DNA of 58,218 nt, filler included, from Asterionella formosa (taxonomy: Eukaryota), in NCBI GenBank assembly GCA_002256025.1. It is 6 parts of 6 records of this genome, joined end to end, with 100 filler letters (N's around TTAATTAATTAA, not from the genome) between each part and the next. Parts side by side here need not be neighbours in the genome. Positions count along the whole stretch, not along the records: positions 19,459 to 29,084 come from NKIB01010394.1; 5 more parts are not named here. The stretch is one strand, 5' to 3'. Under the pieces are notes generated by a model that did not search any database, was not told where the DNA came from, and saw nothing but the letters and a program-made list of their open reading frames with translations. The position numbers and the translations under genes are program-made. Positions 1 to 58,218 of the stretch are shown here, in pieces (the first letter of the stretch is position 1; each line of letters starts with the position of its first letter).

Positions 1-677
1 CTAATGAGACATGAAAATTACGAAACCAGAATCACTCTGTTACTATAAATAGACGGCACAGTCTAATGCTTCTTTGTGCATATCGCCTGCTATGCTGCGT
101 TTCAATTGTAGATGTATTACGTTCTTGTTAGAGAGACGATGTTACGGAGAAGTAGATTGTGCTGTTCTATAATGGATGTTGTTTACTAGCTATGATTGAG
201 GTTGTAACACTGACCGATGCTCTGGTGACAAACCCGAAATATTCGTCTTGTGTGATGAGCCATTTCGTTTTCATTGGATTTCTTTTCAAGCTCTTAACGG
301 ATTGCATAGTACGAACATACTGTGCAATGTAGATGATGATTCATCGAAGACATATGATGACTTGAACGAAAAATGAAGATTTTATCACAAAATCTCGTTC
401 CTCTCCTCGACATGGCTGCTTTGTTGTTGTTGCAAGAATCAGAGTGAGGACTGGAGAGGATGATGGGCCAAACCACATTACTTTCACTGGTACATTCTCC
501 TACCAAGAAATTTAAATAAAGGAACCAAAAAGAAAGAATACATATAATAATTAAATTTCCATAGTCAAAAGGGTTACTATTTCAATTATGAGGGCATTTA
601 TCACAATTATTAGATGATATAACGAAATATTATGATCAGATGATCATAATCCTATGATGCATCATGGAAATATGATG

Positions 678-926
678 GTTTTTATTTGCAGACGTCCCCA
701 AGAACCACCTTTCGTGAAAGGTGATCTTCTTAGCCGCAGCGTTTGGGGAAACTCCGACCGCCTAGGAAGGCGGCACAGGCTGCTTGTAGGGGGGCAACCC
801 ACTATTTCTTGCACACCAGGCAAGACCGTGCGGGACAGTAAGGAGTGTGGGAGTCGAACCCAACAATTTCTTCTCAAAAAATAACCTCAGATCAGAGGCA
901 ACGTGATAACACTAAGCCATTCCCTA
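678..926 (-). mobile_element. Candidate tRNA-derived SINE or Pol III structured RNA
   Basis: Minus strand has an A-box-like TGGCTTAGTGT (919-909) and a B-box/T-arm GGGTTCGACTCCC (861-849). A GC-rich body with several stem-loops follows, ending in GCAAATAAAAAC (689-678). The flanks are AT-rich. Confidence 0.5.
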
Positions 927-2337
927 CTAGTATTCTTGGGTACATATATTAAGCTCGATATAGAAAATATCATTGTAAAAGAATAGTTGTAATAACTCTA
1001 ATATTGCCGATAGCGCATTTTTTAAATGAAATTTATAGATTCACTGTTCAAAACAATGATGCTATCAGCAGATTTGACACTTTCACAATTGCTGTACAAC
1101 AACGACTACAAAGATGACTAAAGAATACCATGATTAGTAATTAAAGCAAAAGATGGTGAAACAAGTTATTTATTAGCTTAGACTTGATTGTTTGTATAGA
1201 CGCCGCAAAATGGAGTCTTTGTGAGATGGGAATGATGGAAGCGTGATTTTGATGAGATTTCAAAATTGTTTGCTTACCAGCAAATACCCTGGTACCGGAA
1301 TACTGTTGTATACTATATGTACTCCTAGTCAACAGTCGATACAGTATACCGGTACAGAACATCAGGACCGGTATGCTACTATTATCTTCATTAGTTGACA
1401 GTCGATCTAGTGTATAGTATACAGTCCATGCATGCATAACATGCGCACATACTGTAAATGGATACTAGTAGTTTATGATACTAGTTATATCGGGTTGTTG
1501 CTATGATGATGCTGGCAGTTACGAATTTGCAATCCCAACAACTTTGAAAACCATTGATTAAGATAGGTTGTTTTCATCACTTCGGCTAGAAAAGGAGAAC
1601 AATTTTGAGTTTGGAGAGAATAAATCAATGCAAGCAAGACTTGTTTTGTTTTGCTTTGGGCCACTCCTCTACTACCCCAGCCAGTCATTGTTGTGTTTTC
1701 TTGTCATTGCTTTCCCTGTTTTGAAGAATAAAATTAGGAATAATTATTAAATAGGAGGGGCTACTAGATGGAGAATTATTGGAGGTTGTGCTTCATGTGA
1801 GGCAGTGACCTAAAGGTTGGGTGCAACTATACCAGAACAAAGGGAGTGCATCAGAAGTGGTGATCACCATGCATATGTACAGATGATTATAAAGAGTGAA
1901 TTGATGACGTTTTCTATGTAAATAAACGCCTGCCCTACGTCACCTTATCAATTTCAGCAAAATGACCGCAACTTGCTGGTATATAGGATATCCCGATGCG
2001 AATATTACTGGGGGTATGCATAATGCTTACTATAACTACTCTGTATTATTTTTGAAATCACAACGTTAAACCTCCTGCCGTACATGCTAAGAATCAAAAT
2101 AGAAAACCGTGCGACTTCCAACGGTTTTTTTTGAATTTGCAGAATTTGAACAACAGTACCGGTACAGTATACCTCCACCTGTTGTAACGATGCTGATCAT
2201 GATGGCTGAAACTGGAACTTGTACCAGTTACTGCTGGTTCCTGCTTGTTCATCGTTGCATTTGGCTCCCCAATTCTTCGAATATTTCTTCCATTGCCGAG
2301 CTTGGTTGCTCCTGGAACTCGTCGTGACTATTTGAAA

Positions 2338-4751
2338 ATGGAGGGGTCATTGCTGTTTTCCCCTAGCCTAGAGATCTCTAAAGAGAATGTTCTTCACTCA
2401 ATTTTCTCGCCCACGAATGGAGGGGCAACTCGGCACTACAGGGCTCCCTTTTCTGACGCCACTAATCTTAATGCACTAGGGAGACCCGAGCCACGAAAGA
2501 ATAAGTTCACACCAAGTAAGTCTGACGCAAGCGGGCCCGACCACTTTTTCAATCCAACGCGCCGAACTCCGCTTCTTCAATCCACCATCAAGTGCTCTCA
2601 GGCGTGCAGTCCAGGTACCCATGACATTTTTTTCTCGCCACGAACCTTTCACAGCTCGTCAAGTCCACTTTCAACCATTTCAGCCTTGTCGTACTCAACC
2701 ACAGGTACCTCCTTCCGATCGGTTCCGATTGATATGCTAAGCTTTACCTATGTGACGGAATGCACCTCCGAAGTCGAACTCGAACAGATCATCAATTCAC
2801 TACAAGCGGACAGTCCTGGAAACTACCCTTCTCTCTTAAAAGCTGCTAAGCACCGTTTGGATCTTGCTCGAGCAGGAACTAGTACCCAGGACAAGATATT
2901 GAACGAACGTGACAGTCAATTCTCAACCCTGCACGTTAGTTCTACATCGTCGGAATCGAGTTCAGCGAAAGGAAAACCGGCGATTTTCCGGGTGGACTCA
3001 ACCTCTAAAGGTGACGACGACGTGCAACGGTCAGATGTACCGTCCATTCAACGAAGCTTGGCTTGGAGTCAAACTACACACATCTCCAGTAACTCACAAA
3101 TCGATGAAAGCTCCTTAGTCATGTCTGTGTCCACCACTTTCCTGGAGGAGTTGGAATCAGACGTTGCATCGAAAATCTCGGAACCTCGTCAAAATGCAGT
3201 CAATCCAACTTCTGAACAAATCAACGACCCTAAACACATAATGCCCCAGCCCAGTAGTATTCCCCGTCATATCCCTCCTGTTAGTGGTAAACTCCAAGAG
3301 CAGCTTCAGAAAATGCGAGACGAACGAAGTGCACTCGAACGAAATCTCAAAGATCAAGTTCTTGAGATGAACAGAAAACTAGAGAATCTTGTAAATACAA
3401 AGCAGCGAGAGCAAAGCGTGTTATCAGGGAAACTGAACGAAGTGGAGAAAAAAAAAGCTCAACTGGAGGATGAGGTTGAAATGCTAGAAACTGCGGTACG
3501 AATCGCAGCTGAGAAGGCAAAAGATATTGTGTCGTCGATGACGATGATGAGACATGAAAGCCAATCGCTACGAACCGCTCTCATCGAAGAAAAGGAGAAC
3601 AGAAAAGTAAAGGAGACGCGAGCAATAGAAATCGAAGTAGATCTGCGCGAACAAGTAACACAATTATCAAGCCTCCTCGTACATTCTGAGATTTCTGCCA
3701 AACAGACAAAAGAAATCACAGAGATGACAATGCGTAATGAATTTGATCATGAACGTTTGCAACATAAATTAGCTGCACAAGCGTTGAACCGATGTCTGCA
3801 GGAAGCTCGGTCCATGCTTCAGAATCTAAAGAGCGAACGAAGCTCCATTCTTCATGCCCTTGCCAGTGCTCTAGGAAAAGATACTTCTGAGGTAAGAGTT
3901 CATTAACCATTCTTCCTATCTTGTGCTTTCACGAAAAAAGCCTAAAATGTATCATTTTTCTTCAATTCCAGGTTTCTAAATTCAACTCAGCGAAGCGAAA
4001 CGAAATTGTCAACGAAGTTTCAACAAAACTTGCCTCATCTAAGTCTGCAATCAAGGCCTTTGCAAAGGCACTTGCATGCTCAGAAAACGACTGCAGAGCC
4101 ATGAAAGAAACCAATGCGTCATTGGAATTGAGAATGGCAGACCTAAAATCTCTAAGTAGTCGCCTTGAGCGCGAGAACCTCTTTTTGACAAAGCAAAATC
4201 AACAATTGGCTGAAGAGTTGGAAAACAGTCGACTATGTATCGACAATCTCCTTTTAAAAAATGATATCAATAAAGGATGGAAGCTTCGAGAAGAAGAATA
4301 CAAGAGGACCATTGAGGTGCTAAAGAAACAAATACGGACCAGCGAATCTGTAGTGTCGATTGCTCTTTATCAACAAGCAGTAGGCGAGGCTCGTCAAAAA
4401 GAGTTGAAGTGCAGAGAAAAGGAACAAGAGATTCTCATCCTTCGGTCAAATATAGGGGCGCTGGAGGACTCGCTGAAAAATTCCAAGACCGACTCGAAGT
4501 TTAGATTGCTCAAATTGAACAAAATCAGTCCTACCAATGAGACATGTACTCACGAAAGGGCCAAAGTTGCCCTGTACCAGACTCCAAAAAAAACTTTAGC
4601 CCCAGTACAACCGATGCCTCAACCTTGCTCAACAGGAAAGCAGGCTGTGCGTATAACGGCTGTGAAAGCTGCGGGTGGTCGCGCAGGTCTTTGTGCGAAG
4701 CTGAAGAAAATGCGCCGGTCTCCGACTCACCGCGATGGTGGTAATCATTAA
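2338..4751 (+). CDS. Long coiled-coil protein, 2 exons (2338-3891, 3972-4751), with a SPAG1-N-terminal-like motif
   Basis: ORFs 2245-3906 and 3921-4751 join in frame across an 80-bp phase-0 intron (GTAAGA at 3892 ... TTCCAG at 3971). First ATG is at 2338. The C-terminal half is E/K/Q/L heptad-rich. Confidence 0.8.
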
Positions 4752-5207
4752 AATTCTTGAACGCAAATAGACCCAAGTGTAGAGACTAAGCTAGTGCTGT
4801 TCATGCTGTAACAGTGTGAAATGAATCATAAGAGTTTGTGGAACAAGAAGGTTTTTGTGAAGGCCATAATCTTGGATACTTTTCCATGTTAGAAGATGTT
4901 GCTAGTCTTAAAGCAGTTCTTATCATTTCTTTTCGCATATCACGGAATTTGAAATTTTTTGAAAATGCATCAGCAATGGTAACTCCATTTGAACTGAATT
5001 TCATTCACTCCAAAAGTGTCACTGTATCACTAATTTGTGATCACATTGTATCATGGAGTAACATGGATCTTCAATGGCAAAAGGCTGGCAAAGATCATAT
5101 GTATATCCCTCCAGAATATAATGATGGTCTTGATATCGAGCAAGCAACATAAAATATAATTACCGGTAAACTATATATTATATTAAAAACACACCATTGC
5201 ATGAATC

Positions 5208-6519
5208 ATGTCATCGCCATTTGATTTACTTGATGATAACAATGATGACAGTAGTGATCTTGATTTCTTCTTCCTCTGTCATTTAGCTAAGGAAGCAAAG
5301 GAAAAAGTACACTCATCCAAACAACAAAGGCGACAATGTAAACAGCAGCTTCACTCATCCAAACAACGATGACAACGAAGGCACAAGTGGCACCACGAAA
5401 GAATCTCCTGGCAATCACATTACAAGAAACTCAATCACGAGATTGCTTTCAAGACGACCTACAGAATGTCACACAGAGCATTCAAAAAACTCACCTCCAC
5501 GCTGGAAATTTAGATTGCAGGGAATTATTCCTAATGTGGCACTTCTGAGCCCATAATTCCCGAAATTGTGGTAGCCATTGGTTTGTGATGGTTGGCTGGT
5601 GGCAGTTACATCAACATTTGTCATGCCCACGGTTGTAGCAGTGCTTCACTTTATCGATATCGTGATTTGTTCATTGATGCTGTACTAAACTGTGAAGAAC
5701 TCGAAATTATTTTTCCAGAAGAAAAAGAAGAATTTATCAAATTGGCCTCCAGCTTTGAATGCAAAAGCTCCAAGGGCATGATGAGAGGATGTGTTGGTGC
5801 TATTGACGGTTTCCTAGCCACCATAATCCACCCAACTTTAGTTGAAAGTGGCAACAACCCTGGTTCATTTTTCCGGTCACTACATGACTTGTGGAATCAA
5901 TGTCCAGGCAGTTTGTGATGCTGACTCAAGATTTATTTTTTTGGTGTGATTGCACCGGGAAAATGCAGTGACCAAGTAGCTTTTGAACAAACTTCCATTT
6001 TCGATCGAGTTGCAGCATTCAATACAGGTCTTTATCTGGTCGGCGATGCAGCATACACATTGTCTGATGTAATGCTTGTTCCTTTTGTTGGCTCACAACA
6101 TGATGATCCAACACAGGATACATTTAACTTTTTCCTTTCACAGCTGAGGATAAGAATAGAAATGGCATTTGGTCTTCTTCAGACAAAATGGTGTGTTCTA
6201 AAAAAACCTATCGACAAGCTTCGAAACATCTGCACGCATTCTTGATTCATGTGCTCGACTTTATAACAATGTGATTAATGAGAAGATAATTGATAATGAG
6301 ATTATGGATGATAATCAAATACTTACAGAGATAATTCCAGTCAGTTTGTCACCCCTTGGTTGGGGCTACTTACCAACTGTGGAGCCATTGTGTATATTGC
6401 CTGGAAGCTCCGTGATGCAAGATGTGATTCTTACAAGATTGCAAACATTGGGCTTGCAATGACCTCCTGTGAATATAGAGAGGAAAAGGAAAGAATTACA
6501 TGAAATAAATTTAATGTAG
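5208..6519 (+). pseudogene. Harbinger (HARBI1/DDE_Tnp_4-type) transposase pseudogene
   Basis: Motifs L*WLAGG, GCVGAIDGF, YLVGDAAY and RIRIEMAFGLL (DDE triad) spread over ORF fragments 5592-5918, 5946-6245 and 6271-6462. Multiple in-frame stops and frameshifts. Confidence 0.85.
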
Positions 6520-6549
6520 GCAAATATATATTTTATTCATAAGTTGGAT

Positions 6550-8375
6550 TTAATCTGATGTTTCACTTTCTGAAAGCAGATGAAAATAGTGATCCCGCTT
6601 TCTCTTGCATATCTTAATTTCTAATTGGGCCTGAACTGCATCAGAATTATCGGAGTCATACCCATGATTTTCCAACTCTTCCAAATCCTTTCGAGCATTC
6701 TTGAGACGACTTTTATAGAGATCCAGAACATCTAGGATCTCTTTCTCGCGTCTTGGTGCTGCTGAAGATTGAAGCACTTGAATTTTCACTGCATTTACTC
6801 GTTCAAAACACTCTAATGCATTTGCCATTTGTACCATAGAAGAGGAATGATGGGAATGATGATTGGATGAAGTAGATGAACATTTTCCTTTCTTCGAGCC
6901 GACAGTCTTCGATGATAAGGATGAAGATTTGGTACTATCAGTACTTTCACGGAATGATGATTTTGGAAGCAATGGAACAGCGAAATTGAGAAGGTGAGGA
7001 ACTTGGCACAACCATAAATGGTAGTAATATACATAAGGTCAGCTTCCAACAAAATTAACAAAGTCATCATGACTTCCTGACTTTTTGTTGTTCCTGTATG
7101 CAATTTGGTAATGATAGTTAATGTACCCCATTGCCATAAAAAATTCGACAGAGGACAGAGTATCATACGTCTTTGGGTAACAACTGTCTATCCCCATTTG
7201 TTCCCAATAAGGATCTTGTGAAAAGGCAAGATTATTGCTGTCATCATCTTCATCATCAAGGAATGTAGTTATGAGTCTATCGAAAATGTATTTGTGCCTA
7301 AATTTTCTAATATCCAGTTCAGCCATACTAGTTGGATGCTGACCAAGCATCAACACATCACTTCTGTGTTGCTCACACATGTACACATTGATGACACGAA
7401 AATATGTGTTAGCACAAGTGACACTGCTTGGAGGAGTTGATTTTGCTACTGTAGCCTTTTTCTTTTTTGTTGCCTTCTTTGCAACAGGAGGAGGAAGAGT
7501 CAATGATTTGTCATCGTCATCACTGCTATTTTGCGAATTAAGAACATAGTCAGGGTCTTTGTCTGCTTCATTTTGCTTTTCTTTCTGTGAACAATCAGAG
7601 TCCATATCAACATTGCCACGACTCTTTTCTTCATCTTCAATAATAGATTCATCATTATTGCTGTTGTTGTTGTGGATGCCAATCACTTCATTATAAGTGA
7701 TCATAGTAGAAGGGGGGTATAGTTGACCAACCAGCCAGTCTCTTTTCAGTAAACGGAGAGTTAAGGAAATAGTGAAGTCCTTCTTGTCATTCCTGTACCC
7801 TGACACTTTAAATCTCACGCAAATTTTTCGAAGTACCTTGACAGATATATGTTTTATGTCAATTCCTTTTATATGAATCAATCCCAGCCCACTTTCATCC
7901 AGAACAAAGTCATCTGGTACTATGAGCAAGTTGACAAACTCATCAATACTGGCTAGACAACCGGGAAAGGGTTTCCTCTTTTCAGGGGGACCCATCACGT
8001 CAATGTCAAGAAGTGTACCAGCAGTTGCAGGTACTTTTTTTCAGATGGATCCATCTTTTCAATGTCAAGAAGTGTACCAGCAGTCGTTGCAGGTATTTTA
8101 TTTTCAGATGAATCCATCTCGTCAATGTCAAGTGTACCAGCAGTTGGAGGTATTTTCTGTTCAGGTGGACCCATCTCGTCAATGTCAGTTGGACCAGCAG
8201 TTGGAGGTATTTTCTTTTAAGGTGGACCCATCTCATCAATGTCGGTTGGACCAGCAGTAGACGACTCAACAATATCTTCGACATCCTCATCAGCTACAAG
8301 GCATTGATTCTTTTCCGAAATGGGAATATCGGCAGCATCGGAAGTTTCAGCTGTATCCACTACTTTGCTGCTCAT
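6550..8375 (-). pseudogene. Harbinger accessory ORF2 pseudogene (putative DNA-binding protein)
   Basis: ATG at 8375. ORFs 7039-7998 and 6550-7011 share a frame, split by one TGA (7039-7041). There is a further stop and frameshift in the 5' repeat region. Lies inside the TIRs, convergent with the transposase. Confidence 0.7.
7980..8260 (-). repeat. Coding tandem repeat, about 5 copies of 57-63 bp (TAGPTDIDEMGPPEQKIPP-like unit)
   Basis: Recurrent TCAATGTC...CCAGCAGT units visible on the + strand. Confidence 0.85.
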
Positions 8376-8584
8376 TGCGCCAATTAATCGAGATATACCG
8401 TATACATGGTAGTCGATGTTGGAAGACAGGTATAGAGATAAGTGGACTACTGATTCTTGTTTGACTGATGAAGCTAAAAGGTAGTGTATACAGAGTACCG
8501 TATATATATGACAAAAAATAGTTGGCGCAATATTTAATAGTGTTATGCTTGCGTATTTGCAGTTATTTTATCAGTGCCAACGGA

Positions 8585-8756
8585 GGTGATACACAGTGAT
8601 CAATGGCTGTATCACTGATACAGCATTGGTCAGGGGTCCAAAAACTGTATCAGTGATACACCCATGATACACCAGTGATCAGACCAAAAAAACCATTGGT
8701 GATACACAAAAAAACCAAACCGCCATTTTTGTATCATATTTTGGCGATGATACACC
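8585..8756. repeat. Subterminal TGATACA/TGTATCA motif cluster of the Harbinger element
   Basis: About 9 copies in both orientations next to the right TIR; 2 copies near the left end (~5023, ~5047). Confidence 0.75.
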
Positions 8757-9631
8757 AATGATGACAAATAACAGAATGATAAGAATGGCCCTTACTGAAC
8801 TTGGAAGGTGCAGCCAATTATTTCCAATCTAAGCTAAAATGTTTCAATAGAATTACCATTAGTTAATAATGCGAGCGATAGTGCTGCTGATGTCGTGGTG
8901 CTTCGATCTGCCTGATGAGCGATTGGTGCCTTTTTTTGCCGGATCGTTGTACTATTTGTTTTATTTTTTATCAGCCATACTACCTGGTACCAGGTACCAG
9001 GTGAAGTATCTAACTAGAAGTAGTAGTATTTGTTGAATATATGAGCTTATTTGTTAATCCTTGTGTGTAACTCGTTCTCCAAGTCGACACCAAAGTATAC
9101 AATGAGGGTTAGTCGAGTTCTCTCATTATTGAGTTCTGATACATATATGATATAACACTAACCCTATATACATCTGTATTGATGCGCAAGATCGCTCACT
9201 CTCCCACACCAAGGGAAAACCTTTTACCTTTGAAAAGGTTTGATGTAATGGATATTAATTCGTTCCGTTGTATGCATAGTTTGTTGAAAAGTAACTGTAC
9301 CATAGGATTCGATAGTGATGTAGGAATAACAATACGTCAAGTATCTCCTGGATTCTTTACAAAATACATGAAATGTATATGATGAAAATTGATAGAGGGA
9401 AAATTTAACAGATGTGTTTGGTTTGTTGATTGAGAATGAGATGAGTTGTTTGATTGAGAATCAATTGTATATCCAGCAATTGTCTATCATGTATTGAGTA
9501 ATATTCCAGAGGATATTGAATATTGTCTGCCAAAATTGGATGATTGAGGGAACAGGTAAACAAAGGTTCATCATCTACTTCAATTGAGAAAGTAGAAATG
9601 GATGTTGATGCTGAAGATTTCGGTCCAATAT

Positions 9632-9731
9632 NNNNNNNNNNNNNNNNNNNNNNNNNNNNNNNNNNNNNNNNNNNNTTAATTAATTAANNNNNNNNNNNNN
9701 NNNNNNNNNNNNNNNNNNNNNNNNNNNNNNN
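9632..9731. other. Artificial contig-joining linker (N44-TTAATTAATTAA-N44)
   Basis: Six-frame stop linker flanked by 44 Ns on each side; identical at five positions. Confidence 0.97.
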
Positions 9732-9941
9732 GAGACATGCAATGCTCAACGATGCTCAACAAGTACCAACGGTGCTTTATTTCCAATCTGGCAGGCTATT
9801 GTAATCTCTACAATCAACAATGACTTAATTATGTGTCTACAACATCAACTACTACTACTACGTGTGCTGAATTCTACAGTGTGAATCTTCCTCTTGCATG
9901 TGTTATTCTTTGCCAGTTCAGATCAAAGAAATATGTCGGAG

Positions 9942-10311
9942 CGGAAAAAATAATAAGTGAATCGGAATTGGCGACTCTTTCGTTCATTATATGGTGAAAG
10001 CAGCATAATATTGCGGCAGAGCAGCATAATTTCGCTTTTAAACTGTTGCGATGGCTAGTTGGTCAACATATATTGTCACGAACACACATAATTATTGGTG
10101 TGATCACATAATTATTCGATAAGTGAAATAAATTTTTGTTTAACCCGAATAAATTAGGGAAAAAGTAGCATAATATTTCAAAAAAGTAACATAATATTTT
10201 AGAAAAGTAACATAATATTTTAAAAAAGTAGCATAAATACGTCACTTTACACATAAATTCGAAAAAGTGCCATAAACGGCGTCTTAGATGTGACTATGAT
10301 TATTTTTTCCG
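9942..10311. mobile_element. MITE-like element with 13-bp inverted repeats and an internal 21-bp tandem array
   Basis: CGGAAAAAATAAT (9942-9954) and its exact reverse complement (10299-10311) enclose AAAAGTARCATAATATTTY-type repeats (~10160-10275). No TSD identified. Confidence 0.5.
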
Positions 10312-12038
10312 TTAGTTCCCAGATTTCCGAGTTTCAGCAACTGACAACATCTGCATGTTGTTTGTCTGGTAGTAGAAGCCACACAGACGATACATCCTTT
10401 AAAAGAGCTGGGTCATGGAAGTAGGTGTGTTTCAAGAAAGTCAAGTGGTTGGCAGATAATGCTTTTGGTATTTGTTGCAGAAGCACCAGATCCATGCTGG
10501 GGTACAAAAAACCCTTCAATGTGCAAGGGAAGAAGGAGGAGGCGCCTTGCGAAAGATTCATCATAATCAGTATTTGATATGAGTCCAGGAGATGCTTTGT
10601 CGTGTGGAAGACTTGAGCTTTGTGATCCACAAGTGGATGAGCAATCCTTTGCTGCCAGGAGACAAAGGAGGAGTGCTGTTCCAGTTTTAGCCAACATGTT
10701 GGGAAGGATGAGTGGGTGGTTGTTGGAAGCAAGCAAGCTGGTCATACTATTGCTGGGTCATGAATCATTGAAATCAAGCAACAGTTGATTGCTGATGAGT
10801 TACTCTTCCTGCCTGTTCCATGCCCATCAAGTTTCCTCCCATGCTGGTTCTCCACATTAAATCATCCACTGTTTTTGCTTTTGCAAGTTCCAGCCAGGAA
10901 ACCAACAGGACATGAGTGGAAATAACAATCAACCGTGAGTAATAGCATTGATGGTGCTGTCAAAGTCAACATCATGATTGTAAAACTTACCAACTCCTCA
11001 ATTGAGTACTTGCTTCAGTCAAGAGCCAGAAATGAGGCTTCTATCAAGGCACTGCTGTAACATCAAGGAAGAGTGCAAATGGTGATAAAAGCAATATATA
11101 TATATATTTAGTATTCATCAGTAGTCATAGTCAGTAAAAATCCATTTTGTCGTGCCCCTGGCGTCCGAATCCCATCCGAAAGAAGGACAAATGCTCCGTA
11201 TGATACTACGATACCGTAGTTTATACTATTAAATAGCTCACAATGCATATGCATAGTTTGTGAATTGCCTCAACAAAATGTGGCTATGTATCGGTATGTA
11301 CTCCTACAATCAACCAACATGCAGCACCCAGCCTCGCTCAAAGCCATGGCTGATGAAACCAGGGTCGTTCTCGCAGGTATGAACAGAGACTACCTGGTAC
11401 CTGATACCTCTGGCGTGACCTAATTACCAGGTACTCAGGTACGGAGTGTGTAGCATGCATGGTGCCTCCTGAGCAGTCACTTCCATTGTTAGTAAGTATG
11501 CAGTCTTCTCCTTTTGTCATAAAACCTGGTACTGGTGTTACTTCGAGGAGGACATCTTAACCATGTACCGAAATGCTGTTTCATGCCGCGGGATATGTGT
11601 ATGACTGTCCCAGATGAGGATTGTTACACGGTACCACGTGCGTAACAAATATAAATAGTCTATTTTACATCATAATTACAATTAAATGCATCAGCCATAT
11701 AATTGTGTTGTAACTACATAGGACAGATTGAGATCCCATGATCGTCATCAGCTGGCATCAAATCAATTTCCTACACCAATTGGGCATTTTGCTGTTATTG
11801 TAATTGTTATTGGATCGGCGTTGAATCGAGGGCACCTGGTACCAGGTACCATCACCACAAGTGTATATACGCACAGAACAGCAGATGATAGCAGCCCAAG
11901 AGTCACTGCAAAGATCATTGATACATTGCTGATATACTACTTATTAGAATCAGTTGTTCTGTATTTACAGGCGATCCAAAAGGAAGCAATTCGACGTCTC
12001 TGAATTGATTCTTGCATTTACATTGCTCTGCTCTGAGC

Positions 12039-13837
12039 ATGAGCACACCACCGCCCATGGACCTCATGAGCGATGATGCTTTATTGGAAGACTCTAATGC
12101 TATGCTGTTGAGCATGCGGAAACGAACGAGCATGACGGAGGACGAACAATCCAAGAAACGCGCTTCCATTAAAGAAATCATGCAAGATGAGACCCTCACT
12201 GCCCTGGAGCGACGCCGTTCGATTCAATCACTCATGGACGGACGCAGACAATCAGCTGGTGCGACGCAAGATCGTATGAGTATCGCCGGGAGCATGACCA
12301 TGATAGCGTCAGCAGCAGCCGCGGCGGCGGACTTTTACGACTCGGACGATGACTCGATGCAACACAATGCACTGACCAGACATTCCTACGGATTCAATGC
12401 GAGCACTCACAATGATGCTAATGAGGAGGATGACGACCAGACGGAGAGCTCCTTGTCCTCGGCTGGAGCTGATCTGCAGGATCGATCGGTACGGTCGGTC
12501 AGATCGCAAGAGTCGTCGCCTATGCCATCATCGCGTGGGGGATCCTTCCAAAACCATCCACGAGCTGGGAGGTCCGCGTCGTTGAAGGCATTTGCATCCA
12601 GTGCGGCAGCAGCCGCTGCTGCCGTGGTGGCGCAATTCTCTGACTATCCAGAAGGAGGCAACAATATGCGCATGGAGAAATCAAGACCTGAATGCGAACA
12701 CTATGAACGACAATGTTCCATCATTTCACCGTGTTGTCAACTGTGCTTTGGGTGTAGGATATGCCACGATGAATGTCCTGTTCTGCCCCCTCCATTCTCG
12801 GACTCGGAAAACAATTGCGATGCAGATGGTGCAGATACGGCGCGGAAGAAAGCCAAATTGGCAAAGCGCAGATCCTCGCAGTCGGATGACCAGCATCACT
12901 TAATTGATCGATTTGCAATTAAGGAAGTGATATGTCGCCAATGTTTTTCCCTACAGAGTTCAAAAACGTGAGTCATTTGCTGCGGCTCGGCTCGGCTGCA
13001 AGATAATTCGCTGTTTTTTATATATAATGTTCTTCTAACAGCGCTTGCGTACACCTGCAACTATCCAGAAATTCATGTATCAAATGCAAAACTCAGTTTG
13101 GGGAATATCACTGCATCATTTGCAACCTTTGGATGTCAGCAGACGAAGAACCGTACCATTGCATGGAATGTGGATTTTGCCGTGTCGGAGGTAGAGACAA
13201 GTTCCGTCACTGTCAGGATTGCGGCATGTGCATTGATGCTCTCTTGTTTGGTGATCACAATTGCAAGGCTGGCAAGTACATGTCCAACTGCCCCGTTTGC
13301 CAGGAGGACTTATTCTCGTCACGGTCTGCTTCTCATGAAATGCCCTGTGGTCATGCCATCCACTGGCATTGTTTTAGAGAATTAACATCCTTTGATACGC
13401 GATGTCCAGTTTGCAAAAAGACTGCAGAAACGCATGATCAGATGCAACCCACGTGGGCTGCCATGGCAATGGGAATTGTGCTTCAACCAGTCCCACCGGA
13501 AATGGCTCGTGCCGTTACCATACTTTGCAATGATTGCGAAGAAATTGACGAGGATCGGAGTTGGCACTTTTTGGGAGTCCAGTGTTTGAAATGCTCGAGT
13601 TTTAATACAACTGTCGAAAAGACAACCCTCGTGGGGCTCGATGCAGCGAATTTACTTGGGGACAATCTGAATGCAATGACTGTAAATAGCAGTGCAGCAC
13701 ATCTTATGTTTCTTGAAGAAGGTGCAGGATACATAAATCTGGAATATCTTGATGCACCACTGGCCGAGATCGCCCAATCCCCTACAGCTGAAACGGAAGA
13801 CGAAGGTTCTTCTGAATGCACTAAAATGGATCTGTAG
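12039..13837 (+). CDS. RCHY1: CHY zinc finger + RING-H2 + zinc-ribbon E3 ligase (Pirh2/RCHY1-like), 2 exons (12039-12967, 13069-13837)
   Basis: CEHYERQC...CRICHDE (CHY), YHCMECGFCRVG, CPVCQEDLF...PCGHAIHWHC...CPVC (RING) and ILCNDC...HFLGVQCLKCSSFNT. A 101-bp intron (GTGAGT 12968 ... CCAG 13068) restores the frame. Confidence 0.92.
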
Positions 13838-15920
13838 ATCGACAGGTTGATTCAACTGTGGAATGTTAAATCAAACAACCTGAAAGACTACCTCATTTGA
13901 CATTTCATTGTGCTGATTAGTTGTTTGCACAAAGATTTCTTGTCGTTTCCCACACAAGTTCTATCTATAATCTGAGTATCGCGTGCTCAACCATAATATG
14001 ATGCTCTAGCGTTAAAGTATCTAACTCCAGCATAGTATACTATTGCATACTTCACTTTTCTAGTTTCGCTGGTCATCAGACAACAGATTAGGAACAATTT
14101 CTCCTTATCTGTTTATTGTGAGTGTACTACATAGTTCGCCCAAATTGAGTCCCTTGCTCAATCCAACTCCCACTGTTCCTTGCAATATTTCAGATCCAGA
14201 TAATTCATGTAGATTATGCCTGGCATGATAGTAAACTCCCTCCATGTGCCTTTCATATCTAATCATTCTGGATATCTTCTTGGCCTCATCACAGATACTT
14301 ATTACCATCCAAATGATGACAAATATTGCTTGAGAAGATTCATCCATTGCAACGCCTTAATCAAATATCCTTCTAATCATTCAAAACCTGGTGTGCCGAC
14401 CGACAAACTGATACAACCATATTTACACAAGGGTTAGCAACATGCTTGTACATAAGATAGGAGTAGCATCTGGTACCAGCCACAGCAAATAGGAATACGA
14501 GTCGACTTCCATGAGCCGACTCAATGCTTGTCACATTGCATCACTCTTATAGTACCTACATGAGAAAATGGTTAAACCAGCCAGTTTTCAAACCATAAGA
14601 ATGGGATGATTGAATTCTTCTTCTCCAGGGACTCTACACTAAAACAAGGACAACTTCTTCAACATGCAGGAACGCAATAATGGATGTAGTCCTTCTAGCT
14701 GAAAGATAAACATGACCCTTGCCACTAACTAGCTAGCTGTAGATGAAATGGTTACAGTCCTTGCTCATTGGTTTTCCATGGGAAAAGAAAAATCAAAATA
14801 AAGGTCAAAAGTCAATATTAGTAGAACAGTAGAAAGAACTTCTACAAAGCTACCTATGCCATTCTTGTAGTAGACTTATGTATTGGAACATGCCCTACAG
14901 TTGACCTAAGGTAGGTGGTTTGTTTGGTGTAAAATAATAGTGAAGCGTAAATTATGAGCTTAAAGATTAGTTCATCTATATTAGCTCACGGTTAATGGGA
15001 ATCACAGGGGGTTCGCAGAAGCCACCATCCAAAGGTTCCCTTTGTGCACTATGTGGTGCCAAGAGTACCAGTATTACAGACTTTCTTAGAATTCCGGATT
15101 TGAATATCAACAGTTTATTTTTTATGGTACCAATACAGTCAGGTCAATGGGACTCCATGGAAGAAGCAAACAATTACATCGACTGTTTGATAGAGGCAGT
15201 GCAGACATCATTTGTTTTGTTTGAACAAAGAAATTTAATTGTTCTTTCTTTACATTATGGGGTTGCTTGGAAGAGATAATGTTGGTGAATGGTGACAAAA
15301 ACAGGAAAACAAAATACAAATGTCTAAAAAGGCAAAAAGCACTGGTGGTAGAGTCCTGCCCTCAGCCAAAGGCAAGAGTTCAATCCAAGCTACTAGTGCT
15401 ATCCACTTTCTTTCCCAGTAATTAGTTGAGGAAAAGGCTGAATTATAAAAATGACAAGCACAACTACTGTCTATTAGCCTGACTCTCAAGGAAAAGTGGT
15501 GTATCCAACCATCTTCTCAGCACCTTCCAGGCAGCAGCTTGAGTAACCACATTTTTCCAATATTGGGAAGGTTAATCATTTAGAAAAAGCTGGGCTGTGC
15601 CAAGTGCCATGTGGGGGCTACTCTACTAACCCTTGAGTAGTTTTTGTCGCACTTAATACATGAGTTTACCGGGTACATCATATCATGAGTAGGGGTGTTT
15701 CAGTTTCAGCAAAAATGGCAGACTATGTAGCTACTACAGGAAGAACGTGTCTAACTGCCCTATAAACAATTGAGTACCGGTAGTTTCAAGGTGCATAATA
15801 AATGAAGTTGCTATTACAAGGATACAAATAACAAGAACTAAGGAGGAAGGTGATGATGACGACATTTTGATATGGATGGTCCCTTATAACTGCAAGTTGC
15901 AAACGTTATCTACTCTGACT

Positions 15921-16094
15921 ATGTATGTAGGGATTCATATACGACTACTGATAATTGACACTCGTAACAGCAAGTTTCGGTAATTGTGCTTGTCTGGGAT
16001 AAAGAGAGCTAAATGTTAAGCTCAACAAAATTACTTCAAGCAACTTGCAGGTATTACACACTATCAGTAGTTGTATATGAATCCCTACATACAT
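15921..16094. repeat. Long inverted repeat (hairpin/MITE-like)
   Basis: 15921-15953 matches the reverse complement of 16062-16094 at 32/33 nt, with weaker pairing further inward. Confidence 0.85.
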
Positions 16095-16515
16095 TGAGTA
16101 ACTTTTGGGTCGCTGAGCAGTACTACCGTACTTCACCTACGGTACCCATGTTGCAGTACGAGGAAGTGTGGACGACTTGTCATGCATATTGGTCGTATGG
16201 ATATTTATTACAAGGGTCCGTATATTCCTACATGGCTTCAACGGTGCAACTGGACATACCGGTAGCTGATTTCGCTCATCTCACCTGCGGTGTGATCTTA
16301 AATAGAAATATGGACACAAAAAAAGATTTGCTTTGGTTCCGTTTATTTGCACGAAACGTTTGCAACAGTCATCTTGTACAACGTTGTTCCTTTTCATCGT
16401 ATTCGTTTGTATTCAACTAGTTCGCAGCCGCGAACTACTGCCTTCCTCCAACACCTGTGCCAGTACAACAACAGCAGCAACAGCAACAGCAACTACTGCT
16501 AGTACAAACGACAAA

Positions 16516-17484
16516 ATGCCTACAAGGATGAAATTGGATGAGCTGCTCCGTGCTGGTGGTTTTAGCGCTGCGGAGATTCGTCAAGTGCACGAAGGCGCTC
16601 TCGTCAAGGTTGTGGCCGAGTCCACATGTGACCGCGAGCTTGCAGTCAAGTTTGCCTTTTTGGTGAAAGCTCCGCCCAGCAGTCTCAAGGAGAACTTTAT
16701 GACTACCACCAAAACTCAAGAAAAAGATCCTTCGGTCCTTCAGTCGGGACTGATTGAAACTGGAACTTTGGAGGACTTTGCTACCTTGAGCTTGGGTCCG
16801 TATGGAGCTTCCATGGCAAAGGAATACATGGCTGCCGCACCGGGTTCTACGTTCAACTTGTCCAAGAAGGAAATCGAAGGTTGGCAAGCACTCAAGAAGA
16901 AAGGTGGCAGCGATGTGACTTCGGTGGAGAGCCACTTGCGCCAATTGCTCTTTGATCGTTACCTTGGTTACCGCGAAAGTGGATTGGACGGGATATTTCC
17001 TTATTCTCGTTCCGGTGGCAAGGAATACGATTCAGGCCTAGAATTGCGTCAAAAGACAGAATTGGCCGAATTCATGAAGCGTGAAGCTCCTACCTTCCAT
17101 AAGAATCTGCTCGAGTACCCGCACGCAAAACCAGAGGGGTTGGACGAAAGCTACTCGTGGGTGAATTACAAGATTGATGAAAAGCCAACGTTAGTACTGA
17201 TCCATCGAATGGGACTTCAAGATGGAGATGTCTATGTCTTTTGCGAACGTCACTTTTACGTGAGTCGCAGTCACAACAGTTTGCAGGGCATTGGTGGTAC
17301 CTTTCCTGTTGAAGATGGGAATACCGGTATGTGCTACCTTCAGCGCACATCCACAGATCAGGTGTCAGGCTTTGGTTCTTCCACGAAACGATCGATTGGA
17401 GCTCGTATGATGGCCAGCAAGGTGGCTGACAACTTTGAACGGGCTCGGGCTCTTTTTGAGGAAAAGAGTAAGCATGGAAATTAA
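16516..17484 (+). CDS. Uncharacterised intronless protein (~322 aa), resembling a bacterial hypothetical family
   Basis: Clean ORF with gene-like GC and codon usage. First in-frame ATG is 16516, although the frame is open from 16333. Globular alpha/beta-type sequence. Confidence 0.8.
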   Translation: MPTRMKLDELLRAGGFSAAEIRQVHEGALVKVVAESTCDRELAVKFAFLVKAPPSSLKENFMTTTKTQEKDPSVLQSGLIETGTLEDFATLSLGPYGASMAKEYMAAAPGSTFNLSKKEIEGWQALKKKGGSDVTSVESHLRQLLFDRYLGYRESGLDGIFPYSRSGGKEYDSGLELRQKTELAEFMKREAPTFHKNLLEYPHAKPEGLDESYSWVNYKIDEKPTLVLIHRMGLQDGDVYVFCERHFYVSRSHNSLQGIGGTFPVEDGNTGMCYLQRTSTDQVSGFGSSTKRSIGARMMASKVADNFERARALFEEKSKHGN

Positions 17485-17697
17485 TGTGAGTTCACTACTA
17501 CCACATGAGACGCAATTACAACAATACCATTTGTAATCTTCTACTTTAATGGAGGGTTTTGCTTTTTCCTTCTCTGAGATAGCACATTGACAGAATGGTA
17601 ATGTCTGGGATTGCTGATTGTGAAATTGTCATGTGGATGTTGACAATCTGCTTACTGTTCGCCTGCATGTAAATATTAGGAAAAGTAAAGAATCAAC

Positions 17698-18444
17698 TCA
17701 ACTTTCCGACCTATGACGACGACTCCTCTTGCGCTTGTTTCGATCCTCATCCTCACTGTCCTCATCGTCCCGTCTCCTTGGTTTGTCTCGTCGTCCCTTC
17801 TTCCTGTCTCGCCTTTCGTCGCGCTCTGCATCTTCCCTTCGTCGTCGCTCCATCCGTCGCTCTTCTTCCGCATCGTCTTCCAGAGATCGCACCAGACACA
17901 TGGGTACAGGCTTGACATGTAGAAAGTTACAAAAGCCGCCTCGACTGCAGGATTCTTCATCATAGTCCCGGCACCGCGCTTCGCGAAAGTCCGTAACTGG
18001 ACTGTACTCCACCGCCATGAGCCGTCCGTCGTAGTAGCGCCCATTTAGATTCTCTAGCGCATCGGAGGCCATCTCTTCGTCCGTGTACTTGACGTAGACA
18101 TGGCCAATCATGTGATCCCCCAGATTGTCACAAACGTACAGCGAATCGATCCTGCCAAATTTGGAGAGTTCCATGTACAAATCTTCAAACAAGACGAGGA
18201 ATTCTTCTTGCGCTTGATCTGGATGGACAGCAACTGTGGCATTTCCCGACGCGGCAGCCAGCAGTTCGGCCTGACGGACCGGGTGTCGGTAGAGGTGCTT
18301 GATGAGAATGGTGGGCGAAAAGGCGGGACGGTGATGCAGCCGGGAGCATCGATCGGAGTGACGACAAGCGCCGATTTTGAAATAAAAGGGACAATTGACC
18401 TTGTCTTCTTCCGTTCCGTGGATGCGGGCCAAGTGTTTTGCCAT
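17698..18444 (-). CDS. U2AF1: Splicing factor U2AF small subunit (U2AF35)
   Basis: MAKHLARIHGTEEDKVNCPFYFKIGACRH.DRCSRLH (ZnF1), UHM with DNLGDHMIGHVYVKY, SPVTDFREARCR...CSRGGFCNFLH (ZnF2) and an R/D/S-rich tail. Confidence 0.97.
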   Translation of the reverse strand: MAKHLARIHGTEEDKVNCPFYFKIGACRHSDRCSRLHHRPAFSPTILIKHLYRHPVRQAELLAAASGNATVAVHPDQAQEEFLVLFEDLYMELSKFGRIDSLYVCDNLGDHMIGHVYVKYTDEEMASDALENLNGRYYDGRLMAVEYSPVTDFREARCRDYDEESCSRGGFCNFLHVKPVPMCLVRSLEDDAEEERRMERRRREDAERDERRDRKKGRRDKPRRRDDEDSEDEDRNKRKRSRRHRSES

Positions 18445-18468
18445 GTCTGATCGATGTTGATTGCTTTT

Positions 18469-18533
<65 letters not shown>

Positions 18534-18564
18534 AGTGGTCGTTATCCTTATCGTTATCGTTGCT
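18469..18564. repeat. (GTTGTC)10 microsatellite plus degenerate copies, in the U2AF1 5' region
   Basis: Ten perfect hexamers at 18469-18528, followed by variant units. Confidence 0.95.
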
Positions 18565-18955
18565 GTTCTCCTTATTGTTGTGGGAAGGTTCTGTCCTATC
18601 AGCCAGCACTATTATGATTTGTGCTCTGATATTATTCTATAAATATATCGATTTGGTGTTTGTAGTCCATGTACCTGGTATTTGTGTAATGGCAGTAATT
18701 CACCCTACCACACGTACTGCTGCCGTCATAATGTGGTCGGTTGTAAGGGAGTACTCCGTACCTGGTACCATGGGGTACTAGTAGCTGGTACCAGGTACTA
18801 AGGGTACAGAGCTCGGCCCCGTGCCGTACAACCATGAACCAGGTACCTGGTACTCGGAGTACAGGGTACACTGTGCATATGTACATCATGCAGCCAGAGG
18901 ACGAGGGGGTAACCAGTAACTGTAATAAAGGAGCTGCCTACCGGTACCAGTAAAA

Positions 18956-19030
18956 AACTGCTGTGACCCACTAAAAAAAATTTGGAACCGCTGTGACCCA
19001 CTGAACAGGAGAAAAACACGGTTTGACCCT
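18956..19030. repeat. Three spaced copies of GCTGTGACCCAC-like motif
   Basis: ctgctgtgacccact, ccgctgtgacccact and cggtttgaccctac at about 30-bp spacing. Confidence 0.6.
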
Positions 19031-19358
19031 ACCAAATGCAGATTTGTTAATTTTAAAACTTCGACCCCAATCCTGAGCATGTACGCTCTAAGGCTATGCC
19101 ATTAGATATAAGTTTATAGCAATTGGTTTCTCCTAAAATATTGGTTGAAAAGTGCGATCGACGAAAATATTGCCAGAACACGGATTACCCCATGTTTTGA
19201 GGACTCACTGTTATATGATATACGCAGCATAATACAAAAATATCGCCTTCGATTTATTTGTTGTATGATTCCTGTCATATCCTTATCCCTGTCACTTGAT
19301 AGTGCCTAAGTAACTTGAGCATCATAAAATAAGCGCCCTTTCACCCATACACTTGAAA

Positions 19359-19458
19359 NNNNNNNNNNNNNNNNNNNNNNNNNNNNNNNNNNNNNNNNNN
19401 NNTTAATTAATTAANNNNNNNNNNNNNNNNNNNNNNNNNNNNNNNNNNNNNNNNNNNN
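19359..19458. other. Artificial contig-joining linker
   Basis: N44-TTAATTAATTAA-N44. Confidence 0.97.
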
Positions 19459-19459
19459 C

Positions 19460-19981
19460 CCTATTCATTTCACTCCCTCTGCTCCCATTGGATATCTAAT
19501 CACGCGTTTTGCTCAACCAATTAACCATCCTGCTGACCAACCTGTTTATGCTCCTTAGTCGGCCCCTATTGATTTCACTCCCTCTGCTCCCATTGGATAT
19601 CTAATCTCGCCTTTTGCTCAACCCATTATCCAACCTGCGAACCAACCTGTTTATGCCCAGCCGGTTCATCGTACTCCGAGCTTTTACGATTTGGAATATA
19701 ACTTCACGTGGAACATTCTAGAGGGTTGCATACTACCAACACAAGAATACTACGAAGGACAATTTTGTGCAGATCCTGTGGAATGTCTTTTTTCTTGCAG
19801 TAACAGCATCTACGGGTACCTTGATGCCATTGTGTATTTTAAGTACATGAATGATTATGGATTCAACTGCATTTGTCATCCTAGCGCCACTTCTTTGAAA
19901 AGAATTAAACAGCTGTTTTTTGTATTGTACGATCGAACAAGCCAATGTCAGGGCCATGTAACCGTAATAAGCCTTTCATAA
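19460..19981 (+). pseudogene. 3' fragment of a Pro-rich repeat protein with a Cys-containing (WSC/PAN-like) module
   Basis: Two 105-bp (35-aa) direct repeats starting at 19459 and 19564 (PIxFTPSAPIGY...QPVYA), in frame with ORF 19691-19981. One TAG at 19556. The 5' end is cut by the linker. Confidence 0.45.
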
Positions 19982-21512
19982 AAAAAAATTGGGAATGTTG
20001 ATGTAAATGTGTGAAAAAGAAAGTAGATGAAACATTAATCTATATTTTTGAATTTATTTGCTTGCCAAAAATGCGAACAAAATCTACAGTTTCATCTTGA
20101 ATCTTGAGACAAAATAACAAAACTCCTTGACATTGCAAGTAGTATTTACCAATTTGCTGATTTTGTTTGTTGGTGGCGGGCACCCTAGATACTTTTCTTG
20201 AATTGAAACTTTGATTCCAGAAATTGGGGTGCATCTTTGTGAAAAACAAAGAACGAATAATGGACTATCTCTATGGTGGGGAACTATTCATGTTGACCTT
20301 AGTTGAAAATGACTTTTGCTTTCTAATCTGACATTTGAGCAAAAAGGGACTTGTAAACCTTCACCTTGGCACAATAGCAACCAAATCAAGACCTTTAACA
20401 CTAATTTCATTTGATCGTTTGAGAATGCAATTTGCCTTTAAAAGGAAAAAGATAGCACTAGGATACACCCTTGACTCGGGCAATCTCCTGAAAGAATCGG
20501 AGATTTGTGATTTATTGTACACCGAAACTTAATGATGGCTACTTTACGGCGCTAGCTAATGCATAACTACAGAATTCCAATAGTCTCAAAATCATGACTA
20601 TATATCTTTTAAAAAGCTCCACTTTATATCATGAGTGAGAGCATTGTCATCATTTTTTGTTGGGCTTGTTCGTGGCTTGATGAATGTTAATATAAATAGG
20701 TCGTGTAAACGCACTAAATCAATTTGTATCCATACCGATTTCCTCCACTATGCATGCATATACATATATACATAGAAAGAGGGACCGACAATCATCCTTC
20801 ATCATGTAAATAGTGTCGCGAATATCATTTGTTGTTGTGCTGTTGTAATGGCTGAGGAATTGGTGGTAGTTTGGCCATACTGGCTTGGATTTCTGCTGGT
20901 GTCTTTTCACGCGACTTGTAATATTCCGAATTACGAACAGATTTGCATTTATCCAATTGAGCCTTGAGTTGAGCAGGAACTGGAAGATCTTTCATTGTTT
21001 GAATAGATGATGAGAGAAGAAGGGAAGAGCTTTACTAATAACAAGACGACAGATCGGCGTCGAAAGGGCTACCGGTATGAATATATTATTGTATGGATGG
21101 ATTACATGAACAATGAACACAAGTCAAACAAAGTTGGATGTGGCTACCTGTACCACGGTGGTGTGCTTTTACTATTTGCTTTATAGACACTGACACACAT
21201 GAAGATTCCTGATTCCACATCTGAATATGAGTGAATGAGCCAATCATTTCCGTCCTCGTTTTCATACTTGGTTAGCATAATCACTATGTAGCTTTATCAA
21301 CATTTTATTTACTATACTGTACAGTACTGCACTGTACTGTACTCTACTTATTCCACTATTACCTAATCGGTAATGATTCTTATTTTTCCATTCTACCGTG
21401 ATGTTGTGACGACAGTTACTTCGTGTCAACCTCCGGCTCCAATGGAACGTGAACAAATCCTTTCTCGATCCGCCAAAAACAATGTGTGTAATGTTCATGC
21501 CGTAGCTAGCTG

Positions 21513-24500
21513 ATGTATGAAATCAAAATGACAGTGTTCCATCATTGGTGGGAACAAACGGCCATGACATGGCCAGAATCGGTAGAAGAATGGAATAACC
21601 ATCAGTTTGATGGTAACGGCAATGAACTTTCCTATGAATCACTCGTACTACTGGGTACTTCCATGGTTTCATTATTAAGAAATCAAATGAAGATCAAGCG
21701 TACTAGTGTGTTGGCGGGTCGCGATTGTTGCCCAATCGTTGTTGCACTTCCACACGGTGGTCCGATTTTGGCATTGGTAATTTTAGCCATTCATGTCTTG
21801 AATGAACCCAACAACAACTGCAACAACAATCAATATGCTGTACTAGTAACCATGGATCCTAATGAAGGGAATGAACGATGTAAGCGAATGTTACAAGAGT
21901 GTTCACCAGCCATTATCCTGGTCATGCCAGGGAAGGATATGGAGACGATGCATCAATTGATCCAAGAGATGAATAGCAGTAGCAGTAGCAGTAGTAGCAT
22001 CAGTCCTCCGGATCTGCTAAATGCCTCTGAGTTGTTAGCCAATAGTATGGAAAAGGCCAGCACGATAGATCGAGTCTTGTTCCAACAGCAACTCAGCTCT
22101 ATTCCAAATACGCAAGATCTCTCGACGACAATTCTTCAACTTGAACAACAACTACTGCAAGTACAGAAAGACGAAAACATAATGACATTGTCCCACAACA
22201 ACAGCAATACTACTGCCCATACTATTTCAATCTCCACTGAAAATCGATTGTCACATATATGTTTCACCAGTGGCTCCACTGGGATACCCAAAGGGTGTCA
22301 ATCCTCCATTTTCGCATTACGAAATTATATCCTTGCCAAGAATCAGGCACATTCCATTACATTCCAATCCAAAGTACTTTTGGCCAGTACCATATCTTTT
22401 GACCCATGTTTTTCTGATATTTTAGCAACCTTTTATATAAGGGCAACAGTGATGTTGATACCACGACATGATCAAAACATAGTACCCTCATGGCTCCAGG
22501 GTGTCACTCATGTTTTGACAACACCCACTGTATGGAATGCATGGACAACAGATTGGAATCTTACTGCTGCAACTACTACTAGTAGTAGTAGTAGTTGCTG
22601 TAGTACAACTACTACTGACAAAGACATTCATTCATTATTGTCGTTGCAAGTTATTGCATTAGGTGGTGAACCGATTCCAAAAAAACTTGTTTCCAAATGG
22701 GCTAGGCATGGTGGTACTACCTGCTCTCAAAACCAGCACCAAAAGTACCCTCAATTATTTGCCACCTATGGAGTTACTGAAGCATGTGTGTATCAGACCA
22801 TGGGAGAAGTGTTGTTGGGTGATGACAATGTGTCACATGTTGGGACATGTATGTATGGCAATCATGTCAAGATAGTACCACAACAGGGAGGATCGTTGGA
22901 TATCAACAATCATGGTGTAGGCGAAGTTGTATTGTTTGGAACACAAGTTGATGAATATAGTGGATATGTGAATCGACCAGAATTGACCAAGGAGAAGTTC
23001 ATTCTTGAGGATGGCCAATATCTATACAAAACTGGTGATCTTGGGTACCTGAAGGATGGCAATTTACACATTGTAGGACGGATTCATGGTCAAGAGGGTA
23101 TGGTCAAGGTGAATGGAGTTCGAATTGAGTTGGGAGAAGTAGAAGCTGCTTTGATGGGATTGGATTATGTCGTTTCGGATTGCATGGCAGTGGCCCGAAT
23201 CAGCGACAACGAGTCTCCCAACAAACAAATTCAAGCCTTTATTGTTTTGACTATAGAATGTTTGACCCAACTAAAATTACAGCGCGATTCTATCCCCGAG
23301 ACTGGCGTACTTTGCTCGACAGGACCACTGTTGGTACTTCTCCGGGCACAGTGTCGATCACTACTTCGAATCATGCCATTTGCATTTGTTATTATTCCTC
23401 GTGTCCCAGTATCCCCGACTGGAAAATGTGACCGGACCAGTCTTCCACAGCTTTCAGAATGCACATTAACGTTGGATCGGCTAATACAGGGTGGATCTTC
23501 ATCGTCCATTCCGCTCTGGGACTATGGTGAATCTGGAGTAGTCGTTGCCGAACAGATAATTGAGTGCTTGAACTTACAAGGTTGTCAAAAGGACTTGGTC
23601 ACTACGACTGCGAATTTTTCCATGCTGGGAGGTGATTCCTTGGGTTCTACTCGAATTGTGAGAGCCCTGTATGCGTACCATCACCGTGTTCCAAATACAC
23701 GTGACCTCGGAGGTGCATTTGGGACATTGGAAGGACCATTTGCTGTATCACATCTCATCACATCCAAAACGATGCAAGAGTATGTGGATTGGTTAGACAG
23801 CAATGGAGTATGCGGACCCAAGGGTAGTGATGACAGTATAGTGCAGGAGCGTCGAAACGCCAACAACCCTCATGATACGAAGCACTCTGTAGTGGACAAG
23901 ACCACTCTACTTAAGTCAGAACTTTTCGATGCACTTTTGGAGACTATAACAATGTCACAATTCACAATCGCGCTTGAATTGCTGATTCATGCCGGAGTGG
24001 ATCCAAACTTCGGTGCTCATGGTGGCCGATTATCAAAAATTCATCATCGCATCGATCGAAGGAAGACCTTTACATCGAATCCATTGCATCTGGCATGCAG
24101 CAAGGGTCATTTTAAACTCGTCGAAACCTTATTGCAAAAGGGGTGTAAGTTTAATACTCCTGATGCTTCCGGTATGTTTCCAATTCACATTGCTGCATCA
24201 GGAACAGCTTCTCCTTCATCTTCAACCACGTCGGAACAACAGCAACATGAAAATGATCAATCTCGCCGAAAATGCCTCGAACTGCTACTCGACGCTGGTG
24301 CTCCATTGTCCATGAAGGACGGGAGCAAACAGACTGTGCTTCATGGTGCAGCTCGAGCCGGGAATGTTGAATGTCTTTTATTCTTACTTGCAAAGTGGAA
24401 ACAAGGATTGGCCAATGGAAGTATCTACAATTATAATAATGACAAGCACAAGGGTGGGGAATATGATTGGACTGATCATTGGTACCGCACACCAGTGCAT

Positions 24501-24731
24501 TGGGCTGTTCTGAATGGAAAAGTAGATGCCCTCGCTGTCTTGCTAGAAGGTGGATGTTCGGCAGAACCTGCCATGCTTTCGAAACAACGAAGTACCGCAC
24601 GAACCAGTGCTGAATTGGAAAGTCCCCTAGAAATTTGTCAACGTCTGTATGGAGGAAGTGAACTCGGTGACCGTCTGGCGACGCTCTTGTTGAAATGGAA
24701 GGAAGTTCAAGAGAAAGATTCCAGTAATTGA
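21513..24731 (+). CDS. NRPS-like protein: adenylation domain - carrier (T/PCP) domain - ankyrin repeats
   Basis: A-domain cores FTSGSTGIPKG, SFDP, TYGVTE, GEVVLFG...SGYVNRPELT, YKTGDLG, KVNGVRIELGEVE and PVSPTGKCDR. T motif FSMLGGDSL (Ser at 23637-23639). Ankyrin repeats NPLHLACSKGH, FPIHIAA, TVLHGAARAGN and TPVHWAVLNGK. Confidence 0.92.
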   Translation: MYEIKMTVFHHWWEQTAMTWPESVEEWNNHQFDGNGNELSYESLVLLGTSMVSLLRNQMKIKRTSVLAGRDCCPIVVALPHGGPILALVILAIHVLNEPNNNCNNNQYAVLVTMDPNEGNERCKRMLQECSPAIILVMPGKDMETMHQLIQEMNSSSSSSSSISPPDLLNASELLANSMEKASTIDRVLFQQQLSSIPNTQDLSTTILQLEQQLLQVQKDENIMTLSHNNSNTTAHTISISTENRLSHICFTSGSTGIPKGCQSSIFALRNYILAKNQAHSITFQSKVLLASTISFDPCFSDILATFYIRATVMLIPRHDQNIVPSWLQGVTHVLTTPTVWNAWTTDWNLTAATTTSSSSSCCSTTTTDKDIHSLLSLQVIALGGEPIPKKLVSKWARHGGTTCSQNQHQKYPQLFATYGVTEACVYQTMGEVLLGDDNVSHVGTCMYGNHVKIVPQQGGSLDINNHGVGEVVLFGTQVDEYSGYVNRPELTKEKFILEDGQYLYKTGDLGYLKDGNLHIVGRIHGQEGMVKVNGVRIELGEVEAALMGLDYVVSDCMAVARISDNESPNKQIQAFIVLTIECLTQLKLQRDSIPETGVLCSTGPLLVLLRAQCRSLLRIMPFAFVIIPRVPVSPTGKCDRTSLPQLSECTLTLDRLIQGGSSSSIPLWDYGESGVVVAEQIIECLNLQGCQKDLVTTTANFSMLGGDSLGSTRIVRALYAYHHRVPNTRDLGGAFGTLEGPFAVSHLITSKTMQEYVDWLDSNGVCGPKGSDDSIVQERRNANNPHDTKHSVVDKTTLLKSELFDALLETITMSQFTIALELLIHAGVDPNFGAHGGRLSKIHHRIDRRKTFTSNPLHLACSKGHFKLVETLLQKGCKFNTPDASGMFPIHIAASGTASPSSSTTSEQQQHENDQSRRKCLELLLDAGAPLSMKDGSKQTVLHGAARAGNVECLLFLLAKWKQGLANGSIYNYNNDKHKGGEYDWTDHWYRTPVHWAVLNGKVDALAVLLEGGCSAEPAMLSKQRSTARTSAELESPLEICQRLYGGSELGDRLATLLLKWKEVQEKDSSN

Positions 24732-25412
24732 GGAGATTGTCAATTAGGCGAGACTATACAGATGCCTGCCATTATTCTTCGTTTGTCTTTCCACACCTCA
24801 ATACAGTTACCACATCCAAAGGTATTCAAAATATGACCATTCTTACAAACCACATAACATGCAGATTTTGTTTAAAAAAAAACAGCCTATTATATCCATC
24901 AGTCATATTTGAATATTTGGAGTAACTTTATAGAATATTGCAACATTTGAGTTCGAGTCACACTTGATCAATTCCTTGATCTGTGCAGAAAAGTTTAACC
25001 ACGACTGAATTCATGCAGTGGTCCCAAGAATGCCGGTGTATATGTATAAATATATTTTGGTATGTACAATATAGGGTATGCATTGATCACTGAGCTTCGT
25101 CCGCATTATCAATATCAGGAGCGGACGCGTGATGACCACCAATCATTAAAGGAACTGAGTTCGCCTTACTCTGTTATTTTGTATAAGAAATATATATAGG
25201 CTGTTACATTTTGACGAAAAATAAAAGCGAGCAATGTCTAAAGTATGAATATATTTTTAGTAAGTAGTGTATATATATATATGCAAGGCGCAGAAAACAT
25301 CACTTTCACATGGGCACTGATGCTCTTTAAACACATCAAAGGACCTTTGAAGAAGACGAGCCTTTTGTAACCATAATCTATCCATAAAAGTATACTACCG
25401 TAGTCTACACAC

Positions 25413-27209
25413 ATGATCTTGGTCACGAAATCATCATGGGGTTTGTTGATGCTATTCAATACGATGGCCTGCGCCTTCCTTCCGACGCCTCGAATTACCT
25501 TTCAAAGAACACATGAACGACTCCTCCTTGCGACGACAGCAGCAGAGTCCTACTCCTCCGAAGCAGCATCCGTACTTGACATCGCTACCCTTCCAAATCT
25601 GTTCCCAGAACTTGCCACATCCCTTCATTTACTTGGATTTGTCACTCCTACGCCCATTCAATCTGCTGTTTCTCAACAAGACAACAACAACAACAATTGT
25701 TTACTAATTGCACCTACTGGATCTGGAAAGACCTTGGCTTATTTGATAAAAGCGTTGACCAAGGCCATAGAGACGGATGGCACAATTTTAATGGTGGCAC
25801 CCACTCGAGAGTTGGCTGTTCAACTTGCCAAGGATGCAACTGCCTTATTATCTGGCTTTGGAAACGGTGATGCCAGTGATGCTGTCGTTTTGGCAGTACC
25901 TGGTATTCCCCTATTGGGAGAAAATATTGGTCAAGCCACACTATTGGTGGGAACTCCAGTGGAATTGATTCATGTCATTTCCAATGTCGCCGGAGGGGGA
26001 GAATTTATTGCTGGAGATACGTTGTGTGCAATTATACTAGATGAAGTTGATGTTCTCTTGCCCCTTCCACCCAAGCAGCTTCGTACCTCTCTCGATGATA
26101 CCAAAGGTGGTGGACCTAAAGTAGCCAAGAAGAAATTTGATACAGCTCAAGACGAACGTCGCAAACAAGAGCAAAAACGAAAGCTCTTGACGGCCAAACG
26201 ACAAGGTGCGGAAACAACGAATAACAACAAACAATTGATTGCCCCTACAGAAAAATTATTAAATCTGATAGCATCAAATCGATTTGTTGGAGGTGACAAT
26301 GCCGCACCCCCCTTGGTGTTGGCAGGGAGTGCCACGGCCAGTCGGCGAACGTTGGACCGATTGAATCAGGCGCTAAAGGGTGCAGCAGAACAGGGGGGAG
26401 CAGCAACATTTGAAAGAGTTTGGTCAAGTCTGGTAAAGACGGTTCGACCAGAAGAGGCCAGTACCAACCAAGATATTGACGATGACGAAGATGGAGAAGA
26501 AAAACAACAACATATGATTCGTGCTGTGTCGGTACCGCAACAAGTCAAACACAGATATGTTTCTCTTAGCAAAGAGCAAGCATCCTCATCGACCGCCGTC
26601 CTTGCTGCTGTGGCCAAAGCTGCCAGCATTTTGAAACCAGAAACGGCATTAGTTTTCATTTGCGGAGAATTTGCCAAATCAATTAGCAAAGAAAAGACTG
26701 TTGTCGTTGCTAAGCCAGCAGGTAAAACATCTCAAGCGCGACGTGACGTGTTGAGAAAGCGTGATGCCATTGTTGCCAAAGGACCCAGCAACAAGTCCAC
26801 TAGCAGCGAACCCTTGTCAGCACGACGCGCTTGTGCCATGTTGAAGGACCTTGGAATTGACGCACAGCCACTTCACGTAGCTCTTGGTCTAGAAACGGAT
26901 GCCAAGGAACAAATCAATGATGGTGGTGCCGGCTCTCGCTTTCTGGTGACGTTTGAAGGCTCGGCTCGTGGATTGCACTTGGAAGAAGTGGATGCTGTCT
27001 TTGTGGTGGGTCGGCCCGCCTCCGCAGCGTCCTATTTGCATTTGGCAGGTCGTGTTGGGCGATCATGTCCGTCCACCGGAGGGGGTGTTGAAATTCGTCC
27101 AGGAACTGTTGTGTCACTCTGCACCAAGGGAAGTGCCACCGAATTGGAGAAGTGGACCAAACAAGTGGGTGGTACAGATCTGGAGGAAATAATCTTGATT
27201 ACTAAATGA
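25413..27209 (+). CDS. DEAD-box-like RNA helicase, probably plastid-targeted
   Basis: Q motif GFVTPTPIQ, I APTGSGKT, Ia PTRELA, Ib GTP, II DEVD, III SAT, V SARGLH, VI HLAGRVGR. N-terminal signal peptide ends in ACA-FLP (ASAFAP-like). Confidence 0.88.
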   Translation: MILVTKSSWGLLMLFNTMACAFLPTPRITFQRTHERLLLATTAAESYSSEAASVLDIATLPNLFPELATSLHLLGFVTPTPIQSAVSQQDNNNNNCLLIAPTGSGKTLAYLIKALTKAIETDGTILMVAPTRELAVQLAKDATALLSGFGNGDASDAVVLAVPGIPLLGENIGQATLLVGTPVELIHVISNVAGGGEFIAGDTLCAIILDEVDVLLPLPPKQLRTSLDDTKGGGPKVAKKKFDTAQDERRKQEQKRKLLTAKRQGAETTNNNKQLIAPTEKLLNLIASNRFVGGDNAAPPLVLAGSATASRRTLDRLNQALKGAAEQGGAATFERVWSSLVKTVRPEEASTNQDIDDDEDGEEKQQHMIRAVSVPQQVKHRYVSLSKEQASSSTAVLAAVAKAASILKPETALVFICGEFAKSISKEKTVVVAKPAGKTSQARRDVLRKRDAIVAKGPSNKSTSSEPLSARRACAMLKDLGIDAQPLHVALGLETDAKEQINDGGAGSRFLVTFEGSARGLHLEEVDAVFVVGRPASAASYLHLAGRVGRSCPSTGGGVEIRPGTVVSLCTKGSATELEKWTKQVGGTDLEEIILITK

Positions 27210-27981
27210 CTACTTAAGCTTACGAAGTCTCTTTCTTTACTTTGCAATTTGCCTACTTATTGCAATAATCCTCCATCGACAAATGATCGGATGTTCATGG
27301 TTGCAAGAGATTAACAAGTCCATATTCCATGGTGTCCTTTTACTTCGTCTTTGTCTTCTTCGAATTTTTTCAAGGGAAGTATTTTGCTTGCTCGTCGGAT
27401 TGGCACTTTTTAGTCTTGACATTCTCTAGCATCGCCTTGCACCAAATCCCGCGTTCTTTCTTCCTTCTCCTTTCCAGAAGTATTAAAAGTCGTAGTTCCG
27501 CTTTGCACTGCTATCTTGTTTGAGGTCGTCAACTTTTAGTCATCTAAAGTGGAAGGGTCAATTGTTTCAGCCACTTTTGGGCTTTGGTTGTTTGTGGGGG
27601 CGCTATCATGTACACAATATAAAATACTTTCATTTCATTTTTTACACTTCTTAGAGAATTAAGAATTGGTGACGACATATCAACGATCGAAATAATTAGC
27701 TACTATCTCATAAATCAAAACCATCAACCATCCGCGACACATTGTGATTGGTCCCGTCGATTCTTATTGTCTATTACATACCGGTATTCCAGTCCCATTG
27801 ATGATGAGAACACAGGTATCATCAAACGAGCAAGAAAAAGCATGCAGAACATGATGAACGACATTGACGATATCAGTGTTCACAAATATAAATGTTCTGT
27901 TCTGGTGATACCTCATGAGGATTTCACAACAGATATACACGACAGCAGCCATCAGTACATCAATAATGATCAAATTTGACA

Positions 27982-29084
27982 ATGCTAAAGTCTCCTTCTA
28001 GACACTACCATTCCTTTCTGCTCTCGTCAAAGACTGCTGATAGTAGCGTCAAGTCAGATGTCACCAATAGGGTTCGAGATTCTTCCAGCACCATTCCTGA
28101 ATGCATCGAACTTCAAGATCATTCTGGTTTATTTTCTCTTCACTCATGGGATAACTTTGATCTAGACGAGACGGCTGGGTTCGGTCGAAGACTTACTGCT
28201 TACAAGTCGATGCGATACTTTGGCCGGGCTCTTCTACTGTGGATCTCTCTCTTGGCATTCTCACTTACACAGGCCAAAGTTGCAGACCAGCAAGTCAGTC
28301 TAGAGTCATTCTTCAACAAAACAGCATTTCTTAATGATGGGTGGGCCCGAATTCATCAAACTCTCAAAGATAGAGGGTACGTCACGGAGGAGAGTGAACG
28401 ACCCGGCTTTCGCCTTGCCAAGGAGGGAGCTCATGCGAAATATCCAATCATAATGATTCCTGGGTTCGTAACGTCGGGTTTGGAGCTTTGGGAAGGACAA
28501 GAGTGTGCCAAACATCTTTTCCGGCAACGGATTTGGGGTGCAGTGGAGACCTTTCCACCATTCTTTAATACTCAATGTTGGAAGAACCATTTATCTTTGG
28601 ATCCGTTGACGGGGATGGACCCTCAAGGTATTCGACTACGTCCAGCACAAGGATTTGAGGCTGCCGATTATTTTACTTGGTTGTACTGGGTGTGGGAGAA
28701 ATTGATTCAAAATCTTGCAGATGTTGGTTACGATGGCGACAACATGAGTTTGGAATCCTATGATTGGCGCCTTGCATATCCTGCCCTTGAGAAAAGAGAT
28801 GGATACTTTACAAAACTCAAGATGAAAGCAGAGTTTTTTCACAAAACAACTGGCAAGAAGGTTGTTTTGGCGTCGCATTCAATGGGTGGAAATGTTGTTC
28901 ATTACTTTCTTGCATGGGTTGAGGCGCCAGAAAACCAAGGAGGTGGCGGTGGAGGCAAAAGGTGGGTTGATACCCATATTCAAACGTGGGCCAACATTGC
29001 TGGACCACTTCTTGGAGTACCCAAAGCAGTGCCATCTATTCTCTCAGGCGAAATGAAAGACACCAATATTGTGCATGGGATGTT
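27982..29084 (+). CDS. PDAT: Phospholipid:diacylglycerol acyltransferase (LCAT/Lro1 family), 3'-truncated by the contig end
   Basis: TM helix followed by PIIMIPGFVTSGLELWEG, RPAQGFEAADYF, NLADVGYD, YDWRL, SHSMGG (catalytic Ser) and LLGVPKA...SGEMKDT. Start codon uncertain. Confidence 0.9.
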
Positions 29085-29184
29085 NNNNNNNNNNNNNNNN
29101 NNNNNNNNNNNNNNNNNNNNNNNNNNNNTTAATTAATTAANNNNNNNNNNNNNNNNNNNNNNNNNNNNNNNNNNNNNNNNNNNN
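29085..29184. other. Artificial contig-joining linker
   Basis: N44-TTAATTAATTAA-N44. Confidence 0.97.
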
Positions 29185-31549
29185 ATGGATGATTATGGCC
29201 ACTTGACTCAAGGATAGGACACATAAACTCTTCTTGTCGTTTCTCCCAAAATGCTGCAGTTACACTGATATTAACTTCTTTCCTTGAATGAATCGATGTA
29301 CTACCGCAATACATAGTTTCATTATGTATTCCAGGATCTCGATGTTCTTGCTTGCAATGTCGACAGTGACCATATGCATGAAAAACACGGTTTCTACAAT
29401 TTCGATTGTGAGACTCAGATGGGGATTTGTTCTTCCAAAATGTGTAGTTACACACCAGATAACACCATTGCTATGTCCGCAAAGACATTGCAAATGTCAA
29501 ATGATGACCAAGTCAGGATATGAACAGGATAGAATGAAATTGAATTAATATATAATAATAAATTTGGCATCACTCCGAACATGTTGATCTGGACAATACA
29601 GAATCATGAAATTATCACTCCACCATAGTAGTAAAAATGGAGGTATACCGCTACATATATTACAGGCGGCAAAACTGGTATAGAGCAGCGTAAATTTTTT
29701 CTTAACTTCTATGATATGGTTTTCATTGTAGAAGTCTCACTAACTATATTTTTTAGGATGTAACTAAGTATGCATTGGATTCTATTAAATCCGTTCAAAA
29801 TCAATGCCGTCATCAATGGCCCGGTGATAAATGCGGTCAGTGTAATCAATATTCTCATCAGGAACATTTGGTTGAAATGGTTCAACATATTGATGCATAA
29901 GCTCTTCACTCACATTTAGAAATGAGAAGTATGAGTGTGGTATGATATTTGTGGTAGAAGTAACAACTCCACTAGGATTCCTTTCATATTCAGATCGATT
30001 CTTTCGTGAAAGTCCAGTGTAGATTTCCTTAAAATAAATGAGTAAATCATCAGTCCATTGAGTAGTGAGACCATTTGAAACTGAACTTTCTTCCCTCACA
30101 CTTTTTTTAATAAGTGGTTTCCCACCAATGTCGACAAAATCGTTAGAATGACGAATATTGTTCTCTGAAATTTCATGGGTATCTGGATTGGAACCCAAAT
30201 ATTTTTGTTGCAATCGGAATTACAAAGAAGCAAAATGCTTCTGTACTGGCATTGATCAGCGAACCAACAAAACGTGATTGCAATTCACACTGTGCCCAAA
30301 GACTGAGTTGAAATTTGGTCACACCAGATTTGTCTCTTGTTAGAAATGGTTCTCCATGGCTTGTCCTGCCTATAAAATACACTGGAGCAAGAACATCACG
30401 CCAGACTTGGTTTCCTTGGCTTCCCTGTCAATGTCCTTTGACTGCGCAAAACGTTAAAGCGTGAACGCCCACCTAATAAAGTCATCAATATCCATAGTCT
30501 GGAAGTTATTTTCTGTTAGACCAGCTGGTGTGTCATGAATTATGTTAGCATTTTTAAATTGAAAAATATTTGATAAGAATATAATCACCAAATTAAAACA
30601 TCATGCTTTGGGAGCATCTCCCTGTAACTTACCTATGATTCCTTTAAATTGATTAGTATTCAATACATTCTGACATTCTGTCAACTTTTTTAATGCACAT
30701 GCCACCAAATGTTGATTTGATGTAATCTAAACGTGCCTTGTTGGTACGTTCAATGGTCTGATTCATCGGAAGTAGTGCATCAGAACCATTCCATATGAAA
30801 TCGACAAGCTCTGGGTCACTCTCCAATTCTTTGCCTAACTCTGGTTTCACTGTGTATAGCCGAGTTATGCAGGTCAACATTGGGCAAACCAATCCTGTTT
30901 GTGATTGGAAATGCCTTTCATACTACTTGGACCAGATAGGGCGGGATGTTTGATTCTGTTTTGGGACCAGAAAAAGACCAGAAAAAAGCACATTTGATTG
31001 ATATTCTGTTTTACAGTACCTGCAATTCACAAACTATAACATCAAACTTACATGTTCACAGCAAAACTTCTTGGTATTGGAAATAAAACTCACAACCTTT
31101 GTGCTGAAATTGAAGATTCTTGATAACCTTGTATGGACGATTTTTGAACCGAATTACGACCTTTGTAGTGATTGAGTTCATTGACCAATTGATAATATCC
31201 TTTGGCAAGTGAAAAATGTTTTTCCCTCAGTTTGTCATGTACTTGTTGGTCCGTGCAATTAGTAAATGTATGATATGGTACCATGTTGTCCATCTGCATC
31301 CGGGAGTTATTAATGGTATCATCGACAGGAGCCTTTTTTCTTGTAGTAACAACTGAAGAAGAAACTTCATCTTCGTTTTCAGTATCAATGAGGGGATCCT
31401 GTGTAGCTGATGGTGTCCCTATCGACGCTGGGGTAGTACCCCAACTAACTCCCTGTTGCCGATTGGGTTCCTTTGGATAATTGCCGATTCGCTTTTTCTT
31501 TGTTATCTCATTTTGGTACTTGCCTCTTTGTTCCATACCAGCAGCAAAG

Positions 31550-32717
31550 CCCTCAAATCCAATGCTCTTCCAGGTATTGGTGATTGTTTGAATTGAGACT
31601 CTAGCCCATGCCATCTCTACCCATTGTACAATGTGGTGCCTTTGCACCTTGGCATTATCCACATTGGCAACCATCCAGTCTTCCCAATATCCTCTCATGT
31701 ATTCCTTGAAGGGCTTATTAACTCCTACATCCAACAGTTGAAGTCTAGATGTGTAGCCTGGGAGGATGAAATCAACCTCAGTGCCGCATTTTTTAATTGC
31801 ATCAACATAACGTCCTACCTTGTGGACAGTAAAATCATCCATAAGAAGGTGAGTAGGCTCACCGCCTTTTCCCAACGCAAATGGTCGCCAAACTTTTTCG
31901 ATCCATTGTAAAAATATGTCTGTATCAATCCAAGCTTTGGGTTGACAAGCGTATTTAATACCAACAGGAAAAAGTTGTTGATTGTTGTCTAGTAAACCCA
32001 ATTGCCTGGCAATGCATCCATCCCTTGTTCCTGTAAATACAATGAATGGTGGCAACTTCAACGGTTCGAATTTCCTGTTGTTCGAGGCCCAATGGTCCTT
32101 TCGCCTCGGGTTGCCAAAGTCTTTGATCCAAACATGTCAAAATTGATGTTTGTCTCATCAATATTGAAAATGTTTCCAGCAGAAAATTCGAACGCAGCAA
32201 TTTGATTGTTGACGTAATAAACAAAATCTTGAATTGTCTCCTGATTCAGCCTTGTATTTTGGGCGACATGAGTCACACGCCTAATGACAATGTCCTTACG
32301 GGCAAGCCAGCGCTTGATCCGTTTTTCAAGTGCCTTCAGCGACAAATTTTCGTTCCCAGGTTGCCTCTTAAGCTCAACACTGAGCATCCTGGTGGTGCAG
32401 GCCCTATTTTGAAGCTGCAACTGGTCGAAACGAGTCTTCAATCCTTCGAAATCAGCAGCACTTTTTGGAGAGCGGCCCGGGTGAGCGATTTTTTTCATCA
32501 ACACCTGCCTCTGAATCACACCTTCTTCCTGCAGAGGAATCTCCGCCACCTCCGCCGGAACCACAACCATTGCACCATCCAGCATGGACTTCCAGCTCCG
32601 GATCTGCTTTGGCTGAACCAAATATGCTCTGGCGGTTGCCTTGATATTGTTGGGCTTGCTATATGCTTCCGCAACAATATATTTCTTTTGCCTGATGCAG
32701 AGATAATTTTTTCGTTG
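31550..32717 (-). mobile_element. pogo/Tigger-like (Tc1/mariner superfamily) DD35D transposase pseudogene
   Basis: N-terminal HTH-like NIKATARAYLVQPKQIRSW, then FNIDETN, KLPPFIVF, KAWID, LLMDDFTVH and YTSRLQLLDVGVNKPFK (35 aa between the 2nd and 3rd Asp). Frameshifting deletion at ~32060. Confidence 0.88.
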
Positions 32718-35700
32718 TCATGCAGATGATTCCGTAGAAAATGATTTGGTTGGCTAACCTCAATTTCTATCACAATTAGGTTTGTAGAACCTACACAATT
32801 TATTACATTGTAGAATCAGGTACAAATTGTATACACTCTAGAAATTTCTGTTGAAGTCATGACGAAATTTGGGCGCGCCAGTGCTCCAAAAACAGAAATT
32901 CAATTGATCCTAGAAGCCGATTGAACCTAAAACAATATATCTTTTAATGTTGCTATTTATGTTTTAGACTATGGAGAAAACGGTGGTGAAGTTGGTTTTT
33001 TCATAAAGTTTGACAATCAAAAAAGTTCCAATGTCTTGTACTCCCCTCTAAGTAAAATCTATATGTGAATATGATCATCTCAACAATACCAGACGTGCCA
33101 TATTATGAGTGCATTTGAATTTTATAAATGTACGACACCAAATATATATATATATATTTATAAATTTTATAACTATATACATGGCAAATATATTTGAAAT
33201 CGTTCTGTCATGTTAACAAACAATGCCTGCTTCGTGAAAAGAAATGTCGTAGTAAAGCATATGACAAGGAAAGTTTACGCAAGAAAGAAAAACATTGTGG
33301 CTTTGACACATTGCGCCTTCGAAGGATGGAGTATGTTTAAGCTAATGAAGCCATCAATGTGGTACTTGGATGACAATCGTTGGGAGGACAACAACAAAAA
33401 GTAAACTAAATGCACGTTTCCTTTCTTCTCAGTTGATTCAATAGCTCATTTTGCTTGTTAGGGAGCACCAATGTAAAACAAAACAAAATTGGCATGTGCT
33501 CTTGTTGTTGGACTTATTCACTACTGTTGGAACATAACTGACAGACACGTCTACCTTCTTTCAAAAGTTAAGCTAACAAAATTGTATCTGTAATTTTTAT
33601 TCAACAACATTGGATACCTGAAACTTACTTATTCAAGAATCTACTGACAATTTACTATTACAGACGTATGGTTCAGTTGCATTGATTTGTGGTAAGTGAA
33701 GCAAGATGATACAATGGAATTATTGCGTGGTGTTGTGTCAGTGTAACATGACTTGCTAACAAGTCATTCCTTCTCATTGTTACTGTAACTGTATAGGACA
33801 ATAAAACCAATCAAACAACGGAATACTCGGCGAGTTCAGAGTGTCACTAACAGCAGGGCGGGAGACGAGACATTAAGCACTGCATGGCACAAGATTCAGA
33901 AAAGAGGAAGAAAAGGGCAAGACAGGAACAATGTACATTGAGCCGAGTGGGGAGAGAAACATTGGGTTGCTGGGCTGTAGAAACAGAAATAGCATTGCTA
34001 AATTTGATAGTTAAATTACAATCCATTTCAATCTATTTTGAACAAAGCTTGTGATTAGAATTATGATCATTTTTAGGGTAGTAGAGATATGATGAAACAA
34101 TTCACATGATAGCATAGAGTTTAGCTGATTTAGGATGCGTTGTAGTAATAATTTACATTTGGCAATCACGAGAAGTGAAAAGAAAATGAGAAGGTTTATG
34201 ATGTTGATAAGAAATGTTGTTGATCAGTTGATATACATTGTGTGATGATACTGATCTTATTTCCATTATACTTCAAGTTTGGTAAAATATTAATAAATCA
34301 TCATAGTTACAGGATACCTTGATCATAGTTTCGATCCAAAAATTACCATATATATGAAAATTCTGTGCCAGCCACTTAGCGTACGATACCCTTGATCCTA
34401 TATGCATGATACTTTTTATTTGCAGACGATATCACCAAACGCTGTTTCACTTCATCCAGCCACTCAAATATTTGCGGGAAAATGAAAAAAGATGTCACTA
34501 CTATCATAATTACAATAGTAATAGAATATAACTTTCATTTCATAATGGTTTTTACATCTATATGGACCACACTGCAGATATTTTATGGTTCCAATCATCA
34601 AAATGAGCTTACCATCCTTTTCTTCCTTCCTATCATTGCCACTTTTATGTTTGCACAATCCATAATCAAAGGCAAGTTGCCATTGTTCTACTGCTATATC
34701 CGACTTTTTATGTATGTTGAGAATATTTTTTTCGAAGAAAAATGGATCCTCATGCATCTGCATTTTGCTTGAGATAGCCAAAAGATGAAATCCAAAAGCC
34801 CAAGAGAGTTTTTTTGAATGTAGAAGCCAATCTTTCTATATATATTGTATACATGGATTCGTAGCTTACAGCAAGCCGCACAATGCAACTAAGCCACAGT
34901 AAATTGAAGGAGTCAAAATGGCCCCATTATTGGACAGAGGGAGTAGCAGTTACCCGGGAAGTTTCGGGTAACAACAGTTCTTACCGGAAAGGAAACAAAG
35001 CAACTTGCTGGTACCAGGTGCTAGATAAGTACTACTCCGTACCTTGTACCACTGGCATTATCAGCAATGACAACCACACCATCCCTCCTCAGCATCAAGA
35101 CACTCATGCACAAACAGCATGTCAAGCATCAACATTGCTGATACATTTGCTTGCTTGTATTGGCTGCCTATGATTGCATGGCTCTCTAACCATGGAGAAT
35201 GATGTATTTGTAGACACACAATCAAATAAACCGTTTCAGCACCGTTGTAGCTACACAGTGTACAAAGAACTAAACACAGATGAAAGAGCCGCAAGATTTG
35301 ACAAGGAACTCTTGGAAATTGCTATAAAAATTATCGCTATATATATATACTGGTATACCAACGGGTGATATTATATTATCAAGATAACGACATGGGACCA
35401 CTGTTCTATTGTACTAGAATGAAGGAACCTTCAATAAGCAGTGAGGAAACAATTATGGGACGAAACCAAAAAGGAGGAAACTGATGGCAAAACAAAATAA
35501 TTTAAGATCAAAATAGCCTAGTCTATTACTGGTAGCTGAGTTAGCTCAGGACATGTATGACTTATGGTTCAAAATAGAACATAAACAGGTTACACTTGAA
35601 TGGAATCAATGTCCAGATTACATTATGCAATGTCGACAAAGAAACAGAATTTCTACTGTTGGAGTTCATTGTGTTGTCCATGATAGATATTTCCAATAGA

Positions 35701-35999
35701 GAAAACCGATACAGCTACTTAACACGAAGACCAAGCATTCATATCTTGTAGTACCAACTCCAAGATCCCTTGAACCTCAAATCGCACTCGTTAGTCTCCA
35801 TAAAAATCCTCTGCATAATATGACCTTTCCGGAGCAGCTACCCTGGTGTTGTGGCACAAAAAAACAGAGGCCTTGTTGTGTTACAAATCAACCATCCATG
35901 CCAAGCATATCTTAATTTGCTAGATCATCAAAACCAATACAAAATTAACAACCTAGAAATGAGGTTTTCCAATGATCTGATTACGAGAATTGATATAAT

Positions 36000-38486
36000 C
36001 TACTCATGGAATTCTGGCAACGAATTCAAGGCTACCAAAACCTTTTCCATTTCATCAATTTCGTCAAGATCGATGCGGCGGTATGGTAGAGGGTCACGCT
36101 CGTCAAAACTCTTTTTCAGTGATGGCTGCCCATAAACCTGCTTCTCAATCGACGATTCGAAGCTTCCCATGCATGATTTATCAACTGTGCGACCTCCAAT
36201 TTTGATATCGACATCTGCAGCAACTTCCATGGATAAATTTTTCAAAGGTTGTCGAATGTTCCGGTTAAGGAGTTTGTGCATAATGATCGTGGCAACAAGA
36301 GGGATTAATCCTAGTGCACTTTGAAGAGCACTTTCCTTCAGACCCATATATGCAATGAAGACAAATTCTGACATGTAGAGGGCAGCCATGAGGAAGCCAA
36401 ATAAGCGTTGCCAAGTGGTACTTCCTCCGCCTTCAAATTCCTGAGCGTAGACATGAAGACATTGGTGTTTGAAAACCAAATAGTGCCCACAAAAGTAGAC
36501 GAATGCAAACACTTCCACTATTGGAACAATTGGAAAGTATAGAATGGCAACCAGAAATACAAAAACCATACCAGGGATTTGCTTTCCCCAAGTAAGGGAA
36601 GGCGGTTTTCTCGAGTCATCTAGCATTCGCTGGGTACATTGAGCTTTGGGTTGAATCATATTCATTAAAAGAGTAACTCCATATGTAGGAAGGAGTGACA
36701 ACTGAAGACCAAATGATCCCCAACTGTCAAGTGTGATGAGGTTAATAAAGAAAACACTAGCACCTGGCATAGCGGACGCAATAATGGTTGAGATAGAGGC
36801 AGGATTATTGATCAAACTATCAATTTGGTTAAAAGCAGAGCCTCCGATCAAAATCAGCCACAAATTCGCAAACTGGAAGAGCTGATGCCAGAAAAAGGAA
36901 TAGTCATCGACTTCTGGCATTGATTTAAGTCGAATGAAGCTAATGGCACACGCAACGATTGAAATGTACAGGACAATCATTAGGACCTGCAAAGCAATCA
37001 CAGGAAGCAAACCGCTGACAAGTCCATACCAAAAACTGCTCGGATTGGCTTTGTTGAGATCAAAAGCCTGCAAAATACTGTTCAAGTTTGCAATACTGAC
37101 AACAAATGAAACAGGGACTGCCCAGAAAAGGATTCCAACAATCCAAAATCCGGAAGCGATCATTGCCGAAACTCGTTGCTGCGACAAATTTGCTGTCACG
37201 TTCTCCCAAATTATGCCAGCTGGCTCAGGTGCAGGAAAAACCTCAACAGTGTCCTTTTTTCCGCTAATCTCCACTTGGACAGCTGACTGCTTGGAACGAA
37301 GGCTTGTGAATGTGATGAATGCAGTGGAGCAAGTTTGAACATCAGCCCTTGGTTCGAACTTTTCTTCCTCTAATGAATCATTTGTTTGGTATGGTGCTCC
37401 AATTGAATTGTCAGCGCTAACAGTGATGCCTCCACCTTCAGCAAGGCCAATATCAACTTGCTGGCCACCAGTAGAATCAGCAGGTTTGATTTTTACTTCC
37501 TCAATTTTGGCATGCTCTTCCTTTGTTTCTTCATTATCTATGTTTACAATTGAATAAATAATTTTGCGCTCATTGTCGATTTCCTCATTGATGCACCGAA
37601 TCTGCAGTTCGAGAAAAGGAATTGAATCAACTTTCGTTCCTCCACAGCAGCCCAGCTTGCTGGCTCCATCCTTCATTGTAGGGGCAGGTTTTTCAGGTTT
37701 GGCATGGGTAAAAGCAATTGCTTTCTCCAACAAAACAAGCTTGGCATGACGATCTCTCACAAGTTTCTCAAGCTTGGTAGTAACTAGGCAGACGCTCGCT
37801 TGTTGGACTTGGTTGGGGAAGAGTTGTTCAAAGTAGTCTCCCACCGCCCTGTTTGATCGCAAATGACAAGGTAAGTTCTCAATTCTGCAGGCGTAGCGGA
37901 ACTCATCCGGCGTGTCAATATCTCCGAATGCAAGGAATGCATAATGATGCGATGCATAAAGCCCCCATTCAGTCCAAAACGAATAAAGGACAAAGGCAAC
38001 GACAACGAATTCACAAACGAGCGTTGCCCAAAGGCGTGGGCTTTGATCTCCAACTCTAGCAAGTGTGAGCTGGTTGAAACTTTCTGTGTTAATTCCTCGG
38101 GCTTCTCCTGTTGCGTAAACAGGAATAAGAATGCAGGATAAAATGGTTCCGAGGAAAGAAATTCGAGCTCCGATACGAAGGAATCGTAGGAACATGAAGG
38201 TATCCAGTCCAACAAATCGAAGACACTCCTCGTCACTGACTTTGTAAGCAGCCTTTGCCCATGAAAATATTCCTCCACCACCATCGAAAGGAGCGGGCGA
38301 TCTATGGGCTCGGGTGAACTGACGGGGCTCAAATAACTCGAAGTTGCTGTTCTCACGATCCTTTCTTCGTTGCACAAAGAAGAAAGCAAAAAACAGCAAG
38401 CCTTGTATCAGCGAGAACAAAAGGGTTACAAGAATGCCAGCCCAGGTGGTTTCCACAGGCACAACTGCTACATCGTTGTCCGCCAT
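36000..38486 (-). CDS. OSCA/TMEM63 (CSC1/ERD4-like) calcium-permeable stress-gated channel
   Basis: GLDTFMFLRFL, AFITF, APEPAGIIWEN, FWAVPVSFV, YLVFKHQCLHVY...FEGGG; about 11 hydrophobic helices; 828 aa, intronless. Confidence 0.93.
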   Translation of the reverse strand: MADNDVAVVPVETTWAGILVTLLFSLIQGLLFFAFFFVQRRKDRENSNFELFEPRQFTRAHRSPAPFDGGGGIFSWAKAAYKVSDEECLRFVGLDTFMFLRFLRIGARISFLGTILSCILIPVYATGEARGINTESFNQLTLARVGDQSPRLWATLVCEFVVVAFVLYSFWTEWGLYASHHYAFLAFGDIDTPDEFRYACRIENLPCHLRSNRAVGDYFEQLFPNQVQQASVCLVTTKLEKLVRDRHAKLVLLEKAIAFTHAKPEKPAPTMKDGASKLGCCGGTKVDSIPFLELQIRCINEEIDNERKIIYSIVNIDNEETKEEHAKIEEVKIKPADSTGGQQVDIGLAEGGGITVSADNSIGAPYQTNDSLEEEKFEPRADVQTCSTAFITFTSLRSKQSAVQVEISGKKDTVEVFPAPEPAGIIWENVTANLSQQRVSAMIASGFWIVGILFWAVPVSFVVSIANLNSILQAFDLNKANPSSFWYGLVSGLLPVIALQVLMIVLYISIVACAISFIRLKSMPEVDDYSFFWHQLFQFANLWLILIGGSAFNQIDSLINNPASISTIIASAMPGASVFFINLITLDSWGSFGLQLSLLPTYGVTLLMNMIQPKAQCTQRMLDDSRKPPSLTWGKQIPGMVFVFLVAILYFPIVPIVEVFAFVYFCGHYLVFKHQCLHVYAQEFEGGGSTTWQRLFGFLMAALYMSEFVFIAYMGLKESALQSALGLIPLVATIIMHKLLNRNIRQPLKNLSMEVAADVDIKIGGRTVDKSCMGSFESSIEKQVYGQPSLKKSFDERDPLPYRRIDLDEIDEMEKVLVALNSLPEFHE

Positions 38487-38614
38487 TTTGACATGGATCA
38501 GATGCAGAGTTTGATATGCTTAAAAAGCGAGAAACTGTGAGCGAATACCGGTATTCATTCCGTCGTTCTTTCTGTGCGATAATTTTGAATTTGTGAATCC
38601 CACAATATAGTAGT

Positions 38615-38634
38615 GGTACCTGGTACCAGGTACC
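38615..38634. promoter_or_regulatory. Perfect 20-bp palindrome GGTACCTGGTACCAGGTACC, one of a dispersed (GGTACCW)n motif family
   Basis: Sits about 130 bp upstream of the OSCA ATG. Related copies at 8981, 11391, 11834, 18672-18851, 35008, 39296, 39442 and 49981. A regulatory role is inferred from position only. Confidence 0.45.
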
Positions 38635-38801
38635 GGTTTTAAGATCGCCAACGGCGCATTAACCAAATACCATACCGTAATTGGTAAAATTAAACCCAAG
38701 TTGTATTTTCCTGTAGGCCTCTGGTATGTGTCTACTGGGTCATTTTAATACCGTCACGGTATTGATCTGAAAATACTAGTGGAAGCACCGTGTTACAACA
38801 G

Positions 38802-38901
38802 NNNNNNNNNNNNNNNNNNNNNNNNNNNNNNNNNNNNNNNNNNNNTTAATTAATTAANNNNNNNNNNNNNNNNNNNNNNNNNNNNNNNNNNNNNNNNNNN
38901 N
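38802..38901. other. Artificial contig-joining linker
   Basis: N44-TTAATTAATTAA-N44. Confidence 0.97.
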
Positions 38902-39111
38902 ATGTTTGCTGTAGAGAATAACAGAGTCTCGCTTCTTGTTGGAGGACAAAGGCTGCATGGCTTGCTGCAGTGAAGCGCCTTCTCCGCTCGACGCTTTGTT
39001 CTTCCGTAGCGACATTGGGGGAGAAAAGGCAAACGACACAGTGGTAACGTTCAAGAGCAATAGTAAGCCAGAGATGGTAAATAGAAAGGGAGCCACTTTC
39101 ACAGTCCTCAT
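38902..39111 (-). CDS. 5' fragment of a plastid-targeted protein (truncated by the contig end)
   Basis: Signal peptide MRTVKVAPFLFTISGLLLLLNVTTVSFA-FSP followed by a basic, Ser-rich transit-like stretch. Confidence 0.6.
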
Positions 39112-39624
39112 GGCGAAGTTGTGAAGTGTATCTGATGTTCATGTACCGGTAGCTCATTATTCATGATATCTTGGAAATCACATTCTGTCCGTCGTTTCAT
39201 CGGAGCGACGTCTGTACAGTATGGTAAAGATCTACAGCATTTACTTCGTATCATACTACATATATAACATACCAGGGTTGCTGCCTGATACCTTTTACCA
39301 GGTACCAGTGGACATTCCGTTAGCAGAGGAATACCGAAAGCTAGCAGGCCTAAACATGAATCATAGAATATATGAAATGTATTATTGCTGGCATGACGAT
39401 GATTCCAGTTGTTCCCATTCCTCGTCCGCCTTTAGAATTACCCAGGTACCTGGTACTGCCCTAATTACTGATGGATGGTACAAACAACGACATTGATCGT
39501 CGGCTGCAAGAATTAATAAATGATGCATGAATTTCGATTCATCATTGTATCCCAACTTGCAATAATATCCTAGACGACAACAACAACAACAACAACACCC
39601 CCTTCACATCATATATAGTTGCTC

Positions 39625-40167
39625 ATGTCTCTCGTTCGAATTGTCAAATTACGCGTCGCCGCTGGTACTGCCAAACCTGGCCCTGCCATTGGCCAAGCCT
39701 TGGGTCCGTTGGGTGTCAACATGGCAGAGTTTTGCAAGCAGTTCAATGAAACCTCCATCTCGGATGGATGGATCCGTGATACACCCTTGGCAGTACGACT
39801 TTCTGCCATGTCGGATCGATCCTTTACCTTTACTATCCGATCGCCATCGACCCCGTATTTGATTAAGAAAGTGTTGGGGATTACCAAGGGACCAGCCAAA
39901 GCATCAGTCGACAAACCCACAGCGTACATTTCACCAGAAATGGTGTACGAAATTGCGAAAATTAAAATTAAAGACGACTTTGCAGCCAACATGTCATTGG
40001 AAGCCTTGTGCCATTGTGTGATTGGGACGTGTCGGAGTATGGGAGTGCAAGTGAGGGAAGATGAGACGGATTGGGATGCAATTCCTAGTACTCCTGATGC
40101 TGACGCTGATGTTAAGGGTACCGCCACTGCCACTCCCGCGAAGAAGAAATCCAAGGGGAAGGCGTAA
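39625..40167 (+). CDS. MRPL11: Ribosomal protein uL11, bacterial type, probably mitochondrial
   Basis: KLRVAAGTAKPGPAIGQALGPLGVNMAEFCKQFN, DRSFTF.IRSP, YEIAKIK and IGTCRSMGVQV. Confidence 0.93.
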   Translation: MSLVRIVKLRVAAGTAKPGPAIGQALGPLGVNMAEFCKQFNETSISDGWIRDTPLAVRLSAMSDRSFTFTIRSPSTPYLIKKVLGITKGPAKASVDKPTAYISPEMVYEIAKIKIKDDFAANMSLEALCHCVIGTCRSMGVQVREDETDWDAIPSTPDADADVKGTATATPAKKKSKGKA

Positions 40168-40271
40168 AGTAAATTATTTCATTCACAGTGTTTCAAGACA
40201 TTTCTATAATTTTAGTTCGCTGCATATTGTGTTAGTCGTATATGCATGTAGCCACAGCAACCTCTCCAACA

Positions 40272-41546
40272 TTATGGGGTGCCATTTGGGTCTGGTTGAA
40301 CCTTGTTACCAGCGGTACAAAAGGTAATAAAGGCAGTATGTCCCCTCATGGTAGCAAAAGGTCGAGCCACAATCATTCGTTTTCGTGGTGGCAATAATGG
40401 TGAATCGTCGTCGCCTGATTTACTCTCAACCATTGCCAATCCTCCATTGTCGTCTTCCTTGTCTGGTACTTGCTGATCCAAAGGAATTTTTCCACTGAGT
40501 TTCTGAGACACAATGGGATTGGCTTCCACACGAGGTCGCTTTTCTGTTGGTGGTCCCCACAGTTCAATCGGATCGACATAGTGTTCTCGTAGTCTCACTT
40601 CAATTGTCTTGATAGAATGAAAGCCACATTCCTTGAGTACCGCAATGGTTCGTTGTGATTGTTCCACACATGGCGAGTAACTACCCAATCTACCCCCGCA
40701 CTTTAAAGTATAGGCCGCATGAGGGACTGCCAACCATGGCTCGGGTAGATCCAAGAAAATGGCATGCGCTTGTTGGCTTCCCAACAAAAAGCCTCCCCCC
40801 TTTCCATCCTTATTACATACATCTCGATGATGGACAGTTACTAAATGATCTACCTTGTTTTTGATAAATTCCTGTCGAGCTGTTTCGGCCCGCATTTGAT
40901 TGAATTCAAACGTATGCAACGTCCCATGAGGAGCAATGGTTCGTAATATAAAGTGTGACATGGCCCCACTCCCTGTTCCCGATTCACAAACCACCATGTT
41001 GGGGGTGAGGCCCAAGTACCACACAATCATGCTGGCATCCAATTCATGTACAATTTGTGTCCGATGTGGCAACGACCGCGCCCACAATTCTGGAGTTGGT
41101 TTGAGTAAATAAACAAATCCATACCCCTGATTGTCTGCTGATCGGATCTTGCTTCCAAATGGTTTTCCAATAAAGTCATCATGTGGGAAATGCCCATTCT
41201 TGTTGTTGAACCGGGCGCCTTGTTGACAATACACAAAGTTTAAATTGTCAAAGGATTCAAAGATGACAACTAAATCACCATTTTGAATAATACTTGATGT
41301 GGGAAGAACACGTTCCGTGTAGAGTTTGCCATCTGCCTTGGCAGGGTCGGAGGTTTGAAATAGATCGAGTGCAGATTGATTGGCCGCTTGGAGCAACTGT
41401 TGGTCCACCGTTGGTCCGGCCACAACAGTCGATGTCAGCAACGATTCGTCAACTGAAGTACAAGTAGTATCAGTCGTTGGAACTATTCGAATTCCAGACT
41501 TGGCAGTCACTCCGCCTTCCTTTATGTGTGCTCGGGCGAAATCCAT
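40272..41546 (-). CDS. TRM61: tRNA (adenine58-N1)-methyltransferase catalytic subunit (Gcd14/TRMT61A)
   Basis: LLKPTPELWARSLPHRTQI, ESGTGSGAMSH, FEFNQMRA, FLDLPEPW, YSPCVEQ and GHTAFITF. Confidence 0.95.
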   Translation of the reverse strand: MDFARAHIKEGGVTAKSGIRIVPTTDTTCTSVDESLLTSTVVAGPTVDQQLLQAANQSALDLFQTSDPAKADGKLYTERVLPTSSIIQNGDLVVIFESFDNLNFVYCQQGARFNNKNGHFPHDDFIGKPFGSKIRSADNQGYGFVYLLKPTPELWARSLPHRTQIVHELDASMIVWYLGLTPNMVVCESGTGSGAMSHFILRTIAPHGTLHTFEFNQMRAETARQEFIKNKVDHLVTVHHRDVCNKDGKGGGFLLGSQQAHAIFLDLPEPWLAVPHAAYTLKCGGRLGSYSPCVEQSQRTIAVLKECGFHSIKTIEVRLREHYVDPIELWGPPTEKRPRVEANPIVSQKLSGKIPLDQQVPDKEDDNGGLAMVESKSGDDDSPLLPPRKRMIVARPFATMRGHTAFITFCTAGNKVQPDPNGTP

Positions 41547-42435
41547 ACTCTCTCTCACTCTTCCTTTTGCTGTTGTTCAATATATACACTTTATCAAATN
41601 NNNNNNNNNNNNNNNNNNNNNNNNNNNNNNNNNNNNNNNNNNNNNNNNNNNNNNNNNNNNNNNNNNNNNNNNNNNNNNNNNNNNNNNNNNNNNNNNNNNN
41701 NNNNNNNNNNNNNNNNNNNNNNNNNNNNNNNNNNNNNNNNNNNNNNNNNNNNNNNNNNNNNNNNNNNNNNNNNNNNNNNNNNNNNNNNNNNNNNNNNNNN
41801 NNNNNNNNNNNNNNNNNNNNNNNNNNNNNNNNNNNNNNNNNNNNNNNNNNNNNNNNNNNNNNNNNNNNNNNNNNNNNNNNNNNNNNNNNNNNNNNNNNNN
41901 NNNNNNNNNNNNNNNNNNNNNNNNNNNNNNNNNNNNNNNNNNNNNNNNNNNNNNNNNNNNNNNNNNNNNNNNNNNNNNNNNNNNNNNNNNNNNNNNNNNN
42001 NNNNNNNNNNNNNNNNNNNNNNNNNNNNNNNNNNNNNNNNNNNNNNNNNNNNNNNNNNNNNNNNNNNNNNNNNNNNNNNNNNNNNNNNNNNNNNNNNNNN
42101 NNNNNNNNNNNNNNNNNNNNNNNNNNNNNNNNNNNNNNNNNNNNNNNNNNNNNNNNNNNNNNNNNNNNNNNNNNNNNNNNNNNNNNNNNNNNNNNNNNNN
42201 NNNNNNNNNNNNNNNNNNNNNNNNNNNNNNNNNNNNNNNNNNNNNNNNNNNNNNNNNNNNNNNNNNNNNNNNNNNNNNNNNNNNNNNNNNNNNNNNNNNN
42301 NNNNNNNNNNNNNNNNNNNNNNNNNNNNNNNNNNNNNNNNNNNNNNNNNNNNNNNNNNNNNNNNNNNNNNNAAACAAACCATGGAAAAAATACAATGACA
42401 ATAAAATTTAGCATAGGCCACCCAGTATGGAGGTG

Positions 42436-43779
42436 CTATAAAAATGAGTTACATTTATTTGATGGTGCCTTCCATTTCTCCAACAAATGTTTTCGTTTCT
42501 CATATACACTTTTACAATGAGGTATAGAATCGCAAATTTCATTCATCTTGGATTGATTGCGTGGTAACCACAATCCTGGTAGGAGCCATTCATGAGCACG
42601 TTGAATCCACCCTGATCCATAGACTTGTATCATTTCCGTTGTGTTGAAAGTGCATAATTCTGACCAATATTGTAAAATAATTACAGGGACATGGGCTTCA
42701 ATAATTAATATATCCAATGGACTTGATTTTACGATAGGAATAGTCCCAAAAAATAAAAACTCCCACATGCGATGAGTGTCCCACCCCATTCCAGTGGGTG
42801 CTAGTCCAAATTGCAAACTCCCATACAACTTCCAAGCAGATATTTTGTTGTCAGTCCAGTTCATGATATGAAATAGTGATTGAGATGAGGATTTCGATGT
42901 AATTGAAGTGGTATCGTTCATGATGCATGTTTCTATAGCATTGGCCAATTCTTGTCGTGCCAGTGTCCTGCGTAGATCCTCGTTGTTACCTGTTATAGTA
43001 GTCCCATGGTCATACAAGATGCGAGCAGGTCGAAATGTGGTTGGATCAAGAGTTGCTGTGATGTTTTGTAGAGTGTGTACAATGTCCACCGGGGTTTCTC
43101 CACCTTTTGAGAAAGGTGTATGAAGATCAAGGCCGATAGGAAGAGGTTTTACTTTTGGATGATCCCACCAAACCATATTTTGAGTATACCATGCGGTGAG
43201 TTTACTATTATTGTTGTTTGTGTTGCTGGTTGCTGCTAATAATTCACAACTCATACGACCATTATTTGGCAGGTCACCATCACCATCAGTTGTTACAAGT
43301 GTAAGGTTTGTAACATTGGCTGACCAAATGTGTTTCCTAAAGTAATCATCGAAGTCAGCTTCACGTCTGACCCAAAGATATTGATTCGAGAAGGAATGAT
43401 TGTATGGTTGAAATATATCGTTCATATTCCAATGGTGCCAGAATCTACCTTTTTCGGGTGGCATGGAATTGTAATACATGATTGGAATCCAACCTGGAAA
43501 AAGCTTGGTAGTATACCATCCTCTGGACCAAACGACATTCAATTGTGGGACCACATTTGAATAGGGAGTATCATTTGACAAAATAATTTGCCAATCGACA
43601 AGTCTCCTTGTTGTTGAATCAACATCAACAGCTATTGTTGTGAAATTGTTAGTCCATAATGTCGGTATTTGCGGAAATGACGCTTGGAAATGTAGGAGCG
43701 ATACAATCACAATGTCAATGCTCACAATGAGCGCTGCTGTCCAAACGACGGATGGACTGAATAATGATAACGGCGGCAT
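42436..43779 (-). CDS. Type II membrane glycosyltransferase-like protein (exostosin/GT47-like C-terminus)
   Basis: N-terminal TM segment, WYTQN...HPKVKPLPIGLD, and FGLAPTGMGWDTHRMWEFLFFGTIPIV, which matches the F.L.P.G.G.D.HR.WE.L..G.IPIV pattern. Confidence 0.7.
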   Translation of the reverse strand: MPPLSLFSPSVVWTAALIVSIDIVIVSLLHFQASFPQIPTLWTNNFTTIAVDVDSTTRRLVDWQIILSNDTPYSNVVPQLNVVWSRGWYTTKLFPGWIPIMYYNSMPPEKGRFWHHWNMNDIFQPYNHSFSNQYLWVRREADFDDYFRKHIWSANVTNLTLVTTDGDGDLPNNGRMSCELLAATSNTNNNNSKLTAWYTQNMVWWDHPKVKPLPIGLDLHTPFSKGGETPVDIVHTLQNITATLDPTTFRPARILYDHGTTITGNNEDLRRTLARQELANAIETCIMNDTTSITSKSSSQSLFHIMNWTDNKISAWKLYGSLQFGLAPTGMGWDTHRMWEFLFFGTIPIVKSSPLDILIIEAHVPVIILQYWSELCTFNTTEMIQVYGSGWIQRAHEWLLPGLWLPRNQSKMNEICDSIPHCKSVYEKRKHLLEKWKAPSNKCNSFL

Positions 43780-44526
43780 GTTTGTGTCGAATTCTCAGTG
43801 AACGAGTGCGAGGGGGNNNNNNNNNNNNNNNNNNNNNNNNNNNNNNNNNNNNNNNNNNNNNNNNNNNNNNNNNNNNNNNNNNNNNNNNNNNNNNNNNNNN
43901 NNNNNNNNNNNNNNNNNNNNNNNNNNNNNNNNNNNNNNNNNNNNNNNNNNNNNNNNNNNNNNNNNNNNNNNNNNNNNNNNNNNNNNNNNNNNNNNNNNNN
44001 NNNNNNNNNNNNNNNNNNNNNNNNNNNNNNNNNNNNNNNNNNNNNNNNNNNNNNNNNNNNNNNNNNNNNNNNNNNNNNNNNNNNNNNNNNNNNNNNNNNN
44101 NNNNNNNNNNNNNNNNNNNNNNNNNNNNNNNNNNNNNNNNNNNNNNNNNNNNNNNNNNNNNNNNNNNNNNNNNNNNNNNNNNNNNNNNNNNNNNNNNNNN
44201 NNNNNNNNNNNNNNNNNNNNNNNNNNNNNNNNNNNNNNNNNNNNNNNNNNNNNNNNNNNNNNNNNNNNNNNNNNNNNNNNNNNNNNNNNNNNNNNNNNNN
44301 NNNNNNNNNNNNNNNNNNNNNNNNNNNNNNNNNNNNNNNNNNNNNNNNNNNNNNNNNNNNNNNNNNNNNNNNNNNNNNNNNNNNNNNNNNNNNNNNNNNN
44401 NNNNNNNNNNNNNNNNNNNNNNNNNNNNNNNNNNNNNNNNNNNNNNNNNNNNNNNNNNNNNNNNNNNNNNNNNNNNNNNNNNNNNNNNNNNNNNNNNNNN
44501 NNNNNNNNNNNNNNNNNNNNNNNNNN

Positions 44527-44874
44527 GTACCACCTGAACCTGAGCATCTAAAGACAACAGTCATCATGCCATTCGTTGCTGGGAGTGTGGAATATTCGGG
44601 ACGACATGATCATGGTGTATTAGATATACCAAAACAACGTCGACGAGATGTTGGACATGATTATGATGATATTGCCATGTTAGTAGCTTGTTGTGACGAT
44701 GCCAAAGCATTTACGAATGAGTACTTGACTTGTGTCATTCAAACCGAGGAAGAAGAGGAACTAATACTGAGGAAACAACAACAACAAAAGGAGAATACCA
44801 CAATCGTGTCTTCGAAGGATGATCGACATGAAGCAAAGAGGAGTAAGGTAGAGATAAGCGACGAGGTATCATAA
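44527..44874 (+). CDS. 3' part of a small uncharacterised protein (5' end probably in the gap)
   Basis: Frame is open from the gap edge to TAA at 44874. Contains an amphipathic helix, an acidic stretch and an AKRSK NLS-like end. Confidence 0.55.
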   Translation, partial: VPPEPEHLKTTVIMPFVAGSVEYSGRHDHGVLDIPKQRRRDVGHDYDDIAMLVACCDDAKAFTNEYLTCVIQTEEEEELILRKQQQQKENTTIVSSKDDRHEAKRSKVEISDEVS

Positions 44875-44976
44875 TTATACAACTTTTTTTCGATACTACC
44901 GCAAAACAGAACGAAATGCAATACTTTTTTACAATTTATATATTCATCTAAATCATTGTTTCAATTGTGCATCTAT

Positions 44977-46212
44977 CTATACCAAACCATCCTTCATAGG
45001 AATACTCCCCTGTTCAATCAATCGTTGCAGTTCCTCCTTTGCTTTCATTTTACAACTATGACCATTGGTACATTGACCTGCCAAATTGTCTTTTGCAATC
45101 TCAACCAAATGATTGTTAAAATAGGTTTCAACTTGTTCTGTCGAAGAAATGTGGAATGTATCTTTGGCAATATTCCAAAGTTTATTCATAGAAGAAGTTG
45201 AGGATCGTGTGGATGGGACCAAAATGTCTTTCATTCCTGCAGATGTGGGGGTACGGCTCCGAATGGCACAAAATGGTAACTCGGTGATGAATGTGAGACA
45301 TGAATTTCCATATCCATCACGAATTAAACTCTTGTACAACACATCATGTGAATAGCGAGGCACAAGAACTGCTGTTGCTGCTCCTGTCCTACCACCAGCA
45401 ATAAGAGTATTCCTGTATCCAACGGTAATCCCAGCAGAGATACATAGTTTGGAATGTTCCACTGCTTGTATCACATTCCCAAGAAACCATTCTAAATGAC
45501 GTTTCGAACACCAGTACATGAATGGTGGTGGAGACGATTCCTCCTCCGTCGTTGTGAACAGCACCAAGGCAGATGACTGTACAATGTCAAGATAGTTACT
45601 ATGGAGACCATCATCAGCGTCTAATCTTGTTTCCAACAGTAATTGCACATCATTTCTCATACCATGAGCCTGTTGTAAGAGTGTCACGTCACCAGTATAA
45701 ATGGGCGATTGAAGCAAAAGCTGGCATTGATCTCCATCTTTCCAACTTGTCTGATTCGAGTCCAAGTTCATATTAACATTTGTCCCAATCAAATAAAAAT
45801 GTGGATACGGACGAAGCATGTCAACAAGTTCAGTTCTCAATGAGTGATGCAAATGTGGGTCTGTATGGATGATCCATAAAAATTTCTGCGTCGTTTGAGC
45901 TACCATGGTGGGTAGACAAAAGGTCTGGAATAATAGCAACCTGGCCCTGCCCAGAGCCAGTAAGTTTGGTTGATTCTGTTGAAATCGAGTATGGACCAGG
46001 TGGACGAACAAGGGAGCAACAGATGGGTAGATCGCCGCTGGAGTAAGAGTCAGAACCATGAATGAACCAAGCACAGATAGGACCGTCAGAAATACTGCAA
46101 GACTCCCCAAGATCGGCAGAAGCAGTAATCGTCTACTGATATTCTGAACCCGTTTCCGAGTCCATTGCTTCTTCCTGCGTTGACGCGCCAGACGAGAAGA
46201 GTTTATCATCAT
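44977..46212 (-). CDS. Putative rhamnosyltransferase-family (GT-A fold) type II membrane protein
   Basis: TM anchor, HTRFQQ...RLLLFQTFCLPTMVAQTTQKFLWIIHTDP, and TRLDADDGLH (DxDD). Confidence 0.78.
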   Translation of the reverse strand: MMINSSRLARQRRKKQWTRKRVQNISRRLLLLPILGSLAVFLTVLSVLGSFMVLTLTPAAIYPSVAPLFVHLVHTRFQQNQPNLLALGRARLLLFQTFCLPTMVAQTTQKFLWIIHTDPHLHHSLRTELVDMLRPYPHFYLIGTNVNMNLDSNQTSWKDGDQCQLLLQSPIYTGDVTLLQQAHGMRNDVQLLLETRLDADDGLHSNYLDIVQSSALVLFTTTEEESSPPPFMYWCSKRHLEWFLGNVIQAVEHSKLCISAGITVGYRNTLIAGGRTGAATAVLVPRYSHDVLYKSLIRDGYGNSCLTFITELPFCAIRSRTPTSAGMKDILVPSTRSSTSSMNKLWNIAKDTFHISSTEQVETYFNNHLVEIAKDNLAGQCTNGHSCKMKAKEELQRLIEQGSIPMKDGLV

Positions 46213-47022
46213 TGTGGGCTATGATCTATTCTGCATACTACTCGTTAGTAGTCTACTGTGCACTGCACTGCATTGCATTGCAACTTATATTCGAGGCTAC
46301 GATGATGGAAGAATTGAGTGAGAGACCGATTCTAGCAAACTATATAGATGGTAGAACCTCCCTTCTTTCATTTTTATATTCCCGGCATTTTACAACAACT
46401 CTACCGGTAGTAGTCATCAGCATTCTTGCTTTTTTGTCATTGCTATTCAGCAACTGTATGTACCGGTATGTGTACGTACCCGATACCGTAGACCCGATGT
46501 ATATAGAATATATACCGGGGCGATGTACAAGGAGACCTGAGGATGGTAAAATANNNNNNNNNNNNNNNNNNNNNNNNNNNNNNNNNNNNNNNNNNNNNNN
46601 NNNNNNNNNNNNNNNNNNNNNNNNNNNNNNNNNNNNNNNNNNNNNNNNNNNNNNNNNNNNNNNNNNNNNNNNNNNNNNNNNNNNNNNNNNNNNNNNNNNN
46701 NNNNNNNNNNNNNNNNNNNNNNNNNNNNNNNNNNNNNNNNNNNNNNNNNNNNNNNNNNNNNNNNNNNNNNNNNNNNNNNNNNNNNNNNNNNNNNNNNNNN
46801 NNNNNNNNNNNNNNNNNNNNNNNNNNNNNNNNNNNNNNNNNNNNNNNNNNNNNNNNNNNNNNNNNNNNNNNNNNNNNNNNNNNNNNNNNNNNNNNNNNNN
46901 NNNNNNNNNNNNNNNNNNNNNNNNNNNNNNNNNNNNNNNNNNNNNNNNNNNNNNNNNNNNNNNNNNNNNNNNNNNNNNNNNNNNNNNNNNNNNNNNNGCT
47001 ACAACGGCCAAGAACAAGAACA

Positions 47023-47940
47023 ATGAACTCCTTTGCAACCATCCTGACACTTTTTTGGAGTGCGAATGTACTACTAGTATGTCATCTTTCGTCGTTGACT
47101 TCAGCCTACCAAATCACTACCCGGTCCGATAGCCGTCGTCAATTTCTTCAATCCACATTCCTCACAACATTTGTTGTTGGTAGTGGTGGTGGTTCCATCC
47201 TCCTTCCAACAGCAGCTACTGCTGCTGTTGCTGTTGATAGTACGTCGTCCTCAGCAACGATTACAGACAAGATTTATTTGGACATTAAAGGCATTGCTCC
47301 AAATGAACCACCACAACGTATTGTCATTGGATTGTTTGGTAACGACGCCCCCGATGCAACAAACAAATTAAAGCAACTGGTTACCAAACAAGGGTTACCT
47401 TCACCATGTAAACCAAAAGATACGTCACGACTATTGCAAAAAGAACAACTAGAGGCCAATAAAGTATACAATTCTTGCAAAGAATATGAAGACACAAAAG
47501 GTGTCAATTATGATTTGAGTACAATATGGAGGGTGATCCAGGATGATCGAATTGACGTTGGAGCCGTTAGTGGAAAATTCATTAGCAGAGAAAATGTACA
47601 GTGGGAGGGATCGAACGACCTGAAGCATGATGCCTTTGGAGTCGTTTCTGTAAAGCGAGGCAATGACTCTGGTTTTGGGTTTACGATTTATCCGGGAACG
47701 TCGTCAGGAACAGCTACTACTAATCTTGATGAAACGCATATTGTTGTGGGCAGAGTCATTGATGGGTTGGAAGTGATTCAGCAGATCAATCAAGTACCTG
47801 TTGTCAAGTCGGCTAAACTTGGGGGAGGGGAACAAAAATCTGCACCCAGTCGAGCATGTCGATACGGATCAAACGAGCTATATTGCAATGAAAACAAGCC
47901 GCTACAAAAGCTGAGTATTTTTAACTCTGGGATATTATAA
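47023..47940 (+). CDS. Divergent cyclophilin-type protein, predicted thylakoid lumen (signal + transit + Tat peptide)
   Basis: ITDKIYLDI...RIVIGLFGNDAP, LKHDAFGVVSV and LDETHIVVGRVIDGLEVIQQI. Presequence has the twin-arginine SRRQFL...ATA motif. Confidence 0.85.
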   Translation: MNSFATILTLFWSANVLLVCHLSSLTSAYQITTRSDSRRQFLQSTFLTTFVVGSGGGSILLPTAATAAVAVDSTSSSATITDKIYLDIKGIAPNEPPQRIVIGLFGNDAPDATNKLKQLVTKQGLPSPCKPKDTSRLLQKEQLEANKVYNSCKEYEDTKGVNYDLSTIWRVIQDDRIDVGAVSGKFISRENVQWEGSNDLKHDAFGVVSVKRGNDSGFGFTIYPGTSSGTATTNLDETHIVVGRVIDGLEVIQQINQVPVVKSAKLGGGEQKSAPSRACRYGSNELYCNENKPLQKLSIFNSGIL

Positions 47941-48513
47941 GTACCTGTGAGTAGCTACGGAGATGGAAAATAATTTTGTGGTTTTTCGAAAGCAAGGACA
48001 TATCCAAGCTTGTTAGAAGGTATGGGTTCAGTAACGATCCGATCACCCGTACTTGCTAGTCTGATCGGATTGTGTATCCTTTGAATGCATTCATTGTCCA
48101 TTTATTGCGGCAGGGGAAGAAGATAACTATTAATTCCCTCTCCCTCAATTTCTTCAGTTCGCAGCTTCGGTTCATATATTTTGGCAGCTTCCCTAAATAA
48201 TTTTGGGTTCTGTTCCTCTAAAGTATGGCTTAAGTGAATTATTCGTCTTTTGACCGTATTGACAATCACCAAAGTATAGGAGACACCATTCAAGGAAACA
48301 AGGCATTTGTGTGTGTCTCTCAGTTTTTCAAATGACATGGTATTATTCATGAATTTCACACTGTACTATTTGTACAACACTGAATTGATAGAAGGGATAA
48401 TTCGTCATCATGAATATCATAGATATCACTGACCTTGTTTGAAGGGGTGAATACATCCTTAGGTGACGACGTTATTGGTTGTGAGCTTCAAGTCAAAGAT
48501 TGTGAGCTTCACC

Positions 48514-48613
48514 NNNNNNNNNNNNNNNNNNNNNNNNNNNNNNNNNNNNNNNNNNNNTTAATTAATTAANNNNNNNNNNNNNNNNNNNNNNNNNNNNNNN
48601 NNNNNNNNNNNNN
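48514..48613. other. Artificial contig-joining linker
   Basis: N44-TTAATTAATTAA-N44. Confidence 0.97.
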
Positions 48614-48752
48614 TAGAGTCATTTTCTGGAATGGAAGCGTCGAGATGGCTCGACCGGATGTGCCGTGTGCAGAACGGCAGAGCAGAAAAGGCGTCGGCGG
48701 AAGAAATCAAAAGCAGCGAAATGGCAAATACTGCTTTGCGAGACTTGTTCAT
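48614..48752 (-). CDS. 5' fragment of a plastid-targeted protein (truncated by the contig end)
   Basis: MNKSRKAVFAISLLLISSADA-FSA (ASAFAP-like cleavage site) plus a transit-like peptide. Confidence 0.6.
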
Positions 48753-50787
48753 TCTTTTCGTAGTTCTGAATATGCAACGCTGGGTAACAATCAGGAGAAC
48801 AGTTCCCGTTGATGTAGACTACCGGGACGTCTGATTAACGATAGTGGTGGAATGTTTATTATTTAGTAGAAGATCGAATGTTTGGTGTGCTCTGGATTGG
48901 AACATTGACTATAGAATAGCCGCTTTCTTCTCATGCCAGATCCTGAAATGTAATGGCGACAGATCATTTCTTTGGCCGGTTTTGCCTGCCGTTTCCTTCC
49001 TCACTGGTCTTTTTACGATTATCCAAGCAGGCCATCATTTTTATCATTTCATTCTTCTTGTTATCAGCGGTCATAAATTCGAATGGTCACGACGACAACA
49101 AGGGAAGCAGACAAGCGTCAAATTCAATTCACAGACACGCAGACAAACTGCTACACACATTCATTTTCATTCATGATTGACAATAATATCCCCTTCAAAT
49201 AAGAAGTACAGACCAAGTCACACATAAAAACTTGTATACCAGTGGTGGAATGCAAGAATTGTACTACCAGTAGTAGTAGATCCAATTCCAAAACCAAAAA
49301 ATTGTTGTCAATTAAATTTTATATTATGATGTTGAATTACTGAATATAATGATGATAGAGATGTAGTCCAAAAAATGAACTCAGAGTAGAATGAGAACTA
49401 ATTTGTAAGTTTTAGTATTTCAGCCATCAGCACTGCTGCCATGAATAATGAAAACAAAACAGGTTTCATATCTGAATTAACCAAACATAGCTAGTAGTCT
49501 AGTAGGAGCTAGTACCACATATGTTCATACTAGCTCGCTTTCATCTGTGTAGATCCAGCAACCCATGCCAGAATCAGTCATCTCAGGCAACATATAATTT
49601 ATCACAGGATTTTCTGGGTATTGAGGAAAGAAATCAGATTCAAGTTATGACAGTTTTGTTAGCTCAGTTTCCACTTTGGTTTTTTGGAGGCAGTTGAAAA
49701 TGAACATCTGTCATTCGCCGCTTGTTATCGACCATGATGGCACCAGCAAGACCCCTTCCAGCCAAGAAAGCTCTTTCTCCCTCTGCCTGGCAAAAGGAGT
49801 TGCAATGAACTGTTGCTGCTCTGGACAATATATCAGGAGGGCCAACAATGTCAATCAAAAATCTTCAGAATAAAATATATATCTACTTTATCCATCTGTG
49901 AAAAGAAGACAAACCTAAAAATAGACTATTAAAAATGCGCTTTAAAAATGATTAATATATATATATATATACATACATACTGGTACCTGGTTGTTGGATG
50001 AAGAGACAGCGGCATCGCTCAAATTGCGGTTAATACTAAGTAAAAACCGAATAGGAATCGTACTATTTTATTTAGTATACTAGTTGTCTAATAGAAATAT
50101 GGTACGATTTTTGTAAGTCAATGGGTGGTTGACAATGCATGTTTAGGATTTCCCAAGACCCGATATCATCGTTTTTGCGACAGTCTGACCAAAACCAAAA
50201 CCTATTCTAAAAGAATTTTTTAGGTGTTGGTCAACGGTTAGCAACGCCCTAATAAGATAAGATACAATGAAATTACGAAAAAAGCACAAAACACCATATG
50301 TCTTGATGCTGTCCTCATTCCTTCTACATATGTCAAGTTACCAATTGACAACGAGAATCGTATTGTTCTCTGTTGCATTGCACAGCTGCTAAGACAATGG
50401 ATCAAAGTCCTGGCTTCTTTCAAAGTCGCTTTGATGATTTAAAATGAAAATGCAACTTATGTAGAGTGTTTTCAGTGTGGTATTGGCTGGTTATACTAGC
50501 ACAATCCCAATGTTTTGAGGTGTGAATAACTCTATTGATCAGTGATTATGAAGATGACTGCACAGCCATAAGAAACTATCATAGGACCCCGCCGCCCTTT
50601 CAAACAAGAATGATAATCCCACACGAAAACACCATCTAGATTGCTGCACAGGTGATCATGTCATCTAGCTTACGACTTGAAAAGTAAATTTTAAAGTATG
50701 CGTTATAGTAGAGCCTCGACTTTAGTGGAGTTCTTTGGGATGCACCAGAGCGCAGAGCGCCCGGTAGTGACTAAGAAGTGCTACATA

Positions 50788-51370
50788 CTAGGGTGGGTGA
50801 GGCGGTGGGGGGTATTTTGTAAGATCCAATATTGGCGGATGGAGCCTTGAAAGCGATGATTGCGTGCAAGTTGGGAAATAAGTAAAGATTTTCCTGCAGC
50901 ATACTACAATGCTAGCCACACCTCCTTTGGAGTAAGCGTTGGCTGAGAGGAAGACAGAAGAGATGATTCCTGTCTGCTGGGGGAACTGAATGTTGGGCTT
51001 TGTAAGCAGAAGTGATGTTGGGCATGATACAATGGATGTGGCGGTTTCTAGTGGCCAACTGAGTGGCGCCATGGACAAATGCATTTCGTTCGGTCCATTG
51101 GTCATATGCATAAACACGGAAACATTTGAGAGCTGGACAGGTGCATTGGACAGAAGGGAAGGTCGTGTTGGGAAAGCGTTGGGTGTGATAGATAGTCATA
51201 GTATCTCCCCAGGCAAGGGAAAAATGACCATGTAGTACTTGGTTCCAGCCTATTTTGCTCTCAAAAATTGAAAGCTTTGTGAGCAGAACAGGCAAGGGAG
51301 TCGGTGGCAATGGGCTCTGATAGAGGCCAGATGGGGTCTGGGTCTCTCCCAGGTGATGTCATCTAATTAT
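50788..51370 (-). mobile_element. 3' fragment of a non-LTR retrotransposon ORF (Ambal-like diatom LINE)
   Basis: SKIGWNQVLHGHFSLAW...DQWTERNAFVHG matches the IGW..GxxxxxW...WxxRNxxxHG C-terminal motif of diatom LINE ORFs. Internal stop present; no RT core in this fragment. Confidence 0.65.
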
Positions 51371-51595
51371 CATTTGAATAAAATCAAGAATATATCAATA
51401 TTGAAAAAGCTTGAACTAAACTGGAATTTTTGCGAAATATTCCCAATAGGATGTAGTAGAATGATTTAATGCAACAATGCTGAGATGAATCTACATTGTA
51501 AAAAATGAAATATGTAGGAGCTTTCACGCTCAAAGCATACAGTATCTAGGGCCTGTTCTCGTTGGGATATTCGTGTTCCAAAAGACTTGTACCAA

Positions 51596-52123
51596 CTATC
51601 GATAATCTTTCAGTTGCTTGGTGTTGCCATGAAATTTCATGGAGTAGAATGTACTTGAGGTTTTCATGGAACTGGTTGAACTTAGTTCGTCATCCTCAAT
51701 AGTATTTGTGCTTTGTCGCATCAAACCACTACCAATTTCAGTCTTCAAATGAGCAGTAACAAATTTATTTTCTTGGCGGCCAGGTAGCTTAGGTTCATAC
51801 TTGTCTTGAGGAATTACGGAAATGGACAGATCTGCTGAAAGGACAGAAGCAAGATCCCGAAGCGACAAGAAGGTGTTATTGTCCGCTCCACATCCTTGCT
51901 CTTGAGGTCTCCGAGTTGAGTAACTGCTCGTCATGATGCCAATGGCAAGATTCTGAATAAACCAGAAATGAACTATAGGGAAAGAACAACAAAATGATTT
52001 GAACAGGGCAGCAATGGAACCGAGTCGATGAATGATCGATTCTATTGCCGAGAATTGATTGTTTGGTCTGGAAGCAAATTGGTGATAAACATTATGAGCG
52101 TTCACTGATGCCAGAGATGTCAT
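51596..52123 (-). CDS. Hypothetical protein (175 aa)
   Basis: ATG-initiated ORF only; no recognisable motif. Confidence 0.3.
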   Translation of the reverse strand: MTSLASVNAHNVYHQFASRPNNQFSAIESIIHRLGSIAALFKSFCCSFPIVHFWFIQNLAIGIMTSSYSTRRPQEQGCGADNNTFLSLRDLASVLSADLSISVIPQDKYEPKLPGRQENKFVTAHLKTEIGSGLMRQSTNTIEDDELSSTSSMKTSSTFYSMKFHGNTKQLKDYR

Positions 52124-52946
52124 GAAACGTGGTCAATTTTCAAGGAAAGAACAAGTCTATAAACTACGACATGCGGGATTCGACGCACAAGAAGGCTACC
52201 GAACGCAATAAATAACGTACACATCGACAAGAACGTCATACAGCCTTCGTTCAAAAGAGTATCTGGCATTGTCGATTCGATCGATTGGCATTGCTACAAA
52301 GAATTCATTGAAGAAGGCTACAGAATGCGATAAAATTAAGGGCGAAAATGTCATCCATGGACAAACGATTAATTGCATCGTTGACATGAGAATCAAAAAT
52401 GCCTGCATTTAAGTCTTTCCATTCATTTGATTGGAGATTCAGAAATGAGGACAACAAAAAGGTGACGCTTTGCACTGTGACATAGTCGCTGGTTTCGTTC
52501 TTCCCTCTACTGACACTAAGTACTGGTGCCGGTATTGAGAACGATGTTTCAAGTGGGAATATCCGGGATGTGAAACTACGACATATTTACCATATGAACG
52601 ACACTCGTGTTTTGTGGTTGTCGCATGAGGGGAACTGCGACAGAAGTACGACGTAAGTGCTATAACCGGTATTAGTCGTTCTGTAGATGCTACGCAGCTC
52701 CAGTATGTTCTGCACCAAAGCCATTCGTTCTGTCATGTCTGTGTGTATAAATATTATACCGTAGACCGGTATATTTTATTAATCCAGAAGCACTTGTCAT
52801 GTGTAGATAGGATTCAGGTGCAACCAGGTCACTTACATCATGTTTTGGCCTTCAGACTTGAGATTGTTTGTATGCTAATTTCTCCCGATTTTGAGAATAT
52901 GAGAAATGGTGTCTCGTTCAGATACCTTGATACTGTTACTTTGTCT

Positions 52947-53043
52947 AAAGTATAGAATTTCATGTAAGCATTTTTTTTATCACCGCCATCCCCGTAACCA
53001 CAAGATAGATCCCTGAAAATGCTTACCAGAAATTCTATACTTT
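52947..53043. repeat. Inverted repeat, 28-bp arms, 41-bp spacer
   Basis: 52947-52974 vs the reverse complement of 53016-53043: 26/28 identical. Confidence 0.85.
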
Positions 53044-56000
53044 TACAAAAGTTATCTTTTCATCAAAACAAGTTTCTTTTATGCTGCATATGTTATGAAT
53101 CGAAATTTGGGCTATAGCTATCATGTTAATTTGTTATTATCATTAGTATCTTGAAGCATCATTATACAACGGCCTCGTCTGGTGATTTTCGCACTGGCAC
53201 AACACATGGTTCCAAGATTGCTGTGATACGCTATTGACAAAGTTCAGCCAGAGTTAAATCGAGTTTAAAGGGATTATCATTTTGGCTGACCATGCTTGCA
53301 TGGATGAAAGGATGAATTGTGTGATGAAGTCTTCATCTTTTCAACTTGGCATGTGTTGGTTTAAAGAGAATTGGCTGATTGTTGATAGTTGTTGCCAGCA
53401 ACATCCTCAAATCCTCATGAATAACTAACAAACAGCAGCTGAGTTGTTTGAGATGCCGTATGGTGATCATTGTTGAAATACAATTTTCGATATACGGCTG
53501 AACGAGCGAAAAATCCAGGGCCAGCCAACATCAAGAATGGCAGCATTTCTTGAAACTGGCAATACACAGGCAGGTGCAGGCCAGCAAGCAACAAGGAAAG
53601 CTTAGGGGCCTCATCTTATTCATTGTAAAAGTGAAATTGAGGGAATGTTTTGGTGGAATCTTCAACGGTATGATGAAATGGGAGGACTAATAGTGGCATC
53701 ACATTCAACGCACAATTGGCCAACAAAATGACGACAATCAACCTAACAAACGCATTTGAATGAGGAGCAACGCGTAGAAACTCTTTAAATCTACTAGAAA
53801 CATTAGAATTAATATGCATACTGCATTTGATTTACTAGTACTTGAAAAAAGCAAGATTGCCGAGCTAAATTAATTTGAACCCTTTTAGTACGAGGTTTCT
53901 ACTGCACGTTCTGGGTACTAGGGATACCGGAGCAAAAATCCTATCTGCACACGACAAGTGCTTCATCTGTCAAACAGGCCAGGCCAAGTGGCAGCATCAG
54001 ACAATGAGCTCAGCTTTTTGATTAGAAATACTGAGAAACACCTCGGGAACGACAAGAAATGATTTGTGGTTACTCTTTTGTTTCTGTTTTGCTTTTGTAC
54101 TTTCTATTGATTTAATTGCTTATTGCTGTTTGCATGCTTCCATCTACATACTAGCCACACTACAAATTATTGCTTCCAAGGTTAATGTTACAACTTACTC
54201 CTGTTCCTTCTTTGGAGAACCATCACATCAATTTTTTCCAGCAAACAAAGCCTCAATTATTCGACTACCAGCAAAATTAATTCCCAAGCAACTTTACATT
54301 CTATTGATTTTCTTTTTTTCAATTATTTACTAAGGTTGATACTGCCTCCAATTCCATTCATCCAAACCAAGGCGCCATCGAATTTGCTCTTTCCAGCTGT
54401 AGCCGTAGTTATAGTACTCCCTCAAAAAGATTCATAATGAAATATTGCTTCCCATGATTGTTATCAAAGTTCGCTGCAATTATTTGTCTCTCAATATGAC
54501 CATTCTCCCAAAAGAAGCATCCGATGTGATTACAGAGTCAATTCTTATACTTTATTTTCCTTCCTGGACCAAACCTAACTTCCTCATTTCATCTATTCGG
54601 ATTTAAAATCATGAATTCAAACCTAATTTATTCTTAATATCCAATAATCCCAATCATCCTTTTCCTCTCACCATCGACGACCATCAAACTTCACCAACGC
54701 CACCGAACATTTGCAATTGTGCTGATGCTACTTTGCAACCACCAGCACCACAAATCACAGTTGATCCAGCACCCACTCCCTCCAAAACAATTTATCCATC
54801 GGTCACTGTTCCGCCAGGAACCAATTTTTTATTTCATAGCTTTTATTTTGAAGGCAACAACGAAGTTTATGTTGACAACTTTTGATGAACATTTGCTAAA
54901 AAAATGTCACGAGAATTTTCTTATAACCCATTTTCTTTTTCACTTTTTATTCTCGTCCCCTCTTCATCATTTCTGCTCCTCACCTTTCGATTGTTTCCAT
55001 CATTTCATACTTCGATTGATTAAAACACCATGTTGACACTGGTTACAAACATTCTTGTGTGATCATTTTCAATTATTTTGACACATTTTTGGTATTCAAT
55101 GCCCTTTTGAGTGTGGTATCGAAATTTAATGGCCTGTTGCAAAATTCAGCAAACTCGGCCGATTTTTGAACATTCATTCGAAAATTATACTCCTGACGCT
55201 TTTGCGATGATAGTATCTGCTCAAAGCTAAAATGGCCATCCCAAAATTCCGCTGTGCTCCTATATTGAAGGAACCTAGTCAATAATTAGCTACTTTTGGC
55301 TTGAATGAGTACCCAAGGTATCCCTTATTCTTGCCAAAAAATTATTTAGCTGAAATAACAAGGTTCTTTTGTATACTAATAGAGATTAAATGCTATACAG
55401 TCCTTTAAGTAACGTACCATTATATTTGTTGACCTATTCCAATCCATTGCCACAATTTGTTTCAATTGATGATATTTGAATTTATTTTGCTTCAAACAAA
55501 GTGATGATCAAAGTCCATTGTGGAATTTTACTAACAAGCCTACTGTATATGTGCCTGTCAATTGCAATGGGACCATATTTGTACACTCTTGTTGTGTTTG
55601 TAAATCGACTTCTTGGCCACTGTCAACAGCAGGTGATGCCATCATATATTGCCAAGGTTGTTGTTGTGCGAATTTACGAATGTGTTCAACTGTGATAACT
55701 TCCACTCCTAACATAGTTAAATCCAAATGTGTCCGGAATCATTGGAAAAAATTAGTCTGTGTTTGCCCTGTTTCAAGAATACATCCAAATGGCCCAAGAT
55801 AGCCATTGGATAATTTGGGCTAAATATAGATAGTTAATGATATGGGCTACTTGTTGTTTCAACTACCATAATCAACTGTACTATCGTAGGCCTTGAACCT
55901 ACTAGTACTGTGTCAATCAAATACAGTTGATGAAATTGATAGCAACAAAGAAGTCGTCAACTTAAACTTTCACTTTACTAACTGGATTGTTTCTAGATAA

Positions 56001-56059
56001 TGGTCTTGAAACATTCATATTACTTATATTGCATTTTAACATTTCCTGGCCTCTGATTG

Positions 56060-56995
56060 CTTTTGCTTGTGTCGTACCTTTTACCACATCAGCCCAGGCA
56101 GGTACTGCTTGGCACCGGCTTTACCATACTGTTCTCTCTAGTGCCTACTGTACCCTTCACTCCTGTCCTGTGGGAGTCAGCTCGCATTTTTCCAACACTA
56201 CCATATTGTGGCCGATAGTAGCATGCTTGTGCAGCATTGTGGGCAATTTCTGTGAAGAAACCTGGGAATGATTTATACTGGAAGAACAGCTCGCACATGG
56301 AGCACTTCACATAATGTACAAACTCAAACAAGATAAAACTATTCCTCCCGATTTTAACTCGATCACCTTGGGCGTGTGATGCCTTCAGCAACACGTCGCC
56401 AGCCGGCATATTTCAAACTCCATTTGATCATGATGGATTACATACATATTGGTGCGATGGAACGTTTCAGTTTCAACGCGAATCTCAGTCTTCGGGTTTT
56501 GTGTGTGATTTGGAAACTCATGAAGATTCTTGTCATGTAGGAGACAAATTGCAATACAACAATTTTATCCCACCCAGAGGATGGCCCGAATGGAGTCGCT
56601 TTTGTTATCGACCGGGTGTTAGTTTATTGAAGTTGTCAGAGCTGCATCATGGCCAACGACAAGTTCTTGTCGGACAGCGTCTATATGGACTCAAGCCACC
56701 AAAGGACCTTCCTACATTAGATCAATTACAATTCTTGGAGGTTGGTGCAAGCGTGTATTTCGGCCGAAATGGAAATCTACTCCAGGAGGATCATTCCATC
56801 GGTGTCCGATACACCATGTTGTCTCGTATGACTATATTGCCTCTGGACGAACTCATGCCGCCAGATGATCTTGTTCAAACAAATAAAATATTTTGCGAAG
56901 AGATGAAAACATCTCAGCAAATGTGGTCTTTAGATGGCGGCGAAGAGTTCTTACATCATGTACTGCGAAGTGTTAATCCAGGCGACAATGGTTAA
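56060..56995 (+). pseudogene. Degraded coding sequence of unknown family
   Basis: Coding-like composition; 164-aa ORF 56501-56995 preceded by fragments interrupted by TGA stops. Confidence 0.3.
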
Positions 56996-58218
56996 TATTG
57001 TTGTAGCATTTTCTTTGTCGGATCCATAGCCATAAATTGATGGAATGCAGACTCATGATTTTAAAAATGAAATACATCCCACTTACGGAAGAATTAATAT
57101 GTTTTCTTGCTCGCATGATAAGTGTAAAGGGTAGGAAAGTAAGCGATAGTGAAAAAGGAGACCTATTTAGAAAAAAACAGCAACTAAATAACTGGTACTA
57201 GGACCAGAAAAAAGGGATGTGTTTTATTATCGGTATTTTCACAGTTGCAGCTCTAAACCATCTTGAGTCATTGCGAATTGCCTTAAACCATGGATTATTT
57301 ATTGTGTTCAGAAAATTCATGCAATGAATTTTTTCGATTTAGAGTTTTTTCAAAGACAAATAAATGAAAACCAATTTCATTACGTCAAGCAATTTTTGTT
57401 GGTGCTATATGTAACACTCTATCATTGTATGCGCCAATTGCTCGCAACCATGAATGCCTCTCACGATATAACATATCACATCAATATGTACTTTTTATAG
57501 TCTCAAGTTCTTTGAAAGCGTCCCCCACTTCAGACGTGACTCTACCGGCAAAGTGTATTAATTAACATACACTGCATACGTAGTTAGTCCTAGAGTTCGT
57601 TTTGATGTTCTTACGAGTCAACAAAAATGCTAAATTTCCAGGTAGACTACCCAAGAGTACCGGTATCATTACAACACGATTTTATGTAATTATTGTATGG
57701 AAGTTGAAATTTTCAAAATTAGCTTACACTGTAGTTTGGAAGAATTTTGTTTGTGAACTATTGAGTATGATCCTTCACCGATGCCGATAACAAAGTACAG
57801 TCAAACCCTTTCGGAAATTTTAAAATCTACCCTTTCTTTTCCTGTCCTGTGCTTGTGGTTCTGCGATTAATGATGAGCAACATCCAACATCCACAAGAAT
57901 AAAGTAAAAGCAACGAAAGTAAAAGACCAGAAAATCGGGGATCGATATCATGTTCGCCAGCGACATCTGAAACATTGATAAATTGTCGTCAATAGATATC
58001 TCCAATAGCAGCACAATATGATTGATGACATGTCAGATGTGCTTCACGGCTTTTACCATGTCACTTGAGCAATGAAATGAATAAAAACGTCGTACTATGC
58101 CAGCGGACCTCCGACACCAAAGGACCGAGCCCAATTGAAGGCATCGACAATAAAATTCTCTGGAGGTCCGTTTGTGAGCAATTGAATGACCACATCACCA
58201 GGAGTTAGTTGTCCATTG

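Follow-up and report, generated by a model that had tools for sequence, protein, structure and literature searches.

An NRPS-like protein of the diatom Asterionella formosa with adenylation, carrier and ankyrin domains, and its relatives among eukaryotes

The gene and its transcription

The window, by which we mean the whole stretch of 58,218 nucleotides of A. formosa DNA that was analysed, carries an ORF that opens with ATG at 21513 and specifies a product of 1072 amino acids. The features assigned at this locus are the following.

21403..24854, + strand: transcribed unit, approximate, taken from the outermost ends of RNA contigs (X1, X4, X6)
21513..24731, + strand: complete CDS, 1072 codons plus a TAA/TAG-type stop, intronless
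21540..23078, + strand: adenylation domain, large N-terminal subdomain (about residues 10-522), motifs A1-A7 (Pfam AMP-binding, invariant motifs, model)
21930..22232, + strand: family-variable insertion between A2 and A3 (about residues 140-240), including a poly-Ser run
22266..22295, + strand: A3 motif TSGSTGIPKG, T252-G261 (conservation, codon check)
22398..22418, + strand: A4 motif FDPCFSD, with F296 and D297 (conservation, LgrA alignment, codon check)
22545..22613, + strand: Ser/Thr-rich low-complexity insertion (about residues 345-367), pLDDT below 50, where RNA assemblies break
23079..23462, + strand: adenylation domain, small C-terminal subdomain (about residues 523-650), with A8 (R523, K532) and A10 (conservation, alignment)
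23424..23426, + strand: codon of the A10 lysine, K638 (codon check)
23505..23807, + strand: carrier (thiolation) domain, about residues 665-765 (model helices; Pfam PP-binding in relatives)
23637..23639, + strand: codon of Ser709, predicted phosphopantetheine attachment site in GGDSL (114/114 invariance, codon check)
23808..23897, + strand: variable linker, about residues 766-795 (low pLDDT, unconserved)
23898..24725, + strand: ankyrin-repeat domain of 5-6 repeats, about residues 796-1071 (Pfam, fold searches, conservation)

An in-frame TAG at 21507-21509, directly 5' of the ORF, leaves no room for a 5' extension; the candidate start residues are M1 and M6. The frame, this upstream stop and the codon checks agree with the intact, intronless 1072-residue ORF described in the initial annotation.

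RNA contigs from poly(A) libraries cover 21403/21457-22574 and 22572-24854, and the adjoining transcripts stop near 21083-21103 upstream and begin near 25307-25341 downstream. The X1 contig (22572-24854, 2283 nt) and the X6 contig (22550-24852) each join A5-A10, the carrier, the ankyrin region and the stop without a break; the second contig to join A5-A10, carrier and ankyrin measures 2306 nt. Because the contigs are continuous from the C-terminal half of the adenylation domain to the stop, the ankyrin region is part of the same gene, and the earlier concern that it might be a separate one is ruled against. A protein of 1065 amino acids that is 99% identical derives from a 3449-nt assembly contig, a size in agreement with the 21403-24852 span.

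The whole ORF is found in no single RNA contig and in all four runs the assembly breaks near 22545-22601, as might be expected if the model were a chimera of two genes. We regard such an artefact, or a dead gene encoding a pseudoenzyme, as extremely improbable. The break coincides with the Ser/Thr-rich repeat inside the adenylation domain, not with a domain boundary, and the 2283- and 2306-nt contigs bridge everything beyond it. In addition, the 1072 codons are open, the catalytic residues are all invariant and the same domain order recurs in more than 200 relatives. The Ser/Thr-rich insertion itself shows a 3-nt insertion polymorphism in one RNA run.

The RNA contigs contain no intron joints apart from a weak 105-nt skip (23890..23996), seen in a single X2 contig of depth 9.9 with a short side of 21 letters and ends AG..GG; resting on one low-depth contig, it was judged too weak to represent an intron or isoform. 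A 32-nt skip (24850..24883; X2 and X4) falls within the 3' UTR and resembles an indel between strains. The gene is a nuclear, intronless and expressed gene of a freshwater diatom.

The flanking genes encode a DEAD-box helicase, an LCAT-like acyltransferase, a CCCH-RRM protein, RING/CHY zinc fingers and an OSCA/RSN1 channel. No partner gene was found among these window neighbours, all of which are ordinary housekeeping genes. A search for partners and synteny with the family alignment against metagenomes gave 59 loci, all bacterial NRPS at 24-31% identity, and no family member.

The adenylation domain

Pfam AMP-binding (PF00501) is matched at residues 109-479 with 111.6 bits, against a cut-off of 29.9. 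The codons of A5 (Y419-E423), A7 (G508, D509) and A8 (R523...K532) were checked, and A1 and A2 are present in divergent form, with LSYESL at residues 39-44 and a region of family consensus '...LVPxDPxE'. Among 114 aligned relatives T252, S253, G254, K260, F296, D297 and P298 are invariant, as are G420, T422, E423, G508, D509, R523, K532 and K638. Of the core motifs A3-A8 and the A10 lysine, K638, which had been recognized at the outset, A3, A4, A5, A7, A8 and A10 stand on both the codon check and this conservation. Judged by motif and alignment, there is strong support for the presence of all the catalytic motifs of amino-acid-activating ANL enzymes.

Over about 770 columns, the full-length model (pLDDT 86.3, pTM 0.79) can be matched to EntF in its thioester-forming state and to LgrA in its thiolation state (E about 1e-25). 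The two-subdomain adenylation fold is recovered in matches to EntF, LgrA, DltA and ApnA (E 1e-23 to 1e-26, TM on the target at most 0.80). The closest matches among sequences of solved structures are likewise NRPS adenylation domains, LgrA being first at 8.9e-38. The insertion between A2 and A3 is predicted to be mostly helical (171-184, 187-196 and 203-223). The domain as a whole is divergent, with several insertions; the amino acid adenylation model TIGR01733 ranks first among NCBIfam models, with 177 bits, yet falls short of its curated cut-off of 317.4.

In NRPS adenylation domains the Asp of the FD motif binds the amino group of the substrate. The corresponding residue of LgrA aligns with D297, which argues for an amino-acid substrate without indicating which one. 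A fatty, aryl or keto acid, of the kind used by fatty-acyl-AMP ligases or by fungal A-T-TE keto-acid enzymes, might be activated instead, and NCBIfam models for long-chain-fatty-acid-CoA ligases do score 79-87 bits. We consider this very unlikely, given the higher score of TIGR01733 and the presence of the FD Asp, aligned with that of LgrA, in 114 of 114 relatives.

By motif register, the pocket residues would be D297, P298, S301, T339, A382, G384, T418, V426, Y427 and K638. Residues 321-464 of 1amu pair with residues 417-562 and this alignment fixes positions 322, 330 and 331; the remaining positions follow the motif register. We know of no specificity code that fits the predicted pocket.

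The carrier domain

The GGDSL motif with S709 was pointed out in the initial annotation and is borne out by conservation, G707 and S709 being invariant in 114 of 114 aligned relatives. The models place helices at 675-685, 709-724, 745-750 and 754-763 (pLDDT about 90). In the AF2 model S709 opens the second long helix of a small carrier-type helical bundle, and an unusually long loop separates helix 2 from helix 3.

Confirmation of all three domain types by family searches had been proposed, and this was obtained in part: AMP-binding and Ank exceed their cut-offs, whereas PP-binding (PF00550), at residues 695-721, reaches 14.7 bits against a cut-off of 20.8. PP-binding is at or above the cut-off at the aligned place in 20 of 47 relatives (two of 17 diatom and 18 of 30 wider sequences). 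A weaker match occupies this place in a further nine diatom and seven wider relatives and is absent in six and five, respectively. Taken together, alignment and model strongly support a carrier domain that keeps an invariant serine for a predicted phosphopantetheine arm.

The ankyrin domain and the missing release domain

Five Pfam ankyrin families exceed their cut-offs within residues 848-1015, among them Ank_2 (68.1 bits), Ank_4 (63.6 bits) and Ank (58.7 bits). The AF2 model of residues 641-1072 (pLDDT 88.7, pTM 0.85) is all-helical and consists, in order, of the carrier-type bundle, a low-confidence linker and ankyrin helix pairs. Foldseek and VIA searches with this model returned ankyrin proteins only, VIA giving Z values of 19-20.3 over about 188-214 residues to the ankyrin domains of RNase L, DARPin, Varp and AnkB. 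The adenylation-carrier-ankyrin (A-T-ANK) architecture originally proposed is supported by Pfam, models and fold searches alike. Ankyrin repeats are present as described; their number is put at 5-6 and not exactly at the approximate five first given.

Condensation, thioesterase and reductase families are absent from the eight Pfam families matched by the window protein at E <= 1 and from the precomputed Pfam lists of 94 close relatives. No hidden catalytic fold was found in residues 641-1072 by the AF2 model and fold searches, and in all 85 family-like matches, drawn from the best 150 library representatives, the chain continues for no more than 57 residues past the ankyrin repeats. A catalytic release domain concealed in the predicted structure had been named as a possible objection; the evidence instead strongly supports a protein whose C-terminus is a plain ankyrin solenoid and which lacks condensation, thioesterase and reductase domains, in keeping with the original reading that release does not occur in cis.

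The ankyrin residues common to the diatom and wider clades are, as we judge the consensus, almost all structural residues of the repeat. We therefore rejected the notion of a single deeply conserved ligand patch, the cross-clade residues being essentially those of the repeat. A conserved insertion at about residues 836-852 is confined to diatoms. A docking prediction of the carrier on the ankyrin domain, run without alignment or controls, scored 0.00 against a mark of 0.34 and neither supports nor opposes binding.

Could the ankyrin domain serve as an acceptor site? In an amide synthetase of the Ebony type a small amine or alcohol would attack the thioester, giving an aminoacyl-amine or ester. 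Ebony follows the same logic, its A-T unit being joined to a non-canonical C-terminal domain responsible for choosing the amine. The pTM of the T-ANK model is high for two domains, so that the parts may pack together. The ankyrin sensor of RNase L, which binds a small ligand, is the top VIA match (Z 20.3), level with designed repeat proteins, and long loops of the ankyrin domain are conserved in diatoms. Nevertheless, we judge this reading distinctly unlikely. Small-molecule binding is rare among ankyrin repeats. No catalytic-looking residue outside the repeat consensus is kept in both clades, and in the full-length matches the carrier sits by the adenylation domain, which is the arrangement of thiolation-state structures.

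Family and distribution

Both AMP-binding and Ank families occur in 92 of the 94 close matches and in 116 of the 120 matches to a distant member, P0098. The named close relatives are diatoms in 12 of 12 cases and a further search added Phaeodactylum and Skeletonema; the names among the P0098 matches include chytrids, Balamuthia, Cymbomonas, Tetraselmis, Symbiodinium, Durusdinium and Effrenium. The gene had been tentatively placed in a system of diatoms, a view that needs correction, since the domain order and the adenylation signature (FDP[CS]..D, YGVTE..VYQ) are common to diatoms, chytrid fungi, the amoeba Balamuthia, green algae and dinoflagellates.

In a tree of the adenylation core, 62 eukaryotic rows are set apart with an SH-aLRT of 99 from an outgroup made up solely of the 18 bacterial NRPS domains nearest by word-based search. 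The eukaryotic family thus forms a clade of its own, distinct from these bacterial domains, and within it 18 diatom rows make up one long-branched clade (support 100). Judged by this distribution, the family is old and extends across several eukaryotic supergroups, with the diatoms as one divergent clade. Such a spread points to a conserved cellular role rather than to lineage-specific secondary metabolism.

A library-wide search found the adenylation core together with T-ANK in 49 of 49 family members of at least 850 amino acids, within the best 150 representatives. A further 36 family-like proteins are shorter than this and all start mid-profile; 16 open at residue 1 within a truncated adenylation domain, and the other 20 lack an adenylation core. 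We considered stand-alone T-ANK genes and set them aside, the 36 proteins reading as short-contig fragments. One protein, P0399, covers the entire T-ANK unit in 490 amino acids and may be either such a fragment or a separate form. In a relative from Effrenium, P0351, which is nested in the family, a metallophosphoesterase domain stands in place of the ankyrin domain. Longer fused forms were sought with residues 645-1072 as the query; AMP-binding occurs in none of the 120 proteins listed among 138 matches, and all of those listed are generic ankyrin proteins. The nearest Atlas clusters lacking ankyrin are bacterial A-T didomains of 526-579 amino acids with AMP-binding plus PP-binding, a result that we treat as a lead only.

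Comparison with known systems

The initial annotation suggested that the protein might belong to an undescribed system. In agreement, our literature search, which stopped short of subscription journals and supplements, retrieved no functional study or characterization of an A-T-ANK protein.

The animal AASDH (ACSF4-U26) resembles the window protein in having one A-T unit followed by non-catalytic repeats, with no condensation, thioesterase or reductase domain, and its physiological role is likewise still open. It differs in its C-terminal propeller, in contrast to the all-helical ankyrin solenoid; a Pfam scan of the window protein detected no PQQ-type repeat family. Bacterial A-T didomain loaders of the SyrB1/CmaA type also lack a release domain and have their thioester used in trans. 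Unlike the window protein they have no ankyrin domain, and their genes lie in biosynthetic clusters and not among housekeeping neighbours. A canonical NRPS module (C-A-T with TE or R release) differs by its condensation and thioesterase or reductase domains. Lys2/alpha-aminoadipate reductase is distant (TIGR03443, 72.9 bits against a cut-off of 1030.1) and no reductase family is present here. DltA is also distant (NF003417, 111.9 against 476 bits; TIGR01734, 99.5 against 559.85 bits) and uses a carrier from a separate gene, whereas the carrier is fused here.

Ebony of insects has a catalytic amine-binding fold at the C-terminus where the window protein has plain ankyrin. It is similarly single-module and NRPS-like, with thioester release in the absence of a condensation domain, and is named an animal single-module NRPS (PMC10531068). 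PtNRPS1, itself from a diatom, and fungal ATRR (A-T-R1-R2) are also single-module NRPS-like enzymes; two reductase domains, of which the window protein has none, release their product. PtNRPS1 converts tryptophan to tryptophanol (PMC13194791); among diatom NRPS-like enzymes we found no other whose function has been assigned.

In Symbiodiniaceae, fusions of monofunctional and probably trans-acting PKS/NRPS domains with HEAT, ankyrin and PPR repeats are reported to be frequent (PMC6361889), and the A-ANK proteins of Symbiodinium, Durusdinium and Effrenium belong to the family described here. In the sections available, that account is a genome-survey remark, with no function, family definition or distribution outside dinoflagellates.

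Proposed mechanism and its alternatives

We favour, at somewhat better than even probability, a free-standing NRPS-like loader of A-T-ANK type whose thioester is removed in trans by a partner docked on the ankyrin domain, in a conserved cellular role. A phosphopantetheinyl transferase would prime the carrier domain. The primed enzyme would then adenylate one fixed amino acid, as suggested by pocket residues that barely vary across the family, and thioesterify it onto the arm at Ser709. The aminoacyl thioester would have no exit in cis; a partner bound to the ankyrin domain, be it a tailoring enzyme, a transfer enzyme or a protein acceptor, would take it in trans. The amino-acid-loading half of this scheme is well supported by what can be read from sequence. 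For the other half, we infer that the ankyrin domain may mediate the hand-off.

Alternatively, the ankyrin domain may lie outside the chemistry and serve only to localize or regulate the protein, for example through a tether to a membrane, the cytoskeleton or a complex, or through auto-inhibition, while unrelated free enzymes modify and remove the tethered amino acid, as happens with bacterial A-T didomains of the SyrB1 or CmaA type. The nearest look-alikes without ankyrin, again as a lead only, are free-standing bacterial A-T proteins, and the metallophosphoesterase of Effrenium P0351 shows the ankyrin domain replaced. The fusion of single dinoflagellate domains to ankyrin, HEAT and PPR repeats further suggests generic scaffolding (PMC6361889). 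We consider this rather unlikely, because an ankyrin domain occurs at the same place, with alignable repeats, in 116 of the 120 P0098 matches and in 92 of the 94 close ones. Its retention across supergroups argues for tight functional coupling with the A-T unit.

A bolder version of trans hand-off, which we hold to be quite improbable, is that A-T-ANK proteins write, independently of the ribosome, an ancient protein modification that is widely distributed among eukaryotes. One fixed amino acid, loaded as a thioester on the enzyme's own arm, would be transferred to a client protein lying in the ankyrin groove and attached there to one of its side chains. The A-T-ANK proteins might then be a protist counterpart to the role of animal AASDH. 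If this were true, the system would be the thiotemplate counterpart of E1/E2-type thioester relays. We also considered the missing amino-acid-adding enzyme of algal mycosporine-like amino-acid synthesis and rejected it as a poor fit with the chytrid and amoeba members.

Eukaryotic single-module NRPS-like enzymes have repeatedly turned out to perform unexpected primary-type chemistry, as with Ebony, Lys2, fungal glycine-betaine reductase and diatom tryptophanol synthesis. We were intrigued that the A-T-ANK proteins combine a near-fixed substrate pocket from chytrids to diatoms, the lack of a release function of their own and a protein-docking domain. Their function, once solved, would define either a novel route to a metabolite or a novel type of protein modification and might also throw light on the still unexplained animal AASDH. 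The family is tractable in a model organism, Phaeodactylum tricornutum, which possesses an ortholog (XP_002184250.1).

Gene model and transcripts

The adenylation-carrier-ankyrin (A-T-ANK) protein is encoded at 21513-24731 (+) by a single open reading frame (ORF) of 1072 codons with an ATG start, the longest ORF listed for the window. An in-frame stop codon lies 5' of it at 21507-21509 and the ATGs of the 5' leader are all out of frame; the protein therefore starts at M1 or M6. Ten of the 11 public sequencing rows that contain this stretch are recorded as RNA, several of them being poly(A) libraries from lake or freshwater samples. Contigs of four RNA runs were aligned to 20800-25600, a comparison that bears on presence and continuity and says nothing on expression level.

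RNA contigs aligned over the A-T-ANK gene (X1, X4 and X6 are public RNA runs)
21457-22574, X1 record 4
22572-24854, X1 record 6, 2283 nt
21403-22574, X6 record 24
22550-24852, X6 record 25, 2306 nt
21444-22542, X4 record 17
22572-24182, X4 record 18

No contig in the four runs covers the whole ORF. All are interrupted near 22545-22601, a break that no RNA record in these runs bridges with 31 letters on each side. The site is a Ser/Thr-rich codon repeat within the adenylation domain, at which the X6 contigs carry a 3 nt insertion (ACT behind 22571). Motifs A5-A10, the carrier, the ankyrin domain and the stop codon all lie on continuous sequence in the 3' contigs; therefore the ankyrin region belongs to the same gene, as had been claimed, and is not a separate one. 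A 1065-residue protein, 99% identical, derives from a 3449 nt assembly contig, a length equal to that of 21403-24852. Adjacent transcripts stop near 21083-21103 on the upstream side and start near 25307-25341 on the downstream side. The sole joint within the ORF, a 105 nt skip, comes from one low-depth contig and is not trusted.

The Ser/Thr-rich repeat (22545-22613) and a poly-Ser repeat (21975-22001), both in the adenylation domain, differ in length from one RNA data set to another, and all of the short-read assemblies break at these repeats.

Domain architecture

The initial annotation had called for profile searches to confirm all three domains. They did so for AMP-binding (111.6 bits against a Pfam cut-off of 29.9, residues 109-479) and for ankyrin repeats (five families above their cut-offs, residues 848-1015), but PP-binding stayed below threshold (14.7 against 20.8 bits, residues 695-721). 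Among the eight Pfam families at E <= 1 there is no condensation, thioesterase or reductase family, in line with the original reading. The top NCBIfam model is TIGR01733 (amino-acid adenylation domain) with 177 bits, under its curated 317.4, and the models for DltA, Lys2 and acyl-CoA ligases fall far short of their cut-offs. A sequence search of solved structures returned NRPS adenylation domains, with LgrA at 8.9e-38, and ankyrin proteins both designed and natural.

Pfam by itself is insufficient to call a carrier domain in the A. formosa protein. At the aligned position, however, the PP-binding cut-off is reached in two of 17 diatom and 18 of 30 wider relatives, with a weaker match in a further nine and seven, respectively, and none in six and five. 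From these matches, the invariant serine and the predicted fold, we take the carrier domain to be real; an oddity is the long conserved loop between its helices 2 and 3.

A model of residues 641-1072, built on a 78-row alignment (pLDDT 88.7, pTM 0.85), consists of a small helical bundle in which Ser709 opens the long second helix, a low-confidence and unconserved linker of 30-40 residues, and then helix pairs through to the end. Foldseek and an independent VIA search matched this C-terminal model only to ankyrin domains (Z 19-20 over about 190-214 residues). In the full-length model (pLDDT 86.3, pTM 0.79) the only uncertain stretches are residues 1-8, 354-365 and 782-791, and helices are predicted for the insertion between A2 and A3, which varies across the family. 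The top matches of this model are the NRPS A-PCP structures EntF (5t3d) and LgrA (5es8), the titles of which name a thioester-forming or thiolation state. For the adenylation domain, DltA (3e7w), MenE (5x8f), PltF-PigG (7thq) and VinM-VinL (8k4r) fit with a TM on target of 0.76-0.80, and 1amu with a lower 0.62.

Domain assignment along the chain
about 10-650, adenylation domain (A)
about 665-765, carrier domain (T)
between T and ANK, linker
about 796-1071, ankyrin domain (ANK)

On the models the whole chain is thus accounted for and leaves no room for a hidden domain, which bears out the earlier view that no catalytic release domain is concealed in it. Pfam, RNA continuity, conserved motifs and models together uphold the A-T-ANK architecture first read from the ORF; they describe a predicted protein made up solely of a complete adenylation domain of the amino-acid type, a serine-bearing carrier and an ankyrin solenoid.

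Conserved motifs and the substrate pocket

In an alignment of 114 relatives the following are invariant (114/114): Thr252, Ser253, Gly254 and Lys260 (A3); Phe296, Asp297, Pro298 and Asp302 (A4); Gly384, Gly385 and Glu386; Gly420, Thr422, Glu423 and Tyr427 (A5); Gly508 and Asp509 (A7); Arg523, Lys532, Gly535 and Arg537 (A8); Lys638 (A10); and Gly707 and Ser709 of the carrier motif. HMMER aligned the FD of A4 to FD in both LgrA modules and paired residues 417-562 with residues 321-464 of 1amu, an alignment that assigns Thr418, Val426 and Tyr427 to pocket positions 322, 330 and 331. Pocket positions Asp297, Pro298, Ala382, Gly384, Thr418, Val426, Tyr427 and Lys638 are invariant or nearly so throughout the family.

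Distribution of the family

At E <= 6e-117 our first search returned 94 relatives. AMP-binding and Ank are both listed in 92 of them, the other two being short pieces, and all 12 named close relatives come from diatoms, both centric and pennate. Skeletonema japonicum and Phaeodactylum tricornutum (XP_002184250.1) joined this set through a cluster look-up. Next in the ranking, below a gap, are bacterial NRPSs at an E of about 1e-45, together with three distant A-ANK proteins: P0098 and two Symbiodinium sequences. A search with P0098 revealed a much wider family, since 116 of the 120 matches listed carry AMP-binding and Ank. These listed matches bear names from at least 17 chytrid genera and include Balamuthia mandrillaris, the green algae Cymbomonas and Tetraselmis, and the dinoflagellates Symbiodinium, Durusdinium and Effrenium. 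The proposed system would not be confined to diatoms, since the architecture occurs across many eukaryotic lineages.

Of the 95 proteins in the diatom set, 92 have an A4 of the type FDP[CS]..D and 79 have YGVTE..VYQ; of the 120 in the wide set, 99 and 88 do, respectively. The proteins missing these signatures are mostly fragments. Scores against the A-core profile are 450-577 bits for diatoms, 213-381 for the wide set and 130-195 for bacterial NRPSs. For an A-core tree 83 rows were hand-chosen for named taxa and spread, of which three with short or split matches (P0268, P0100 and P0114) were removed, leaving 80. In this tree, which comes from a quick search, has a hand-picked bacterial outgroup as its root and was computed without AASDH, Ebony and Lys2, a split with SH-aLRT 99 divides the 62 eukaryotic rows from the 18 bacterial ones. 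One clade (support 100) on a long stem of 0.89 holds the 18 diatom rows and another (99) holds 42 wide rows, with two Symbiodinium rows separate. Judged by the common A4/A5 signature, the profile scores and the tree, the diatom and wide sets constitute one family.

With residues 655-1072 as query, phmmer matched 307 proteins library-wide at E <= 1e-30; the best 150 of them were classified.

Classification of the best 150 of 307 phmmer matches
49, family-like, at least 850 residues, A core in all
16, family-like, shorter, cut A domain, beginning mid-profile
20, family-like, shorter, without A core, beginning mid-profile
65, giant generic ankyrin proteins, outside the family

In all 85 family-like matches among these 150, at most 57 residues follow the ankyrin domain. 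A search among longer proteins turned up no fused form.

Nested in the family is P0351 from Effrenium voratum (1137 residues), in which a calcineurin-like metallophosphoesterase domain takes the place of the ankyrin repeats after A-T. This could reflect either a genuine domain swap or a fusion in the gene model.

Proposed function and relation to known enzymes

In NRPS enzymology the substrate is adenylated and then forms a thioester on the phosphopantetheine arm. The A-T-ANK enzyme would likewise adenylate its substrate and load it as a thioester on this arm. The near-invariance of the pocket suggests that the substrate is one fixed amino acid. Release of the loaded group would need a partner acting in trans, which the ankyrin domain may dock. 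The wide phyletic spread together with the fixed pocket argues for a conserved cellular role. The ankyrin residues common to the diatom and wide clades are essentially the repeat consensus, which counts against a single deeply conserved client; the diatoms have a conserved insertion of their own in this domain (836-852).

Our literature text searches found no published study of the A-T-ANK architecture, and in databases the members of the family go under generic or automatic names ('hypothetical', 'srfAB', 'ppsB', 'SimD6'). According to the text retrieved from PMC6361889, Symbiodiniaceae frequently have single PKS/NRPS domains joined to HEAT, ankyrin or PPR repeats. The excerpts of PMC8283056 mention ankyrin only together with FabD-like acyltransferases, and the chytrid architectures described in those of PMC2823734 are other ones. 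The functions of diatom NRPS-like enzymes are stated in PMC13194791, which itself characterizes only A-T-R1-R2, to be not yet investigated. In PMC10531068, ACSF4-U26 (AASDH) is presented as an enzyme that activates beta-alanine and may take part in post-translational modification. We regard the A-T-ANK protein as a variant of the known NRPS-like A-T enzymes. The earlier interpretation is supported in part and widened to many eukaryotic lineages. Its function is readily testable in Phaeodactylum.

Genomic neighbourhood and other features of the window

Flanking the A-T-ANK gene are genes for a DEAD-box helicase, an LCAT-like acyltransferase, a CCCH-RRM protein, CHY/RING zinc-finger proteins, an OSCA/RSN1 channel, a DDE transposase, GCD14 and a cyclophilin; they form no biosynthetic cluster. 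A metagenome scan for A-T-ANK loci returned solely bacterial NRPS loci.

Several overlapping ORFs at about 41.4-47.1 kb (e.g. 41380-42520, 43715-44874 and 46212-47132) are artefacts lying in up to six frames over N runs, which also cause the low GC of this region in the composition profile. The cyclophilin ORF (46543-47940) lies partly over an N run.

ORF 31090-32061 (-) has a DDE_1 endonuclease domain (E 7.8e-20) and is probably a DNA-transposon remnant in a diatom scaffold; no family match was found for the adjoining ORF 32058-32621. At 12012-13837 (+) two neighbouring ORFs carry a CHY zinc finger and then RING and zinc-ribbon_6, jointly matching a Pirh2/RCHY1-type E3 ligase in domain content, and probably represent one gene split by an intron. 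Tandem repeats occur at 19459-19656 (period 105, 1.9 copies), which is intergenic and upstream of the neighbouring gene, and at 7977-8243 (period 57, 4.5 copies).
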